From positions 1 through 54,988 of IMG/VR virus record IMGVR_UViG_3300034032_000011: a DNA stretch of 54,988 nt; one strand, written 5' to 3'. This DNA comes from a virus. Taxonomy: Duplodnaviria; Caudoviricetes. The position numbers and the translations under genes were made by a program. The notes beneath the pieces were generated by a model, which saw only the letters and a list, made by a program, of their open reading frames with translations, was not told where the DNA came from and ran no database searches. This document shows, piece by piece, positions 1 to 54,988 of this stretch (within the stretch, counting starts at the first letter, position 1; every line of letters starts with the position of its first letter).

Positions 1-1834
1 GGAATACGACCCTGAGACTGACGGAGTTGACTTCCTAGGTAACGTGCTCGAGAGCGTTAACTTCGCAGACGCCTTCATCAAGAGCGGCATGACCCACACT
101 GGTCTCGCTGCCCTCGGACTCATGCTGGGTAGCCTCGCTGGAGGCGATGACGAAGAGCGTAAGCGTCGCCGTCGTGAAGAAGCTATCGGTGTCGGTCACA
201 TCTACGATCCTCGAGACCTGCGGAACGACATTCGCAATGCAGACGCTTTGTACTTCGAAGACTTCCCCTTCCTGGCACAGTTCTTCGGAGTCACTGACGA
301 GAACGGTACGCAGCGCGCTCCTGCTGAGCTCCACTGGACGCTCAAGCAGTTCATCTCTCCGCTCATGGGTATCTCCCGGTTCATGGATACAGGCAACTAC
401 AATGAGATCTTCTGGGGCTTCGAGGACGCTCTCGGCTCCATGCCGCTGATCAATGCCAACGGCTGGAACGACGCAGTCACGACGAGCAACGCTCTGTTCG
501 AGCAGTCTTACGATGCTGAACAGGCTGCTGAGAACGATGAGACTCTGCTCGCTACAGCCTCTGGACTATTCCTCGATGGCGTCTTCAACCTCGAGCGCAT
601 GCTCCTAGAGAACTCCTTCATCAACGGTCTCTACACCAGTGCAGACCGCTACGACCGTGATCCTTGGACTCTGGCAGACATCGACGCTGACGGTATCCTC
701 CAGCGAGACAACCTCAATGTACCGATGGAGACCACTGCTCTGAACGAGTACTTGAACGACGAGGGCAACGCTGCACTCGGTACTGAGGGTCGTGACCAGC
801 TCAGCGGGTTCCTTCGGTCCAAGAGCGAGCGACGCTTCACACTGGCGTTCTTCGGTAGCCTTGTGACCGGCTTCAACACTCAGAACTCCCTGTGGCGGTA
901 CGACATGGCTGCTCGTACCTACAGCATCGAGAAGCAGGGGCTCGAGCAGAACGAGGTAGACACCCTGCTACTGTCAGAGTGGAACGGAGCAGGTGAAGAG
1001 ATCCTTAACCTCGATGGGGTGGACGCTCTCCTGCGCTCCATCCACGCGGGTTACATCTCCAAGACCAGCCCGGTGCTCGAGAACATCTACCTGACTCAGG
1101 ATCAGCGGTATGCCGCAGCAGAGCGCTTCGAGGCTACGGTCATCCAGCAGTCGCTAGATGCAGGACTTACGCCTGAGGAAGCAGACGCTCGCTGGGACGA
1201 CATCATGTGGGGTCGGCCAGACCAGCCCTGGATCGTGCCGCTCTACGATGTTATCTTCTCCAAGGGCTCTCACGAGAACCAGATTCCCTACGACACTACG
1301 AGCACCTATCGTCAGCTCAACACGACCTGGGTCATCGGCCCAGACGGTAAGCCGTGGGCTACTGGTGTTACTCGCGGTGAGCTCAACAACTTCTGGGGCA
1401 TGGGCGCGCTCCAGCAGTTCAACGGTGCCGGTGGAGACGTTCTAGGCAACCTGACTCAGGACGGTCTGCTCAACTCGACCGACGAGACCGGCAACATCAA
1501 CACTGGAATGCGCAGTCTTGAGAAGGTGACGTCTTCCACCCTCAACCCCACTGATGAAGATATCATGGAACAGTTGAAGGACATTGCAGCCAAGATCCGT
1601 GAGGGTCTACAGGGCAAGTCCTACGGTAACGCTGGAGCAGGGTACCAGCGCTACAGCGGCGGCGGTGGTGGAAGCTACTCCGACATGCCGTTCATGCCGT
1701 TCCAGAATGACATGAAGTCGCCCTACATCGACAACGTTCCAGGCATCTACATCAACAACCCGAACATTCAGCGTGCGTACATTAGGCGTCAGCGCTTCTC
1801 AGCAGAACGAGGGAGAATCAACCAATGGCAGTAA
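1..1834 (+). CDS. C-terminal ~610 aa of the giant protein
   Basis: Frame is open from base 2 (EYDPETDGVDFLGNVLESV...) and in register with the ORF running off base 54988. The stop overlaps the portal start. Confidence 0.88.
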   Translation, partial: EYDPETDGVDFLGNVLESVNFADAFIKSGMTHTGLAALGLMLGSLAGGDDEERKRRRREEAIGVGHIYDPRDLRNDIRNADALYFEDFPFLAQFFGVTDENGTQRAPAELHWTLKQFISPLMGISRFMDTGNYNEIFWGFEDALGSMPLINANGWNDAVTTSNALFEQSYDAEQAAENDETLLATASGLFLDGVFNLERMLLENSFINGLYTSADRYDRDPWTLADIDADGILQRDNLNVPMETTALNEYLNDEGNAALGTEGRDQLSGFLRSKSERRFTLAFFGSLVTGFNTQNSLWRYDMAARTYSIEKQGLEQNEVDTLLLSEWNGAGEEILNLDGVDALLRSIHAGYISKTSPVLENIYLTQDQRYAAAERFEATVIQQSLDAGLTPEEADARWDDIMWGRPDQPWIVPLYDVIFSKGSHENQIPYDTTSTYRQLNTTWVIGPDGKPWATGVTRGELNNFWGMGALQQFNGAGGDVLGNLTQDGLLNSTDETGNINTGMRSLEKVTSSTLNPTDEDIMEQLKDIAAKIREGLQGKSYGNAGAGYQRYSGGGGGSYSDMPFMPFQNDMKSPYIDNVPGIYINNPNIQRAYIRRQRFSAERGRINQWQ

Positions 1835-3849
1835 AAGGGGAGTTCGAGGCCATTGAGTCTTTCGAGGACTGGTACAGCCAGACACGCCTCGATCGCGACG
1901 GGTCCTTGGTCTACAGCGGATTCACGGACGCAGCGGCGAAGCTGCAGAAGCGTCTTGACTACTACAAGCGAGAGATGGACGCGCGTGTAGCCAACTACTG
2001 GAAATACGAGAAGATGGCAGACGCTGCCGTTGTCAACGAGCGTCCAGATCTACCCAACGTGAGCTCGGGTGAGGCTGCAGGCTTCATCCGTCGAATCGCT
2101 CGCGCTGTGGTGCAGCACACGCCGAACGTCACTGTCTCCGGTCTCTTCGATGATGACGGTATCGGAGGTATTGTCGCCACCTGGATCACCAAGGCGAAGA
2201 TCATCGGTGACGACGAGTACAGTAGCAACATGCAGCAGCAGCTATATGCTACTATGGTGCGCGCTGCCACCCTCGGCTTCGACTGCGTCATCCCTACCCT
2301 GCTCCAGAACTCTAACAAGTCCTGGTACATGCAGTACGACAACATCAACTACCGTGACGTGTTCCCTGAGCCTGGAGTCAAGGATGTTCGCAGAGCTACT
2401 GCAGTCTTCGTTCGTCGCTACCTGACTCGGGGAGAAGTTCACCAGCTCATCACGACCCAGGCTGTCGGCTGGGATACTCGCGCTCTGCTTACCCTGCTCA
2501 AGACCAGCCCCGGCATGAAGGAGTACACCGACCACCAGTCGAAGAAGCACCGTGTCAACTCCGAGGCGTACGAGATCATGACGTGGTACACGAACTCGGG
2601 TGAACCCTTCCTCACCTGGGCCGTCGACAGCCGAATGCTGCTGCGCATCGAGAAGAACAAGCACCCGCTCAAGGAGCACCCAGTGTTCTTCTTCGTCCCA
2701 GACTACGACGGAGAGCAGCCCTTCGGTCGCTCCATTCTGTCGCTGATCTACGGTCGACAGGAGTTCCAGGACTGGTTCCTGAACGGTGCTATGAAACTGT
2801 GGCGCCTGAACATCGAGCCGCCCATCATCGGCTACGGCGTGGTGAACGCCATTCCGAACATCGGTCCAGGTAAGTACACGAGCATCCCGAACCCCAACGC
2901 TCGCGTCGAGCCATTCGAGGTTCAGTCGCAGTCACTGCTCATGTTCAACCAGATTGCTCAGGCTAACGCTGGCAACATGGGCCAGATGATCGGAGCCTCT
3001 GACCAGCAAATGGCTGCTGCCAGCGGTGCTCCAGCTGGAATGAGCCAGACTCCGCAGGGTGTCGAGGCTCAGCAGCAGATGGTCGATACTACGACCAACA
3101 ACTACCAGAAGGCCATGGAAGTCTTTGTGTCTCGCTATCTCAGCTACGCACTGACGATCTACTTCCAGGAGCTCAAGGGGGTTAAGAGTATTGCCCCATC
3201 AGCGGATGCTCGACAGTCTCTCATTGGTGCTGGGGTTCCCCCAGAAGCCTTCATTCACAAGGCACACAAGAGTACCGACGACGAGGGCAACGAGATTGAC
3301 GTTCCTGATGACGATACTGGTCTCGAGGACGGCCAGCTCAAGACGGACTTCTCGAAGCTCGCTGTACAGCACTGGGTCAAGGTCGTTCCCGGATCTCTCA
3401 TCGAGCTCGAGGATGAGAAGCAGGTTCGACTGCTGAATCAGATGCTCATTCCTCTCAGCCAGGCCATGCCAGCGCTCGCACAGACAGGTGATCAGGACGC
3501 CGTCATGCACGCCACCAAGACGATTCAGTACATCGTCAACAAGCAGATCGAACTGTCTGGTAGCTCGAGCACGGAGCAGCTCAAGGCGCTCATGGCCGGT
3601 ACTGATCAGCCCGGCCAGCTCAAGCAGATCGCTGCTCTCGAGAGCTCGCTCTCTGGCAGCACGTCTGAGTTCGCTCAGAAGGCAGAGATGCAGGACCAGG
3701 TCATTGCACAGCAGCAACAGCAGCTATCTGAGATGACCAATATGGTCGCTCTGCTAGCCGAAAAACTTGGGGTGCAAATTCCATCATCCGCGCCACAGGG
3801 AGGGGATTCGCCGGTCAACTCACCTGCAGCACCAGCTACTACCGTATAA
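1825..3849 (+). CDS. Portal protein (podovirus type)
   Basis: 674 aa, directly before the capsid gene. Portal-like segments (DVFPEP, HPVFFFVPD...PFGRS) and a Gln-rich coiled-coil C-terminus. Confidence 0.75.
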   Translation: MAVKGEFEAIESFEDWYSQTRLDRDGSLVYSGFTDAAAKLQKRLDYYKREMDARVANYWKYEKMADAAVVNERPDLPNVSSGEAAGFIRRIARAVVQHTPNVTVSGLFDDDGIGGIVATWITKAKIIGDDEYSSNMQQQLYATMVRAATLGFDCVIPTLLQNSNKSWYMQYDNINYRDVFPEPGVKDVRRATAVFVRRYLTRGEVHQLITTQAVGWDTRALLTLLKTSPGMKEYTDHQSKKHRVNSEAYEIMTWYTNSGEPFLTWAVDSRMLLRIEKNKHPLKEHPVFFFVPDYDGEQPFGRSILSLIYGRQEFQDWFLNGAMKLWRLNIEPPIIGYGVVNAIPNIGPGKYTSIPNPNARVEPFEVQSQSLLMFNQIAQANAGNMGQMIGASDQQMAAASGAPAGMSQTPQGVEAQQQMVDTTTNNYQKAMEVFVSRYLSYALTIYFQELKGVKSIAPSADARQSLIGAGVPPEAFIHKAHKSTDDEGNEIDVPDDDTGLEDGQLKTDFSKLAVQHWVKVVPGSLIELEDEKQVRLLNQMLIPLSQAMPALAQTGDQDAVMHATKTIQYIVNKQIELSGSSSTEQLKALMAGTDQPGQLKQIAALESSLSGSTSEFAQKAEMQDQVIAQQQQQLSEMTNMVALLAEKLGVQIPSSAPQGGDSPVNSPAAPATTV

Positions 3850-3856
3850 TTAGAGT
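3845..3856 (+). promoter_or_regulatory. Putative -10 element of capsid promoter (TATAATTAGAGT)
   Basis: TATAAT about 45 nt upstream of the capsid ATG. Near-identical TACAATTAGAGT lies upstream of the 42671 gene. Confidence 0.55.
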
Positions 3857-3895
3857 AGGCACAAGGGTGTCTACAACCACGAAAGGAACGTCTGC

Positions 3896-5557
3896 ATGGG
3901 TACTATCGCCCCCGTACAGAAGGACACTCTCACAGCCCACCAGCTCGTCCTTCACAAGTACATGCGTATCGCGTCGCCGCTCACCGGTGTCTTCAACGGC
4001 ACCGATCTCAATGCGAGCGACTTCAACAACTCCCGCATCATCGGCATCCCGGACATTCGCGTTGACGACTACATCGTCGATGCTGAGATCGGTCGCATCG
4101 GCGCCGACCTCTACTCCGGCTCCGAGTTCACCGGCGAGTGGAAGAACGGCATCCCGCCGATCGAGTGGCGCTACTACTCGACCAGCCGCCGTCGCTCGTT
4201 CGGCTACCTCGTGCTCGAGGAGCAGGAGAAGTTCGTCCCGATCAAGAACCTTCCCCAGGAGTACCTTGCTCGCAAGATGAGCACGACCGTCCTCCGCGAC
4301 CACGACAAGTACGTCCTGCTCGCGATCGTTCTCGGTCGCATGTCGGGCAAGCTCGTTCCCCGCGTCAGCGGCGTGGACACCTACGGCCCCGTCACCACCG
4401 ACGTCCACAAGATCAGCTGCACGGGAAACCAGGCAGACTACAAGTGGATCGCCGAGCCGGGCGAGGACTACGACAACGAGATGCAGCCGTCGTTCGCGAC
4501 GATCAAGGGCATGGAGTGGAACGCGGTTGACCCGCTCAAGACGCTCGACGCTCTGACCCTGCAGTTCTCCGAGAACTGGTGGGACTCGAACATCTCCAAC
4601 TCGGAGCGAGTCCTCTTCATCACGTCGGCCATGGAAATCACCTTCCGTGACGTCATGATTTCGAAGGGAACGTACGTCGACAAGGGCTTCGACATGTACA
4701 TGAACTCCGACATCTCCGGCGCGAACGGACCGTCGTTCCTCGGCGAGCTCCGTGGAGGCTGGCGCCTCATGAAGATCCACCCGGAGTTCATGCCGAAGGT
4801 CTTCGTCGACGCGAGCAACGTGGTTGACCCGAACCCCACCCTCACCGGTGTCGGCACGGCGACCAGCCGCACGCTCAAGCAGGTCGCGGCCCTCGCGGTC
4901 TACAAGGGCTCTGCTCAGGTCCACGAGTTCTTCGCCGACAAGCGCCAGGAGGACGGTGGCATCCGCTTCAAGGGCACTGCATACGTGCAGGACTTCGCCT
5001 ACGACGCGTGGGTCATCGACCAGAAGAGCGAGGGGATCATCCCGATCTTCCTGCCCTCCGACCTCGACGGCAACGGCACCACGGACGCCAACTACACCCC
5101 GGTCAACGACCAGTTCGTTCGCGTCGCCGCACTCGTTGCAGCGGCCCGTACCCAGCTGGGCACGAGCCCGTCGCAGTACCCGATGTCGGGTTACGCGACG
5201 AACATCTCGCGTCCGACCTGGTACACGAACCCGTTCACCAGCCAGGGCTTCCTCAACGCGGGACTCACCGTGCAGGAGGCCGGCGACCGTTCGGCTCGTC
5301 GTCCGATTCTTCCGGAGAACAACCCGGTCGACGCGGCAGAGCTGTCGGGCATCGTGCAGTCGGTCCTCGCGAGCAACACGGCGCGTGCCAACAGCACCGC
5401 CGTCACGCTCGGCCAGATCCGCGTCTTCGGTTCGCCGACGTCGCTCTGGATCGTCACCACGGCTGGCACCACCGCGGCCAGCCAGCCGTCCATCGCCAGC
5501 AAGGACATCGGAGCCTCCGTCACTGACGGCACTGCGGTGTTCAAGCGAATCCTCTAG
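3896..5557 (+). CDS. Major capsid protein with C-terminal accessory domain
   Basis: 553 aa after the portal, GAAAGGA RBS, very strong C/G-ending codon bias typical of the most highly expressed gene. HK97-like segments (SERVLFITSAME, YDAWVID). Confidence 0.75.
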   Translation: MGTIAPVQKDTLTAHQLVLHKYMRIASPLTGVFNGTDLNASDFNNSRIIGIPDIRVDDYIVDAEIGRIGADLYSGSEFTGEWKNGIPPIEWRYYSTSRRRSFGYLVLEEQEKFVPIKNLPQEYLARKMSTTVLRDHDKYVLLAIVLGRMSGKLVPRVSGVDTYGPVTTDVHKISCTGNQADYKWIAEPGEDYDNEMQPSFATIKGMEWNAVDPLKTLDALTLQFSENWWDSNISNSERVLFITSAMEITFRDVMISKGTYVDKGFDMYMNSDISGANGPSFLGELRGGWRLMKIHPEFMPKVFVDASNVVDPNPTLTGVGTATSRTLKQVAALAVYKGSAQVHEFFADKRQEDGGIRFKGTAYVQDFAYDAWVIDQKSEGIIPIFLPSDLDGNGTTDANYTPVNDQFVRVAALVAAARTQLGTSPSQYPMSGYATNISRPTWYTNPFTSQGFLNAGLTVQEAGDRSARRPILPENNPVDAAELSGIVQSVLASNTARANSTAVTLGQIRVFGSPTSLWIVTTAGTTAASQPSIASKDIGASVTDGTAVFKRIL

Positions 5558-5568
5558 GAGGTTCTTCC

Positions 5569-5742
5569 ATGAAGGAGCTTCTGGAAATCATTCGCCAGAT
5601 CAACGAGCTCAGCGGCGTCGCGATGGACGCCCTTGAGCAGGTCGCAGGGGGTGAGGGCGGCGGCGAGGGCGGCGGCCCGAAGCCACCCGAAGGGGGTGCC
5701 CCGCCTTCGGGTGGTGGAGCACCCGTCCCGCCGGGCCAGTAA
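5569..5742 (+). CDS. Small 57-aa protein with Gly/Pro-rich tail (not in ORF track)
   Basis: AGGAGG RBS, then MKELLEIIRQINELSGVAMDALEQVAGGEGGGEGGGPKPPEGG...PPGQ*. Confidence 0.7.
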   Translation: MKELLEIIRQINELSGVAMDALEQVAGGEGGGEGGGPKPPEGGAPPSGGGAPVPPGQ

Positions 5743-5807
5743 GGGACAATGGGCGGCACCTGGGATCCTTCCCTCAGGTGCCGCCCATTCCTTCGAAAGG
5801 AACAACA

Positions 5808-6911
5808 ATGTCTTACCTCTCTACCTCGCCGGAAGCTCAGACAGTCATCCGGCTTGAGGCACGCAAGAGTTTCAGTCTCGCGCTGTGGATTATGGACTTC
5901 ATGGGCCACGCTCTCGACATCACCGACTGCCAGCTGCGCATGGTCGTCCGCAAAAACTTTGTCGCGTCTGACCCCGGTGACGCCGCCAACCTCATCATTA
6001 GCTCGGACGCCTTCCTGAGCGCGCCCGAGAAGGGGTACGCTCGCTTTGACATTCAGGCCAGTGAGCTTGACCACCCTGCCGGGGAGTACCAGTACGCCGT
6101 TGTACTCGTTGCCTCTGGCTACTCAGCAGTCATTCTCGAGGGCGTCATCGACCTCGCAGCCAACACGGAGTTCTCGTCAGTAGACGACTCCTTCACTGCC
6201 GGTGTCAACCCTGTCTCTCAGCTAGAGATCAAGCTCCGTGAGCAGCACGCCGTCAAGGTGTATGCAGGACAAGCTTTGGCTCCGGGAACATTCAGCTTCA
6301 CCACTGCAGACAAGCAGCACCTTGACGACCTCTGGGTGCAAGGCTGGACCGCTCTCGCCAACAAGCCTGTCTTCGGTACTGCGGCCTTCGTCAACGTCTC
6401 TGACATCGCCATGCCAGCGGGTGGCTCGCCCGGTTCTGCCCTGCTCAAGAGCTCTGGAGCAGACTACGACACTCACTGGGCACAGGTAGCCACTGGTGGC
6501 ACCGGACTCACGGCCACAGGCCAGCCAGCCGGTGCGGTCCCCACTGCCTCCGGCGTGAACACTTGGGACTGGATCATCCCTGTCCCAGCTGTTCAGACCG
6601 TTAACGGTGCAGGTGGTATCGTTGTCCTCGACTCCGATGACATCGATGACACTGGCAAAACGCACAAGTTTGCTACCGCTGCAGAGAAGGCTAAGCTCGC
6701 TTTCTTTAGCGCTACTCCTGCATACAGCGACCTTGCCGGTCTGCCTACTCTGGGCACCATCGCCTCCCACGCCGTGGGCGAGTTCCTGGGATCTGCTACC
6801 ATGATCTCAAACACGATCATTCCCAAGGTCACTGCTCTCCGAGGTACTAGCCGTGGTACTGCTGCCCCCAGCGGTGGCGTAGACGGCGATCAGTATAGAC
6901 AGTACACCTAG
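5808..6911 (+). CDS. Minor tail/fibre protein with BppU-like N-terminal adaptor domain
   Basis: ATG after GAAAGGA. The N-terminus (LEARKSF...KGYARFDIQASELD) is paralogous to the 8623 gene. Fibre-type motifs VQTVNG, TAAEKAKL, AYSDL. Confidence 0.65.
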   Translation: MSYLSTSPEAQTVIRLEARKSFSLALWIMDFMGHALDITDCQLRMVVRKNFVASDPGDAANLIISSDAFLSAPEKGYARFDIQASELDHPAGEYQYAVVLVASGYSAVILEGVIDLAANTEFSSVDDSFTAGVNPVSQLEIKLREQHAVKVYAGQALAPGTFSFTTADKQHLDDLWVQGWTALANKPVFGTAAFVNVSDIAMPAGGSPGSALLKSSGADYDTHWAQVATGGTGLTATGQPAGAVPTASGVNTWDWIIPVPAVQTVNGAGGIVVLDSDDIDDTGKTHKFATAAEKAKLAFFSATPAYSDLAGLPTLGTIASHAVGEFLGSATMISNTIIPKVTALRGTSRGTAAPSGGVDGDQYRQYT

Positions 6912-6919
6912 GCCCTCGC

Positions 6920-8623
6920 ATGGCATCCTGGGCAGCAGCGCTACCTACAACAGGTACCTCCATGGATGGAGGTATCCAGCTCGACATGAACGCCGTTGCG
7001 CGGGTAGACCGCAGTGGCTGGGACGTGTCGTTCAATGAGTACATCTACGCTACCAACACAGCCGGATTCCCAAACAACGCTACGCCAAGTCAGGCTTATG
7101 GTAGTGCCAATGGTGTGGGAACCTTCTTGGCTTATAATGCTGGATACAACATTCCCTCCGGCCACGGTATCGGCGCAGTCTGGGGTCTAGGTTCCGGCTC
7201 GTTCTTCATCGCTGTCACTGCTGACGGTAACTACACTCTCACTGGTATCGCCGCGAGCTTTAATGACTCTAGCTCTGTCCTTGGTGATGGTGGATTCAGC
7301 GGACAGTCCTACGCATTCCCTCGCATCTCTGTCATTCCAGGAGCCCCTAGTGCACCAGCCCTCAGCTTGCCTACTGTGTCGAGCCTCCGTTACAACGCAA
7401 CGCCGGGAGACAACGGCGGCTCTGCAATCACTGGTCGAGAGGTACAGTACAGCACCAGTGCTACCTTCGCCTCTGGTAACACGACCGTCACCCCTGGGTC
7501 GCTCACAAACGTAAACCTCACAGGGCTCACTGCTCGTACCAAGTACTATGTGCGCTCGAGAGAGATCAATGCCCTCGGTAACGGTGCATGGTCTGCTACA
7601 GTCAACGCAGACACTCTCGACTACCCTGGAATCCCAACCCTCGCTTTCACTAGCAAGACGACGACTCAGATCGTTACAGCGCTCACAGACCCCGCCTACA
7701 CTGGTGGTGGCATCACTGCTCGAGAGACTGTCATCTCCACGAGCGACGTGTTCGCCAGTATCCTTGATACCAAGACGACAACCACACCGACCTTCACAGG
7801 TCTCACGCGTGGCACCACGTACTACTCTCGCAGCCGCGTTCAGAACTCTACCGGCTGGAGCGCGTGGTCCACCACGCTCGTCACGACCACGGACTTCGAG
7901 GTCCCGAGTACTCCCACAGGCTACGCCCCTCACGATATTGCTAGCACAACTGCCTTCTCGTCGATGGGTACCATCCTGGACAGTGGAGGCGGTCCCCTCA
8001 CCGCTCTCAACTACCAGCTGAACACCACTCCGTCCAGCGTAGGGGCGGTAGACTCGACTCTGGACACTGCCCGAGAGCCGATGTTCGCGGCACTAGCCGA
8101 GGCTACACTCTATTACTACAGGCTGAGGGTCTCCAATGGATCTCTGTGGAGCGGCTGGGGCGCGTGGGAGTCGTTTACTACCCTCAACACCGTACCAACA
8201 GCACCCACGAGCTTCGCCACCAGTGCACTCGCCGATTTCAGTGCTACCCTCGGCTGGGCGGTACCTGCTGACCTCAATGGTGCTACGATCACTGGCTACC
8301 GCATTGTCATCGCCACAAACAAGGCCATGACTACTGGAGTCCAGACTGCAGACGTGAGCGCAGCTACTTTCTCCAAGGTGTTTGTTGGCCTGACTCCAGG
8401 AACGACGTACCACTCTCGAGTCTGGGCACTGTCCAGTGCTGGTGATGGTAGCCGCGCCAATCTTATTACCTTTGCCACCACTAACACTGGTGGTAGCGGC
8501 GGTATTCTCTGGGAGAACGTCGGCGGGGTCTGGAAGCAGATCACTGACTGGGAGAATGTCGGCGGGGTCTGGAAGGAGATTGTTCTCTGGGAGAATGTCT
8601 CTGGCGTCTGGAAGAGTAACTAA
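6920..8623 (+). CDS. Virion protein with tandem fibronectin type III-like domains
   Basis: Repeated P..P...GGSAITG...GLT..T.YY.R...N..G.GAWS units. C-terminal WENV(G/S)GVWK x3. Confidence 0.75.
   Translation: MASWAAALPTTGTSMDGGIQLDMNAVARVDRSGWDVSFNEYIYATNTAGFPNNATPSQAYGSANGVGTFLAYNAGYNIPSGHGIGAVWGLGSGSFFIAVTADGNYTLTGIAASFNDSSSVLGDGGFSGQSYAFPRISVIPGAPSAPALSLPTVSSLRYNATPGDNGGSAITGREVQYSTSATFASGNTTVTPGSLTNVNLTGLTARTKYYVRSREINALGNGAWSATVNADTLDYPGIPTLAFTSKTTTQIVTALTDPAYTGGGITARETVISTSDVFASILDTKTTTTPTFTGLTRGTTYYSRSRVQNSTGWSAWSTTLVTTTDFEVPSTPTGYAPHDIASTTAFSSMGTILDSGGGPLTALNYQLNTTPSSVGAVDSTLDTAREPMFAALAEATLYYYRLRVSNGSLWSGWGAWESFTTLNTVPTAPTSFATSALADFSATLGWAVPADLNGATITGYRIVIATNKAMTTGVQTADVSAATFSKVFVGLTPGTTYHSRVWALSSAGDGSRANLITFATTNTGGSGGILWENVGGVWKQITDWENVGGVWKEIVLWENVSGVWKSN
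8510..8614 (+). repeat. Three 39-bp-period repeats encoding WENV(G/S)GVWK
   Basis: TGGGAGAAYGTC...GTCTGGAAG three times. Confidence 0.85.
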
Positions 8624-10926
8624 TGGTCCAGCTAACGAACAGTCCTAGAGAAGCCACCGTCCTCAAGGTGGAGGCTCGCAAGAGCTTTGCCATGGGTCTC
8701 TGGGTGCGTGACTCCAACAGTGCAGCTGTGGATCTCACCGACACGACCATCTCATTCGTGGCCGCTAAGGTGTCTCTGGCCGGAGTCGTGACTGAGCTCT
8801 TCACCGAGCTGGCAGATCTCGCCGACGCTGGCAAGGGTTACGCTCGATTCAATATTCAGGCCAGCGACCTGGACCTCGCAGTCTCGACATACTCGTTCAC
8901 GATCACTCTGCTCACTGCAGGGTACTCTGTTGTGCTGCTCAAGGGCGACCTCGAGATTCAGCCCAACGTGGAGTTCGACTCAGTCGGAGACACATATCTG
9001 GCGGGGAACCCCACCCAGACGCTCATCGTGGCGCTCCAGGAGCAGCACGTAGTCCACGTAGACCTGACCACCCTGTTGCCCCCAGACGTCGTGCACATGC
9101 CTCCGGGGGGTGCCACTGGTATGGTGCTCACCAAGGCTAGCGATGCGAACTACGATCTGCTGTGGACGCTGACCGGTGACGGTAGCGACGCAGCCGTCGC
9201 GAGCTACATCTCCAACATTGCTAGCCTATCTAGAATGCTGCTCGACGGGCTGTATGCAGGGAAAGTCGCCACGGCAGCCGACATTGCCGCGTTGGAAGCT
9301 GACGTGGCAACGCTAGATGGACTGGTTGCCACTCTCAATTCCCAGTACCCTCCTACATGGGCTAGCCTGACAGGTGTTCCTGCAACCTTCCTGCCACTGT
9401 ATGTGCCGATTGCTACCAAGACTGGTACAGATCTACCGTCCACGTACCCGACGGGGTACTCCTACATGACCATCTCGTCTACGGCTGGCTGGCCTGTTCT
9501 GCTGGCGACCATCGTTACGACCCGATACGGCACCAACCGTACTACACAGACGGTCACAGAGAAGACTACCGGAGCACAGTACGTTCGCTCGGAGACTGAT
9601 GGTAATGCTTGGGGCGTCTTCACCAAGCTCACGACAGCTACTGAGCTTGCTATAGAACAGGCGAGGATCACTGTTCAGGAGAGTGCTAGTAGCTACGAGG
9701 GTACAGTCGCAGCCGATTGGACTTATGGTAAGCCCAACGTCACGCTTCTCGGTGGACAGTTCTACAGCGGCACTGTCAGTGCGTTTCTCCCTGCTAGAGA
9801 TGTAGACATTCAGCCAGGTTCCAGTGTTATCCTGGAGAGATCTGTCGGTGGTCTCTGGACCATTGTAGCCGTTAGGAACACAGGACCGCAGTTCCTCAAG
9901 CAGATTTCTTTTGCATTTAGCGGTACCTGGCGCAATTACGATTCCATCCCCGGTGATCCTATATTTGCAGCCAGTCTTAGTAATGTAACCGTTCTTCCGG
10001 GTAGCGGTCGCCACGGCCCTGCGTCGTTCACTAAGTCCAGCTCTGGTTGGGTACTCGTATCGGGTCTGGCTTACAATGCTTCGGCAACGGGTGGTAACAG
10101 TGTAATCGGGATTCTACCAGTAGGTTTCCGACCTTCTGTACGGCACCGCTTCCAGAGCCTGGGCAGAGTCGGCGGTATTGAGGTTCGAACCAATGGTGAG
10201 ATCGTCGCGATAGCAGCTACCGGAGTAGGAGCTACACTTTCGCTCAACAACGTTCGATTCAATATCTCTGCTACTGTTAGCAACATCACCGGTTACGCAA
10301 ACAGCTGGGTTGACTATGGCGACCCTCTGTATGGCGTGGCCGGTCAGGGAGTAGACTCTCTGGGTTGGGGCTTTGTTCAGGGCCTAGTTAAAAATGGATC
10401 CGCAGTAAACAACACGGTCATCGCGACGTCACCTACGGCGGGGGCAATGGCTCCTGGCTCAGCCTTTATTCGACACCAGTCAACTGCCTCCGTCCTAACA
10501 GAGGCCGGAGCAATCTATATTTCCGACCCCGGTATTCAGTATAATACTGCTTCTGGTGGCAATACAGGAGTAGCGCTGAGCGGGGCCATATGGGATCCTC
10601 TGGCACTCGCTGTTCCGTGGGTGGCCGCGCCCTATCTAAATTCTTGGGCTTCTTTCAGTGTAGCCAGCTACTCAGCCGCAAGCTACTATCTTAGAGCAGA
10701 CGGTCTGGTTGCTATTAGGGGCTTCATCTCTACAGGAACGATCGGTCTAGCCGCTTTTGTTCTGCCAGAGGGTTACCGTCCCAAACATCGTATGGTTTTT
10801 GAAACGCTCACAAGTAATAACGTTCTCGGTAGGTTGGATATCTATCCTGATGGTCAGGTTGTTCCTCTCTCAGGATCATCGACCTGGTTCTCTATTGAGG
10901 GCATCCTCTTTCCAGCAGATCACTAA
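8623..10926 (+). CDS. Tail fibre / receptor-binding protein
   Basis: 767 aa. BppU-like N-terminus, coiled segment, and repeated C-terminal domains with LP.G(F/Y)RP motifs typical of phage RBPs. Confidence 0.75.
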   Translation: MVQLTNSPREATVLKVEARKSFAMGLWVRDSNSAAVDLTDTTISFVAAKVSLAGVVTELFTELADLADAGKGYARFNIQASDLDLAVSTYSFTITLLTAGYSVVLLKGDLEIQPNVEFDSVGDTYLAGNPTQTLIVALQEQHVVHVDLTTLLPPDVVHMPPGGATGMVLTKASDANYDLLWTLTGDGSDAAVASYISNIASLSRMLLDGLYAGKVATAADIAALEADVATLDGLVATLNSQYPPTWASLTGVPATFLPLYVPIATKTGTDLPSTYPTGYSYMTISSTAGWPVLLATIVTTRYGTNRTTQTVTEKTTGAQYVRSETDGNAWGVFTKLTTATELAIEQARITVQESASSYEGTVAADWTYGKPNVTLLGGQFYSGTVSAFLPARDVDIQPGSSVILERSVGGLWTIVAVRNTGPQFLKQISFAFSGTWRNYDSIPGDPIFAASLSNVTVLPGSGRHGPASFTKSSSGWVLVSGLAYNASATGGNSVIGILPVGFRPSVRHRFQSLGRVGGIEVRTNGEIVAIAATGVGATLSLNNVRFNISATVSNITGYANSWVDYGDPLYGVAGQGVDSLGWGFVQGLVKNGSAVNNTVIATSPTAGAMAPGSAFIRHQSTASVLTEAGAIYISDPGIQYNTASGGNTGVALSGAIWDPLALAVPWVAAPYLNSWASFSVASYSAASYYLRADGLVAIRGFISTGTIGLAAFVLPEGYRPKHRMVFETLTSNNVLGRLDIYPDGQVVPLSGSSTWFSIEGILFPADH

Positions 10927-10938
10927 AGGAGAAATGAA

Positions 10939-11754
10939 ATGGCTGATCCGTTCCTCATCATTGAGGACCCCTATGAGGGGCTCGGCTTCCACGCTACGTG
11001 GGAGCAGCACAAGACCCAGGGTAGCTTCGGTGAAGATCGTAAGAACACCAAGACCCAGGCCCACACCGCGCCGTCTGACGGCATCGTGACCTACGTCGGC
11101 GGTACCTACCACGAGGTCGTCGTACAGATGATCAACGGTCAGTACTGGCGTACAGCAGAGATCGCTGTCATTGACCCCAAGATCGTCAAGGGCGCTCACG
11201 TCTCTCGTCGACAGGTCATCGGTACAGGCGCCTACGTTCGCGGTGGCATCGCTCGTGGGGCTCACCAGAACGGTATCGACGGTGCCGGTCGCAAGCAGTT
11301 CACCAAGATGGTCACGCACACCAAGGCCGCAGCAGACGCAGCTGCTAAGGCTGCAGCACCCAGCCCTCGCTCGCGTACTACCCTGCCGGACGGTGCCAAC
11401 GTTCGCTCCAGTGCAGCGATCACGGCCACCAACAAGGTCAGTGCTCTCAAGGGCAACTGGACCTACGAGATGGATGGCTGGCTTCGTGGTGGTCCCGCCA
11501 ACGGCAGCGACGTCTGGTTCCACTGTGGCTTCGGCTATGTACACTCCAGCGCCTTCACCGACAAGTCCACGGCCAACTTGCCTGACCTGAACCCGGTGGT
11601 CGTACCTCCGGTGGTCGTGCCTCCTGTCGTGGTGCCACCCGTTGTAGTGCCGCCAGTGCCTGAGATCTTCAACGAGCAGCAGCTGGCTCAGCTGCGCATC
11701 GTCGTCGAAGAAGTACTCGCCAAGAAGAAGATCACGATCGAGGTCAAGCAATGA
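10939..11754 (+). CDS. Putative endolysin (M23-like N-terminus, SH3-like cell-wall-binding region)
   Basis: APSDGIV...VKGAHVSRRQVIG M23-like pattern, then ANVRS...VWF...GYVHS SH3-like pattern. Followed by membrane protein genes. Confidence 0.6.
   Translation: MADPFLIIEDPYEGLGFHATWEQHKTQGSFGEDRKNTKTQAHTAPSDGIVTYVGGTYHEVVVQMINGQYWRTAEIAVIDPKIVKGAHVSRRQVIGTGAYVRGGIARGAHQNGIDGAGRKQFTKMVTHTKAAADAAAKAAAPSPRSRTTLPDGANVRSSAAITATNKVSALKGNWTYEMDGWLRGGPANGSDVWFHCGFGYVHSSAFTDKSTANLPDLNPVVVPPVVVPPVVVPPVVVPPVPEIFNEQQLAQLRIVVEEVLAKKKITIEVKQ
11593..11660 (+). repeat. Tandem (PVVVP)n linker
   Basis: NPVVVPPVVVPPVVVPPVVVPPVP, degenerate 15-bp unit. Confidence 0.85.
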
Positions 11755-12281
11755 GCCTCGATCCTCTGCTCGAGATGACTGCATCTCAGCAGCCACGAGT
11801 CCGCGCTAAGAGCTGGCGCAAGAGCGAGAAGGAGCTTCGCAAGGCGAGGCGCCCCTCTCGATTCCAGATCTGGGCCTTCACTGACACTGGAGCCTACCGC
11901 CTGGAGCGGGTCATGGGCTACGGCTTTGCGATCTACTTCGGCATCTCTGCCTTCATCGCGGGTATCCCTACCTTCGACTTGACGGCTCCAGACGGTTGGA
12001 CACCAATCTGGTCAGCAGTCCTGATCATATCGGGTCCGATTGGTCTCGTCGGAACCTGGCAGAACACGCCAAAGTTCTGGAAGATCGAGCTGGCCGGAGC
12101 ATTTCCAATGGCAGGATCACTGACGGTGTACGCTGCTGCTATGCTCTTTCTGGCCTATGGTCCGGAGGGGTCTGAGGGTAGGATTGCAGCGGGAGCCGGT
12201 TTCTCCTGGCTCGCCGCCCCCGCCATCATCCACTGTCTACTACTAGTTGTAAAGATCATCTCTGAGCGGAAGGCAAGCTGA
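11751..12281 (+). CDS. Four-TM membrane protein (lysis cassette)
   Basis: Four hydrophobic helices, ATGA overlap with the endolysin. Confidence 0.65.
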   Translation: MSLDPLLEMTASQQPRVRAKSWRKSEKELRKARRPSRFQIWAFTDTGAYRLERVMGYGFAIYFGISAFIAGIPTFDLTAPDGWTPIWSAVLIISGPIGLVGTWQNTPKFWKIELAGAFPMAGSLTVYAAAMLFLAYGPEGSEGRIAAGAGFSWLAAPAIIHCLLLVVKIISERKAS

Positions 12282-12282
12282 C

Positions 12283-12636
12283 ATGGAATGGGTGGCCCCG
12301 ATAGCCGCTGGTGTCTTCGTACTAGCGAGTACACTCGTTACTGTCATCGTCAACCTTCGAATCTCTCGGGGAACAACGGTTGCTACCAAGACTCCTACCA
12401 CAGAGGATGCCTGGGCAGAGGCGAATCGTGCTCGAGCTAGTGAGAACAGGTACCGCCTGTACGCTCACGTGTGGGAGGATCTGTATTACCTAATGCGTGG
12501 AGCTCTCAAGAGCTTCGCTCGTCGCATGGTCGAGAAGTACGGCGATGAGGCGGCTGCACTCAACCTCGTTGAGCGAGCAGCACTAGAGGCTCCAACCCCG
12601 GAGCCGATTAAACCTGAACAGGAGAAGCAAGCATGA
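12283..12636 (+). CDS. Single-TM membrane protein
   Basis: N-terminal hydrophobic helix followed by a helical region. Confidence 0.65.
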   Translation: MEWVAPIAAGVFVLASTLVTVIVNLRISRGTTVATKTPTTEDAWAEANRARASENRYRLYAHVWEDLYYLMRGALKSFARRMVEKYGDEAAALNLVERAALEAPTPEPIKPEQEKQA

Positions 12637-12881
12637 GTGATTCACTCGGTACCAAGACCCCGAATGTTGTGGTGGAGAACCCTGACGTTCGCCGTGTGGC
12701 CAACATCGCCCTCGGCGTCGTCGGCCTCGTCGTCGGAACGGCAGTGGTGGTTGACGCCAGCACGCCGCTCTTCGACATCTCAGCGATCACCACCCCGGTC
12801 TTCGCTGGATACGCCTACATCGCAAGCCTCTTTGGTTTCGCGGTGACCATTCCCAACATTCCTCGCAACCCGATCGGCTGA
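12633..12881 (+). CDS. Putative holin (2 TM)
   Basis: 82 aa, two TM helices, end of the lysis cluster. Confidence 0.55.
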   Translation: MSDSLGTKTPNVVVENPDVRRVANIALGVVGLVVGTAVVVDASTPLFDISAITTPVFAGYAYIASLFGFAVTIPNIPRNPIG

Positions 12882-12937
12882 GTTTCACCCTCAGTCGCAC
12901 GGTTTGTGTTAGAATAGTCTCGTAGAAAGGAGCGGAG

Positions 12938-13963
12938 ATGGCTCTCCAGAAGCTCAAGCAGACCAATAGCATTAAGCTAGCGTCGACCCCGAAGGACGAC
13001 AACGGTGGCGAGGACTTCCTAGAGCAGCTTGGCCAGTCAATGATGGTCAACGGCATGGGAGGCCACTCCGCTCCTAACGTCTTTGCTCAGCAGCAAAACA
13101 AGGAAGCGATTGCTCGACAGGCTGCGGTCGATTCAGCAGCATCCGATCGCACTCAGCGTATCTTCCAGAGCGCTATCTCCAACTGGGAGGGCGCCGGTAA
13201 CAACACCGAGACAGTAACCGGTGCCGAGTACAACGCCCTGGACTCTCGACAGAAGTCCATCCTGGACGCGCAGACTCAGCTCTGGAATGCAGTCCAGGAG
13301 GACACCAAGGCCAGCGCAGCCATGACGCCTGACCAGCAGAAGGCCGCTATCGAGAACACGGACTACGCGTCCACTGTCACCGGCTTGTTCTCTGAGCAGG
13401 GTGGTAGCTCTAAGTACGCGCCTCGTACGGTCGCTCTCCTGTCTGAGCTGGGTCTCGGTGGCGACTTCAAGGATCTCGATGAGTATCTGTCAGGCTCCGC
13501 CTTCCTCACCAAGGCTCAGATCCTCGACTCGACCGGAGAGGCCCCTGCAGCGGACGCCAACTATGGTGAGCAGAACGCTTTCCGCCTAGGTGCAGGGGCG
13601 ACCAACCCCAACATCAGCGGGGTGCTGGCTTCGGGCCAGTCGCTGATCGATGCTCTCCAGGGTAGTGCAGATTACAGCTTCGTCCAGGGTCTGCCCTCGA
13701 CGACCAAGCCAGACCCGCTCGCGAGTCTCACAGACCTGCAGAACAGCGGTCTGAGTTCCCTCATGCAGGGGATGGCCCTGAGTGTCGAGCCGGAGGATCT
13801 CGGTACTTTCGTAGACACTGTACAGAAAGAGTACGGTGTCACCCCTGAGCTGACTGAGGCCTTCCTTCGTCGTGAGCTCAATAACTGGGAGGCCAGTGGT
13901 ACGAGCTTCGGCGAGGGCTACATGACCCCAGAAGAATTCCGTATCAAGTGGAAGGTAAGCTAA
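12938..13963 (+). CDS. Hypothetical protein, possibly internal virion protein
   Basis: GAAAGGAG RBS, TAGAAT -10-like box at about 12910, acidic and helical. Confidence 0.6.
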   Translation: MALQKLKQTNSIKLASTPKDDNGGEDFLEQLGQSMMVNGMGGHSAPNVFAQQQNKEAIARQAAVDSAASDRTQRIFQSAISNWEGAGNNTETVTGAEYNALDSRQKSILDAQTQLWNAVQEDTKASAAMTPDQQKAAIENTDYASTVTGLFSEQGGSSKYAPRTVALLSELGLGGDFKDLDEYLSGSAFLTKAQILDSTGEAPAADANYGEQNAFRLGAGATNPNISGVLASGQSLIDALQGSADYSFVQGLPSTTKPDPLASLTDLQNSGLSSLMQGMALSVEPEDLGTFVDTVQKEYGVTPELTEAFLRRELNNWEASGTSFGEGYMTPEEFRIKWKVS

Positions 13964-15024
13964 TGGGCTACACACCGTCAAGTACCAAGAAGACAGACAC
14001 CCCCGGTGCCTACGGAGCCAACGGGATGCCGACCAGTCCGCCCCCCGGCGCTGACTCGGAGTACTACCGACTGCAGCAGGTGGTTCCCGGCGTTGCTACG
14101 ACGACCACGAACACCAACACCGGTCTCACTCAGGCCGAGCTCGATGCTCTGGCTCGCAACCAGGCCGCAGCCGCTGCTCAGGCTGCTGCAGCCGCTGCAG
14201 AGGCTGCAGCTAAGAGGGCTGGCAAGGACAAGTCAGCCAAGGAGAATCAGGCCACCAACGACATCGTTGACTCGCTTATCAAGAGCATGGCCAACTTCGC
14301 CAGTGGTCGCGATAAGCAGCTTGGCAACGCCAAGTCGGTCTTCGATACGACGCTGTCTGGGATCCTCGCGCAGTACTCCACTGCAGCGGGAGATGCTGAG
14401 GCGTACAAGCTCCGCAACGAGCAGGACTACGACTCCAAGACTAACGCCAACACGACGAACCTCGTGCGAGAGTCCAATGACTCGCTCGCCCAGGCTCTGT
14501 CTGTCGGTGCAGGTGAGACCGATTCTCTGCGTGCTATGCAGCAAGCGGTGCGAGCGTTCGACAACAACCAGCTTGATGTTGCCGGTAGTTTCAACGACAC
14601 ACTGCGCTCGATCAACTCTCAGCTGACGAGTGCTGCTAACAGTGCACAGAACGGTCGGCTCAACGCTTGGCAGCAGCAAGAGGAGGCCAAGGGCAGCATC
14701 TGGGGTGACTTCAACAAGAACATGCAAGACTCCTGGACGAACATTCAGCGCACCGAGGCTGGCAACAGCAACATCGACAGCGACTACTCGACAGGCTTCC
14801 AGAACCGTTACGGCTCGGACGACGCCGTCAACGCTGTCGACGAGATTGCCAAGTACACAGGTCAGGTGTACCAGGTGGAGAAGCCCGACGATGTCTGGTC
14901 CTCCAACTGGAGTGGCAAGAAGGATCGCTTCGAGAGCAATGCTCGCCTCGGCAACCAGTCCGCAGCCGTCAAGGCTGGACCCATCAAGCGCGCTCAGGGT
15001 GCCTCGCTAAGGACGTGGAACTAA
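13963..15024 (+). CDS. Ala/Asn/Gln-rich helical protein, likely internal virion (ejection) protein
   Basis: TAATG coupling with the upstream gene. Composition is typical of podovirus core proteins. Confidence 0.55.
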   Translation: MGYTPSSTKKTDTPGAYGANGMPTSPPPGADSEYYRLQQVVPGVATTTTNTNTGLTQAELDALARNQAAAAAQAAAAAAEAAAKRAGKDKSAKENQATNDIVDSLIKSMANFASGRDKQLGNAKSVFDTTLSGILAQYSTAAGDAEAYKLRNEQDYDSKTNANTTNLVRESNDSLAQALSVGAGETDSLRAMQQAVRAFDNNQLDVAGSFNDTLRSINSQLTSAANSAQNGRLNAWQQQEEAKGSIWGDFNKNMQDSWTNIQRTEAGNSNIDSDYSTGFQNRYGSDDAVNAVDEIAKYTGQVYQVEKPDDVWSSNWSGKKDRFESNARLGNQSAAVKAGPIKRAQGASLRTWN

Positions 15025-15809
15025 TGCCCAATGCTGATGTGGCATTCACGCTGGACCAGGCGGTGTCAGAGGTACTCAACCTGCTGACGGGCCATGCGTT
15101 CAGCCACGTCCCCAAGATGGAACGATACTACTCCATCACGCAGACGATCAATCGTGCCCTCCGTATCGTTGCTACGGAGGCCGATTGGTCGTACTACTCA
15201 AGCACCGAAGAGGTCGGCGTGGCTCACGCTGGCGATAGGAACGTCAACCTGCGACCTACCGTTCGCCCTCGCATTCTCATCGACGACTCCGTGCGCCTCG
15301 TGGATGACAACGACTATCCTCGTGTCTGGGCTCACTTCCTGCCACGAGAGGCCATTCACAAGGTGCCAGACCGCAGCCAGCTGTGGGTGTCACACGCTCG
15401 TTCTGAGCTGGAGTTCTCTCGCCCATTCTCTCCTGGAGAAGAGGGCCTACGGATCCTCGTCCCGGTCATGCGCGAGCCGCGAATGTATCGGCTCCCTGAG
15501 CGGCCCGAGGATCTCAACGACCCCATCCCCGAAGTGCCACAGGAGATTCGCGACACGATCGTGGACTTCGAGTGGCCCGACATGATCGTGCTCAAGACGG
15601 CGTACCTGTACGCTCAGACAGACCCGATCATGCAGCCTCGAGTGCAGACCCTTGAAGCCAACTACAAGGATCTCATGTACGCCATGAAGGATCGCGACAC
15701 CAAGTTCACCGACGCGCCCTTCATGAACCCGTACACTGTCCCTGTGGATGGCAGCATCTACGGCACGCAGAACGTTTCCCACGTTCCTTACGGAGACAAG
15801 ATCTACTAA
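15024..15809 (+). CDS. Putative head-tail adaptor (tail tubular protein A-like)
   Basis: TAATG-coupled, about 261 aa, INRALR...EADWSY pattern, directly before the nozzle-sized gene. Confidence 0.5.
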   Translation: MPNADVAFTLDQAVSEVLNLLTGHAFSHVPKMERYYSITQTINRALRIVATEADWSYYSSTEEVGVAHAGDRNVNLRPTVRPRILIDDSVRLVDDNDYPRVWAHFLPREAIHKVPDRSQLWVSHARSELEFSRPFSPGEEGLRILVPVMREPRMYRLPERPEDLNDPIPEVPQEIRDTIVDFEWPDMIVLKTAYLYAQTDPIMQPRVQTLEANYKDLMYAMKDRDTKFTDAPFMNPYTVPVDGSIYGTQNVSHVPYGDKIY

Positions 15810-18508
15810 TGGCTGCGCCCAAGAAAGGTATGCAAGCGCCTATCGATAGGCCGCTCGCATCCTCGTACCTGAGAGAGTTCCACGGCTGGAGTACTGCTTA
15901 CCCACCGGGTATCAGTGACCCTTCCAGCCTCCGTGTCATGGAGAACATGTTGGTCACAAGAGACGGCGCTCTCCAGATTCGACCAGCTCTCCAGAACGTT
16001 CTGAACCAGGTAGCCTCACTGAACACTGGGAATGGTGATGATCTGGGCATCGTCGGTAGCTTTGAACAGTTCTTTGTTGCACAGTCTGCAACGTACACTG
16101 GAAAAGCCTTCCTTTTCGCTGTCCGTGGCAGTGCCACTATCAGCTTCCGTGCTGGACTGCAGCGCAAGGCAGACAACCTATACGACATTAAGCCGCTCAC
16201 TGATGTTGCGGTGGGATTCACCGGCACAATCCCAACCTTCTCGCTAGCCACGACCTTCATCAAGTACCTCCAGATCGACAACAAGGTACTGGCGCTGTCT
16301 GACGCCGGTGACCCGGTTGTTCTCTTCAACGTGGGCACCACAAAGACAGCCAAGAGTATCCCGCCGTCGGGACTCACTGTTCCTGCCGTCACTGACGCAC
16401 TGACGGTGCGACACCCCGACGCAGCCTGGATTGACGGTGTCTCGAAGGTCACCATCCCGGCTGCAGAGACTCCTACCAAGGACACGCTGATCAGCAGCAC
16501 TCCCGGTCTCGGTGTCGTTACCATGACGATCGCCAGCCCTGGAGTCGTCACTCTCGCGAACCACGGTCTGCCGGTAGATACCCCGATCGTCTTCACGACT
16601 ACAGGAGCGCTACCAACCGGTATCGTGGCAGGTACCACGTACTACGTCAAGCAGGTGCTGACTACCTCGACGTTCACTATCGCTGCCACTGTCGGTGGAA
16701 CAGTCATTGCTACAACTGGAACCCAATCTGGAGTGCACTCGCTGGCCTATGGGCCCAACTCCAGCGGCACCCCGGCAGTCACTCAGAACGTATTCAGCTT
16801 CGCCTTCTGGTTCACGTTCTCGAACGAGTTCGGAGAGAGCTCGCCGTCGCCGATGACGATCGTCAAGGCTAAGCGAGGCTGGAGCAGCTGGAAGTTCAAT
16901 GGTCCCGACGCTCTCGGCAACCCGCTGGATCCTGTGGTAACAGACGCCACGCTCGCCGCAGACCAGCTGGTTGCTATTCTTCCTGCCGGTCTGGCTCTCA
17001 CAGCCCGGAACCAGGGAGCCACGCACTGGAACCTGTACCTCGCTACGTGGGGTGACGAGAATCCTGTCCCCAGCGAGGGTGTCCTCGTGGGCACCAAGGA
17101 CCTGCCAGCTAGCGGTCTCGACAATAACATCGTCAGCTGGATTCAGGCTCTGCCAGCTGTTCCTGCTGGATCGGTCACCATGGCTCTGCCTGATGCGGCT
17201 ACTCGGGATGACTTCAACTACTCGAAGGGGCCGACAGCCCGGCAGGGTCTAGTGGCTGGTGACCGACTCATCCTCGTCAACGATGCCATCAACCCTGCCC
17301 TCATCCGCTGGTCGAGCAACTCGCCTGACCACTACACCGACTTCTCGCCGTCCCAGGGTGGCGGACAGAAGACACTGTCGAGTGGAAACCTGCTGATTCC
17401 TAGCTGTGTCAAGCTCTGGCAGAACCCGCAATCAGTCGATACTATCACGATTCTGTGTGAGGGAGTAGATGGCTACCACGCCGCGTACTACATGGCTCCA
17501 GCGTCTGTCAGTGGACAGAGCGAAACGACTATCGTCATGGGCTTCGAAGAGACGACAGCTACTCCAGGTACGACGAGCCCATACGGGGTCGAGGTTCTAG
17601 ACAACGCGCTCTACCACCCGCTCGAAACTGAGCTGATGAAGAGCACGGCTAGTAACTACAACCTCGCCCACAAGACCCTCACTGACGACATCGTCAACAA
17701 GTGGCACTCACTCATCAACAAGCGTAGCATCATCAGTAGCCAGTACGATGGGCGACTGTACTACATTGTTGACAACCCTGAGGGCAGCTGGCTTGACCCT
17801 GTCTCCGGAGAGGCTCTCGACAGTTCCAAGTACAAGGGCAACGAGATCTGGGTGCTGGATGCAAAAGCAGAGCAGCCACAGTGGAACCGCTGGCTCATCC
17901 CTGCTATCTCCCTGCGAAAGCTAGAGGTCGCCGGCAAGCTTCGCCTTGCAGTGGTCACTCCAGAAACCATCTACTACCTCGATGAGGAAGTAATGGACGA
18001 CCAGTACTTCCCTCCGACCAACATCATCCAGACAAGGCCCATCCCCTGGAAATTTGAGACCAACATCATGGGAGCTAACCGCGCCCACAACGCTTGGGCT
18101 CACATTCAGGACATGATCCTCAGTATCGGTAACTTCTATGGTGACATGGAGATTGGCTTTAAGGGACGAGACGTCCACGGTCGCTGGATCGACATTCACA
18201 AGATCATCCACGCTGACGGCGAGCCTCAGAACGGGTCTGTCTGGCCGCGAGACTTCGATGACTACCTGCTAGCTCGAGAAGACCTCAAGGAGTGGGTCTT
18301 CTACGGCAACAGCATCGAGAAGGACGGCGAGCTCCAGTCTAGCTTCGGTCAGCTGAACTACGCTCAGTTCCGTTACGCCCCAATCTCTGTCAACGTCGGC
18401 TACGAGCTCGGTAGCATCGAGACCTTCGAGTACGGCCGCAGCGTTGAGGAGGGAAGCTACCAGTATAGCGGTGGACCTAACATCACAGTTCCTTACGGGG
18501 AGCAGTGA
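15809..18508 (+). CDS. Putative tail nozzle (tail tubular protein B / P22 gp10-like)
   Basis: 899 aa, beta-rich. MENMLVTRDGALQIRP N-terminal pattern and DRLILVN...IRWS typical of podovirus nozzles. Confidence 0.6.
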   Translation: MAAPKKGMQAPIDRPLASSYLREFHGWSTAYPPGISDPSSLRVMENMLVTRDGALQIRPALQNVLNQVASLNTGNGDDLGIVGSFEQFFVAQSATYTGKAFLFAVRGSATISFRAGLQRKADNLYDIKPLTDVAVGFTGTIPTFSLATTFIKYLQIDNKVLALSDAGDPVVLFNVGTTKTAKSIPPSGLTVPAVTDALTVRHPDAAWIDGVSKVTIPAAETPTKDTLISSTPGLGVVTMTIASPGVVTLANHGLPVDTPIVFTTTGALPTGIVAGTTYYVKQVLTTSTFTIAATVGGTVIATTGTQSGVHSLAYGPNSSGTPAVTQNVFSFAFWFTFSNEFGESSPSPMTIVKAKRGWSSWKFNGPDALGNPLDPVVTDATLAADQLVAILPAGLALTARNQGATHWNLYLATWGDENPVPSEGVLVGTKDLPASGLDNNIVSWIQALPAVPAGSVTMALPDAATRDDFNYSKGPTARQGLVAGDRLILVNDAINPALIRWSSNSPDHYTDFSPSQGGGQKTLSSGNLLIPSCVKLWQNPQSVDTITILCEGVDGYHAAYYMAPASVSGQSETTIVMGFEETTATPGTTSPYGVEVLDNALYHPLETELMKSTASNYNLAHKTLTDDIVNKWHSLINKRSIISSQYDGRLYYIVDNPEGSWLDPVSGEALDSSKYKGNEIWVLDAKAEQPQWNRWLIPAISLRKLEVAGKLRLAVVTPETIYYLDEEVMDDQYFPPTNIIQTRPIPWKFETNIMGANRAHNAWAHIQDMILSIGNFYGDMEIGFKGRDVHGRWIDIHKIIHADGEPQNGSVWPRDFDDYLLAREDLKEWVFYGNSIEKDGELQSSFGQLNYAQFRYAPISVNVGYELGSIETFEYGRSVEEGSYQYSGGPNITVPYGEQ

Positions 18509-18620
18509 CCTAGAGAATAGGAGGTCGGGCCTCTGCCCCGGTTTCTGCCCCGTTGTGGGCGGAACCGGGGTATACTCGTAAGTGGGGCAATTAGCCCCCC
18601 AACCGTAGTGGAGGAAACCG

Positions 18621-19562
18621 ATGGCGGAAACGCGTAGCAAGTCCGAGTTGTGGAACTTGCTTAAGGAGAAGGGTTGGAAGCCACCGGCAACCAAGGCCTT
18701 CGTGCAGTACACGGCAGCAGAGCTGGAGCTGGAGTACGGCACTCTGCTTGCCACCGAGATTCAGTCTGACACTGATGCCGAGCTCACCGCAGCAGAGGTA
18801 GCCGGTCAGCAGCCTGAGGTTCTCGGTACCGAGGAGCAGCTGCAGTTCCTGGCTGAGGTACCATCCGAAGACGTACTCGCCGACGTGGTCGCTCACTGGC
18901 CCGACGACCTCGCGTCTGCAGTCGTCACGGCCCCACCGACCCCTGTGGCCCAGACCCCGGAGAAAACTCCAGAGGTGGCAACCTCCGGTGACTCTGGCCC
19001 CAGTCTGGCAGAGCCACGCCCCGGCGACCCGGACTGGCTCCCAGACGTGCCCCGTCGTGATGAGCCGGACGCCATCGCAGGACTGCGAATCCGGACGCAC
19101 GGTCGCAACGATCCGCTTCGCGTGGACTCGTTGGGTCGCGTCTGGTACCAGGACGAGGTCCGCAAGCCTGCTACTCCGCGTCCTCGAGCTCGCTCCGTGC
19201 TCAATTTCCGTGACCAGGGTTCCAAGACGATCGAGATCCGTAACCAGCTCGGTCTGCTCGAAGAGTCCTTCGAGGTCGCCGGTGACGCGCCGCAGGACAT
19301 GCGCGTCAAGGTGACGCTCCCCTCCTGGCAGGTAGGTATCTACCAGGATCCTCGCCTTCCTTGGCGAGTCCACGTGTACAACAACATTCGTGGCTTCGAC
19401 CGCCTCGATGTTGTCGAGTACTTCGGCGGCATGGACCACGTTCCTGCCAGCATCAAGGTGTTGTACGTGGGCAGTGACCTGTGCTACGACATCATCAGCG
19501 CTCGGGAGACTCTCGAGGCTATCGCCAGGGAGCAAGCGCTCCAGATCGGACGTCAGTACTAA
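18621..19562 (+). CDS. Hypothetical protein
   Basis: GGAGG RBS, TATACT box at about 18571, 313 aa. Confidence 0.7.
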   Translation: MAETRSKSELWNLLKEKGWKPPATKAFVQYTAAELELEYGTLLATEIQSDTDAELTAAEVAGQQPEVLGTEEQLQFLAEVPSEDVLADVVAHWPDDLASAVVTAPPTPVAQTPEKTPEVATSGDSGPSLAEPRPGDPDWLPDVPRRDEPDAIAGLRIRTHGRNDPLRVDSLGRVWYQDEVRKPATPRPRARSVLNFRDQGSKTIEIRNQLGLLEESFEVAGDAPQDMRVKVTLPSWQVGIYQDPRLPWRVHVYNNIRGFDRLDVVEYFGGMDHVPASIKVLYVGSDLCYDIISARETLEAIAREQALQIGRQY

Positions 19563-20200
19563 TGGAAGCCAACAACGCAGCCCCCGAGATGGAGCAGCCA
19601 ACGCTAGAAGAGCTAGCTGGCGGTGACCCCGAGCTGCTCGAAGCGATGCAGAAGGCACAGGGGGGTCAGTGGGCAAACACCCTCGTGGAGATCTGGGAGG
19701 ACACTCTCAACCGCGAGGCTGCTGGCTGGGCTGGGGAGCCCTCGATGGACACGTACCAGGCCATTCTCCAGGCCTGGCCCTTCCTCGGCTACCACGACGT
19801 CGCCAAGGTTCGCCTCATCGCCCTCCAGCTGACTCGCGAGTCGCTGGACGCGCTTGACGCTGCCATCGAGATCTTCATCGCTGGCACCGACAAGACCAAG
19901 GCCACCGTCTTCTCCATGAACGAGGACGACTGGTTCCACAACCGGATGCTCTACCTCGAGATCATCGCTCAGTGGACTGCGCTCGCGAACCAGTGGGGTG
20001 TACGCTGGCGTCAGGCCAACCTGCGTGAGCAGCCCTTCGTGCACGCTGCTGTTGCGATCTGCATCGCCAAGAACATCGGCCCGAACGGTCTCACCGAGCA
20101 CATCCGACACCTCAAGGACTTCCAGTCCTTCGGCGAGGAAGAGCACGCCTACCTGTCCGAGCGGCTGCAGTTCCTGATCGAGGGAGCCGGTGATGAGTGA
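19562..20200 (+). CDS. Hypothetical protein
   Basis: TAATG-coupled start at 19562 (MEANNAAPE...). Confidence 0.7.
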   Translation: MEANNAAPEMEQPTLEELAGGDPELLEAMQKAQGGQWANTLVEIWEDTLNREAAGWAGEPSMDTYQAILQAWPFLGYHDVAKVRLIALQLTRESLDALDAAIEIFIAGTDKTKATVFSMNEDDWFHNRMLYLEIIAQWTALANQWGVRWRQANLREQPFVHAAVAICIAKNIGPNGLTEHIRHLKDFQSFGEEEHAYLSERLQFLIEGAGDE

Positions 20201-21260
20201 TGCTCCTGAGGACCAGATTCCTGAGGGCAAGTTTGTTTCTCAGGTTGACTCACTCTTTGCGGCTGCATTCAACGAGGTCTACAATCCGGAGGACCCAGCG
20301 ACGCCGCCAGCAGGTGGAGAACCTGCTGCTCCTGCTGGAGAAGGAGACCAGGCACCAGCTGCTCCGGTCGAAGGAGCTCCAGGAGCAGGAGAGCCAGCTG
20401 CAGCACCGGCTGCAGGAGTTGTACCCGATCCTGCAGCAGCCCCAGACGGAGAGGGTAGTCCTGACGGCGACGCCGCACCTGCCGGAACTGACCCTGGAGC
20501 TCCCGCTGCCCCTGCAGCAGGAACCCCCACTGCGGCTCCAACGCACGCAGAAGTAATTCCGAAGTTCGCTGAGGCGAGCAAGGCTATCTCGGACAATGCT
20601 GCTGCAAGCTTCCGCAACCAGGCAATCCGAGAGCTGGCAGAGACCCTCCGACCGGAGTACGCCCAGGCATTGGGGAAACACCCCTACATGCTGGTCAACA
20701 CCGAGGTTCCCAATCTCCGTGGCGACGGCAACATCACGATTCGTGACTCTGCCGAAGCCAAGGAGTGGCAGGAGGCCGCTAACCAGCTGATGGAGGCAGA
20801 GATCAGTTCTCGAGTCTCTGCCAAGGCCGACGAGAGCAAGCCCATGATGAACATTCTCCAAGAGAGTGTTCTCCTGTTCCAGAACAATGCTGACCTGGTT
20901 CCGGGTACGGCTGAGTTCGATCAGGACCTGGCCGAGCGATTCGCAGAGCACGCGAAGTCGTTCGAGCACAGGATCAACGGTAAGCTCTACGGCTACCAGG
21001 TGCCCGTCCAGAACCTCGTCAACACCCTGCGATCGAAGCTGGTCGCGGAACGTGCTGCTGCAGGTACACAGTCTCCTGCTGCTACTGCGAGCGCTGCTCG
21101 ACAGGCACAGGCTGCTCAGCAGCAGCGTGACGCTGCAGGGCAGTTCGAGGCTCCCCAGGCAGGGATCCCTGCCAAGGCTGGCAGCGGTGGCGCTGACGGT
21201 GAGAACTACGACCCGTTCTGGAATGCCGCTTTCGGTGGCGCTCCAACGATGAACGTCTAG
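20193..21260 (+). CDS. Possible capsid scaffolding protein
   Basis: Disordered Pro/Ala/acidic N-terminus, helical core, short C-terminal motif. Function inferred from architecture only. Confidence 0.45.
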   Translation: MSDAPEDQIPEGKFVSQVDSLFAAAFNEVYNPEDPATPPAGGEPAAPAGEGDQAPAAPVEGAPGAGEPAAAPAAGVVPDPAAAPDGEGSPDGDAAPAGTDPGAPAAPAAGTPTAAPTHAEVIPKFAEASKAISDNAAASFRNQAIRELAETLRPEYAQALGKHPYMLVNTEVPNLRGDGNITIRDSAEAKEWQEAANQLMEAEISSRVSAKADESKPMMNILQESVLLFQNNADLVPGTAEFDQDLAERFAEHAKSFEHRINGKLYGYQVPVQNLVNTLRSKLVAERAAAGTQSPAATASAARQAQAAQQQRDAAGQFEAPQAGIPAKAGSGGADGENYDPFWNAAFGGAPTMNV

Positions 21261-21271
21261 GAAGGACGATC

Positions 21272-21697
21272 ATGGCACTGGGCAAGGAGGAAATCGAACA
21301 CCGTTTCGGTTTCCACAAAGCAACGATCGAGGGAGCGAATGCTACTCTCCCGATGCACCGTGATGTTCGCATTGCGTTCCGTGAATTCGCCGAGAAGCTC
21401 GATGAGCTACTTCCTGAGGGTCGCGCCAAGAGTGTTGCATTCACGCACCTTGAGGACGCGAGCATGTGGACTCACAAGTCAATCGCTGAGCTTTCTCCGC
21501 TGGTTGAAGAGCCCATCGAAGAGCCTGTAGAGAACAACACTCTCCGTCGCTACGTCGGCAAGTCTCGCGGGGAGTATGTCTACTTCCTTCGGGCTGCCAA
21601 TGGCCGAGTGTTCTACAAGGACTCTTTCGAGCCCCCTCACGAGTTCGAAGTAGACGAAGACCTGTTCTTCCGTCACTACGATCCCGCGAACGACTAG
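21272..21697 (+). CDS. Acb2/Tad1-like nucleotide-signal sponge domain with C-terminal extension
   Basis: IEHRFGFH...R..FREFA..LDELLPEGRAKSVAFTHLEDASMWTHKSIA matches the family pattern (RF.YH...P.gREkSlA.TkLEEa.MWan.aIA). Confidence 0.65.
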   Translation: MALGKEEIEHRFGFHKATIEGANATLPMHRDVRIAFREFAEKLDELLPEGRAKSVAFTHLEDASMWTHKSIAELSPLVEEPIEEPVENNTLRRYVGKSRGEYVYFLRAANGRVFYKDSFEPPHEFEVDEDLFFRHYDPAND

Positions 21698-21701
21698 TAG
21701 C

Positions 21702-23210
21702 ATGGCCACGACCTTCCCGCGCTTCTACGTACCGCGGCCATACCAGCGAGAGCTCCACGACATGTGGAGAGACTATCGCGTTGGTGTGGCTGTGTTCCCT
21801 CGACAGAGCGGGAAGGACGTGGCTGCTTCTATGGAGCAGTGTCAGGCACGTCTGAAATACCCCAAGACCCTGGGCGTGTACGTAGCGCCCGACCGTCCCT
21901 CGATCAAGAACATTCTGTGGGACAAGACTTACTTCGACCCTGAGTCGCAGCAGCAGATCCAGATGCTCCAGGACAACGTCCCTCAGGATCTTGTTCGCTG
22001 GGCCAACACTGACCTTGAGGGTCGATTCAGCAACAAGAGCATGCTTAAGCTCCAGGGCTGGTTCCAGTCTGGTCGAAACGAAAACGGTGTAGGAACCGCA
22101 TTCCGCGACTACACGTTTACTGAGCTGTCTCTGTTCACGCGAGAAGACCCTATTCCTCGTCTGATGCCTATCATCACGTCTGAGAACGAGGGTGATCCCA
22201 AGCGACTCATGGCCGTCGCTACCCCTCGTGGCAAGCGGAACAACCCGCTGTGGAAGCTGATGGAGTCACTCAAGGGTGACGAGAACTTCAAGGTACTGAT
22301 TCGTACCATCGACGACCTCAACGAGATGATGCGCAAGGAGGGTCTCCCTCCAGTCCGCAGCGAAGAGCAGCTTGAGAAGGACAGAGACTCGTACCTCCGT
22401 CGCTTCGGCAACGCTCGCATGTTCGAGCAGGAGTACTACGTCTCCTTCGAAGAGATGGATGCGGCGGCGGTCTATGGCGAGGCCCTCGCTAAGATGCTCC
22501 AGGAGCGTCGTAACGAGCCCTTCAACCTGAACCCTGCTCACCCTGTCTACATCATGTTTGACATCGGAGCCTCGGGTAAGCACTCAGACGCTACTGCCTG
22601 GATTGCCTTCCAGTGGTACAACCAGAAGCTCTTCATATACGACGCCGGAGAGGGGCATGGCAAGGCCCTGCCTGAGTATGTAGACATTCTCCAAGAGAAG
22701 CCGTACTTCAACAAGATCGCCTACATGATCCTACCGTGGGACGCCAACCACCACGAGAAGGCTGTCAACACTACTCCAGCCGACATGATGCGGGAGCGGT
22801 TTCCGAACATCGCAGTACTCGCTCGTGGTACCAACATCTGGACTGCGCAGGGTCTGCCGACCGGCAACGAAGCCGACCTCATCACCATGGTGCAACAGGT
22901 ACGACTCCAGATGTACAACACGTACATCAACGGTATTCCGGATGACGAGAAACTGAACCTGCTGCGGCTGACGAAGCCCAATGCTGACCTCGTCATCGAG
23001 TGCATGGAGAACTACAAGTACCGCTACGACAACGTCAAGCAGGAGTGGACCCCGTACCCTGTCCACGACAAGTTCTCTCACATCATGGACTGTGTCCGCT
23101 ACGCTGTACAGGCTACTCAGGAGATGGACTTCTTCGGTGGCAGTCCGTATGACGATCACAAGGCTTCTACCACGAACGAGTACACACAGGATTGGGCTGG
23201 CCAATGGTAA
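21702..23210 (+). CDS. terL: Terminase large subunit
   Basis: PRPYQ, Walker A-like PRQSGKD, ATPRG motif III, FEQEYYVSF, nuclease FDIG...SDATA and HDKFSHIMDCVRY. Confidence 0.9.
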   Translation: MATTFPRFYVPRPYQRELHDMWRDYRVGVAVFPRQSGKDVAASMEQCQARLKYPKTLGVYVAPDRPSIKNILWDKTYFDPESQQQIQMLQDNVPQDLVRWANTDLEGRFSNKSMLKLQGWFQSGRNENGVGTAFRDYTFTELSLFTREDPIPRLMPIITSENEGDPKRLMAVATPRGKRNNPLWKLMESLKGDENFKVLIRTIDDLNEMMRKEGLPPVRSEEQLEKDRDSYLRRFGNARMFEQEYYVSFEEMDAAAVYGEALAKMLQERRNEPFNLNPAHPVYIMFDIGASGKHSDATAWIAFQWYNQKLFIYDAGEGHGKALPEYVDILQEKPYFNKIAYMILPWDANHHEKAVNTTPADMMRERFPNIAVLARGTNIWTAQGLPTGNEADLITMVQQVRLQMYNTYINGIPDDEKLNLLRLTKPNADLVIECMENYKYRYDNVKQEWTPYPVHDKFSHIMDCVRYAVQATQEMDFFGGSPYDDHKASTTNEYTQDWAGQW

Positions 23211-23539
23211 AGAAACTAGACCGTCACAAGACGATCAAGGAGGCTCTCGAGTACGTAGCAGCCAACCCAGACGCTCCTGACAAGGCTCCCTTGGACATGG
23301 AGATCTGGGAGATCGTGGCCAGGAACCTGTTCCTGATCGCGAACAAGCCCGACCCCCGAATCATGGGCAGCATGGCTCGGGCCACGAGAGCTCAGAAGAT
23401 CATCATGAACCGGACCACTGGTACCCGCCGTACGGGTACGCATCCGGCTGTCCGCTCTGAGGAGAAGGTCGTGTTCACAGACCTGACCACAGCTGCACTG
23501 GCCTCGAAGCCAGAGGAAGAGACCACGACCAATGTTTGA
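23204..23539 (+). CDS. Hypothetical protein
   Basis: Overlaps the terL stop, coding-like bias. Confidence 0.6.
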   Translation: MVKKLDRHKTIKEALEYVAANPDAPDKAPLDMEIWEIVARNLFLIANKPDPRIMGSMARATRAQKIIMNRTTGTRRTGTHPAVRSEEKVVFTDLTTAALASKPEEETTTNV

Positions 23540-23852
23540 TCCAGACGACGACTTCGTAATCATCGATGACAACATCGGTACAGAGGTAGTACGCAAGCTA
23601 CGGAGCGAGATTCCCCAGGATCACCGAGTCTCGAACGACTCTAGGCTGGTCTGGCTCTGGTCTCAGCGACTGGCTACCGTGCAGAGCATCATGGTCAACT
23701 CGCCAGACGTCATGGACGTCATGGCCGCCACGCTGGTCATCGGAGCGACGATGGCTAACTATCTACCGTCGATAGAGCTTCTGCTGCAACGTCTTGAAGG
23801 TGGCGCAGTAGATGATCAGACAGTGGTGGAAGAGGGCTCGATGCCCGTATAG
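23532..23852 (+). CDS. Hypothetical protein, last gene of the rightward arm
   Basis: Overlapping start, 106 aa. Confidence 0.6.
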   Translation: MFDPDDDFVIIDDNIGTEVVRKLRSEIPQDHRVSNDSRLVWLWSQRLATVQSIMVNSPDVMDVMAATLVIGATMANYLPSIELLLQRLEGGAVDDQTVVEEGSMPV

Positions 23853-24108
23853 TCCGGGGTAGCGGTCGAGTGTTAGCATGCACTCTCTTAATTGCTACCT
23901 TGGCCGGGCTGAGGCATGGGCCACAGTCACAACCAGCATCATGCCAGTATAGCTCGGCTACGGAATAGGTCTCGGGGAGCTCGCCTCTAGCGTCGTCCGG
24001 TAGGACGACTACTGGATTCTCCCTCTCCTTAATTCTTCTGACTCTATCATTCTCTACTTGACGGTGACGAGCGTACCACTTCTCGTAACCGGGATCCGTC
24101 TTCCTCAT
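23755..24108 (-). CDS. Hypothetical protein with HxxxCxCxxC motif
   Basis: ATGA overlap with the 24105 gene (MRKTDPGYEKW...HDAGCDCGPC). Confidence 0.5.
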   Translation of the reverse strand: MRKTDPGYEKWYARHRQVENDRVRRIKERENPVVVLPDDARGELPETYSVAELYWHDAGCDCGPCLSPAKVAIKRVHANTRPLPRTIRASSPLPPLSDHLLRHLQDVAAEALSTVDS

Positions 24109-24665
24109 ACCTCGAGAGTCCCCTCGCTCCACTCCACCTGTAGCACGATGGTAGCGGGCTTCTTGTCCTTGACTCGGAACGATGGACGTACCGTGTACGC
24201 CTTTCCGACGTGGCGACCAGCAATGGTGGTCTTCCGGGGTGTGCCGAAGTACGCCAGGAGGATAGCGTTGATGTGACGCAGGTGAGCATTGGCGCTGCCC
24301 CAACGGGCACCACCCCGCCACACCTCAGGGTCCACACCCTCTGCCTTCGCGAGCTCAGCCAGCGACACGCCGGTAGCCCACTCATAGACCATGGCCCCTG
24401 TCACTTTATGGCCAAAGTCACCATTCAGCTTCGACAGAAACTTCCGGACTTCGCGCTCCCAAGCGATGCGTCGAGGATCCTCCTTGATAACGAGGTCTGC
24501 TCGCGTGAGCGGTAGCCGACCTCGCTTCTCCTCATCGAGCATGAGCTCTTCCACGTCGGTAGCGACCTTGGCGCTCGTAGCCGTGCTAGTGAAGCGAGCC
24601 AGGTGTGACGGGTCAAACTGTTCTTGAAGCTTCTTGTGCAGCTCAGCTGCAGTCGTATCTGGCAT
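24105..24665 (-). CDS. Hypothetical protein, possibly DNA-binding
   Basis: AGGAGG RBS and its own TATAAT at 24684-24689. Confidence 0.7.
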   Translation of the reverse strand: MPDTTAAELHKKLQEQFDPSHLARFTSTATSAKVATDVEELMLDEEKRGRLPLTRADLVIKEDPRRIAWEREVRKFLSKLNGDFGHKVTGAMVYEWATGVSLAELAKAEGVDPEVWRGGARWGSANAHLRHINAILLAYFGTPRKTTIAGRHVGKAYTVRPSFRVKDKKPATIVLQVEWSEGTLEV

Positions 24666-24699
24666 TTTGCCCTCCTAGTTCCAATTATATCGCGTGTTG

Positions 24700-24740
24700 A
24701 AAAGAAAAGGGTGACTCCCCGAAGAGAGCCGCCCTTTTCT
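24700..24740 (-). terminator. Intrinsic terminator after the prim-pol gene
   Basis: Minus strand AAAAGGGCGGCTCTC-TTCG-GGGAGTCACCCTTTTCTTTT. Confidence 0.75.
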
Positions 24741-25551
24741 ATGAGTAACGCTGAATGTGGTTGATGATGCCAGTCATCTCCCGCTGATCCATTCCCAGCT
24801 GGTCGCCCCTAGCTCGGAGCAAGTCCGGCCAGCCCTTGACGTTGTACTTGAACAGTCCACACCCGATCGCATACAACGACTGGTTGCGACGTCCCGCAGG
24901 GATGGGCTTGGCCAGCCGCTCCAGGATCTGTTCCTGAGCTATAGCCAGGTCCTCACCAGACAGGTCTGTACCCTTGTAGGCCAGAGCTAGCTCCTTGGTC
25001 ACCTTCTTCTGCTCCAAGAGCTTCCGTAGTGTCCTCGGCAAGGGGGCCATGTCCAGATTGTTCCAGCGCTGCTGCGAGTAGTGGTACACAATACCCACCG
25101 AACGAATGTCTACCCCAGGAATGAGGCCGTTCGCGTCCGGGAAGTCGGCGAAGCCCTTCTCAGGATCCCACAACGATTCCGGTACAGAGTAGAACAGGTG
25201 GTACCCGTTCCCACTCTTGCTAGCCTCTGCCTTAGTCTCCGGCAACCGCAGGATACTGCTGGCCTGGATACCACCGTTCTTACCGTCGATGTCACAGCAG
25301 ATAGCAGGAACGCTTCGCATGATGATACCGAACGGATAACCTGCCTTGAACTCACTGAGGATTCTCGCGGGCTTGAACTTGCCACGCTGAAAATTTTCCA
25401 TGAACCGTGTCTGGCCCCAGCCGGACTGAGTTTTGAGCTCACCGTTCTGGTCCTCCAGCACCCTCGTGAGGGCCAAGCTCTCTCCCCAGTCATAGCTGCC
25501 CAGGGGGTCTGGGTCTGTGTACTGCTCAGTCGTCTCGAACCACTGCTTCAT
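24739..25551 (-). CDS. Bifunctional DNA primase/polymerase (Prim-Pol)
   Basis: DIDGKNGG, SKSGNGYHLFY, GVDIRS motifs. C-terminal GRRNQSLY PriCT-like region. Confidence 0.85.
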   Translation of the reverse strand: MKQWFETTEQYTDPDPLGSYDWGESLALTRVLEDQNGELKTQSGWGQTRFMENFQRGKFKPARILSEFKAGYPFGIIMRSVPAICCDIDGKNGGIQASSILRLPETKAEASKSGNGYHLFYSVPESLWDPEKGFADFPDANGLIPGVDIRSVGIVYHYSQQRWNNLDMAPLPRTLRKLLEQKKVTKELALAYKGTDLSGEDLAIAQEQILERLAKPIPAGRRNQSLYAIGCGLFKYNVKGWPDLLRARGDQLGMDQREMTGIINHIQRYS

Positions 25552-26917
25552 CGTCTGAGGATCCTCCCTCCAGGGTGTTGAGTGCTCTCCACGTGTCCGG
25601 TAGGATTCTACCGAGCACCTTGCGCGTGATCGGTTTCCCTCCCTCTCGCTTTGTCTTGCGCTCGATCACGAAGTGATCAGCCAGCTGCTCCCAGATTGCT
25701 GTGACCGTACGGTCCCCGTAGTTCTGACTAGCCAACCAAGGTTGGAGAGCCGCGACAAACGTGTCTGCAGGGTACTTACCACCCTTGATTTCTTCGATGA
25801 ACCCTGGAGTCGTCCTGTTCGTTGCCTCAATGAAGGCTAGGATAGGACTACGCTCCAGGTCGTTGTTGATCTGCAGGTCTTGACTACCCTCGGTCAGCTT
25901 GAGCTTGCTCGAGATGGACAGCTCGTCCACCCAGTGCTCCCAGAGCAGTGTCAGGAAGGCGTCCATCATTCGATCACTCGTCATGACGTGCTCGAACATG
26001 AGATCCTTCTCGTACACGTTCGGGAAGTGGAACCTCACCAGTCGCTTCTGCAGCGCACTGGACTTGTCCCTCGCCTTCGGCTCCTTCTGCAGCGCCTCAA
26101 TGAAGAGTGCATTGGTCTGAACCGTGAACGGCTGGTTCTCGAACTTGAGTTCAATGTCCAGCGGCTCCCCAGCAGTCAGAGTCTTCTCAGGCCCTGACTC
26201 CGCGATGTAGCTCATCGGTCCATCGAAGACGATGTTGGCCAACCGATTGTTGAGCGTCGCGATGATTGCTCGCCGAGCAGCGATGTCCTGTCGGAGTACG
26301 CCACTGACGTTGCCCTTGCCGAGCAGCTTGCGGAACATCGCCAGCAGTAGACCCTTACCGTTTCGCCCTACTCCCAGCAGGAGCAGGTACTTGACGGCTG
26401 CCCACCCCGGCTGGAGAGCCGTAGACAGGTGGTACAGCAGTGAGTGTGCCTGATCGGCGTCGCCGGTCCACTCCGTGATGACTCGGAAGAGCTGCTTAAC
26501 CTCAGCGTACTCTTCCTCGTCCTTGCTGATGATGCGGTGGTTGATGAAGTTCGGGGTGAAGCCCTCCTTCTCGACCTCGATCAGACCGTGGTCGGTGAGG
26601 TAGGCTAGCCCGTCGTTGTGCTTGACCATGACATATGGGAGCGCCTCCTTGATTCGAGTCGACCCTTGTCTGATCATGTACTTGAAGCTCGCGAACTCAT
26701 TGGGATTCGCGAACAGCATGTCGAGCCCTCTAGCGATGTCCATGAGGTCATCGTCTGTCTGTTCTATCCAGACAGCCCTGTTAGGTTCGGGGTACGCTTC
26801 GCCTGTCTCGAAGTCTCGAGCCTCGTACACCACACCGTGGTAAGTGACGAGATTCATAGACGTTGAGACTGCAATAGCTAGGGCAGCGATGTCGCCCTTA
26901 GTATGTAGTCTTGGCAT
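25526..26917 (-). CDS. D5-like SF3 replicative helicase
   Basis: LLLLGVGRNGKG Walker A, EKTLTAGEPL..ELKF, ALQKRLVRFHF. Confidence 0.85.
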   Translation of the reverse strand: MPRLHTKGDIAALAIAVSTSMNLVTYHGVVYEARDFETGEAYPEPNRAVWIEQTDDDLMDIARGLDMLFANPNEFASFKYMIRQGSTRIKEALPYVMVKHNDGLAYLTDHGLIEVEKEGFTPNFINHRIISKDEEEYAEVKQLFRVITEWTGDADQAHSLLYHLSTALQPGWAAVKYLLLLGVGRNGKGLLLAMFRKLLGKGNVSGVLRQDIAARRAIIATLNNRLANIVFDGPMSYIAESGPEKTLTAGEPLDIELKFENQPFTVQTNALFIEALQKEPKARDKSSALQKRLVRFHFPNVYEKDLMFEHVMTSDRMMDAFLTLLWEHWVDELSISSKLKLTEGSQDLQINNDLERSPILAFIEATNRTTPGFIEEIKGGKYPADTFVAALQPWLASQNYGDRTVTAIWEQLADHFVIERKTKREGGKPITRKVLGRILPDTWRALNTLEGGSSDDEAVVRDD

Positions 26918-26973
26918 TATTAACCTTTCCCGGCGGCAGGGGGTGGGAGAGAATACTCCCACCCCCGATACAA

Positions 26974-27105
26974 CTAGTCACAGAGTGACTTGAGCAGAGC
27001 CTCTTTCTGGAGATACTCGTCTCGTGCCTCCGGAGTGATGTCGACGGTAGCTACTCCGTCGAACAGTTCCTCGAGGACTTTCTCGATCTTTTCTTTCTTG
27101 TCCAT
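26974..27105 (-). CDS. Small 43-aa hypothetical protein (not in ORF track)
   Basis: AAGGA RBS, MDKKEKIEKVLEELFDG...; a GC hairpin follows at about 26938-26966. Confidence 0.55.
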   Translation of the reverse strand: MDKKEKIEKVLEELFDGVATVDITPEARDEYLQKEALLKSLCD

Positions 27106-27135
27106 GATAGTGGGTTCCTTGTATTCTCTGCGCTA

Positions 27136-28362
27136 CTAGTTCTGTATGGCTTCCACTATGGTTACAATTGTATCACGTTCGTAGTCCCCTCGTGGGAGAA
27201 CTCGACCAATGATCTGACGGCGTAGGGAGTCATCGTTCGTGTCATCGACAATGATCAGATGATCACAAGCCCTATCGATGTCGTCTACCCCCGTAGCCAG
27301 TGCCGATGTTCCTGTCAGGACTGCTGGACCATCGAAGAGCACAAAGATCTGCTTGGCTCGCTCGATGTTGGCTTTCGCCGTGTCTCCAGTTATCAGGACC
27401 GAAACGAAGGCGCTCTGATCCATGAACGTCTGGTGAATCGCCTTGGCTATCACCTTGTCTGTGGAGTAGAGCAGGAACTTCTGTGCCGACTGCTCATCGA
27501 TGTAAGCTCGAAGGTCTTCCCAGACCTCGGGACGAAGAGAGATCTCCTCATCCTCAAGCATGACGAGCTTCCGTCGTGCCCAGCTAGCTTCCATCTGACT
27601 GGCCATGATCCTGTGATGTCGAGCATCGTAGCCGAGCTCGTCGAACACAGTGGGATCGAACGGCGTGGACACCGCCAACGTGCGTGGCGTCCACTTCGCT
27701 TCATCCTCCAGGAACGCCGTGTACGGCTGGCTACTCAGGTAGTCAGCCGCGCTCTCGTAGTCCTTGAAACCAAGGACGTCTGGTGTGCTGGCAAAGGGAT
27801 TAGTCTTTGTCTCGCACATGTTCATGATCCAGCCCAGGAAGTCGCCATGCACTCCTGGCTCCAGGACGTGTGCCACGTTGTAGCACCGGTCAGCATCATT
27901 GTAGTTCGGGGTAGCCGAACACAAGATGATGGCCGGGAACTTGACAGCCATACGGTCGAGCTTCTTGAACCCTACACCGTTGTGCTTGCCCAGCATGTGG
28001 AACTCGTCCACGATCAGAGGAACCTCTCGCGGTAGCTTGGTCCCCTTATCCCTGAACTTCTGGTGACTCATGACGAGGATCTCCAGCCCCAGTGTAGCAG
28101 CGTCTCGCTCCCACCCGACGTGAGTCTTGGGTGGAGCAATGACACAGACCTTCTTGAAGCCTGCCATAGCAATCATGGTCAGAGAGATCTTGGTCTTGCC
28201 CTTGCCTGTGGGGTAGAACAGCAGCAACCTGCCGTCTGTCCTACCCCGCCAGATCTGGAAGGCTGCTTCCTGGTTCGGCGTCCAACGCTTGAACTTCGGG
28301 TCCACCAGTGAGAACTGGTAGGCCGCCTCCGTCGTGTCCACTAGAACGGCTTCTGAGGGCAC
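27136..28362 (-). CDS. Superfamily 2 (DExH) helicase
   Basis: PTGKGKT, IVDEFH, SATP, QIIGRVLPR motifs. Confidence 0.88.
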   Translation of the reverse strand: MPSEAVLVDTTEAAYQFSLVDPKFKRWTPNQEAAFQIWRGRTDGRLLLFYPTGKGKTKISLTMIAMAGFKKVCVIAPPKTHVGWERDAATLGLEILVMSHQKFRDKGTKLPREVPLIVDEFHMLGKHNGVGFKKLDRMAVKFPAIILCSATPNYNDADRCYNVAHVLEPGVHGDFLGWIMNMCETKTNPFASTPDVLGFKDYESAADYLSSQPYTAFLEDEAKWTPRTLAVSTPFDPTVFDELGYDARHHRIMASQMEASWARRKLVMLEDEEISLRPEVWEDLRAYIDEQSAQKFLLYSTDKVIAKAIHQTFMDQSAFVSVLITGDTAKANIERAKQIFVLFDGPAVLTGTSALATGVDDIDRACDHLIIVDDTNDDSLRRQIIGRVLPRGDYERDTIVTIVEAIQN

Positions 28363-29135
28363 GACTCGACGTGCTGGTCAGTCTCGACCGTGCACGCTCT
28401 GCTGTTCATGCAGTAGTTGCGGTACCAGCAGTGAGCCGTGTGACCGGGTAGCTGCTGGTCCAGAGGACGGCCCATCGCCTCCTGGTCGCACTTGCCGCAC
28501 TTCCACTGAAGCAGCTTGAACTCGACTGCGACCGGGCAGTTGGCCTTGTGGGCCGCGTGCCAGTTGGTACCGCAGGTGTCGCAGAGGTCGTCGCGGGTCT
28601 TGTGCTCGTCGCCTCGACCCATGTGGGTCTCTGCACGACCGCGAGACAGGTCAGCGACCTGCTGCTCGAGCTCGGCGATGCGCTCTTCCTTGGCTCGCTC
28701 CATCGTACGGGCTTCCCAACCCGCCTTGGTCGGAGCACGACGGTCGAGTTCAGCCTTGTACTCCTCGACGGTACGGGCCTGGATGATGCCACCGTGGTTG
28801 GCCTCCATGACCTCCTGGAACATCTTGCCCCAGCCGAAGATGTCGTCCGAGTTGTCCGAGTAGTTCGGAGTCTCGAACGTGCGGAACATCTTGTAGGCGC
28901 TCATCATGAGAGGCACCTGCCAGTCGAGGATCTCGACTCCCAGGAGTGCCGACCACAGCTGGGCAGTGCGCTCCATGTTCTTGATGCGGTCTCCGTAGAC
29001 CGCCTTGCGAGACTCTAGGAGCTCGTCTGTCGAGTCGAGGATCTGCACGTTAACCCCAGGGCACTCGTGGTAGATCTCGTCTTGCCACACGTGGGAAGGG
29101 TGCGGCTCCTTGTTATCACACTTCATTGGATTCAC
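28341..29135 (-). CDS. DUF6378-like helical domain fused to Cys/His-rich zinc-binding modules
   Basis: RKAVYGD...RTAQLWSALLG...MMSAYKMFR...DNSDDIFGW, then CDTC...H...C, CGKC...H...C. Confidence 0.55.
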   Translation of the reverse strand: MNPMKCDNKEPHPSHVWQDEIYHECPGVNVQILDSTDELLESRKAVYGDRIKNMERTAQLWSALLGVEILDWQVPLMMSAYKMFRTFETPNYSDNSDDIFGWGKMFQEVMEANHGGIIQARTVEEYKAELDRRAPTKAGWEARTMERAKEERIAELEQQVADLSRGRAETHMGRGDEHKTRDDLCDTCGTNWHAAHKANCPVAVEFKLLQWKCGKCDQEAMGRPLDQQLPGHTAHCWYRNYCMNSRACTVETDQHVESCPQKPF

Positions 29136-29454
29136 TGGACAATCCTTTCAGGAGGTTGTACATTCTGGTTCTATCAATTGGACTGGTGTTGCCCATCCAC
29201 CCGTAACGGGTATCGAGCGGATTCTCCGACATGAACGCGAACAGCAAGCAGTCGGTCTGTACGGTACAGGGACCACAGACCTTCTTAGCTGGTGCGTCAA
29301 CAGCGTTTACACGCTCGAAGAAAATTTCTGGATCGGTCGACTTGCACGCAGCATCAGCCATCCAGGGCTGAGGATCCGGTGGTGTGACTGCAGCAGAGGC
29401 CATTGGATCAAACCACTGGCCTTGCCGCACCGCACCAGACGGAGACTCTTTCAT
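29116..29454 (-). CDS. whiB: WhiB family transcription factor
   Basis: W...AAC...DPEIFF...AKKVCGPCTVQTDCLLFA...YGWMGNTSPIDR: four Cys and a variant of the G(V/I)WGG turn. Confidence 0.88.
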   Translation of the reverse strand: MKESPSGAVRQGQWFDPMASAAVTPPDPQPWMADAACKSTDPEIFFERVNAVDAPAKKVCGPCTVQTDCLLFAFMSENPLDTRYGWMGNTSPIDRTRMYNLLKGLSSESNEV

Positions 29455-29975
29455 ATCTCCCTCCACAGGTTGCCGTTGAGAGCATCCCGAACGAAGTCTG
29501 ACAAGAGCAGGTTGACCTCGTCATTGACCAGTCCACCCTTGAGAGCAATGCGTGCCGCACTCTCCAGGTCAGCGTGGTTGGTCGTCGGGAAGTCGAACCC
29601 AAACAGATCCATGAACGCGGGCTTGACCACGTTCTTGACACCAGTGTTGTCGACGACTGAGCAGCCCTTGATAGTGCGTGCCAGCGTCTGTACCAGTGTC
29701 GTCATCTGTGCGTCCTGCTTGATGTTACGTCCTCGGTTGCGATAGCCCTCGAGGAACGTGTACACAGTACCATTGCTCTCCCGGATAGTCTGCACGTCAC
29801 TGTTGATGCGCAGTAGAAATCCGGGGTCAATGATGAAGGTCTTGTTGACCTCACTAGATACATCTGACCAGACCCTGTGGCGGACAGCTACTGTCTTAGC
29901 CACAGGGTCGAGCCGGATGATCACCAACCCGGTATCGACGATACCGGGGTCAATCCCTACCAGGATGGTGTCCAT
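29451..29975 (-). CDS. RuvC-like Holliday junction resolvase
   Basis: ILVGIDPGIVDTG, FLEG, HADLESAARIAL. Confidence 0.8.
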   Translation of the reverse strand: MDTILVGIDPGIVDTGLVIIRLDPVAKTVAVRHRVWSDVSSEVNKTFIIDPGFLLRINSDVQTIRESNGTVYTFLEGYRNRGRNIKQDAQMTTLVQTLARTIKGCSVVDNTGVKNVVKPAFMDLFGFDFPTTNHADLESAARIALKGGLVNDEVNLLLSDFVRDALNGNLWREI

Positions 29976-29981
29976 GATTCC

Positions 29982-32138
29982 CTACTTGATGTATCTGAAT
30001 GCTGACTTGATGTCGGCTGTCAGGGGGAACCCCGGCAGCTTTGAGTTAGACATGCACTCGTCCATGAGCTGGAGCATCATGTCCTCGTCCATGCCGTCTT
30101 CTTCTGGCCACCAGTCCACGCCGATCTCATCGTGGAACTGGCCGATCATCCGAGCGTTCGGAATCGCTACATGCTGCATGGAGCGGTAGAGCTCCAGCAT
30201 GCTGTCATAGAACATCTCTCGACAGAGAGACTGCGTGAAGATACCTGCCAGCTTACCACCGTAGATGGTGTACAGGATATCCTTGGTCCGCTTGTCCTTG
30301 ATGCGAGCCTTGCGAGTAGCCTCCTTGTTGATCGGCTCCCAGAGCTTCCCATCCGTTAGGTGATCGACCGGCTTGTAGTAAGCCAGCGACTTCCCATGGA
30401 AGTAGGCGCCGTGAACGAAGCGAGTGACGATCGGCTTACCGTCCTTGCCCTTGTCCAGAATCTGGAGACAGAGGCTCAGCGCCCCAGGATGAATCTCCTG
30501 GATGCTGGGCAGAGTGAACGGAATGACCCGCACCCACTGTCCGTAGGCCGTCTCGAACCCCGTCTCGTGGTTCGTCTGCACTGCTGTCTTGAGCATGTAG
30601 TCCAGGTCTCTCCAGAACTGGATGATCGCCGGGTTAGCCCGACGCCAGTCAGAGACGTTCTGAGCTGCCTCGTCGAGACTGATCTTGAAGCCGAGTCGAA
30701 ACATGAAGTCCTGCACTGCCACTGCGCTAGCCTGGTACCCACAGCTGAGCTCACTGTACTTGCCTCGTGGCCTGAGCTCTGCCGTGACGTCGTCAACGGT
30801 CAGGTGCTCGAAGCCCTCGAAGCGAGTGACGAGCACCTTGTAGACGTCAAGACCCTGACGGTAGGCCTCCAGCTTCCACTCCTCACCGGCGAGGTAAGCG
30901 AGACCGCGTGACTCCACTGCTGAGAAGTCTCCAACCAGGATCTTACCTGCCGGTGACCGGCTTGTGAAGACCTGACGGAGCTGGTTAGCCATGTCAGTGT
31001 TGGTCCACTCACACTTGTAGTCGTACATGGTATCCATGTCCCGAATGTTTCCAGCGAGCTTCTTGAGGTTCTGCATCTGTACACCACGACCACTGGTACG
31101 GAACGTCTGGCCAGCGCCGACGTGAATGTACTGGTTACGAAGCTGGTCGTCCTCTCCCGCTAGGTTGAGGATAGTGTTGAGCTTCGAGAGGCTGCTGCCT
31201 CCCAGCTCAGTCTTGCAGAGCAGCATGGCCCGGACCTCGTCGAGTTCCTTGGCTCGCTTCTCATCGGCCTTACCCTCCAGGATCTCAGCCTCTACCCGCG
31301 CCAGTACTCCTGGCAGCTGGTACTTGTCGAGGCTGGTGACCTTGACGTTGCGATCAGCACAGTACTTCTTGAGCTGAACCGGTGAACGGAAGTTGAGCTG
31401 CGCGTCCGTGTCGAGGAAGAACTGCTTCTCCTCAATGAGCGTGTTGGCCCACGCACGGAGAGCCATACGCTCGATGAGCGGACGGTCGATGTGCCAGCCC
31501 TCCGAGTTCATGTCATGGGTGATGAGCTCAAGCTCATCCTCCCTAGCCATGAGGTCTCCGGCTCCGAAGCTCTCGAAGAGCTTGCAAGCCTCGAGCTCGA
31601 TGTCGAGCCCTGCCTCAGCGTCTACCTCGCAGTAGGTACCGAACTGCACCCAGTCCTCTGGGTGGTCAGCGAGGATTCTCTCAGCGGTAGGGACACTGCC
31701 CTTGTTCCAGCTGTTCGGAACACAGAAGAGTTGGATGAGGTTACCACCGACAGCTAGCTTGTGCGTGCTGGTGAGCTGTCGAGAAGCTACCTCGAGCTTC
31801 TCTCCCACGCCCAGCATGCGAGCGTAGACGGCAGAGTCTCTGACTCTGTCGTTGATATCGAAGCCCATCCATGTGAGCACTGCGCGCTCGAAGCCCGCGT
31901 TGTGGGCAATGAAGGTCGTGGTCCTGTCCTCCAGCCAGAGACCCATCTCGTACTCGAACAGCGCCAGAGCGTCTGGATCGAGGATGAAGTCGAAGAGCTG
32001 CTTGACCCTGCCGAAGGCAGAGTCGTAAACGGTTGCCACCATGAGGGGCTGGAACGTGGGGTCAGCCACGTAGTTCCACAGCCCCTTGGTCTTGAGGTCG
32101 CAGTCCGAGTAAGTCTCGAAGTCGATACCGATCTTCAT
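29982..32138 (-). CDS. polA: DNA polymerase family A with 3'-5' exonuclease
   Basis: IDFETYS, AHNAGFE, YCEVDAE exo motifs. TSGRGVQMQNL, DFSAVESR (motif A), RPRGKYSELSCGY (motif B), FHDEI (motif C). Confidence 0.93.
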   Translation of the reverse strand: MKIGIDFETYSDCDLKTKGLWNYVADPTFQPLMVATVYDSAFGRVKQLFDFILDPDALALFEYEMGLWLEDRTTTFIAHNAGFERAVLTWMGFDINDRVRDSAVYARMLGVGEKLEVASRQLTSTHKLAVGGNLIQLFCVPNSWNKGSVPTAERILADHPEDWVQFGTYCEVDAEAGLDIELEACKLFESFGAGDLMAREDELELITHDMNSEGWHIDRPLIERMALRAWANTLIEEKQFFLDTDAQLNFRSPVQLKKYCADRNVKVTSLDKYQLPGVLARVEAEILEGKADEKRAKELDEVRAMLLCKTELGGSSLSKLNTILNLAGEDDQLRNQYIHVGAGQTFRTSGRGVQMQNLKKLAGNIRDMDTMYDYKCEWTNTDMANQLRQVFTSRSPAGKILVGDFSAVESRGLAYLAGEEWKLEAYRQGLDVYKVLVTRFEGFEHLTVDDVTAELRPRGKYSELSCGYQASAVAVQDFMFRLGFKISLDEAAQNVSDWRRANPAIIQFWRDLDYMLKTAVQTNHETGFETAYGQWVRVIPFTLPSIQEIHPGALSLCLQILDKGKDGKPIVTRFVHGAYFHGKSLAYYKPVDHLTDGKLWEPINKEATRKARIKDKRTKDILYTIYGGKLAGIFTQSLCREMFYDSMLELYRSMQHVAIPNARMIGQFHDEIGVDWWPEEDGMDEDMMLQLMDECMSNSKLPGFPLTADIKSAFRYIK

Positions 32139-32194
32139 TTGTTTCTCCTTGTGAGTCTAGGGGGAGGGCTTGTACACCCTCCCCCGGATGGTTA

Positions 32195-32596
32195 CTAGCG
32201 CGCTGCGCCAGGTGAACGATCGACGTCCGGGAACTCTGCCACGTCCTTGTCGTACCACTCCTTGGCCAGCGCCTGAATGCTACGCTTGTCAAGACCGCCC
32301 TCCATCACGATGGACCACGTAGTGATACCAACCTTCTGGAAGTACTTGAGACACGACATGACGTCGTTGGTCTGGACCGTGTTGAAGTAGTCCTTCATCT
32401 GGTCCACGTAGTAGACGATCATCTCGTCAAACTCCGAGCGAGGCATCTCGACGTTAGCGTCAGAGAGGTTGCTCCCCATGATGCCAGCCTCGATGTCGAG
32501 CCACGCGTCGTAGTCGTCCTTGAACATGGCTGCTACAGGTTCACCGGCCTCGAAGACCAGTTTGATGTAATACCCAAAGGGATTGTTGTCTTGCAT
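32195..32596 (-). CDS. Hypothetical protein
   Basis: TAATG-coupled, 133 aa, followed by a hairpin at about 32160-32185. Confidence 0.65.
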   Translation of the reverse strand: MQDNNPFGYYIKLVFEAGEPVAAMFKDDYDAWLDIEAGIMGSNLSDANVEMPRSEFDEMIVYYVDQMKDYFNTVQTNDVMSCLKYFQKVGITTWSIVMEGGLDKRSIQALAKEWYDKDVAEFPDVDRSPGAAR

Positions 32597-33561
32597 TAGT
32601 CCTCCAAGATGCTGACGTCTGAGTCAGCGTCGTTCTCTGCTCCATAGAGGAGCTCGATCTGTTCTGGGCAGAACGGATATCCGCGGTCTCCACGCCCACG
32701 AGGATTCGCTGGGCAGAAGGAGCAGTGGCTACCCACTCTGAACGAGAGATCCTTGTCAAGGATCTTCTGCTCTGATACCTTCATGGTCTCCATCCACGAG
32801 AACAGGTGCTCTCGTGTGATGTACCACTCGTTGACGTTGTCACACTGCAGGATGACGAGACGAATGTCGTCCTCGTCCTCGATGAAGCAAGCAGCATAGT
32901 AGAGCAGCTGCTCGTTCTCGATAGCCGGGATAGGCATTGTTCCCGCCTTGAGGTCGATGACGTACAACACGTTACCCTTGCGAATCAGGATATCGATAGT
33001 AGTCTTCGGCTTGGTCTGCAGCCAGTTGGCAGTGACCGTTGCCTCGGTGAGGATCTCACCGCCGTCCTCCAGCAGTTGAGCAATGTACTCGATAGCCTCA
33101 GCCAGGAACCTGATCAGCTTCGGCGGAGTCGAGTTGAGCTCAGGCTCTCCAGTCTCCTTGTTAGGGATGGTGAAGAGCAGCGTGGACAGGTACTCGTGCT
33201 CGAGAACGATCTCGCCAAAGCCCATGAAGCACCAGATGAGATACTGCTTCTCGTCCTGCAGCAGAGCAGTCCTGTTCTTGCCGAACACGTCGGCCAGCGA
33301 GCGCAGCATGGTAGCGACCTTGACGTAGTCGTAGCCGTGAGTAACCACCTGCTCCAGCACCTTGTGCAGTGCTGTACCCTGGTCTCGTGACTTGGCTCGC
33401 TCCTTCTCCTTGAACTCGAAGCCAGGAATGGCTTCAAGGAGGTTGGCGCTCGCGTGACAGTTGTGGTACTTGCTAGCAGCGCTAGCCGAGAACCGTAGCC
33501 TGTCCCTGATCGGAGTGATCGGGATGAGTGGCCGGTCCAGGATATCCTGGTCCTCACTCAT
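32596..33561 (-). CDS. Cas4-like PD-(D/E)xK exonuclease (DUF2800-like)
   Basis: SAS...C.AS, GTALH, TIDILI...VIDLKAG, QLLYYA, C-terminal HCSFCP...C. Confidence 0.82.
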   Translation of the reverse strand: MSEDQDILDRPLIPITPIRDRLRFSASAASKYHNCHASANLLEAIPGFEFKEKERAKSRDQGTALHKVLEQVVTHGYDYVKVATMLRSLADVFGKNRTALLQDEKQYLIWCFMGFGEIVLEHEYLSTLLFTIPNKETGEPELNSTPPKLIRFLAEAIEYIAQLLEDGGEILTEATVTANWLQTKPKTTIDILIRKGNVLYVIDLKAGTMPIPAIENEQLLYYAACFIEDEDDIRLVILQCDNVNEWYITREHLFSWMETMKVSEQKILDKDLSFRVGSHCSFCPANPRGRGDRGYPFCPEQIELLYGAENDADSDVSILED

Positions 33562-33757
33562 TGAGCTTCTCCACGTAGAACCGAGTCACCGTCGGGTCGA
33601 GCTGAAACTCCTCGAACCACTTGGGGAACCCCTCGATCTCGATGATCTCCTTCTTGGCCGAGCCAATCCACGGCAGCATCTCAGTGCTGTCGTTAACGGC
33701 TGTCCGAGACTTGAGGGCATCCTGATCGTTGGGAACGATGATGATGAGCTTAGTCAT
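33554..33757 (-). CDS. Hypothetical protein
   Basis: GGAGG RBS, 67 aa. Confidence 0.65.
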   Translation of the reverse strand: MTKLIIIVPNDQDALKSRTAVNDSTEMLPWIGSAKKEIIEIEGFPKWFEEFQLDPTVTRFYVEKLNE

Positions 33758-33778
33758 TGTGTCCTCCCGGACTGTAGA

Positions 33779-33808
33779 AGGGGCAGGGCTCGTGAGAACC
33801 CTGCCCCT
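33779..33808 (-). terminator. Hairpin / probable terminator after the SSB gene
   Basis: AGGGGCAGGG...CCCTGCCCCT inverted repeat just after the stop. Confidence 0.6.
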
Positions 33809-33816
33809 AGAGGTTA

Positions 33817-34533
33817 CTACTCGTCGGACCAGTCGTCGCCGTCCTCGAGGACGTCGGCGTCGTTGCCACCGAACAGCGGCAGCTCGAGGTCAGCGAGCAG
33901 GTAGGCCGTACGAACGTAGGCCGATACACCGAAGTTCGCTGCGTTGAAGGCGTTGAAGCGGACGTTCGTCTTGAACGGCCAGCTCGCACCCCACCACAGC
34001 GCGTCGGGATCGGTCTGCTCGCCGAGCCTGTCAGCGATGCTGGAGATCGGAACGACCTCCACGTCATCGCCGTCGCCCTTGACCAGCGCCTTGCGCGTGA
34101 TCGGCTTGTCCTCGCTCGGGCCAGCGACACGCAGCTTCGAGACGATACCTTCGATACCGTTCTTGGCGTTGTTCTCGATGTCCCGCTCGTTGAGGTTGCG
34201 GATGGGGAGATTGCTCTCCGACCAGTCCTCTTCCTTGACGAGCTTCTCGAGCTTGCCGATGAGGATCGGGTCGATCCCCTTGTCTCCGCCCGAGACCTTC
34301 TTGAGGGTCTTGGCGAACGGCAGGTAGACCTTGGTCAGGTTGCTGACCACGCGGTCGTGCTGCTCCTGGTTGAGCATCAGGCCGAAGCCGATACGATCAG
34401 CGAAGCGGGGCTTCGGAAGGTTCTTCCGGACGCGCCACTCCTGGAGCTGGTCGATGTTGCCCTCGTTCCACAGGGGGAACGCCATGAGACCCGAGACGTT
34501 GATGTTCTTCGGGTACTCAATCTTGTTTGCCAT
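33817..34533 (-). CDS. Single-stranded DNA-binding protein (DUF2815 / T7 gp2.5-like)
   Basis: Next to Cas4-like and PolA genes, strong codon bias, FGVSAY motif and acidic C-terminal tail (DVLEDGDDWSDE). Confidence 0.65.
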   Translation of the reverse strand: MANKIEYPKNINVSGLMAFPLWNEGNIDQLQEWRVRKNLPKPRFADRIGFGLMLNQEQHDRVVSNLTKVYLPFAKTLKKVSGGDKGIDPILIGKLEKLVKEEDWSESNLPIRNLNERDIENNAKNGIEGIVSKLRVAGPSEDKPITRKALVKGDGDDVEVVPISSIADRLGEQTDPDALWWGASWPFKTNVRFNAFNAANFGVSAYVRTAYLLADLELPLFGGNDADVLEDGDDWSDE

Positions 34534-34676
34534 AATGGTTTTCCTAACTGGATTCGATGTCGCCGAAAAAATTTCCGGACGACGCTATTGGTGGTTAGCC
34601 CGTTCATACGGAGGGCTAGACCGCTGCCTATCAACTTTAACTGGACGGAGTCCGCGTACTGAAGCACTCAGCAAGT

Positions 34677-34871
34677 CTATAGATCGTCACACTCACAGGG
34701 CTTCACCATGAAGCACTCCGTGCAGACTACCTCGTTCGGTTGAAGGTCTACAGAGCTAGTGGTCTTACAGATCACGTGCTCGTAACCATCGTCCGTGTGT
34801 CTGATCATCTGTCCAGCGTATATGGTGTGACCACAGGTCGCACACACCCCGTTGTACTTAGCCTCAAACAT
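34677..34871 (-). CDS. Small zinc-finger protein
   Basis: MFEAKYNGVCATCGHTI..G..I...HVIC...CTECF...C.C. Confidence 0.65.
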   Translation of the reverse strand: MFEAKYNGVCATCGHTIYAGQMIRHTDDGYEHVICKTTSSVDLQPNEVVCTECFMVKPCECDDL

Positions 34872-35053
34872 TAGAACCTGGTGTACTCGAGGTCGAGGAA
34901 CCAAGTCCAGAAACGAGAACGGTGCATCCACAAGGGTGCACGTCTCACTGTACCCGCCATGATGCGGAGCTCGATGAGCTCATCTTGTGTCATGTCTGGA
35001 TCGTAGAGGAACAAGGCTGCATTGAACAGCCTGTCACGATCTTCATCGTCCAT
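34871..35053 (-). CDS. Hypothetical protein
   Basis: TAATG-coupled chain, 60 aa. Confidence 0.6.
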   Translation of the reverse strand: MDDEDRDRLFNAALFLYDPDMTQDELIELRIMAGTVRRAPLWMHRSRFWTWFLDLEYTRF

Positions 35054-35226
35054 TAGTACTCGTCCCTCTCGATGGGCTCGTCCTCTGTCACGTCGTAGAC
35101 GTCACAGTTCTCTACCCGACAGCGACCGTCTGCTCCGAAGTCGTGAGGCCAATGGAGTGCCACGAGTCCCCGACGATTCTTAGCAGCGATGTCCTTCTTG
35201 GTAGACCGCTTGTTGTGACCCTTCAT
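35053..35226 (-). CDS. Small 57-aa hypothetical protein (not in ORF track)
   Basis: GAGGA RBS, MKGHNKRSTKK...ERDEY*, stop coupled to the next ATG. Confidence 0.6.
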   Translation of the reverse strand: MKGHNKRSTKKDIAAKNRRGLVALHWPHDFGADGRCRVENCDVYDVTEDEPIERDEY

Positions 35227-35281
35227 AGGTCGTCCTCTCGCTCTAGATTGTTCCTAGCGCTGGGCAGTTGGGCCCAACTCC

Positions 35282-35306
35282 ATTATACCACGGAGACGCC
35301 CCGGCC
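35282..35306 (-). promoter_or_regulatory. Leftward promoter GGCCGGGGC-N10-TATAAT, copy 1
   Basis: TGGTATAAT extended -10. Same upstream 9-mer and spacing as at 37544-37568. Confidence 0.65.
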
Positions 35307-35336
35307 GCACCCCCAATTCGGGGTAGGCCAGAGTGG

Positions 35337-35424
35337 CGCGAGGTTGCCACCTCTGGGCCGTGGCCCCCACCCGAGGGGTGGTGGATCCAGGTGCCCAGAA
35401 CTTCCGAGAGGTGGCAACCTCGCG
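35337..35424. repeat. 18-bp perfect inverted repeat with 52-bp spacer
   Basis: CGCGAGGTTGCCACCTCT (35337-35354) / AGAGGTGGCAACCTCGCG (35407-35424). Confidence 0.85.
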
Positions 35425-35455
35425 GGTGTACCATAGGTGTCGTTGCCCCGCTACC

Positions 35456-35860
35456 TCAGGTTTCGGGGGCAGTTTCCTGTACAGGATGGACACGTACGGT
35501 GTGCAGTCGCCAGCGCCTGACGTTCCAGCGCCGCTTACGTTCTGCTACTCGGTACTTACCCTCCCAGTAGGCCACACGCTCTGTGAGCGAGGCCATGACC
35601 GTCTTAGCTTCGGAGAGCTGGAAGGTGATTGCTATCTCTCGGTGGTGTTGCTTCTTGAGCTCACCACGGAGAGCGATGTTCTCGACAGTGAGATCAAGGA
35701 TCTCCTTCTCGAGTTGGAGCTGAGTCGGACCGAAGGCAGACTCAGCGTAGACGATAGGTCGCCGCTGCCTGTAGATCAGGACAGCGGCGACCGTCATGAG
35801 GAAGGCGAGGATCAGTGCCGAGACACTGATCCCCACCATCCACTGTTCAAAGATGGTCAT
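35456..35860 (-). CDS. Membrane-anchored coiled-coil protein
   Basis: N-terminal TM helix, then heptad pattern. Confidence 0.65.
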   Translation of the reverse strand: MTIFEQWMVGISVSALILAFLMTVAAVLIYRQRRPIVYAESAFGPTQLQLEKEILDLTVENIALRGELKKQHHREIAITFQLSEAKTVMASLTERVAYWEGKYRVAERKRRWNVRRWRLHTVRVHPVQETAPET

Positions 35861-36213
35861 GCTGACCTGCTTACTGCTCCGATGGCAACGACATGGTGCA
35901 TGCGTCGCTTGCCATGAATGGTCTCGATCTCAGGCTTGAGGATCTTCTCTGGTGGTAGCTGATTGCGTAGCCACCCCAGATTGGGGATGGGCTTCATGCA
36001 CTGAGTGCAGATCACCCATCCGAGCTCGGGCAACCGGACCTGGGTGACAGGCGGTTTACCCGGCTCTGTCACCCAGTTCCTGTGCTCGCAGAAGTCGTCT
36101 GGTCTCTCGAAGACACCGATGACTCTGCTACCCTCACCCTTGTTGAGGTCACGAACAGTCTTGTCTCTGCTCGCCTCCTCATTGTCATCGTATTCTACGA
36201 GTAGCCAACGCAC
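35857..36213 (-). CDS. Hypothetical protein with CxxC
   Basis: Coupled overlaps with both neighbours. Confidence 0.6.
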   Translation of the reverse strand: MRWLLVEYDDNEEASRDKTVRDLNKGEGSRVIGVFERPDDFCEHRNWVTEPGKPPVTQVRLPELGWVICTQCMKPIPNLGWLRNQLPPEKILKPEIETIHGKRRMHHVVAIGAVSRSA

Positions 36214-36491
36214 TAGTCCGTGTCCTCGTTCTTGATCATGATCGGGAACCCGATCGGTGGGTTAGGAACGACCACCGTCCAGTACTCGTGAACGTTAGAG
36301 ATGCTAGTAGTACGCATCTCCTTGGGAGTACGGGCGATGCCCTCTTGAATGTACCGAGTGTACGGATTGAGGCCACCATAAGTGACCTCATCAGCGAGCA
36401 GTAGCCTGTCATTGTACTTCCACTTCCCTCTCGGGTTGAAGAACATGACGAGGCTACCAGGCTTCTTAGCCTTCTTCCGCTTATTGCCCAT
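36213..36491 (-). CDS. Hypothetical protein
   Basis: Coupled overlaps, 92 aa. Confidence 0.6.
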   Translation of the reverse strand: MGNKRKKAKKPGSLVMFFNPRGKWKYNDRLLLADEVTYGGLNPYTRYIQEGIARTPKEMRTTSISNVHEYWTVVVPNPPIGFPIMIKNEDTD

Positions 36492-36817
36492 CAGTCGATG
36501 GGCGGCAGGTCGTGACCGGACTGCACGATCATGTTGGCGAAGATCTCCGCCATGGAGCGGAACGCCATGGCCATGAGGATGTCGCCGTGCTGGTGAGCCA
36601 GGTCGTGGTACATGACCAACGTGAGGAACGTTGTCTTCATGTCGCTGATCGCGTTCTTCTCGTCGTACTCGACGAGGTCCACGATGGCGTGGTGCTTGTC
36701 GTTAGCAGTGTTAACGACCCAGCCGTCGATGACAGCCAGCTTAGCGCTAGCGTACATCTCGTCCAGCTGCTTGCGGACAGCGTCCGCTTCTTCTTGCGTG
36801 AGTACTGAGTGGATCAT
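36491..36817 (-). CDS. Hypothetical protein
   Basis: 108 aa, coding bias. Confidence 0.65.
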   Translation of the reverse strand: MIHSVLTQEEADAVRKQLDEMYASAKLAVIDGWVVNTANDKHHAIVDLVEYDEKNAISDMKTTFLTLVMYHDLAHQHGDILMAMAFRSMAEIFANMIVQSGHDLPPID

Positions 36818-36866
36818 GGTCTTTCCATTTCTACTTGATGATGGTTATCTGTATTGGTAACGCAAA

Positions 36867-36900
36867 GAGGCGGCCACCCCTTGTTAGGGATGACCGCCTC
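36867..36900 (-). terminator. Probable terminator hairpin
   Basis: Minus strand GAGGCGGTCATCCC...GGGGTGGCCGCCTC followed by TTT. Confidence 0.6.
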
Positions 36901-36921
36901 AATGATGATGCCGGCGAAGAG

Positions 36922-37383
36922 TTACAGCGAGATGCCGCGAGCCTTGAGCATCTCGGCGAGAGCAGTGAGCTGCTCGTCGCTCGCCTTGCCGACGAGGTCC
37001 TCGATCTTCTGCGCCGGGTTCTTGACCGTGCGGGTCGCCTTCTCGGTGAAGAACGAGGCGCCGTTGCCACGCAGAGCGTAGTCAGCGTACTCGCCGGGGA
37101 CCTCGACGTTGCCGTCCTCGTCCGCCACGCCGACGTAGCGCGTGTCGAGCTTCTCGGAGAGCTGCGCGACGAGCGTGTCGACCGGAGTGTTGATGGGCAG
37201 GAGGCCCTCGGTCTCGAGGATCGCGTCGAGCTCCGTTGCCCACGGTGCGAACAGGTCGACCTTCTCCGGCGCGTAGCGGAGCGCGAACACGTAGTCCAGG
37301 AGGACTCGCTTGTCCGAGCGCTTGTCCGTCTGCGAGACGTCGAAGGCGGGCTTGTTCTCTTCGGTAGCCTTGGTCTTGGCCAT
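36922..37383 (-). CDS. Probably highly expressed hypothetical protein
   Basis: GGAAGGA RBS, MAKTKATEEN..., extreme codon bias, own promoter and terminator. Confidence 0.75.
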   Translation of the reverse strand: MAKTKATEENKPAFDVSQTDKRSDKRVLLDYVFALRYAPEKVDLFAPWATELDAILETEGLLPINTPVDTLVAQLSEKLDTRYVGVADEDGNVEVPGEYADYALRGNGASFFTEKATRTVKNPAQKIEDLVGKASDEQLTALAEMLKARGISL

Positions 37384-37543
37384 GATGTTATTCCTTCCTA
37401 GGAATGTTGGTGTTGCGTTTAGCGGTGCCGAGCCGGTACCGCCCTGTGTTGAGTGTCCGGACACAGGATCCAGTCCAGGTGTGGGATGCCAGTGCCACAC
37501 CTGAACCAGATTCAGCCGCCGGGCTGAACTTGGGCATACAACT

Positions 37544-37568
37544 ATTATAGCGCGTTCTGGCCCCGGCC
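37544..37568 (-). promoter_or_regulatory. Leftward promoter GGCCGGGGC-N10-TATAAT, copy 2
   Basis: Identical architecture to 35282-35306. Confidence 0.65.
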
Positions 37569-37609
37569 ACCCGAAAAATTTCCGGGAAAACCAGGATTAG
37601 AATTTCGCG

Positions 37610-38671
37610 CTATGCAGCCCGTCGTTTGGCGATGACGCCCACGACAGCTGCGCCCAGGCCGATCATGAGCAGCAGCAGTCCGTTGTCACCGGCAGAAGCC
37701 AGCTTCTCCGGACACACTGTTCGCTCATCCTTGGTGAGCTCACGCACCTGCTTCTCGGTCACGGTAGCCGTGCTCGAGGCAGTGATCGTCCACTCGTGGT
37801 CAACGAGAGTGTAGCTCTCAGTGACCGTCGTGGTCTCTCGCGTCTGCTCAACGGTGGTGGCGTCACAAGCGATCGTGCCGTCGACCCACTCGGTAGAAGT
37901 GACTGTGACCTTGTCCTCAGGCTGAGGACCGGCACAGGCATCGAGCTCGTCGCTCGTCATTTCCCGAGACTGGTACTCAGTCACGGTCTCAGACGTCGGC
38001 TCCGCCAGGTCGTAGACCAGGGTCTGCTCGTTCCAGACCGACACCTGTGTGGTGGTGGTCTTGCCGCGAGACTGAGACACCGTACCGGTCTCACAGTCTC
38101 CCTCGCCGTCGACCCAGTCAGTGTACGAGACAGTGACGATGGGGTCAGGCTGAGGCGGCTGGACGAAGCAAGCTTCGGTCTCGCCGTTGATGGTCACGTC
38201 GTAGTCCGTGCCGACCGCGTCAATGACGACGCTGTAGGTGTGGGCGACACTGCCATCGATGGCAACGGTGTTGGCATAGCTGTGGCCGAAGTTGGCCGAG
38301 CCGTAGAACACACCGTCAAGGTAGAGCGTGATCGTGTTCGGAGTAGCGTTGCCTTCAACAGCTTCTGTCACGAGCACCGAGCGCGTAGCGCCTGTGCTGT
38401 GCCAGCCCTCAGAGTTCGGGTTGCTGTCTGCGTTCCACCCCTCATCCTCCCAGCGGGGAGAGTTGGGGTGGTCCTTCTTGAAGGCGAACTCGTACTCCGT
38501 CTTGTAGACGGCCTCGTGACCATCGATGACCTCGTAGTACTTGAGGTCAGCGCTGATCGAGTCGCACGTGTCCGTGATGATGGGCGTGTGTGCGCTCGCG
38601 GCTGTAGCCGGGAGCAGCACGCCCAACAGTGCAAGGACGATAACGCCCAGCACAGCCATGATTCTCTTCAT
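37610..38671 (-). CDS. Secreted surface protein with sortase-type C-terminal sorting signal
   Basis: Signal peptide ending ASA-H, Thr-rich repeats, LASAG + hydrophobic helix + KRRAA. Confidence 0.78.
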   Translation of the reverse strand: MKRIMAVLGVIVLALLGVLLPATAASAHTPIITDTCDSISADLKYYEVIDGHEAVYKTEYEFAFKKDHPNSPRWEDEGWNADSNPNSEGWHSTGATRSVLVTEAVEGNATPNTITLYLDGVFYGSANFGHSYANTVAIDGSVAHTYSVVIDAVGTDYDVTINGETEACFVQPPQPDPIVTVSYTDWVDGEGDCETGTVSQSRGKTTTTQVSVWNEQTLVYDLAEPTSETVTEYQSREMTSDELDACAGPQPEDKVTVTSTEWVDGTIACDATTVEQTRETTTVTESYTLVDHEWTITASSTATVTEKQVRELTKDERTVCPEKLASAGDNGLLLLMIGLGAAVVGVIAKRRAA

Positions 38672-38743
38672 GATTCTCCTTTTGTTGAGGGTACGCTAAC
38701 GGTACCGCGCTATCTCTCAACCCTAGAGCTGAGAGATAACACG

Positions 38744-38914
38744 CTACTGGCAGAGTTCGAGGGTGCGAGCGAGCTCCCACCCACCGCCGACCGTCTGGTC
38801 GGAGATACCGCACGGCCCGAGACGGTTGAGACCGTCGTTCGGTACCGGCGTGCTTGCCGTCGTGGTGACGATGATAGCAGCTGCAATGGCAGCAACCTTA
38901 ATTGCGTTCTTCAT
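38744..38914 (-). CDS. Small 56-aa putatively secreted peptide (not in ORF track)
   Basis: AAGGAGG RBS, MKNAIKVAAIAAAIIVTTTASTPVPNDGLNRLGPCGISDQTVGGGWELARTLELCQ*. Confidence 0.65.
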   Translation of the reverse strand: MKNAIKVAAIAAAIIVTTTASTPVPNDGLNRLGPCGISDQTVGGGWELARTLELCQ

Positions 38915-38996
38915 GGTGCCTCCTTGTTACAACTGACTATCTGTCAGTAGATGTTGGGGTGTGGACCACGAGTCCCGACACTCGTGGCCCACACGT

Positions 38997-39476
38997 TTAA
39001 TCAACGACGGGAGTAACACCATCGTTGTGCGCTCGCACAGATACTGCGGCGCTAGACAGCCCCAGCCCTGCTACGAGGATCTCCGGACTCTCCTTGTACG
39101 CTGCAGTCAGCGACAGAGCCGTCTTCGCTACATCGCTGTAGTTCCTGTTGAGGTAGATCGCCACCTTGAGTAGCGATCCCTCGTTGAGGAACACAACCGC
39201 GAGCTCGCCTGGAGTCCATGCCCGGTCAGGAACATCAGGAGCTAGCTCCTTGATCCTGATAGCGTTACGACGAGCGACCTCAAGCTTGCGCTTGCGTTCC
39301 TCGTCATCACTGAATGCGGGCATCTTGTCGTCCTCCTCCAGGCTCTGCTTGAGCTGAGCGTAGCGACTTGCCTCTTCCATGTAGAACACGGTGAGGCCAG
39401 AGTAATACTCGATCTGTTGCTGGAAGTACTCGATGCGAGCATCGTACTCTTCCAGGATCTCGTCAGTCGGTCGCAT
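38997..39476 (-). CDS. Hypothetical protein (coiled coil, possible HTH-like C-terminus)
   Basis: AAGGAG RBS before MRPTDEILEEY; WTPGEL...A..LNR.Y..V pattern. Confidence 0.6.
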   Translation of the reverse strand: MRPTDEILEEYDARIEYFQQQIEYYSGLTVFYMEEASRYAQLKQSLEEDDKMPAFSDDEERKRKLEVARRNAIRIKELAPDVPDRAWTPGELAVVFLNEGSLLKVAIYLNRNYSDVAKTALSLTAAYKESPEILVAGLGLSSAAVSVRAHNDGVTPVVD

Positions 39477-39834
39477 TGCTAGGCTCCTTGTAGTTGCGTG
39501 CGTACTCAGCCAGCAAGAGGTCGATGACCACGTGCGGATTGGCATCCTTGTTGCTGAGCTTCTTCCGTACCTTAGCACGGATCTCTTCCGGGTATTCGAG
39601 CAAGTCGAACAGGTGGTTGGTCAGATGCTTGAGGGCAATGACCTCGACGGTGTCTCGTCGTGGAGCAGACAGCCTAGCAGGCACTTGCCCACGACTGAGT
39701 CGGACGACCTGCTCTTCGAGCGCCTCGACAGATGCGAGAGCCTTCATGAGGTCGCCGACCTTAGCCTCCTTGCGGTACAGAGCACCGAGCACGCCACGAA
39801 TGACGTTGCCATCGTGCAGCTTGGGAGTGGTCAT
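39463..39834 (-). CDS. Hypothetical protein
   Basis: Coupled overlaps. Confidence 0.6.
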   Translation of the reverse strand: MTTPKLHDGNVIRGVLGALYRKEAKVGDLMKALASVEALEEQVVRLSRGQVPARLSAPRRDTVEVIALKHLTNHLFDLLEYPEEIRAKVRKKLSNKDANPHVVIDLLLAEYARNYKEPSNATD

Positions 39835-40115
39835 GACAGCAACCGCCTAAGCTCGATGTCGTCGTTGTTCCAAGCGGCGAGCATGACAGCTTCTTCGAAG
39901 CCAGGAGTCAACGGCTTGCCAGCCATGTTGATCACCGCTCGGACAAGGGTACGGTGCGCCCGACTCTGCTGGCGACCGAGTGCAACCTCTACGAGGTTCC
40001 TACCCTGTGACTGAGCGATCTGGAACTTGAGGTTGTTGATGTATGTGGCAGTGAACAGCCACACGACCAGCAACACGATGATGAGGACGAGGATGATGGA
40101 GTCGTGGACGAACAC
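39831..40115 (-). CDS. Membrane protein
   Basis: Strong N-terminal TM helix (IILVLIIVLLVVWLF). Confidence 0.65.
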   Translation of the reverse strand: MFVHDSIILVLIIVLLVVWLFTATYINNLKFQIAQSQGRNLVEVALGRQQSRAHRTLVRAVINMAGKPLTPGFEEAVMLAAWNNDDIELRRLLS

Positions 40116-40336
40116 TAGTCGTTCTCCTCATCCTTCGGGAACATCACCTTGAAGCACTCATCGTGGGTACCGGAGATGATCATCTCGCGGTCACCAGCTG
40201 AGAGGCTTGGTGCGATGTCCTGGATCAAGTCGCCGGTGTTGTACCGGTTCTCGATCGCTTCCTTCTGCTCGTCTGTGACCTCGACCTCACCGGTCTCGCC
40301 ACAGAACATGCAGGTCTTTGTCGTTATAGTAGCCAC
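40115..40336 (-). CDS. Small metal-binding protein
   Basis: CMFC...REMIISGTHDECF. Confidence 0.65.
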   Translation of the reverse strand: MATITTKTCMFCGETGEVEVTDEQKEAIENRYNTGDLIQDIAPSLSAGDREMIISGTHDECFKVMFPKDEEND

Positions 40337-40349
40337 GGTCTTTCCGCCT

Positions 40350-40661
40350 TTACTTGTTGGTTAGGGCAGCGATGAGCTGCTCGAACTGCTTGTCATTGAG
40401 CTTGTGCTCGATGACGCTGTACGTCCGGATGATGCCATCGCCTGGATCCGCCTGTACTAGACTGATCTTAGGCACTGGCCCGGCCTGAGAACTAGGCTTG
40501 GCTCCACGAGTATCGTGAGGCAACCCATTGTTCTTCCTGTATGCGACACGACGCTTCTGCATCTGCGCATACGTGAGATGAGGCCAGCGAAGGAGCAGGT
40601 CTTCGATCGTGAGATCGTAGTCCTTGAATGCTTCTTCCATAGCCTCTTCGTCTGTAGCCAT
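40350..40661 (-). CDS. Hypothetical early protein
   Basis: GAAAGGA RBS, preceded by an AT-rich promoter box. Confidence 0.65.
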   Translation of the reverse strand: MATDEEAMEEAFKDYDLTIEDLLLRWPHLTYAQMQKRRVAYRKNNGLPHDTRGAKPSSQAGPVPKISLVQADPGDGIIRTYSVIEHKLNDKQFEQLIAALTNK

Positions 40662-40696
40662 TAGGATCCTTTCCTATTTCCTATTCTCTTATTACC

Positions 40697-40712
40697 TTAT
40701 ACTACCATAAAT
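40697..40712 (-). promoter_or_regulatory. Conserved AT-rich early promoter box ATTTATGGTAGTATAA, copy 1
   Basis: Exact 16-bp copy at 41613-41628. Both lie about 36 nt upstream of a leftward start codon. Confidence 0.65.
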
Positions 40713-40871
40713 AGTTATTTATTGGGTACAATAGCCATTGTACGACTACAGCCGTAGTCAAGTCTAGCCAGACTCGCTACAAGCCTGTGGCCAGATTGAA
40801 CTGTTCGTGAAAGAAAAAGTTCCAAGCCCTAGATACTAGGTCTCGGTGTCCATACGGACCGATGAGCGAAC

Positions 40872-40936
40872 GAGACTAGACTACGTGACTCTGCTGGACG
40901 CCGAAGGTGGCCAGCAGAGTCACGTAGTCTAGTCTC
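40872..40936. repeat. 26-bp perfect inverted repeat (hairpin/cruciform)
   Basis: GAGACTAGACTACGTGACTCTGCTGG-N13-CCAGCAGAGTCACGTAGTCTAGTCTC. Confidence 0.92.
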
Positions 40937-40942
40937 TACATT

Positions 40943-41237
40943 GGTGTATCAATGGTGTATCACGGTGTATCAAGCCCGTTGATACACCAGACCCCAATGA
41001 TTGCATGGGATTTTACCCCGGAATTTGGTGTATCAAGGTGTATCATAATACTCCTTGGAATGTACCGGGGAAGAGTGAAGGTAGAAAGTTACCTTGAGAA
41101 AGTGAGGGTAAAAAGAAAGGTTCACGGCGTATCATGATACACCTTGATACACTGATACACCACCAATGTGGCCATAGTTTACATGGTGTTGGTGTATCAA
41201 ACGTTGAATACGCCGTTGATACACCAGTTGATACACC
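40943..41237. repeat. GGTGTATCA/TGATACACC repeat array (iteron-like)
   Basis: About 11 exact 9-mers in both orientations plus variants in about 300 bp of non-coding DNA. Confidence 0.88.
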
Positions 41238-41314
41238 TGTTCTGGCCCTTGCAGTCCGCTGCTTATGCCCTCTGTTTCTCCTAACGGACTACACTCGGGG
41301 TCGCGACCTGAGAA

Positions 41315-41348
41315 GAACGGGACTAGCCTCTGAGAGCTAGCCCCGTTC
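41315..41348 (-). terminator. Terminator hairpin after the 41352 gene
   Basis: Minus strand GAACGGGGCTAGC...GCTAGTCCCGTTC followed by TTCT. Confidence 0.65.
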
Positions 41349-41351
41349 CCC

Positions 41352-41576
41352 CTATACCTTCATGATGATTGTTGCTCGCGCCGACTCGATGAACGAAACG
41401 AACACAGTGTCACTGGTCCGCTTCTGTTCCATCTCGGTGAGGATGAGCTCGAGCTCGTGACGAACGAGCTGTGCTGGCTGCTTGTCCAGGTCGTCTGCGA
41501 GCGACTGGAGTGCGCGACCAGCTGTGACGATAGCATCGATTGCATCGATGGTCTTACGAGCCTGATTGAGATCCAC
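41352..41576 (-). CDS. Small early protein
   Basis: TAAGGAGT RBS, GTG start, own promoter box and terminator. Confidence 0.7.
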   Translation of the reverse strand: MDLNQARKTIDAIDAIVTAGRALQSLADDLDKQPAQLVRHELELILTEMEQKRTSDTVFVSFIESARATIIMKV

Positions 41577-41612
41577 GAAATGACTCCTTAAAGATTAAGA
41601 TTACATTACTAA

Positions 41613-41628
41613 TTATACTACCATAAAT
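41613..41628 (-). promoter_or_regulatory. Conserved AT-rich early promoter box, copy 2
   Basis: Identical to 40697-40712; reads ...GTAGTATAAT on the minus strand. Confidence 0.65.
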
Positions 41629-41801
41629 GGTTTTTATTTTAATTAACTAGTTAGCCAACTAGTTTATTTTAATTGTATTATTTATTTGCATTAATCATTC
41701 TAGATTTGGGTTTCGCAACCGTTGGTTGCGCAAGCGCACAAAGCTAGAATAAACCTAGTTGGTCATTGAGTTATTTGTCCTTTGCATTTATTTATTATAT
41801 T

Positions 41802-41840
41802 AAAAGAAAAAACTAGTATCTATTAGATAGATACTAGTTT
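41802..41840 (-). terminator. Intrinsic terminator after the 41845 gene
   Basis: 14-bp perfect stem AAACTAGTATCTAT / ATAGATACTAGTTT followed by TTTCTTTT on the minus strand. Confidence 0.75.
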
Positions 41841-41844
41841 AGTC

Positions 41845-42240
41845 TTATTTAGCGGAGTCCTGGATGTCGTTGATGACTTCCATCTGGTTCTCCGAGAAGC
41901 GCTGAAGCTGCTTCTTGATGTTGCGAAGGTGCGTACGCTCGTCGATAAGATCCTGGAGATCTTCTTCTGCTGCTGTGACAGCCCACGAGTCGATTGCACC
42001 TGCGTTGTTAGATGCTACGACAGATGAGTAGGACTCACGTGCCGTAGCGATCTTGAGGTTGACTGCTTCGAGGCGAGAGCCTACAGCAGTTGCTTGCGCT
42101 GCGCGCTTGTCGGCCATGTCCATCGGGATGGAGAGCGTAACACCCATGACGGTTGCCGCTGTTGCCTTGTCCTCGGGAGAACGTAGCTGGTACTCGACCA
42201 TCCTGTTGATGGATGAGCTGATTGCTTCTAGTGCAGACAT
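41845..42240 (-). CDS. First leftward (early) gene, helical/coiled-coil protein
   Basis: TAAGGAGT RBS, flanked by AT-rich DNA. Confidence 0.75.
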   Translation of the reverse strand: MSALEAISSSINRMVEYQLRSPEDKATAATVMGVTLSIPMDMADKRAAQATAVGSRLEAVNLKIATARESYSSVVASNNAGAIDSWAVTAAEEDLQDLIDERTHLRNIKKQLQRFSENQMEVINDIQDSAK

Positions 42241-42625
42241 CGTTACTCCTTAGTTGCTTGATATGGTTACATTATAGTTACCAAAAAATATCTTGTTAAT
42301 TCAATTTGTTTACTGTTTAGTTACCCTATAGTTACTGTATATTGTCAGATATACATACTTATATATATACTATAGTAGGGGGGTATAGGTTGTTATTATT
42401 GTTATTATAGTATATCAAGGATCTGCTCCGATAAAATTTGCGCAATTGTGACTTGGACCTTACCCCGCATAGTGTCTTTCCCGGAAGCCAACCGGCATCG
42501 ATCCCAGCGGAAAGCACCTCCGCGCGAATCAGAACATTGTTACCGACAGCGTTACCGTACCCCGCGGACCCCCATGGATTCCTTCGCTACAGACCGCCTT
42601 TCCCCCGCGACAGGCCACTACTGGT

Positions 42626-42637
42626 TACAATTAGAGT
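42626..42637 (+). promoter_or_regulatory. Putative -10 element of the rightward operon (TACAATTAGAGT)
   Basis: Matches the capsid upstream 12-mer at 11 of 12 positions. Confidence 0.55.
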
Positions 42638-42670
42638 GGTGGCTCCCGCTGCCGCAATAAAGGAGGAATC

Positions 42671-43153
42671 ATGGGGAAAGACAAGCTGGTGTACAACACC
42701 GATGGGAACCTGGTACCCGCTTCCGGCAAGGTGGCGAGCGCTGAGGTCGAGTCGGACATTCTGGCAGAGCAGGAAGCTGCCCAGGAAGCTCGAGAGAAGC
42801 ACGCCGATGAGCAGGCCGAGGAAGCGCGAATCGCACTCGCCAAGGCTGCCGCCGACAACGCTCCGCAGGGAACGGAGGTAGACCCAACGCTGGGGGCAGA
42901 CGGTCGCCTTGCAGATCCCGGTCGTGCGATCGTCGCCGAGGACGCAGAGGCCATCGCGGCCAACGCAGGATCCACGATCCAGTCCACGCCGGAGGAGAAG
43001 GCAACGTCTTCGGAAGCTGTCGAGCAGCCTGCTGCAGGTAAGGAGGCACCGCCCGTCGCTGCCGCCACCAAGCAGCAGCCCGCAGCGGCCAAGAAGCCGA
43101 ACGCTGCTGCACGCCCGACCCCCGCTGCTCGCACCAAGCCCGCAGCCAAGTAG
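42671..43153 (+). CDS. Ala/Glu/Lys-rich low-complexity protein preceding the giant gene
   Basis: AAAGGAGG RBS, 160 aa. Confidence 0.75.
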   Translation: MGKDKLVYNTDGNLVPASGKVASAEVESDILAEQEAAQEAREKHADEQAEEARIALAKAAADNAPQGTEVDPTLGADGRLADPGRAIVAEDAEAIAANAGSTIQSTPEEKATSSEAVEQPAAGKEAPPVAAATKQQPAAAKKPNAAARPTPAARTKPAAK

Positions 43154-43187
43154 TACCGACCGCTCCTAACGAAGGCACAGAGACACA

Positions 43188-46100
43188 ATGTCAGACGCAC
43201 CCTCTTGGGAGCAGCCCAATGCCCAGCAGGGAGCAGCTTCCGTAGCTGCCCCTGCTGGGATGGCGCAGCCGTCCTGGGCGAAGGACAACGCACGACTGCC
43301 GTGGCAGACTGACGCCACGGAGCGCAATACCGCTGCCTTCGGGGGCCAGCGAGGATCCATTCGTAACGGATGGAACACAGACTTCTACACCAAGCTGTTC
43401 GACCAGAACAAGCAGAGCGTGGACGCGGGCATTGACCCCTACGCTCGTGACGACTTCACTGGAGTCGTGACCTACGACACCAAGATCAAGACCGTGTCCG
43501 GCCAGGATCGCGTCCTCAAGTTCGGTGACGTCTGGGAAGACGGCAAGCGAGTCGAGAACGTCTACGACTACGGCCAGGACGAGGGCAACGCGATTCTCTC
43601 AGCCCTGCAGCTCGGAGCGAAGGAGAAGCTCGAGCTCTTCCAGGACGCCGAGGGTGACCAAGACAAGATCTACAACGCACTGCTCGAGCGCGCCTCTTCC
43701 AACACTGCCGCTGCCGCTGCATACCAAGGCCAGCAGCAGTTCATCCAGGAGCGTGAGGCAATCGAGAAGGACTGGGGCGACTTTGCCCCGCTCGGTGTCT
43801 TCCTCGCTGGCGCTGGAGCCGGTGCTGCTACCGGTGCAGGTGCTGGTGGAGCGATCGGTCTCGCTGGTGGTCTCGCTGCTCTGCCAGCCGCTGGCATCGG
43901 TGCTATCGCTGGTACTGTCATCGGTGGCGTTGGCGCACTGCTCAACCAGGACGAGCTCATCGACAACTTCGCCGCTGCACAGGTGCAGGTAGAGCGGGCT
44001 CAGAATCTCAACAACCCTGGCCTCCAGCTCTCTGCAGGTCTCAGCGGCTACGGTGGAGCAGTAGCTTCCCTGGCTCAGCCGCTCACCAACCTTGGTGTCG
44101 GCCTCACTGAGGTTGCCAACGACTCAGTCGGTAACGACATCAGCAGCCGAGACGAAGCCTACGCTCAGGACAACCTCGTTCAAGAGGGGCTCCGATTCGG
44201 ACTGTCCTTCGCTGACGCCTTCGCACAGTTTGCAGGTGCTCCCGGTACTGCTTTGTACATGGCGACGATGGGAGCAGTCACTGCTGGTGGCGCTGTCGGC
44301 CTCTCGACAGGTATGCAGTGGGACGACAGGCTTCAGGAGTACAACCCCATCGCTGACTCCGGCTCTGCCGTCGAGGACGCCGGTCGCTGGGCCTCTGCCA
44401 TTGGCGCTGTCGGTATCGACGCCGTCCAGACGTTCATGCCTGTCGGTGTCCTCCGAGCAGCCGACCGTGTCGGCGGTGCTGCTGGAAGAGTGGGCGGCAA
44501 GACACCGATCGCGTTCGAGCAGCGCATTGTTCAGAAGGCCAACGACGGTGACCGTGTCGCTCTCATTCAGGCCAAGCTGTTGGGCCTCGAGACCGAGCGC
44601 ACCACCGTCATGAATGGTCGCACGTTCCTCAAGGAGGACGGTCAGGTCGTCGGCGTATCGCGACTCCCCAACGTCACCCTGCTGGCTCCCAGCGAGGCTA
44701 TCGGCTTCCTGTCGGCCCGAGCCGTGGCAATGTACAACCAGGTTCGCGGTGCTAGCCTAGGTGCCAGTGACCTGTACGCTGCCAGTCTCCGCCTTCGAGA
44801 GCTGCCACCCCTGTCTCAGGCGCTCGTCACCGGCTTCGGTGAAGGTTACGAGGAAGTGGCACAGTCCTTCCTCCAGAACTGGAGTCAGGGCTACAACCCC
44901 AGTCCGGAAGAGCTGGTTCGCTCTGGCCTCGGTGGCTTCATCGCCGGTGCTGGTATGTCGGCTGGTGCACAGGTCGGTCGCAACCCGAAGCTCGAGGGTC
45001 TCGGAGTAGTCAACTCCGTTCGTGCCATGACCGGCTCGCCGTTGCTGAGCGAGGAAGACTGGCTCGGTCTCAGCGCCGTTGAGCGACAGGCAGAGCGAGA
45101 CATCTCTCCTGCCATTCGCGCCACTGCTCAGCGAGCCCGTCAGGATCTCATCTCTGACATGGTGGACGTTACGTTCGGTGGAACGGTCATCCCCGAGATT
45201 CGCGTCGACGCAGCCGTTCGTGCTCGTGATGCTGCTCTCGAGCGCGCGCTCCCCGCCTCTGAGCGCACCTGGAAGCTGTCAGCCACCGAGAACCCGGCCT
45301 TCGATTCCAACGCTGTTCGCATCGAGCTCCAAGCATTCCTTCTGGCCTTCGACACTCACGCTCGCGTGTTCGAAGAGACAGGTCGTGGCGCCAGCGCTGC
45401 TGCCGTCCGTGCCCTGCTCGACTACACCAAGGTCATCGCAGCCCGAGTCCTGCAGAATCCTCTCACTGCCACGACAGACAAGACTACGTTCGAGATTGTG
45501 AGAGCAGATGGATCAACGATTCCGGTCGGTTTCAGCAGTATCGAAGCTGTCAACGTTCTCCTCCGCGATGCTTACGAGGGACGTGGAGTCCCAGCTGTAC
45601 CTGGAGCAACGGCTAGCTGGGACAACGAGGCTGCCAGACGCGGTATCGAGCCCGTCTTCAACCGCCAGCCAGCTGATTCCAACGGTAGCTGGGCAATGCT
45701 TCGGCCCGAGATCGACGCCAACGTCACCAGCGAGCGTGATCCCGGAGATCCCGACAAGACGTGGCGACTCAGCCATGCTGTCCTCAAGGGGCTTTCGGGA
45801 GACTTCGATGGAGACGGCGGAGCTCTCCGATCGCTACTCCGCCTCGAAGACGATGGAGCAGATAATGGCGAGGCTCGTCGCCGCCTCCGTCTAGGCCTCA
45901 ATCTGGTGTCTGGAGACACCATCATGGTGGACTCGTACGCCACCGAGATCCACAACTCCAACCTCATCATCCGTCACCCACTGCGCGACAAGCCAGGATT
46001 CGTGAAGAGCCGCCTTGACAAGGCTGTGGCCGAGGTAGTAGCGCTCCTGGAGCCAGCTGGTCGCATGCCAGCAGCTAAGCTGCGTCTCGAGGTACAGCGT

Positions 46101-49100
46101 AATCTCCGTGATGTGCTGCTCAAGGGTCACGACCCTGAGGCCAAGCAGCACTTCTGGAAGTGGCTCATCCGTGCCGACATGCTCGGTGCTGCCTCCGAGG
46201 CCACAGACTCTGCCGTCGTCTACAAGCTCAACGACGTCTGGGTACGCGCCCTTAGCGAGATCGGTACTCGCATCGCGATGGAGAATGGGGCGACGGCAGA
46301 GGCCTCCATTGCTGCAGCACAGGCTGCTGGTGACCCCAACGCGAAGAAGATCGTTGAGACCGCAGCCAAGATTCCTGCCAGCCAGGCTCGACGCAACGAC
46401 CCTCGACCTGCTGCTACGCTGGGTCAGACAGTCGCTCTCCAGACTCCTGGAAACGACGACGTTCGCAAGAAGCAGAAGCTCAACCAGTCGCCTCTCGCGA
46501 GCCAGACGCTCGACGGTGGAGCAATCGCTGGCCACCTTGAAGCTGCTCAGAGGTTCTACCGCATCCTGTCTAGCGGAACGACCCGCACTCAGCTCGACTC
46601 GACCACTCGCGTCGACGAGGTAGCAGCCTACGCTCGCGCCGGTCTCGAGAAGCTGCTCGTCGAGTGGAACGTGGAGCGTACCCAGTCGGGTGAGCTCCCG
46701 ATCGAGATGCATGATCTAGTCAACATCTCTCTACCGAACATTGATGGTGTTGAAGCTCTAGCAGGTCGCTTTAAGTTCTTCAACGAGAGTGACCCGAACG
46801 CTAGCATTGGCCAGCTGGCCCTTCGGTTCGCAGTCAACCACTACCGTGGTATCGACTCGCCGGTGCTCGAGGTCAACAACGGCGAGCTCCGCAACAAGTA
46901 CATCGCGATCGAGAAGAAGGGCATGAAGGACACCATCGTCGAGCTCTTCGGAGAGACGATGATGGACTCGCTCGTGGGCATGGAGCCCAGTTCTCGCCTC
47001 GGCTGGACGGGCCTCACACTCAACCAGGCGCTCGCAGAGTACACCAGTCTCGATCAGGCTGGTCGCAAGGCAAAGATCCAGCTGGCGAAGCGACTCCCGC
47101 AGTATGGCTCGACGCCGTCCACGGAGAAGCCGCTACCTGCCTCCGAGGTTGGCAACGTCTCTGCATTCCGAGTCTTCATGGACGCGATCGAGACCAAGGG
47201 CAACCTGTTCATCACGATGAGCGACTCCGGTCTCGCCTCGACTGAGACCGTTGCTGGAGGCAGCGACGCTGCGCTCATCGATGACCTGCAGAGCGCAGCC
47301 AAGTCCGTTCGCAAGTACGCCCTCGATGCCTCGCGCGCGCTCGGGGCTAACAAGGTGCGTGGAGACCTCCACGTTGGAGCCAACGACAAGCTCACCGTGG
47401 AGCAGGTCTCCCACCTGTTCGAGGTAGACCGCCAGTTCGGTAAGCGACTGGCTGGTCTCGTGCCTCCTGGTATCGCCCTCTCGGTGTTCACCGAGGTCAA
47501 CGGCGTGGCTACCGTCCCGGACTGGTTCTACGACTTCATCACAGAGTCGAACGAGCAGCTTGCGGCCTACAAGCTGTGGCGCGGTATCCTCATCATGCAG
47601 TTCGACGCCGTCGCTGGCGAGACGAACTCCATCTCCGACGACAGGCTCATTGCTCAGTACCAGGCAGTGACCTCCGCAGACCCCACGGGTCGTGCTGCTG
47701 CTAGGATCCAGTCGGCCCTGGCCGAACAGCAGTCGATCCGTGGCTTCCTCTCATGGTTCAACCTGAACATGAACGGTGCTAACCCGCCTCAGCTGGCGAT
47801 CCTGAGAGATCAGGTCACTCTCGATACCAGCTTTTCGCAGGGTGGCTGGCGTCGTACGGGTACCCAGCAGGAGTTCAAGGAGGCCATCCGCGCTATGCGC
47901 GACCAGGTGGCCCAGTCTGCTCGCACCCTCAACGCCACAGTCGAGCGTGCCAGCAAGGACGACACCACTTGGTACAAGATCCAGAATGGTGACATCGATA
48001 CTCGTCGACTGGTGGATAAGTCCATCGCCCTCAAGAAGAAGCTGCCTACCGGTACTGGCACCGGCGTTCTCAACAACGCCCTGCGTAGCCTGAACGTGGG
48101 CCTCGTGGGCGACGAGTCTGAGAAGGCTAAGGCTGCTCGAGGTACTGCTGGGATGGGCGCTGTCGCTGTGGCTCAGCAGAACACCTGGGGAACCCCTCGC
48201 GACCAGCTGCGAGCAGCGTGGACGAGCATCTCCGAGATGGATGCTCTCGCTCGGCCTGATCGCCTCCTGTACCCTTTCAAGTTCTGGACCCAGGACGGCG
48301 TGCCTGTCGAATGGCCAGGGCTGACCTTCGAGATCATCCAGGAGATGTCCTATGATCTTGCTCTTCGCCCCATCATCACCGCTGCCCTCGGCCCGACCGT
48401 CTTCGATCAGGCCAACCCTGACGAGCCTGTCTCGCTCGCTGCACTGACGAGTCAGTCGATCACTGACATCGTCACGGAGCCGCACGAGATCCGTAGGATC
48501 GTGAGCGGCGAGAGCTACGCCGACCGTTCTCGGTTCCTTTCTGCCGTCTCTGGCAAGGGCGTCGCTCAGGAAATCGTTGAGCTCGCTCACGGTATCTTCA
48601 TCGCGCGCACGAGCGGTGCCACCAGACCGCTGAACGCTGCAGAGTACGTCGAGTGGTCTGACGATGCGATGAACACTGCTGCACGCTGGCTGCGCCTCGC
48701 TAGTCAGGTGCCTGTTAGTGAGCGCTCCGGCGTTGCCGCTGAGCTCGCCAAGCTCGGTCCTCAGCCGCTGCTGGCCGACCCGACCAACGAGAGCCTGTCG
48801 AAAGAGGATCGAGCCGCTGCTCTGATCGTCCGTGAGCTCCTCGAGAACGCCAAGACTGAGGCTATTCTCAAGCTGTCCGGTAAGGAGCAGGTACAGGCGG
48901 GTCTCCGCTACCAGCGCATGATCGATCGCCTTACTGCCAACTCCAGTGCTCAGGCTCTCGTCACGAGCTACTCCATTCCGGAGAACCCTGCCCTCGTACA
49001 CGACGCCAAGATCCGCATCTGGCGCAAGGCGCAGTCTCTCGGCTTCTTCTGGTCGATGACCCAGGGTCCAGACGCTGAGCGTGCTAACGCCTTCTTGTCT

Positions 49101-52100
49101 CTCGTGCCCAAGGACGGTCAGCAGTACCCTGAGGACACCAACAACCCTGCAGAGACGGCCGCCAACTGGGACGCGCTCACCCGCTCGATCGTCATGTACG
49201 AGCTCGGTATCGGCACCGGACAGACCACCGTCTCTCCTGAAGCGCGTGCTACGATGTCAGTCTCTGACCCATCGTTCGCGATCTTCCACGGTGACTGGTC
49301 GTGGGTCTACGACTTCGCCAAGCCAAGCAACGGTCGCTACGACTTGTGGAATGCTGCCAACGAGGTCCAGGAAGCCCTCACAGGTGACACTCTCGCTGGA
49401 GACACTGGAGCGTCCCTCGTGGATGCGATCAAGCGAGACCTCTACGAGAACTCGCGTTACCCGCTGGGTGCCTACAACAGTACCTATGCTCAGCAGTTCC
49501 TCGTGGGTCGGGACAAGCTCACTCGTTCTGCCAGCGAGCCAGCCATCGAGATCGGTGGTTCTGGACCGCAGAAGAACATCACGCTCGACACAGCCAGCCG
49601 TTACACCTTCAAGCACCCTGACGAACTGGGAGTACAGCCTCGCAAGTACGTGTTCTCTAGTCGTGTACTCTACCCGGTCACGAGCAACGGCCAGCAGCGC
49701 GAGCTGTCCATGGAAGACCGCCTCGCTGAGATGGACTTCGGCAACGGTCAGTCTGACCACCTTGGTATCCTGCAGGGTCGCTTCGTCAAGTCCATCACCA
49801 TCACCAAGCCGAACGGTGTGGCTCTGGACTTCTCGACCTCCGCTCTGCAACCGGCTATCACGAGCAGTGTCTCCAAGCAGACTCGTGCTAGTGGACTCAA
49901 GGTAACGAGCCCTGACCAGTTGGCGCTGGCTCTCAAGCCCTACGCCACTCAGGATCTCACGATTGAGATCGAGCTCTACCACCCCGACGACAAGCCACTG
50001 GGTGAAGCCAACAACATCTACTTCGTCGGTACTGCTCGAGGTCGCGAGGCAGATGCCGGTCTGTCCCCGTTCTCCGCCGACCTGCAGAACGAGGGTGAGA
50101 CTCAGCAGCTGTCTCGCAAGGCTCTCGACGCGATGAAGAAGCACACTTCGGCTATCGGTATCCCGAGCTTGCCGGAGCGTGCAGACGTTCGTGCACTCGA
50201 AGACCCGACGAACATGCGTGCCACGATCGAATACAAGGTGGCTCAGTACATGCTGAGCGACACTGACATCACGATGATCGACGCCTCGGCAGAGAACAAG
50301 CTCCGCAAGGAGGTTCTCATGCAGTCGATCATTCGTGGCATCGACGAGACCGGTGCTGTACAGATCTTCTCGGCAGAAGAGATCATTGCTCACCAGAACA
50401 GTGGATCGCCCGAGCCGTACCCGATGCCGCTCCAGAACGTACAGTTCGAGACCATCCCTATTGACTTCCTTCGCTCCTTCCTCGGAGAGCAGGGCACCCA
50501 GGGCTCGACGGTCAACCTCGATCCTGAGCGGTTCAACGCCAGCATCCAGACCTGGGATGCCTACACTGGTCACTGGGACCGCGAGATGATCAAGACCCTC
50601 GCCCCTGGACTGCTCGACCCGACAACCCTGTCTCCCGACACCGTCAGCCTTGCTAAGATCATGGGCACCAGTCTCTTCGCCAAGACCGGTTTCCTGCGTC
50701 AGTCACACCCTCGCAAGATCGCCTCTGCCAGGGAGATCAAGGAGTACTACTCCATCCTGGACACTTGGAGCGCTGCTCGTCGTGTCGCTGGTGAGGAGGG
50801 GCGAGTCCGCGATAAGGGTACTCAGGACGCCCTCGCCGAGAACAGTGCTCGCAACGCAGACATCGTCGCTGAGTTCGATAACCAGCGCGGTGCTCGCACG
50901 ATCGTTCAGCTCAGCGAGCTCAAGATCTCTGGCGTTCCTGGAGTGTCCGACGAGGTACTGACCCGTACTCAGAACCTGGTACGTACGGCTCACGCCCAGG
51001 ACGCCGGTTCTGTAGCAATGTCCATCGGCGAGCGCAAGGAGCTCTGGCTCCTCAAGCCCGAGAGTGCTAGCGGCGGCGTGATGAAGGGTATTGTTCGCAG
51101 TCTGGCCGATCTTCGCTGGAACGCTGAGGAGCACCGTCAGGCTACTGGAGCCAACCCCATGCCTGGTGACGAGATCGCCGTCGACCCTGCAGACAACGGC
51201 GTCACTCAGAGCATGATCGAGTCGATCCTCGAGAGTGGCTACTCCGTAGCTCTGTATGGTCCCAGCACCAGCGCAGACGACATCGCTCTTACCAAGCGTG
51301 CTCTGGAGAACACCGGTCGCTTCGTTGAGGAGCACGGTCGGTGGTACCTCCGTGACCCTCGGGCTGGCTCCGTTACTGGAGTCGCTCGTGAGAGTAACCT
51401 GTTCGTAGTGGAGCGCCAGTCCACCAAGAAAGTTGTTGGCACGTTCATCACCAGCCGACTGCAGGGTGAGAACTCGCTGATTGTCGTCGACCCCAAGAAC
51501 ATGAAGGGTCGCGACATTGGCGTAGTCAAGACTCTCGTGCAGACGGGCCCGCACATCGGCTTCAACCGACCCAGCACTGCCGTTGGCATCTCTCGCATCC
51601 GCACCCTGCTCGACGAGTGGGCCGATCCTGCTTTGCGAGCAGTGTGGGAGGATCACCTGATCGCTCTGTCTGGTCCCAAGCTGGGGGCAGAGGGTCGCAT
51701 CGCTCTCATTGAGGCAATGGACCGTGCGATCGGTAACACCAACCGGAACACCGGACTGCCGATCACGAGGCAGGAAGACGCTGCAGCCGATAAGGTACGC
51801 CTGGGCGACTTCATCTTCCTGACTGACGCTCGTGGGCAGCTCATCATCACTCGCCACGGTCACAAGACCTTCGAGACCCAGGACAACCGCCGTACCCGCA
51901 ACGAGCAGCTGCGTACTCCACTGTTCGAGGGTGGCCCCGCAGGTCGTGTCGCTATCTACTTGCCCGAGGTCGACAACGATCCCACGTTCTTCGAGGGCGT
52001 CGTAGAGAGCTGGACCCCTGGCTCGCGAGCGCTGGAGGGCAATATGCGTGTTCCTCTCTCAGCGCTGTCGAGTAAGCTCATGATGGCAATGATCGGCATC

Positions 52101-54988
52101 AAGGGCTTCGCCAACACTCTCAAGAACGCCGGCTTCGATGTTACGAAGAAGCAGGTATCTGAGAAGATCCCTCTGCAGTTGCTCGTCTCTGAGGCCGACT
52201 ACGTGAGCAAGGAGGGCATGTCCCTCGACAACGCTCACGAGGCTATCAAGTGGCTCGGCTTCGATGCTACTGAGGCATACGCTATCGCCATGCTGGGGAT
52301 CACCCAGGAAGCATGGGACGAAGCCGTAGCCCAGCGAGAAGTAGGGAATGCCACAGCGTACCAGACGATTCGTGGAGCAGTCAAGGACTATCTCGCCGCC
52401 TACAGCCGTAGCTGGGCGTCGTCTGCTCTCACTGGGCTCGATGCTGCCGACTACATCTCTGCGCTCGCGGGTGACGTCAGTCACGTGTCTAGCGAGATCC
52501 AGGATATCATCAGCATGCTCCCCGCTGAGGCCCAGACGAAGCTGACTACAGTACTCGAGGGTGGCTTCTCGCCGGAGGCTCGCATTACCCTCGCTGCTCT
52601 TACCTACCTGTCTACTCCCAACGCTCAGGTGGATGCTATCCTGTCCACCGAGGGTGTCGAGGGTGTGACAGAAGAAGTCGTGTCCATGCCTCCACTGTTC
52701 ACCAACCTGTTCGTTCAGGCCACGAAGAACTCCGACCTGCAGGGTTGGATCGGTAAGCGAATCAACGATCGTCTGCCCTACGGTACAGACGCTCAGGGTC
52801 GTGCAGACGGATACGTCTGGAACCCGACCAGCGGTCGCACGACCATGTTCGTTCCCGGCCAGGAGCCGCTCGAGGGTCGCTACGGCTTCTACGAGCTCCA
52901 CGCCAACGGTGCAGACAACGGTGAGATCTTTGCACAGTCGTTCGAGCACTCCTCGAAGCAGACCGCTAGCCTCTCCATCCGCAACGTGGCGGTAGGCGCA
53001 CTGTATGGCGTGGACGCTGGCCACTCGCCCGACCTGCCCAAGCTCAAGCAGACGCTCAAGGGACGTACCTTCGATCCTTCCACAGAGGTCGGCCTCGACC
53101 AGATCTTCTCTGGGGCTACTGCAGCGTACATCAACTCGCTGGAGCCCAGCACCATGCTGTCCCCCGCAGAGGTTAAGTACGTGGAGACGGGTGCTGAGCT
53201 CGTGTCGGCCTTCACGCAGACTGCAGACCTCGAGGGTGATGAGCTCGGATGGACTGCTGCTCGCAAGGCTGAGGTCAAGAGCAACGCAGAGCGACTGTTC
53301 CAGCGCCACGGTCTCGACGCTCGTGATATCGATATGATCCACGGCTGGGTTCGTCGCTACCTGTGGCGTCCCAAGGAAGCTGGAGCAGATCCGAGTCAGG
53401 CCGAATACGGTCACATCTCCTACACAGCCTGGACCACAGCGTTCAAGGCTATCGAGAAGAACATGCTCAACGGTCGTTACCCGACCTGGCTTGCCAATGT
53501 CCCGGCCATGCACGCTGATGAAGTACGCTACTTCATCCTCGCCTTCCAGCGCTCGGGTGGAAAGAGCTTCATGCCTTCCGCTAAGCCGTGGGGTTCTAAG
53601 GCCGACAAGCGAGATGCCTCTCGCCGTGCCAAGGAGAATGACCCTCGTATGCTCAAGGGCGAGGCTCTCGAAGAGTACTTCTACAACGTGGCCATCGGTG
53701 AGATGATGGAGAGCACCGTCTCCAAGATCACTCAGCCCGCAGTAGATGGATTCCTTCACACCTACCAGGGGGTCTACTCCGACGGTTCGCTCATGGCTCT
53801 GTCCATCAGTGAAGAGGTACGGAACACCCTGCTGGATCCTGCGCTCAACAACATGGTGCTGTCGCTCGACAAGAACTACCGACAGTTCCTCAAGGTCATC
53901 CCAACCGACTCTGTCGTGGAGTCGCAGGTCACGGATATCTTCGGAGCAGGACTGCTCCAGGGTCGCTACGCCACCAGCTATCTCGGCAAGGACGCCCTCG
54001 TCGAGACCAAGGAGCGTCAGCTCCGTTGGCTCCGTGAGAAGAACATGTCCAACTCTTCCATGAAGGGTATCGATATCGCCAGCAGAGGTCACGAGCTCCG
54101 CTCGACCGCCGGTGTCACGACTGCACTCATGCGCATCTTCATCAACCTCCGACTGATCAACGGCATGGGTAACCCTCTCCTGATGCTGTCAGCTCCGGTA
54201 GAGACGTTCGCTCGCAACACCGTTGAGGACGCCAAGGCACTGCTGACAGGCCAGTCCACTAGTGCCGTGGGCATCAACATCTCCAAGATGCGTGCATCGT
54301 TCCGCGACTCTGTCATTGGCCAGTCTGCAGTAGTCTCTGCTCTCGCTCCTGAGGTTCAGATGACTCTCAGCACTGAGACTCTGCTCCACGCTCGTAACGT
54401 GATCAAGACCCTCGGTGACGACAAGGCTGTCTTCAAGCCCACGATCGCTGGCGACCTCGTTCCGCACATCGAGATTACTGGTAGCTGGGTAGAGCGTCAG
54501 TCTGCTCGTGCAGCCAAGTTCCTTGGTAAGTCGCAGGATCCCATGTGGGCTATCTCGACTCCGAAGATGGCAGAGCGCTTCGTGGGTGCCGTCATGCAGT
54601 ACTTCCAAACCGTGGGTACTGAGAACGGCTACACCCTTGACGACGCTCTCGAAATGGCTGCGACCTCGTTCACGACGTTCCGCAAGACGTTCCCGCAGGT
54701 GTATACCCTTGCTATCAACACAGTAGCGAACGTTCGTACCACCAAGGCTACGACAGTGAGCCTCGCCGCTGGCGCTGCCATTGACGCTCTGTCGACCAGC
54801 CGGTATGGTGGGGTGAATATCATCAGCAACCTGTCGCTCAAGATCCCGTTCATCTTCCAGAACTACGCTTTCAACGCCGCGACCAACATTATGGGTCTGC
54901 AGTTCCTGGACTCTGTGTTGGCTCTCGCTGCTCAGGGCAAGACGAGCGGTCGCACCTGGGGACAGGTCCAGTCCTTCCTCAATGGTCG
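43188..54988 (+). CDS. Giant (~4,544 aa) virion/ejection protein with a two-barrel RNA polymerase catalytic domain; 5' part, continues across the window end
   Basis: ATG at 43188 (MSDAPSWEQPNAQQG...). The ORF track lists no closed ORF in this frame, consistent with no stop before the window end. The last codon CG+G joins base 1 in the frame of ORF 44..1834. In-frame PVFNRQP at 45651 and GDFDGD at 45798-45815. Confidence 0.88.
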   Translation, partial: MSDAPSWEQPNAQQGAASVAAPAGMAQPSWAKDNARLPWQTDATERNTAAFGGQRGSIRNGWNTDFYTKLFDQNKQSVDAGIDPYARDDFTGVVTYDTKIKTVSGQDRVLKFGDVWEDGKRVENVYDYGQDEGNAILSALQLGAKEKLELFQDAEGDQDKIYNALLERASSNTAAAAAYQGQQQFIQEREAIEKDWGDFAPLGVFLAGAGAGAATGAGAGGAIGLAGGLAALPAAGIGAIAGTVIGGVGALLNQDELIDNFAAAQVQVERAQNLNNPGLQLSAGLSGYGGAVASLAQPLTNLGVGLTEVANDSVGNDISSRDEAYAQDNLVQEGLRFGLSFADAFAQFAGAPGTALYMATMGAVTAGGAVGLSTGMQWDDRLQEYNPIADSGSAVEDAGRWASAIGAVGIDAVQTFMPVGVLRAADRVGGAAGRVGGKTPIAFEQRIVQKANDGDRVALIQAKLLGLETERTTVMNGRTFLKEDGQVVGVSRLPNVTLLAPSEAIGFLSARAVAMYNQVRGASLGASDLYAASLRLRELPPLSQALVTGFGEGYEEVAQSFLQNWSQGYNPSPEELVRSGLGGFIAGAGMSAGAQVGRNPKLEGLGVVNSVRAMTGSPLLSEEDWLGLSAVERQAERDISPAIRATAQRARQDLISDMVDVTFGGTVIPEIRVDAAVRARDAALERALPASERTWKLSATENPAFDSNAVRIELQAFLLAFDTHARVFEETGRGASAAAVRALLDYTKVIAARVLQNPLTATTDKTTFEIVRADGSTIPVGFSSIEAVNVLLRDAYEGRGVPAVPGATASWDNEAARRGIEPVFNRQPADSNGSWAMLRPEIDANVTSERDPGDPDKTWRLSHAVLKGLSGDFDGDGGALRSLLRLEDDGADNGEARRRLRLGLNLVSGDTIMVDSYATEIHNSNLIIRHPLRDKPGFVKSRLDKAVAEVVALLEPAGRMPAAKLRLEVQRNLRDVLLKGHDPEAKQHFWKWLIRADMLGAASEATDSAVVYKLNDVWVRALSEIGTRIAMENGATAEASIAAAQAAGDPNAKKIVETAAKIPASQARRNDPRPAATLGQTVALQTPGNDDVRKKQKLNQSPLASQTLDGGAIAGHLEAAQRFYRILSSGTTRTQLDSTTRVDEVAAYARAGLEKLLVEWNVERTQSGELPIEMHDLVNISLPNIDGVEALAGRFKFFNESDPNASIGQLALRFAVNHYRGIDSPVLEVNNGELRNKYIAIEKKGMKDTIVELFGETMMDSLVGMEPSSRLGWTGLTLNQALAEYTSLDQAGRKAKIQLAKRLPQYGSTPSTEKPLPASEVGNVSAFRVFMDAIETKGNLFITMSDSGLASTETVAGGSDAALIDDLQSAAKSVRKYALDASRALGANKVRGDLHVGANDKLTVEQVSHLFEVDRQFGKRLAGLVPPGIALSVFTEVNGVATVPDWFYDFITESNEQLAAYKLWRGILIMQFDAVAGETNSISDDRLIAQYQAVTSADPTGRAAARIQSALAEQQSIRGFLSWFNLNMNGANPPQLAILRDQVTLDTSFSQGGWRRTGTQQEFKEAIRAMRDQVAQSARTLNATVERASKDDTTWYKIQNGDIDTRRLVDKSIALKKKLPTGTGTGVLNNALRSLNVGLVGDESEKAKAARGTAGMGAVAVAQQNTWGTPRDQLRAAWTSISEMDALARPDRLLYPFKFWTQDGVPVEWPGLTFEIIQEMSYDLALRPIITAALGPTVFDQANPDEPVSLAALTSQSITDIVTEPHEIRRIVSGESYADRSRFLSAVSGKGVAQEIVELAHGIFIARTSGATRPLNAAEYVEWSDDAMNTAARWLRLASQVPVSERSGVAAELAKLGPQPLLADPTNESLSKEDRAAALIVRELLENAKTEAILKLSGKEQVQAGLRYQRMIDRLTANSSAQALVTSYSIPENPALVHDAKIRIWRKAQSLGFFWSMTQGPDAERANAFLSLVPKDGQQYPEDTNNPAETAANWDALTRSIVMYELGIGTGQTTVSPEARATMSVSDPSFAIFHGDWSWVYDFAKPSNGRYDLWNAANEVQEALTGDTLAGDTGASLVDAIKRDLYENSRYPLGAYNSTYAQQFLVGRDKLTRSASEPAIEIGGSGPQKNITLDTASRYTFKHPDELGVQPRKYVFSSRVLYPVTSNGQQRELSMEDRLAEMDFGNGQSDHLGILQGRFVKSITITKPNGVALDFSTSALQPAITSSVSKQTRASGLKVTSPDQLALALKPYATQDLTIEIELYHPDDKPLGEANNIYFVGTARGREADAGLSPFSADLQNEGETQQLSRKALDAMKKHTSAIGIPSLPERADVRALEDPTNMRATIEYKVAQYMLSDTDITMIDASAENKLRKEVLMQSIIRGIDETGAVQIFSAEEIIAHQNSGSPEPYPMPLQNVQFETIPIDFLRSFLGEQGTQGSTVNLDPERFNASIQTWDAYTGHWDREMIKTLAPGLLDPTTLSPDTVSLAKIMGTSLFAKTGFLRQSHPRKIASAREIKEYYSILDTWSAARRVAGEEGRVRDKGTQDALAENSARNADIVAEFDNQRGARTIVQLSELKISGVPGVSDEVLTRTQNLVRTAHAQDAGSVAMSIGERKELWLLKPESASGGVMKGIVRSLADLRWNAEEHRQATGANPMPGDEIAVDPADNGVTQSMIESILESGYSVALYGPSTSADDIALTKRALENTGRFVEEHGRWYLRDPRAGSVTGVARESNLFVVERQSTKKVVGTFITSRLQGENSLIVVDPKNMKGRDIGVVKTLVQTGPHIGFNRPSTAVGISRIRTLLDEWADPALRAVWEDHLIALSGPKLGAEGRIALIEAMDRAIGNTNRNTGLPITRQEDAAADKVRLGDFIFLTDARGQLIITRHGHKTFETQDNRRTRNEQLRTPLFEGGPAGRVAIYLPEVDNDPTFFEGVVESWTPGSRALEGNMRVPLSALSSKLMMAMIGIKGFANTLKNAGFDVTKKQVSEKIPLQLLVSEADYVSKEGMSLDNAHEAIKWLGFDATEAYAIAMLGITQEAWDEAVAQREVGNATAYQTIRGAVKDYLAAYSRSWASSALTGLDAADYISALAGDVSHVSSEIQDIISMLPAEAQTKLTTVLEGGFSPEARITLAALTYLSTPNAQVDAILSTEGVEGVTEEVVSMPPLFTNLFVQATKNSDLQGWIGKRINDRLPYGTDAQGRADGYVWNPTSGRTTMFVPGQEPLEGRYGFYELHANGADNGEIFAQSFEHSSKQTASLSIRNVAVGALYGVDAGHSPDLPKLKQTLKGRTFDPSTEVGLDQIFSGATAAYINSLEPSTMLSPAEVKYVETGAELVSAFTQTADLEGDELGWTAARKAEVKSNAERLFQRHGLDARDIDMIHGWVRRYLWRPKEAGADPSQAEYGHISYTAWTTAFKAIEKNMLNGRYPTWLANVPAMHADEVRYFILAFQRSGGKSFMPSAKPWGSKADKRDASRRAKENDPRMLKGEALEEYFYNVAIGEMMESTVSKITQPAVDGFLHTYQGVYSDGSLMALSISEEVRNTLLDPALNNMVLSLDKNYRQFLKVIPTDSVVESQVTDIFGAGLLQGRYATSYLGKDALVETKERQLRWLREKNMSNSSMKGIDIASRGHELRSTAGVTTALMRIFINLRLINGMGNPLLMLSAPVETFARNTVEDAKALLTGQSTSAVGINISKMRASFRDSVIGQSAVVSALAPEVQMTLSTETLLHARNVIKTLGDDKAVFKPTIAGDLVPHIEITGSWVERQSARAAKFLGKSQDPMWAISTPKMAERFVGAVMQYFQTVGTENGYTLDDALEMAATSFTTFRKTFPQVYTLAINTVANVRTTKATTVSLAAGAAIDALSTSRYGGVNIISNLSLKIPFIFQNYAFNAATNIMGLQFLDSVLALAAQGKTSGRTWGQVQSFLNG

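What the first reader, a model, noticed from the sequence alone, without database searches (positions are those of the whole stretch)
45651..45815. Two-barrel RNA polymerase active-site signature inside the giant virion protein
Seen: the in-frame translation reads PVFNRQPADSNGSWAMLRPEIDANVTSERDPGDPDKTWRLSHAVLKGLSGDFDGD (about aa 822-876). Established: the Rpb1/RpoC catalytic barrel reads FNRQPSLH...TFRLN..V...YNADFDGD, and the three Asp bind Mg2+. Three motif elements match here in order (FNRQP, T[FW]RL, DFDGD) with one insertion. Inference: a small actinobacterial podovirus packages and injects a single-chain cellular-type RNA polymerase. This is analogous to the crAss-like phage virion RNAP and is a different family from the T7-like N4 vRNAP. 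As I recall, the giant genes of such Microbacterium phages are mostly annotated with unknown function.
Basis: partly seen in the sequence, partly recalled or inferred. Interest (0 to 1): 0.95.

Follow-up and report, generated by a model that had tools for sequence, protein, structure and literature searches.

The report
RNA polymerase hidden in giant phage protein
The 4,544-residue protein that fills a quarter of this soil-phage genome, and whose role is still called elusive in print, most likely contains a cell-type RNA polymerase that the phage carries in its particle to start its own transcription.

Summary
Window 45651-45815 translates exactly as quoted (aa 822-876 of the ORF starting at 43188).

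- **Gene:** the ORF runs off the contig end and continues in phase at base 2. It gives a 4,544-aa protein with no stop.
- **Phage:** an uncultured relative of Microbacterium cluster EK podophages. The capsid protein is 64-68% identical, the giant protein only about 25%.
- **Beta-prime-like barrel:** R826, P828, D872, D874, G875 and D876 are invariant in 21/21 and 25/25 giant homologues.
  - A family profile hits the phiKZ gp55 beta-prime-like subunit (E 0.003) and E. coli beta-prime (E 0.004), both on this motif.
  - An AlphaFold2 model of aa 430-1600 returns beta-prime/Rpb1 chains in 49 of the 50 PDB rows shown.
- **Beta-like module:** a model of aa 2401-3400 returns only beta/Rpb2 chains in PDB ranks 1-22, and poxvirus/pithovirus RNAP subunits in BFVD. 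The E-values are weak. Invariant K2963 and K3008, and near-invariant K2972, lie there.
- **Order:** beta-prime then beta, the reverse of every single-chain two-barrel polymerase I found described.

Best reading: a virion-delivered RNA polymerase (about 0.68). Activity, packaging in this phage and injection are untested.

I found no paper that makes this assignment. This scan reached the beta-prime barrel before on another genome (e1-3278194), without the second barrel.

The parts
43188..54988 (+). Giant gene, first 3,933 codons plus 2 bases of codon 3,934; it runs off the 3' end of the contig
   Evidence: ORF list and translation. No Pfam or PHROG family on it.
1..1834 (+). Giant gene, last base of codon 3,934 and the final 610 codons plus stop. 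The contig is a circularly permuted genome.
   Evidence: ORF 2..1834 is open at its 5' end. The joined reading is 4,544 aa without a stop, and one BLASTP alignment covers residues 1-4544 against the L003 homologue at 48% identity. The C-terminal consensus of 21 homologues matches the end of this ORF.
43773..44087 (+). Gly/Ala-rich uncharged hydrophobic stretch near the N-terminus (about aa 196-300), a possible membrane-inserting segment
   Evidence: Read directly from the translation. Many invariant or near-invariant Gly lie in this stretch. Its function was not tested.
44475..47987 (+). Beta-prime/Rpb1-like module (aa 430-1600 as modelled)
   Evidence: AlphaFold2 model: pLDDT 73.9, pTM 0.46. 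In Foldseek against PDB, 49 of the 50 rows shown are titled as multisubunit RNA polymerases. They are chains A/D/J/N/PA of 361-1,535 residues, which I read as largest-subunit chains from convention and length. Best hit 6ovy_D, E 5.2e-4, prob 0.99.
45651..45827 (+). Catalytic barrel core: R826 (45663-45665), P828 (45669-45671), D872 (45801-45803), D874 (45807-45809), G875, D876 (45813-45815)
   Evidence: Invariant in 21/21 and 25/25 homologues. Aligned to the NRAP...NADFDGD stretch of E. coli beta-prime (hhalign E 0.0042) and to phiKZ gp55, PDB 7ogp_A (hmmsearch E 0.0029). Model pLDDT here is 77-86.
50388..53387 (+). Region modelled as the beta/Rpb2-like module (aa 2401-3400)
   Evidence: AlphaFold2 model: pLDDT 71.4, pTM 0.47. 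Foldseek PDB ranks 1-22 are all RNA polymerase entries, chains C/I/B/X/A of 1,054-1,342 residues, read as second-largest subunits. E 0.014 to 1.1, prob up to 0.85. In Foldseek BFVD, after three self-family hits come pithovirus, ascovirus and sheeppox RPO132 RNAP subunits, E 1.3e-3 to 3e-2.
51705..52277 (+). Beta-strand-rich core of the beta-like module (aa 2840-3030). Conserved residues: G2873-D2874 (51804-51809), R2889, G2891, K2963 (52074-52076), K2972 (52101-52103), K3008 (52209-52211).
   Evidence: Strands at model residues 475-601 with pLDDT 71-91. Conservation among 24 rows: K2963 24/24, K2972 22/24, K3008 24/24, D2874 23/24. Their assignment to the Rpb2 D837/K979/K987 positions is my inference and is not resolved.

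Best explanation
The giant gene (43188..54988 joined to 1..1834, 4,544 aa) encodes a virion-carried, single-chain RNA polymerase of the two-barrel (cellular) type.

Proposed layout:
- An N-terminal part of about 430 aa with a Gly/Ala-rich hydrophobic stretch.
- A beta-prime-like module (about aa 430-1600). Its barrel carries R826/P828 and the Mg-binding D872/D874/D876.
- An unassigned stretch of about 800 aa.
- A beta-like module (core about aa 2840-3030) with invariant K2963 and K3008 and near-invariant K2972.
- An unassigned C-terminal part of about 1,100 aa.

Proposed mechanism, all inferred:
1. The protein, whole or processed, is packed in the podoviral particle.
2. It is ejected with the DNA.
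3. It transcribes the first phage genes independently of host RNA polymerase, as crAss-like gp66 and P23-45 gp96 do.

What is shown here: the gene structure, the conservation, the sequence-profile link to beta-prime, and the two fold matches.

What is inferred: catalysis, packaging in this phage, ejection, and which genes are transcribed.
For: 1. The motif is exact and far beyond chance.
2. R-x-P and D-x-DGD are invariant in 21/21 and 25/25 homologues that share only about 16-26% identity. These are five of the eight residues that Ruprich-Robert and Thuriaux list as invariant in all two-barrel RNAPs (PMC2919709, passages read).
3. A family profile finds beta-prime-type chains in the PDB sequence set. 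phiKZ gp55 (7ogp_A) scores E 0.0029 and aligns on R.P...GS...DFDGD. Weaker rows are the cyanobacterial gamma subunit (E 0.31) and chains named 'beta-prime subunit' (7s01_d, 7s00_d; E about 0.6). hhalign to E. coli beta-prime gives E 0.0042 on the same stretch.
4. The model of aa 430-1600 retrieves multisubunit RNAP entries in 49 of 50 rows shown, read as largest-subunit chains from chain letters and lengths.
5. The model of aa 2401-3400 retrieves only RNA polymerase entries in PDB ranks 1-22, read as second-largest-subunit chains. In BFVD it retrieves viral RNAP subunits right after its own family. I had marked this place beforehand from the invariant lysines.
6. Invariant K2963, near-invariant K2972 (9 residues on) and invariant S-K3008 (36 residues further) resemble in spacing the GDK..RHGNKG and PSRMN stretches of E. 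coli beta, visible.
7. Context:
   - The gene is the second ORF of the rightward virion block, after a 160-aa ORF, and sits directly before the portal and capsid genes.
   - Cultured relatives are podoviruses, and Burro virions hold a ~250 kDa protein attributed to the giant gene product (PMC7302621).
   - No other RNA polymerase was seen in the genes scanned.
Against: - No Pfam RNAP model matches. There are 0 families on the protein, none of the RNAP kind in 24 members, and PF00623 and PF00562 do not match the six-frame window at E<=10.
- The beta-like module has no sequence-level support. Profiles of aa 290-640, 1601-2400 and 2401-3400 found no RNAP chain in PDB. hhalign to E. coli beta, alone or as a 77-sequence profile, gave probability 0.3%.
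- Its Foldseek E-values are weak (best 0.014), and no residue-level superposition was available.
- Both models have pTM below 0.5.
- No similarity to crAss gp66 was found. Similarity to P23-45 gp96 is motif-level only (probability 2.8%).
- The leftward genes next to the giant gene have host-type promoter-like sites: TTAACA-17-TATAAT at 42299-42271, and a repeated box that reads as an extended -10. Host polymerase could therefore start early transcription.
- Polymerase activity, virion presence in this phage and injection are untested.
Confidence: 0.68

Rival explanations
1. It is a real two-barrel RNA polymerase but not an injected one. It is made during infection and transcribes middle or late genes, and its presence in particles is incidental or structural.
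For: Host-type promoter-like sites lie upstream of the leftward genes next to the giant gene. The giant gene lies in the virion/late block. P23-45 and phiKZ show that phages can have non-virion two-barrel RNAPs (PMC10770324; PMC4666361, abstract in the listing).
Against: The relative Burro has a ~250 kDa virion protein attributed to this gene product (PMC7302621). The gene sits immediately before the portal gene, and it carries long non-polymerase N- and C-terminal parts with a hydrophobic stretch. That layout is typical of ejected proteins (established knowledge for N4 vRNAP and crAss cargo proteins, recalled).
Confidence: 0.1
2. It is an ejection or internal-core structural protein in which the polymerase-like barrels are relics with no catalytic role, or serve only to grip DNA during genome entry.
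For: About 60% of the protein has no assignable fold or family. No Pfam RNAP model matches. The protein evolves very fast, at about 25% identity against 64-68% for the capsid protein.
Against: Relic sites do not stay invariant. All three Asp, the Gly, and the R-x-P are kept in every one of 25 rows despite that fast divergence. The lysines of the second module are kept as well.
Confidence: 0.1
3. It is a two-barrel enzyme with another chemistry: a PolD-like DNA polymerase or primase, or a QDE-1-like RNA-dependent RNA polymerase.
For: Two-barrel cores also occur in archaeal PolD and in eukaryotic RdRPs (PMC10770324, passages; PMC2919709). Template and product cannot be read from sequence.
Against: No PolD, QDE-1 or RDR chain appears in the 50 rows shown of either PDB fold search; the RNA polymerase rows are multisubunit RNAP entries. 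The sequence-profile hits are to DNA-dependent RNAP beta-prime. The phage already has a family A DNA polymerase and a primase/helicase-like set.
Confidence: 0.06
4. It is a chance motif in a low-information giant ORF.
For: None, beyond the failure of Pfam models to match.
Against: 0 of 20,000 shuffles reproduce the motif pair. It is invariant across 25 rows. Two independent fold matches exist.
Confidence: 0.01

Closest known systems
Beta-prime-like N-terminal subunit of the phiKZ non-virion RNA polymerase (gp55, PDB 7OGP chain A), and beta-prime/Rpb1 of multisubunit RNAPs in general
   Same: This is the only sequence-level link found. hmmsearch gives E 0.0029 on R.P..GS...DFDGD, and hhalign to E. 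coli beta-prime gives E 0.0042 on the same stretch. Foldseek to 7ogp_A gives prob 1.00, TM (target) 0.34 and 256 columns. RNAP entries fill 49 of the 50 rows shown.
   Different: Here the beta-prime-like and beta-like parts are in one 4,544-aa chain with about 1,900 further residues. No Pfam RNAP domain model matches. No small subunits or sigma-like factor were identified.
Virion RNA polymerase gp66 of crAss-like Cellulophaga phage phi14:2 (PDB 6VR4)
   Same: What it works like: a very large protein of a podovirus, packed in the particle, with a DFDxD two-barrel active site, that transcribes early genes (abstract of bioRxiv 10.1101/2020.03.07.982082 as listed).
   Different: No detectable sequence similarity: hhalign probability 0.4% and 0.2%. 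6VR4 is not among the 50 fold matches shown. Single-chain enzymes of this group have the beta-like barrel before the beta-prime-like one (PMC10770324). Here the order is the reverse. The host phylum and phage lineage also differ.
Thermus phage P23-45 gp96, virion RNAP fused to the tape measure protein (Chaban et al. 2024, PMC10770324)
   Same: A giant (5,002-aa) virion protein with a DFDGD at a similar distance from the N-terminus (779-783 against 872-876 here). The rest of that protein is unrelated to RNAPs, and it contains transmembrane segments.
   Different: gp96 is a tape measure of a long-tailed phage, and its polymerase is the N-terminal part only. hhalign gives only a motif-level match (probability 2.8%, E 0.016). 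The cultured relatives here are podoviruses with no tape measure. The barrel order is reversed.
[quoted passage not shown]
   Same: An actinobacterial, very fast-evolving giant protein. Only a few dozen residues match the two-barrel core, and the authors suspected a phage origin (passage read).
   Different: The order is beta then beta-prime, and it is half the size. It is chromosomal and not known as a virion protein. I did not compare the sequences.
N4-type virion RNA polymerase (T7-like single-subunit fold)
   Same: A giant protein (about 3,500 aa) ejected by a podovirus for early transcription (abstract of PMC13434306 in the listing).
   Different: It is an unrelated fold family. No Pfam family of any kind, including T7-type RNAP, matches the protein. 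Jacobs-Sera et al. reported no similarity to N4 vRNAP (PMC7302621).

Membership tests
Two-barrel (double-psi beta-barrel) RNA polymerase superfamily | The five invariant residues of the Rpb1/beta-prime barrel: Arg and Pro (Rpb1 R446, P448) and the Asp triad (PMC2919709) | tested here: met
   R826, P828, D872, D874 and D876 are invariant in 21/21 and 25/25 homologues. They align to the NRAP...NADFDGD stretch of E. coli beta-prime.
Two-barrel (double-psi beta-barrel) RNA polymerase superfamily | The three invariant residues of the Rpb2/beta barrel: one Asp and two basic residues 8 apart (Rpb2 D837, K979, K987) | tested here: inconclusive
   Candidates are K2963 (24/24), K2972 (22/24, 9 residues apart), and D2874 (23/24) or D2661 (24/24). 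A second possible register is GD2874...R2889-H-G2891 against GDK..RHG of beta. No alignment or superposition fixes the assignment.
Two-barrel (double-psi beta-barrel) RNA polymerase superfamily | Predicted fold of the largest-subunit type around the Asp triad | tested here: met
   The model of aa 430-1600 retrieves multisubunit RNAP entries in 49 of 50 Foldseek rows, read as largest-subunit chains. Best E 5.2e-4, prob 0.99-1.00. I could not inspect coordinates to count barrel strands.
Two-barrel (double-psi beta-barrel) RNA polymerase superfamily | Predicted fold of the second-largest-subunit type | tested here: met
   The model of aa 2401-3400: PDB ranks 1-22 are all RNA polymerase entries, read as beta/Rpb2/B chains. 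E 0.014-1.1, prob up to 0.85. BFVD ranks 4-7 are viral RNAP subunits, E 1.3e-3 to 3e-2. The scores are weak, so I treat this as provisional.
Cellular-type multisubunit RNAP beta-prime/beta as defined by Pfam domain models | Match to RNA_pol_Rpb1_2 (PF00623) and RNA_pol_Rpb2_6 (PF00562) | tested here: not met
   0 Pfam families on the protein. No RNAP family in 24 members of A2. Neither family matches the six-frame window at E<=10, while all 14 control genomes match.
crAss-like virion RNAP (gp66 family) | Detectable homology to gp66 | tested here: not met
   hhalign of A2 and A3 against phi14:2 gp66: probability 0.4% and 0.2%.
crAss-like virion RNAP (gp66 family) | Beta-like barrel N-terminal to the Asp-triad barrel in one chain | tested here: not met
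   No beta-type chain appears in the 50 rows shown for the model that spans aa 430-1600, which includes the 440 residues before the triad. No invariant basic pair lies upstream. The beta-like fold lies about 2,000 residues downstream.
Virion-packaged RNA polymerases (functional class) | The protein is present in purified particles | not testable with these tools
   Only indirect: a ~250 kDa band in Burro virions attributed to gp27 (PMC7302621). No proteomics exists for this uncultured phage.
Virion-packaged RNA polymerases (functional class) | Templated RNA synthesis that depends on the Asp triad, and host-RNAP-independent early transcription | not testable with these tools
   No experiment is available. 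No paper in the searched library reports one.
N4-type (T7-like) virion RNAP | T7-like single-subunit polymerase domain | tested here: not met
   No Pfam family of any kind on the protein. The fold matches are to multisubunit RNAP chains only.

The most novel reading that the evidence does not exclude
The giant protein is a head-to-tail fusion, or a polyprotein later cut into subunits, of near-full-length beta-prime-like and beta-like polypeptides in the order beta-prime then beta. That would be an architecture not described for any two-barrel polymerase. It would mean that actinobacterial podophages evolved a virion RNA polymerase from a multisubunit, jumbo-phage-like or cellular enzyme, independently of the crAss gp66, QDE-1 and P23-45 lineage. 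Hydrophobic N-terminal and unknown C-terminal parts would couple polymerase delivery to genome ejection.
Probability: 0.4. Interest if true: 0.88.

Novelty: new variant of a known kind. Interest (0 to 1): 0.78.

Why it matters
The >13-kb gene of the Microbacterium cluster EK, EM and Burro-type phages is the largest gene known in any actinobacteriophage. It takes a quarter of the genome. Its function has been called unclear since 2020 (PMC7302621) and 'elusive' as late as March 2026 (PMC13069448).

- **A testable function for dozens of culturable phages:** 58 records in the phage collection share this capsid. Their host is easy to grow, so the idea is directly testable.
- **A third lineage:** it would add a third independent lineage of phages that deliver a cell-type RNA polymerase, the first in Actinobacteria.
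- **A new architecture:** if the beta-prime-then-beta order holds, it shows a new way to build a single-chain two-barrel polymerase. That bears on how these enzymes evolved from, or into, multisubunit RNAPs.
- **Annotation:** homology-based pipelines miss such enzymes entirely, since no Pfam or PHROG hit was obtained.

Tried and rejected
**Searches that led nowhere**
- megablast of 3 kb of the gene against phages found nothing.
- phmmer of aa 501-1700 against PDB sequences found no RNAP.
- Pfam and PHROGs on the giant protein and its C-terminal piece found nothing.
- A Pfam scan of all 24 members of A2 found no RNAP family.
- PF00562 and PF00623 did not match the six-frame window.
- Profiles of aa 290-640, 1601-2400 and 2401-3400 found no RNAP chain in PDB sequences.
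- hhalign of the family profiles found nothing significant against phi14:2 gp66, E. coli beta, or my own 77-sequence gammaproteobacterial beta profile. Against P23-45 gp96 it gave only a motif-level match.
- The ESM Atlas features search of aa 2401-3400 gave no usable hit.
- The word-indexed homologue search found only one relative. The exhaustive one found 24.

**Complex prediction**
I sent the beta-prime-like core (aa 779-1229) with the beta-like core (aa 2840-3120). The result was 'no answer' (score 0.00). It counts neither for nor against.

**Ideas considered and dropped**
- *A beta-like barrel upstream of the triad, as in QDE-1, gp66 and gp96.* By eye, 'LAPSE...SAR' and 'GFGEGxEE' at aa 500-556 resemble beta's PSRMN and GYNxED. 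However, they come in the wrong order, no beta chain is in the rows shown for that model, and the profile of aa 290-640 hit only an aldehyde dehydrogenase at E 0.8.
- *The repeated AT-rich 20-mer as a vRNAP promoter.* It reads equally well as a host extended -10, so I make no claim.
- *The contig in L003 being the window itself.* It has the same length, but it is a different phage.

**What I could not see**
- Supplementary figures 7-11 of PMC10770324 and Supplementary Data S1 of PMC2919709 hold the residue-level barrel alignments that would help place the beta-like residues.
- The VIA-align libraries were not available.
Full report
**1. The observation**

The stretch is in frame with an ORF that starts at ATG 43188 and is still open at the last base of the contig. 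It corresponds to aa 822-876.

- A D[FYWHNT]DGD pentapeptide occurs once in all six frames of the window.
- The protein's composition predicts about 0.003 DFDGD per protein.
- None of 20,000 shuffles of the protein contains NR.P followed by D[FY]DGD at 25-60 residues.

**2. The gene and the phage**

The window is a whole IMG/VR record of 54,988 bases, rated complete. The giant ORF leaves two bases at the 3' end. Base 1 completes the codon, and ORF 2..1834 continues in phase.

- Joined, the reading frame is 4,544 codons without a stop.
- One BLASTP alignment covers residues 1-4544 against the closest homologue, locus L003, at 48% identity.
- The C-terminal consensus of 21 homologues ends like ORF 2..1834.

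The contig is therefore a circularly permuted genome cut inside its largest gene.

Downstream follow a portal-like gene (1825-3849), the capsid gene (3896-5557), minor tail proteins and terminase. The opposite strand carries a family A DNA polymerase, helicase, nuclease and primase-like genes. This is the layout of Microbacterium phage Astartes, where a 13,470-bp 'hypothetical protein' gene precedes the portal and capsid genes.

The capsid protein is 64-68% identical to cluster EK phages. All 58 matching phage records come from Microbacterium (57) or Arthrobacter (1). The giant protein is only about 25% identical to theirs.

Jacobs-Sera et al. 2020 (PMC7302621, passages read) describe these phages as follows:
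- They are podoviruses with circularly permuted genomes.
- The >13-kb gene is the largest in any actinobacteriophage.
- They found no similarity to N4 vRNAP.
- Burro virions contain a ~250 kDa protein attributed to this gene.
- They left its role open.

**3. Conservation**

An exhaustive HMMER search with aa 651-1750 found 24 proteins, 20 of them 4,381-4,827 aa long. A scan of IMG/VR found 31 loci.

- D-x-D-G-D is kept in 21 of 21 giant proteins and in 25 of 25 rows of window plus full-length loci. The two sets overlap in part. One duplicate locus (L014) was left out of later alignments.
- The second position varies (F, Y, W, H, N, T). The three Asp and the Gly never vary.
- Of only 56 invariant columns in 3,933, nine lie here: R826, P828, S834, D872, D874, G875, D876, R901 and G903.
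- Ruprich-Robert and Thuriaux 2010 (PMC2919709, passages) list eight residues invariant in all two-barrel polymerases. The five from the Rpb1 side (Arg, Pro, three Asp) are exactly these.

**4. Link to beta-prime**

- A profile of aa 430-1600 from 24 sequences (A2), searched against PDB sequences, gave the phiKZ non-virion RNAP subunit gp55 (7ogp_A) as best hit at E 0.0029. The alignment runs from R.P..GS through DFDGD.
- Weaker rows were the cyanobacterial gamma subunit (E 0.31) and chains named beta-prime subunit (E about 0.6).
- hhalign of A2 against E. coli beta-prime gave E 0.0042 (probability 8% against a single sequence). It placed R826/P828 on NRAP and D872-D876 on NADFDGD.
- AlphaFold2 on A2 gave pLDDT 73.9 and pTM 0.46, with 77-86 around the motif.
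- In Foldseek against PDB, 49 of the 50 rows shown are multisubunit RNAP entries. The exception, 9fyx_A, is titled as an influenza polymerase complex. From chain letters and lengths I read the RNAP rows as largest-subunit chains.
- The best hit is E 5.2e-4 with probabilities 0.99-1.00. Local matches of 243-300 columns have rmsd 6.7-11.5.
- No QDE-1, gp66, gp96 or PolD chain is among the rows shown.

**5. The second barrel**

Every known two-barrel enzyme needs a beta/Rpb2-type barrel. An earlier follow-up in this scan, on a 4,422-aa homologue (e1-3278194), could not find one.

Upstream of the triad I found no support:
- That part of the model is mostly helical.
- No beta-type chain is in the rows shown.
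- A profile of aa 290-640 hit nothing relevant.

From I noticed invariant lysines K2963, K2972 and K3008 about 2,000 residues downstream, and I used the second fold job there.
- The model of aa 2401-3400 (A3) has pLDDT 71.4 and a strand-rich core at aa 2875-3001 with pLDDT 71-91.
- Foldseek against PDB returned RNA polymerase entries only in ranks 1-22. By chain letter and length they are second-largest subunits: bacterial beta, archaeal B, plant Pol IV subunit 2 and yeast Rpb2.
- The E-values are weak (0.014 to 1.1; probability up to 0.85).
- In the independent BFVD library, the first three hits are pieces of the Burro, TinyTimothy and Truong giant proteins. Next come pithovirus, ascovirus and sheeppox (RPO132) RNA polymerase subunits at E 1.3e-3 to 3e-2.

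Sequence methods do not see this module.

Conserved residues in the core are G2873-D2874 (23/24), R2889 and G2891 (22/24 each), K2963 (24/24), K2972 (22/24) and S-K3008 (24/24).
- The spacing K-9-K-36-SK resembles K-8-K-33-SR in E. coli beta (GDK..RHGNKG...PSRMN, visible).
- A second register is also possible (GD...RHG).

I therefore report the beta-side residues as candidates only.

**6. Architecture and mechanism**

Taken together, the protein reads as five parts:
- N-terminal ~430 aa with a Gly/Ala-rich hydrophobic stretch.
- A beta-prime-like module.
- About 800 unassigned residues.
- A beta-like module.
- About 1,100 unassigned C-terminal residues.

The two modules together span roughly as many residues as beta-prime plus beta. 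In the single-chain enzymes described in print, the beta-like barrel comes first:
- QDE-1 residues D709, R738 and K743 precede R962, P964 and D1007-1011.
- The yeast plasmid Orf6 is Rpb2::Rpb1.
- NCgl1702 is beta::beta-prime (PMC2919709).
- In P23-45 gp96 the connector runs from DPBB-B to DPBB-A (PMC10770324).

Here the order is the reverse. The published ~250 kDa virion band suggests processing, so the chain may be cut into subunits.

The most likely mechanism is inferred by analogy with gp66, gp96 and N4 vRNAP. The protein is packed in the head, ejected with the DNA, and transcribes the first genes.

Against a strict need for it, the leftward genes next to the giant gene carry host-type promoter-like sites:
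- TTAACA-17-TATAAT at 42299-42271.
- A 20-mer repeated at 40697 and 41613 that contains a TG-n-TAGTAT extended -10-like core on the coding strand.

**7. Prior knowledge**

Four full-text searches found no paper that links these phages to a two-barrel or virion RNA polymerase.
- A 2021 announcement calls the gene 'novel' (PMC8281081).
- A March 2026 one says its function 'remains elusive' (PMC13069448).
- GenBank records label it hypothetical protein, and RefSeq and one Arthrobacter record label it tape measure protein.

Subscription journals are not covered by these searches. Within this scan, the beta-prime barrel of this family was already reported on another genome (e1-3278194). Similar DFDGD giant proteins were noted in other phage groups.

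**8. Verdict**

The protein is best described as a new, very divergent family of virion-associated two-barrel RNA polymerases, with an unusual beta-prime-then-beta single-chain layout.
- Firm: the beta-prime barrel.
- Provisional: the beta-like module.
- Inferred: catalysis, packaging in this phage and injection.

Confidence in the virion RNA polymerase reading is 0.68.

Noticed in passing
window 40697-40716 and 41613-41632: An exact AT-rich 20-mer occurs twice (0 expected), each copy about 36 nt upstream of a leftward gene start in AT-rich intergenic DNA. On the coding strand it contains a TG-n-TAGTAT core, like an extended -10. It could be a host-type or a phage-polymerase promoter.
   Followed up: partly
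window 42299-42271 (- strand): A near-consensus sigma-70-like site, TTAACA-17-TATAAT (11 of 12), lies just upstream of the leftward gene 41845..42240. In total 6 promoter-like sites were found in 40300-43300, against 3.1 +/- 1.9 in shuffles.
   Followed up: no
window about 40940-41240: A cluster of GGTGTATCA boxes in both orientations, several 10-11 bp apart, in non-coding DNA. It looks like an iteron array or origin.
   Followed up: no
window about 40872-40936: A long perfect inverted repeat (arms of about 26 bp) just left of the box array, with no T-tract.
   Followed up: no
window 41810-41840: A 14-bp-stem AT-rich palindrome that scores as a bidirectional terminator-like site between two leftward genes.
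   Followed up: no
window 42671-43153 (+): A 160-aa ORF directly upstream of the giant gene, the first ORF of the rightward block. From the DNA, its C-terminal third looks rich in Ala, Pro and Lys. No analysis was done.
   Followed up: no
giant gene versus capsid gene (window 43188-54988 + 1-1834 versus 3896-5557): The giant protein is only about 25% identical to those of cultured cluster EK phages, while the capsid protein is 64-68% identical. The polymerase-bearing protein evolves much faster than the capsid.
   Followed up: partly
L003 (IMG/VR contig, 14,735 bases held): The closest relative's contig is listed with exactly the same length as the window (54,988 bases). It is a different phage, with 48% identity in the giant protein and only short DNA matches of 75-80%. 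This is a coincidence or a bookkeeping quirk.
   Followed up: partly
L024:3714-16130: In this IMG/VR relative the giant ORF is about 400 codons shorter at the N-terminus than in the others. It may be a frameshift or an assembly error.
   Followed up: no
window aa 2612-2700 of the giant protein (about 51021-51287): The profile of aa 2401-3400 weakly matches the MoCF-binding-type domain of plant CNX1 (E 0.05), around the invariant D2661. This may be a small alpha/beta domain before the beta-like core.
   Followed up: no

Follow-up and report, generated by a model that had tools for sequence, protein, structure and literature searches.

We describe here a giant gene whose protein product is probably an RNA polymerase (RNAP) packaged in the virion and ejected into the host; its activity, packaging, ejection and role in early transcription are inferred. 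The best reading of the predicted structures is that of a single-chain, two-barrel virion polymerase, similar to multisubunit RNAPs. The protein carries an invariant DxDGD motif within a beta-prime-like predicted fold, which is a new finding for the giant-gene family. The gene is located in the window, by which we mean the whole stretch of 54,988 nucleotides that was analysed (IMG/VR virus record IMGVR_UViG_3300034032_000011), and its features are listed in Table 1.

Table 1. Positions of the giant gene, its predicted parts and the gene downstream of it in the window
Feature	Position	Strand	Details
Giant ORF, 5' part	43188..54988	+	aa 1-3933 plus bases CG of codon 3934; N-terminus aligns with homologues
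Giant ORF, 3' part	1..1834	+	base 1 completes CGG (Arg 3934); aa 3935-4544; TAA 1832-1834
Gly/Ala-rich hydrophobic segment	43842..43943	+	aa ~219-252; Kyte-Doolittle 19-residue windows >1.5
Beta-prime-like active-site module with double-psi beta-barrel	45234..46367	+	aa ~683-1060; predicted structure and sequence profile
DFDGD, putative Mg-binding Asp triad	45801..45815	+	D872, D874, D876; conservation, profile
Beta-like module, hybrid-binding/wall (flap) part of second-largest subunits	51396..52919	+	aa ~2737-3244; predicted structure
RHGHK block	51852..51866	+	R2889 and G2891 invariant, H2890 at least 90% conserved (11 and 15 sequences)
C-terminal domain, best conserved	54888-54988 and 1..1834	+	aa ~3900-4544; conservation 0.41-0.61 vs 0.2-0.37 elsewhere
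Downstream portal-annotated gene	1825..3849	+	674 aa; ATG overlaps the giant-gene end (ATGGCAGTAA)

The reading frame across the contig ends

When the stretch was circularised and translated again, the giant gene was found to measure 13,635 nt (4,544 aa), i.e. 24.8% of the 54,988 bp, as proposed by the first-pass annotation, which had placed an ORF of a quarter of the genome across the window junction. Its frame (frame 0, plus strand) begins with ATG 43188, runs off the window end and terminates at TAA 1832-1834. An ORF listing in which open ends were allowed gave the two parts separately, as 43188..54986 (+, ATG, 3,933 aa, open at the 3' end) and 2..1834 (+, 610 aa, open at the 5' end). The raw ends read ...AAT GGT CG and G GAA TAC GAC; the last bases, CG, and the first, G, together make up codon 3934 (CGG, Arg), so that both part-frames are in phase. 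The circularised frame holds one stop in 4,545 codons, at the terminal codon, and the region 43188-54988, where an in-frame stop would have spoken against the earlier proposal, contains none. For a run of 4,544 codons, the per-codon stop probability of 0.0336 derived from base composition puts ln P of a stop-free frame at about -155. GC3 in frame amounts to 0.72 over the last 500 codons ahead of the junction and to 0.71 over the first 500 beyond it, in comparison to 0.41-0.62 off-frame.

Judging by these sequences, we consider the join of the two contig ends to be real. One might argue that it is an artefact, in which the contig ends lie apart and two separate genes are in phase by accident: no overlap of 8-399 nt was found between the ends, the record bears the topology label 'linear' in IMG/VR (with CheckV completeness of 100%), and a phase match alone has a one in three chance. 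This is very improbable in view of the homologues. In G001, a metagenomic relative with direct terminal repeats that is 100% complete, the homologue of window 52788-54986 occupies positions 43254-45425 on the minus strand (47% identity). Directly next to it comes the counterpart of window 2-1831 (~41397-43241, 61% identity), and a single stop-free frame of 4,526 aa takes in the two junction flanks. The flanks are contiguous in one frame in every aligned full-length homologue as well. The junction falls within the best-conserved domain, with zero residues missing relative to MissAmericana. In the 90 columns around Arg 3934 of a five-protein alignment there is no gap at the junction codon relative to MissAmericana and TinyTimothy; G001 has a 2-residue insertion at the junction, and in Akoni four residues are missing immediately ahead of it. 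Furthermore, 4,544 aa is within the family length range of 4,400-4,900 aa. It needs to be added that a gene of this kind, a quarter of the genome long, can end up as two partial 'hypothetical proteins' when gene callers treat contigs as linear.

The giant-gene family and its phages

As an assembly, the window is complete and circularly permuted, and the podovirus it comes from is related to Eekayvirinae (the Microbacterium Cluster EK phages) and to Arthrobacter phage MissAmericana. This description is preferable to the 'closed circular genome' of the first-pass annotation, of which the circular map stands. As three cultured relatives are reported to have circularly permuted ends (Table 1 of PMC8281081), the virion DNA of the window phage is probably linear. 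According to PMC8281081, PMC13069448 and PMC7302621, cultured relatives are podoviruses by electron microscopy, with images available for Akoni and TicTac, and their tails are shorter than 10 nm (PMC8281081). Since full-length identity of the giant protein to its Akoni, TinyTimothy and MissAmericana counterparts is merely 24-30% (over 4,094-4,133 aligned positions; 39-44% in the C-terminal domain), the window represents a separate, uncultured lineage; the closest relative of its protein is that of the metagenomic G001, at 50% identity. No match came from megablast of the giant ORF against 50,697 phage records, nor from a search in which window 52788-54986 was the single query sequence against viral contigs. 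Between 40300 and 43250 we counted 6 sigma-70-like promoter sites vs 2.8 +/- 1.7 expected, an excess that is unconvincing.

On sequence grounds, the giant gene is an orthologue of the published giant gene (>13 kb, >4,400 aa) of Cluster EK, Burro and MissAmericana, so that it is neither 'hidden', as the first-pass annotation had called it, nor novel: the family had already been reported for Cluster EK and Burro. Its named members are Akoni gp31, TinyTimothy gp28, TicTac gp33, MissAmericana gp30 and gp27 of the singleton Burro, and they are alike: in all these phages, as in the window, a single ORF of >13 kb covers ~25% of a ~54-kb genome immediately 5' of the portal gene. To our knowledge it is the largest gene of any actinobacteriophage, known since 2020. 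The literature singles it out as what is most striking about Cluster EK and Burro, with no function assigned, and a March 2026 paper states that the function 'remains elusive' (PMC13069448). We found no RNAP assignment for the giant gene of Microbacterium or Actinobacteria phages in the main texts of the literature searched, and the words 'Microbacterium', 'Actinobacteri' and 'Arthrobacter' are absent from the main text of the P23-45 paper (PMC10770324) and of the crAss gp66 preprint.

A tblastn search with the last 610 aa matched 58 phage records (57 Microbacterium and 1 Arthrobacter), with query coverage of at least 80% in all 58, and the 25 matches listed all fall under the giant gene and run on into the portal gene. 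Four full-length orthologues align collinearly with the window protein, sharing 24-50% identity across 4,060-4,465 aligned positions. An exhaustive HMMER search returned 264 cluster representatives at E<=1e-3, mostly of 4,400-4,900 aa among the 150 listed, and soil metagenomes contain more than 260 sequence clusters of the giant-protein family.

The position of the gene directly upstream of the portal gene, in a rightward structural block, agrees with the first-pass annotation, and the giant-gene stop and the portal gene start overlap by 10 nt. The portal label of the 674-aa gene comes from the annotation of homologues, our own family scans having given a weak PHROG match alone. The statement that there is no tape-measure gene was borne out as well: no tape-measure family was detected in the 16 plus-strand ORFs scanned, and the cultured relatives are podoviruses.

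Predicted RNA polymerase modules

Pfam, PHROGs and NCBIfam yielded no match on either ORF piece, phmmer of both pieces against PDB sequences produced nothing informative, and a relaxed Pfam scan of two sub-regions returned PASTA alone (E 0.17). No internal repeats were detected when the giant protein was compared with itself by blastp. In the ESM Atlas, neither half reached the 0.9 line (first matches at 0.85 and 0.88), and the matches were mostly unnamed viral clusters. The term 'polyvalent' in the first-pass annotation, if taken in the LPD sense, finds no backing in the window protein, with 0 Pfam families at E<=0.01; LPD14 occurs in 1 of 18 relatives (E 0.0023), and Atlas neighbours with LPD22/38/39 in 15-28% of their members score 0.77-0.85, below the same line. 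As to polymerases, PF00562 (RNA_pol_Rpb2_6) and PF00623 (RNA_pol_Rpb1_2) failed to match the window even at E<=10, in contrast to the control genomes, of which 14 of 14 were positive, and RNAP families in Pfam matched none of the 18 relatives at E<=1. No T7-like or N4 family was found in PHROGs or Pfam, nor among the fold matches of the two regions that were folded (aa 361-1360 and aa 2561-3360).

For aa 361-1360 we predicted a structure from an alignment of 40 rows without templates (pLDDT 71.6). All 49 matches listed by Foldseek against PDB were largest RNAP subunits, at E 0.0056-0.033, none of them reaching E<=1e-3. With VIA-align against 48,161 representative chains, the top eight were again all largest RNAP subunits (Pol I, IV, V, vaccinia, archaeal, Pol III, ASFV and phage AR9; Z 10.4-7.8, 162-248 residues aligned), and phiKZ beta-prime and P23-45 gp96 scored Z 6.8 and 6.3, respectively. 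In a second look, Z rose up to 11.6 against Thermus beta-prime 621-948 and was at least 8 in 395 of 980 chains, a few alignments extending to model residue ~735. In BFVD, the Burro, Truong and TinyTimothy orthologues came first (E 5e-24 to 2e-10), the model of the first ~1,500 residues of the Burro orthologue matching the window model at E 5e-24; high-probability matches after the orthologues were viral RNAP subunits and baculovirus LEF-9.

Sequence profiles point to the same positions. A profile of 11 full-length sequences matched phiKZ gp55 beta-prime (7ogp_A) best in PDB, at E 0.0059, followed by the phage beta-prime chains 7s01_d and 7s00_d (E ~0.1) and by five more beta-prime/gamma chains at the same positions, so that RNAP accounted for 8 of 21 rows. 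With an 18-sequence regional profile, 7ogp_A, 7s01_d and 7s00_d were the top three of six rows, at E 0.0018, 0.038 and 0.041, respectively, so that even the best value is modest. The alignments pair RdPt..GS.q and LkalsgDfDGDkl with RNPTLQRGSTQ and LKAPNADFDGDQL of these chains. Residues D872, D874, G875 and D876 are invariant in the 11 full-length sequences, and D-x-D-G-D is present in 119 of the 121 representatives (clustered at 50% identity) which match the region, x being F in 62, Y in 33, H in 16, N in 5 and W, R or T in one each. The R-x-P...G-S-x-Q block around the triad is invariant or at least 90% conserved. Among six-frame ORFs of at least 100 aa in the window this is the sole copy of DxDGD, with ~0.1 expected by composition. 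The region aa ~683-1060 appears to form, according to these predictions, an RNAP beta-prime-type active-site barrel with its metal-binding loop.

We also asked about the invariant LAPSE and FGEGYEE blocks (aa 501-556) as a candidate upstream beta-type barrel. This candidate was dropped, as hhalign of aa 420-620 against 80 gamma-proteobacterial betas gave a probability of 0.2%; for aa 539-598, fold searches with the aa 361-1360 model matched generic helical hairpins only. These comparisons revealed no barrel upstream of DFDGD.

The second model, of aa 2561-3360 (29 rows, pLDDT 70.5, core 80-95), suggests, more weakly, that aa ~2737-3244 folds like an RNAP beta subunit, ~1,700 residues downstream of the beta-prime-like module. 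All 50 matches listed by Foldseek in PDB were second-largest RNAP subunits, with a best E of 5.1e-4 and two at E<=1e-3. In the second look with VIA, 48 of 50 rows were second-largest subunits, at Z 5.0-6.1, which is below the caution line of 8, and the match was always to the same part, e.g. Rpb2 ~755-1099 or E. coli beta ~793-1239; in the wide VIA search, the top rows were small IF3-C/SepF-like domains. The regional sequence profile matched no beta chain in PDB, its only match being a MoeA/CNX1-like stretch (E 0.005) at the N-terminal edge. Comparison of the region by hhalign with a gamma-proteobacterial beta profile gave a probability of <1%, in what is a weak test given how narrow that profile is (80 sequences, Neff 1.8). 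The Lys of the RHGHK block is variable, [YFWLMH]RxGx[KR] being absent from 67 of 122 representatives; besides R2889, the module has invariant Lys residues at K2963, K2972 and K3008. At the N-terminal edge of aa 2561-3360 we also observed a small alpha/beta domain of IF3-C/SepF/Alba type in VIA (Z 5-6.3).

Outside these modules, a Gly/Ala-rich hydrophobic segment was present at aa ~199-255 in five of five aligned orthologues. The C-terminal domain ends with a poly-Gly stretch followed by a basic tail, and its profile (22 rows) matched in PDB only Gly-rich low-complexity sequences and a portal chain (E 0.18), which we distrust. Cysteine is absent from all 4,544 residues of the giant protein, in comparison to 57 of 9,835 residues in 24 other ORFs, and in 105 full-length homologues it makes up 18 of 481,588 residues.

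Function of the giant protein

The first-pass annotation had suggested an ejection protein and had left most of the sequence without assignment. An ejection protein remains compatible with our results, and the predicted structures give the proposal a more specific content, namely the predicted beta-prime-like and beta-like RNAP modules. As a virion polymerase, the giant protein would consist of four parts: an N-terminal region with the hydrophobic segment, the beta-prime-like module, the beta-like module and the conserved C-terminal domain. It would be synthesised at a late stage as a product of the structural operon and be packaged beside the portal inside the head; perhaps after cleavage, it would be ejected with the DNA by way of the short tail. 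The ejected protein would then transcribe the first phage genes independently of the host RNA polymerase. Virion RNAPs that act by such ejection are gp50 of phage N4, gp66 of crAss-like phages, the phiKZ virion RNAP and P23-45 gp96. That the giant protein may be associated with the virion is suggested by one band in one distant relative: virions of Burro show a ~250-kDa band in SDS-PAGE, above any other predicted product, which PMC7302621 attributes to the orthologue. The overlap of the giant gene with the portal gene and the lack of Cys point in the same direction.

One known system for comparison is P23-45 gp96 (PDB 8h2m), a giant tape-measure-fused virion two-barrel RNAP of 5,002 aa. Its DFDGD lies at 779-783, in comparison to 872-876 in the window protein, and it likewise has hydrophobic segments, with passage through the tail and transcription of the first genes proposed for it in PMC10770324. 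The structural match (8h2m_A) has a VIA Z of 6.3 over 99 residues. There are differences as well. P23-45 is a siphovirus with an 800-nm tail and gp96 is a true tape measure protein; both its barrels lie within 327-1124, in the order B then A, whereas the beta-like region of the window protein comes ~1,700 residues after the beta-prime-like one. In hhalign against gp96 327-1124 the probability was 3.7%, with only the DFDGD stretch aligned, and the window models are nearer to cellular and jumbo-phage beta-prime and beta than to gp96. More generally, solved structures of single-chain two-barrel RNAPs have the beta-like barrel ahead of the beta-prime-like one (PMC10770324). The predicted modules of the window protein come in the opposite order and lie ~1,700 residues apart, which counts against our reading.

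The non-virion RNAPs of jumbo phages (phiKZ 7ogp, AR9 7s00) are the best profile matches, and their catalytic barrels reach Z 6.8 (phiKZ) and 7.8 (AR9). They are made of several split beta/beta-prime polypeptides and encoded in genomes of >200 kb, whereas in the window both halves are predicted in one chain of 4,544 aa, in a 55-kb podovirus. The proposed role is the same for N4 gp50 and crAss phi14:2 gp66, both of which are very large enzymes carried in podovirus heads and ejected so that transcription can begin, according to PMC13434306 and bioRxiv 10.1101/2020.03.07.982082. The N4 enzyme is of the T7-like single-subunit type; Jacobs-Sera et al. report no similarity or shared motifs between it and the giant gene. 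The crAss gp66 enzyme belongs to the QDE-1-like clade; it is absent among the window matches listed, an absence that is compatible with a relationship.

It is plausible to ask whether the RNAP-like modules might be catalytically dead relics within a giant internal or ejection scaffold, which would mainly provide a phage whose tail is <10 nm with a passage across the thick wall of a Gram-positive cell. On one hand, the conserved Gly/Ala-rich hydrophobic segment, the near-total avoidance of Cys, the adjoining portal gene and ~1,900 residues (aa 1-680 and 3245-4544) without polymerase likeness in the searches made would all fit such a scaffold, as would some low-probability BFVD rows that are tape-measure or 'protein inside capsid' proteins. 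On the other hand, the Asp triad and the Gly persist in 119 of 121 representatives although the intervening residue is free to vary, which argues against a dead relic, and the R-x-P...G-S-x-Q surroundings are also preserved (invariant or at least 90% conserved). Moreover, the two roles are compatible, since P23-45 gp96 is described in PMC10770324 as both conduit and polymerase. We thus consider the relic explanation unlikely. The MissAmericana orthologue is labelled 'tape measure protein' in GenBank (PQ184795), and the size of the window protein, near that of the 5,002-aa P23-45 tape measure protein, as well as its Gly-rich hydrophobic segments, could be quoted in favour of that label. Nevertheless, a tail tape measure protein is hardly credible here: Pfam and PHROGs gave no such family, the gene precedes that of the portal instead of being placed between tail genes, the tails of cultured relatives are <10 nm (PMC8281081), and blastp of the protein against itself revealed no repeats.

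An active RNAP might also be left unpackaged and serve middle or late transcription, like the non-virion RNAPs of phiKZ and AR9 and P23-45 gp64. The best sequence-profile matches, being non-virion jumbo-phage beta-prime subunits, speak for such an enzyme. Yet the gene is part of a rightward structural operon and overlaps the portal gene, and a ~250-kDa protein attributed to the orthologue is reported from Burro virions. A non-virion enzyme would need prior transcription by something else, for which a late-operon position is a misfit. We therefore regard this explanation as improbable, even more so than that of relics in a scaffold.

Coming back to the virion polymerase, a far-reaching version of it can be formulated, which we find possible and at the same time doubtful. 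In this version, aa ~600-3300 (~2,700 residues) would make up a complete RNAP core of the cellular type, with beta-prime and beta fused in reverse order, packaged in a podovirus head of ~60 nm and threaded, Cys-free and perhaps unfolded or cleaved, via the short tail into a Gram-positive cell, while the flanking domains would act as a membrane/wall conduit and a portal anchor. If so, it would be the largest single-chain RNA polymerase known, its chain having approximately the length of bacterial beta and beta-prime together.

If the giant protein is indeed a virion RNA polymerase, the open question of its function would become an experiment, centred on a defined Asp triad, on phages already in culture on a harmless soil host. 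It would be the fifth, independently organised case of a virion RNAP, after N4, crAss-like phages, phiKZ and P23-45, the first one in phages of Actinobacteria, and the first with a beta-prime-like half followed by a beta-like half in one chain. Ultimately, it would bear on how frequently the transcription enzyme of cells has been acquired and reshaped by phages.

Continuity of the giant gene across the window junction

The first-pass annotation had described an open reading frame that runs across the two ends of the window, and this observation is confirmed. When open ends are allowed, the ORF list contains a 3'-open and a 5'-open frame (see the table); as the window ends on ...AAT GGT CG and begins with G GAA TAC GAC, the broken codon is restored as CGG and the frames are in phase. 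Circularisation and re-translation gave 4,545 codons with the sole stop as the last one, and the size claimed for the gene (13,635 nt, 4,544 aa, 24.8% of the 54,988-bp record) was borne out. At a stop probability of 0.0336 per codon, derived from base composition, the natural logarithm of the probability of such a long open run is about -155, and GC3 in frame is 0.72 before the junction and 0.71 after it (0.41-0.62 off-frame). It had also been remarked that the ORF track shows nothing but shadow ORFs at this gene; this is indeed so, because the default listing drops ORFs that run off an end.

As a match of phase alone has a one in three chance of occurring, we examined relatives in which the junction is internal. 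In G001, a metagenomic viral contig which is the closest relative (direct terminal repeats, 100% complete), the homologue of window 52788-54986 lies at 43254-45425 on the minus strand and is directly followed by that of window 2-1831 (about 41397-43241), both flanks being placed within one 4,526-aa frame with no stops. We also aligned the circularised window protein with those of G001, MissAmericana, Akoni and TinyTimothy. The junction codon, Arg 3934, falls within the best-conserved part of the protein and shows no gap versus MissAmericana and TinyTimothy; near it, G001 has a 2-residue insertion and Akoni a 4-residue gap just before. Since the flanks are contiguous in G001 and gapless against MissAmericana and TinyTimothy, the join is, on these alignments, genuine down to the very codon.

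The window is a whole virus record that IMG/VR classes as 'linear' (no end repeats), with a CheckV completeness of 100%, and no terminal overlap of 8-399 nt was found between its ends. Because circularly permuted ends have been reported for three cultured relatives (PMC8281081), we read it as a complete, circularly permuted assembly. The earlier description of a 'closed circular genome' should be narrowed to this; the window does not show that the DNA inside the particle is a covalently closed circle.

Features of the window and orthologues of the giant gene
Feature	Coordinates	Strand	Size	Remarks
Giant gene, 3'-open frame	43188..54986	+	3,933 aa	ATG start
Giant gene, 5'-open frame	2..1834	+	610 aa	
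Extreme C-terminus of giant protein	1645-1831	+		poly-Gly run, basic tail, terminal near-invariant RGRLxQW-Q
Small alpha/beta domain	51159-51371	+	aa ~2658-2728	just before beta-like module
Portal homologue	1825-3849	+		
553-aa gene		+	553 aa	same position as MissAmericana capsid gene
Minor-tail-like protein	6920-8623	+	567 aa	two FN3 domains, purple acid phosphatase N-terminal domain
Minor tail proteins with FN3		+		structural block
Amidase-like protein		+		structural block
Large terminase	21702-23210	+		structural block
Family A DNA polymerase, primase, helicase, PD-(D/E)XK exonuclease		-		
Divergent region	40690-41850			low GC (48%); leftward early genes on one side, giant gene on the other
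GGTGTATCA/TGATACACC unit	40938-41240			at least 8 copies, both orientations
Hairpin	40872-40936		31 nt	94% complementary
TATACTACCATAAAT	40698 and 41614 only		15 nt	exact; 36-37 nt upstream of leftward ORF starts (40350..40661 and 41352..41576)
MissAmericana gene 30	L004 (GenBank record) 4607-17911		13,305 nt	GenBank label 'tape measure protein'
Akoni gene 31			13,464 nt	giant gene orthologue
TinyTimothy gene 28			13,470 nt	giant gene orthologue

A published family of giant genes

A tblastn search with the last 610 aa retrieved 58 phage records from GenBank, 57 of them from Microbacterium phages and one from Arthrobacter phage MissAmericana. Every record has at least 80% query coverage and 39-44% identity, and in all 25 rows listed of the 58 the match lies under the giant gene and is followed by 'portal protein'. 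The window protein and those of G001, MissAmericana, Akoni and TinyTimothy can be aligned collinearly from end to end, at 24-50% identity. An exhaustive HMMER search seeded with the C-terminal 610 aa gave 264 cluster representatives at E<=1e-3; of the 150 listed, most have lengths of 4,400-4,900 aa.

The gene is already well described in the literature. Jacobs-Sera et al. 2020 (PMC7302621) single it out as what is most striking about Cluster EK and Burro, exceeding 13 kbp and 4,400 residues, highly divergent, of unclear role and without similarity to or motifs shared with N4 virion RNA polymerases; a ~250-kDa band in Burro virions is ascribed there to the giant protein or a processed part of it. 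The announcement of Akoni, Ashton and Truong calls the product a protein of unknown function (PMC8281081), and the paper on TicTac (PMC13069448, March 2026) states that its function 'remains elusive'. The window gene therefore adds a further, fairly distant member to a known family. The name under which MissAmericana gene 30 is deposited is probably a misannotation.

Two side observations can be added. The window record and G001 have exactly the same length, 54,988 bp, though their giant proteins are only ~50% identical, which we treat as a coincidence. Despite its label, MissAmericana gene 30 precedes the portal gene, and the relatives are podoviruses.

Predicted polymerase-like modules in the giant protein

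Neither piece of the giant protein matched Pfam, PHROGs or NCBIfam, a phmmer search against PDB sequences returned nothing useful, and the ESM Atlas gave sub-threshold leads only. When the window piece was aligned with ten full-length homologues (20-47% identity), few columns were invariant; they include D872, D874, G875 and D876, with the consensus SHAILKxxxGDFDGDKxR around them and RDPxDxxGSxQxLxPxV preceding it. D-x-D-G-D is present in 119 of 121 representatives matching the active-site region, its freely varying middle residue being F (62), Y (33), H (16), N (5) or, once each, W, R and T. Among ORFs of at least 100 aa in all six frames of the window DxDGD occurs only once, and the number expected for a protein of such size and composition is about 0.1. 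Such conservation is the pattern expected of a putative metal-binding triad under selection.

When the full-length profile of these 11 sequences was compared with all PDB sequences, the best three matches were phage RNA polymerase beta-prime subunits (phiKZ gp55, 7ogp_A, E 0.0059; 7s01_d and 7s00_d, E ~0.1), and five more beta-prime/gamma chains were found at the same positions; an 18-sequence regional profile gave the same three at E 0.0018, 0.038 and 0.041. These E-values are modest; the alignments to phage beta-prime fall exactly on the catalytic barrel and the NADFDGD loop. The Pfam beta-prime and beta HMMs did not match the window at E<=10, and none of 18 relatives matches an RNA polymerase family in Pfam.

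The fold of aa 361-1360 was predicted from a 40-row alignment without templates (mean pLDDT 71.6, pTM 0.40). Foldseek against 350,542 PDB chains gave no match at E<=1e-3, and all 49 matches listed are largest RNA polymerase subunits (E 0.0056-0.033). VIA-align, which is independent of Foldseek, was run against 48,161 representative chains; its top eight are likewise largest subunits (Pol I, IV, V, vaccinia, archaeal, Pol III, ASFV and phage AR9; Z 10.4-7.8, 162-248 residues aligned), followed by minimal or designed double-psi barrels, phiKZ beta-prime (Z 6.8) and P23-45 gp96 (Z 6.3). A second look gave Z of at least 8 in 395 of 980 chains and up to 11.6 against Thermus beta-prime residues 621-948 (~240 residues, rmsd ~5 A), the matched part being model residues ~323-700, i.e. 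residues ~683-1060 of the giant protein. In BFVD the orthologues of Burro, Truong and TinyTimothy came first, and then viral RNA polymerase subunits and baculovirus LEF-9. We rate the beta-prime-like module as well supported.

A two-barrel enzyme requires a beta-type partner, which precedes the catalytic barrel in those single-chain enzymes whose structures have been solved (PMC10770324). As a candidate at such a position, aa 470-560 found no support from hhalign against a beta profile. Far downstream, there is a second conserved block with invariant R2889 and G2891 and H2890 kept in at least 90%, and further on K2963, K2972 and K3008. For a model of aa 2561-3360 built from 29 rows (pLDDT 70.5, core 80-95, pTM 0.55), all 50 Foldseek matches listed are second-largest subunits, namely bacterial beta and Pol I A135 (best E 5.1e-4, two at or below 1e-3). 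In the wide VIA search Z was low (ASFV subunit 2, 5.4; Pol IV subunit 2, 5.1; vaccinia Rpo132, 4.8; isolated beta-flap, 4.7 and 4.5), and matches of an unrelated small domain were mixed in; in a second look second-largest subunits took 48 of 50 rows (Z 5.0-6.1), always with the same part covered, e.g. Rpb2 ~755-1099 and E. coli beta ~793-1239. Neither the regional profile against PDB nor hhalign against the beta profile lent it sequence-profile support, and on the predicted structure we regard the beta-like module as probable. The presence of both halves of one enzyme within one protein is hard to ascribe to chance.

The small alpha/beta domain preceding this module resembles IF3 C-terminal, SepF and Alba-like folds (Z 5.0-6.3 over 65-72 aligned residues), and the regional sequence profile places a MoeA/CNX1 stretch near it (E 0.005).

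Genome context and a proposed virion polymerase

A Gly/Ala-rich hydrophobic segment in the N-terminal region is kept in all five orthologues, and the well-conserved C-terminal domain, to which no search gave an assignment, has a poly-Gly stretch and then a basic tail at its end. The end of this tail is at least 90% conserved in 22 sequences and could be a packaging, portal-binding or DNA-binding signal. Cysteine is absent from all 4,544 residues; it makes up 57 of 9,835 residues in 24 other window ORFs (11 of 6,418 in the structural ones among them) and 18 of 481,588 across 105 full-length homologues.

As the first-pass annotation had it, the giant gene sits directly upstream of the portal gene, and no tape-measure family was found in genome ORF scans; these scans revealed no other RNA polymerase either. 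The giant gene also overlaps the start of the portal gene. The domains of the minor-tail-like protein, FN3 and purple acid phosphatase N-terminal, have Pfam E-values of 1e-19 and 7e-14, and putative purple acid phosphatase genes in EK1 phages are mentioned in a 2026 announcement (PMC13560708). The repeats, the hairpin and the TATACTACCATAAAT copies of the divergent region could represent an origin, operators or early promoters.

From the start of the beta-prime-like module to the end of the beta-like one there are ~2,600 residues, nearly as many as bacterial beta and beta-prime have between them. The predicted fold resembles the QDE-1/gp66/gp96 group less than it does beta-prime and beta of cells and jumbo phages. 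Moreover, the beta-type part comes first in the solved single-chain two-barrel polymerases, whereas the window protein would have beta-prime and then beta in one chain. Our literature searches turned up no published RNA polymerase assignment of the giant gene, and these phages are absent from the main text of the P23-45 RNA polymerase paper and of the crAss gp66 preprint, whose supplements might differ. Virion RNA polymerases are already known; the one-chain, beta-prime-then-beta form predicted here would be new.

The interpretation offered earlier, a polyvalent ejection protein, is partly supported. We think there is a reasonably good chance that the giant protein is a virion RNA polymerase of two-barrel type, and we infer its activity, packaging in the window phage, cleavage, ejection and promoter choice. 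A packaged and ejected polymerase seems most likely because of the two modules, the flanking regions and the avoidance of cysteine, together with the overlap with the portal gene and the band in Burro virions. Such an enzyme would be packaged in the phage head, ejected together with the DNA and then transcribe the first phage genes, by analogy with N4 gp50, crAss gp66, the phiKZ virion enzyme and P23-45 gp96.
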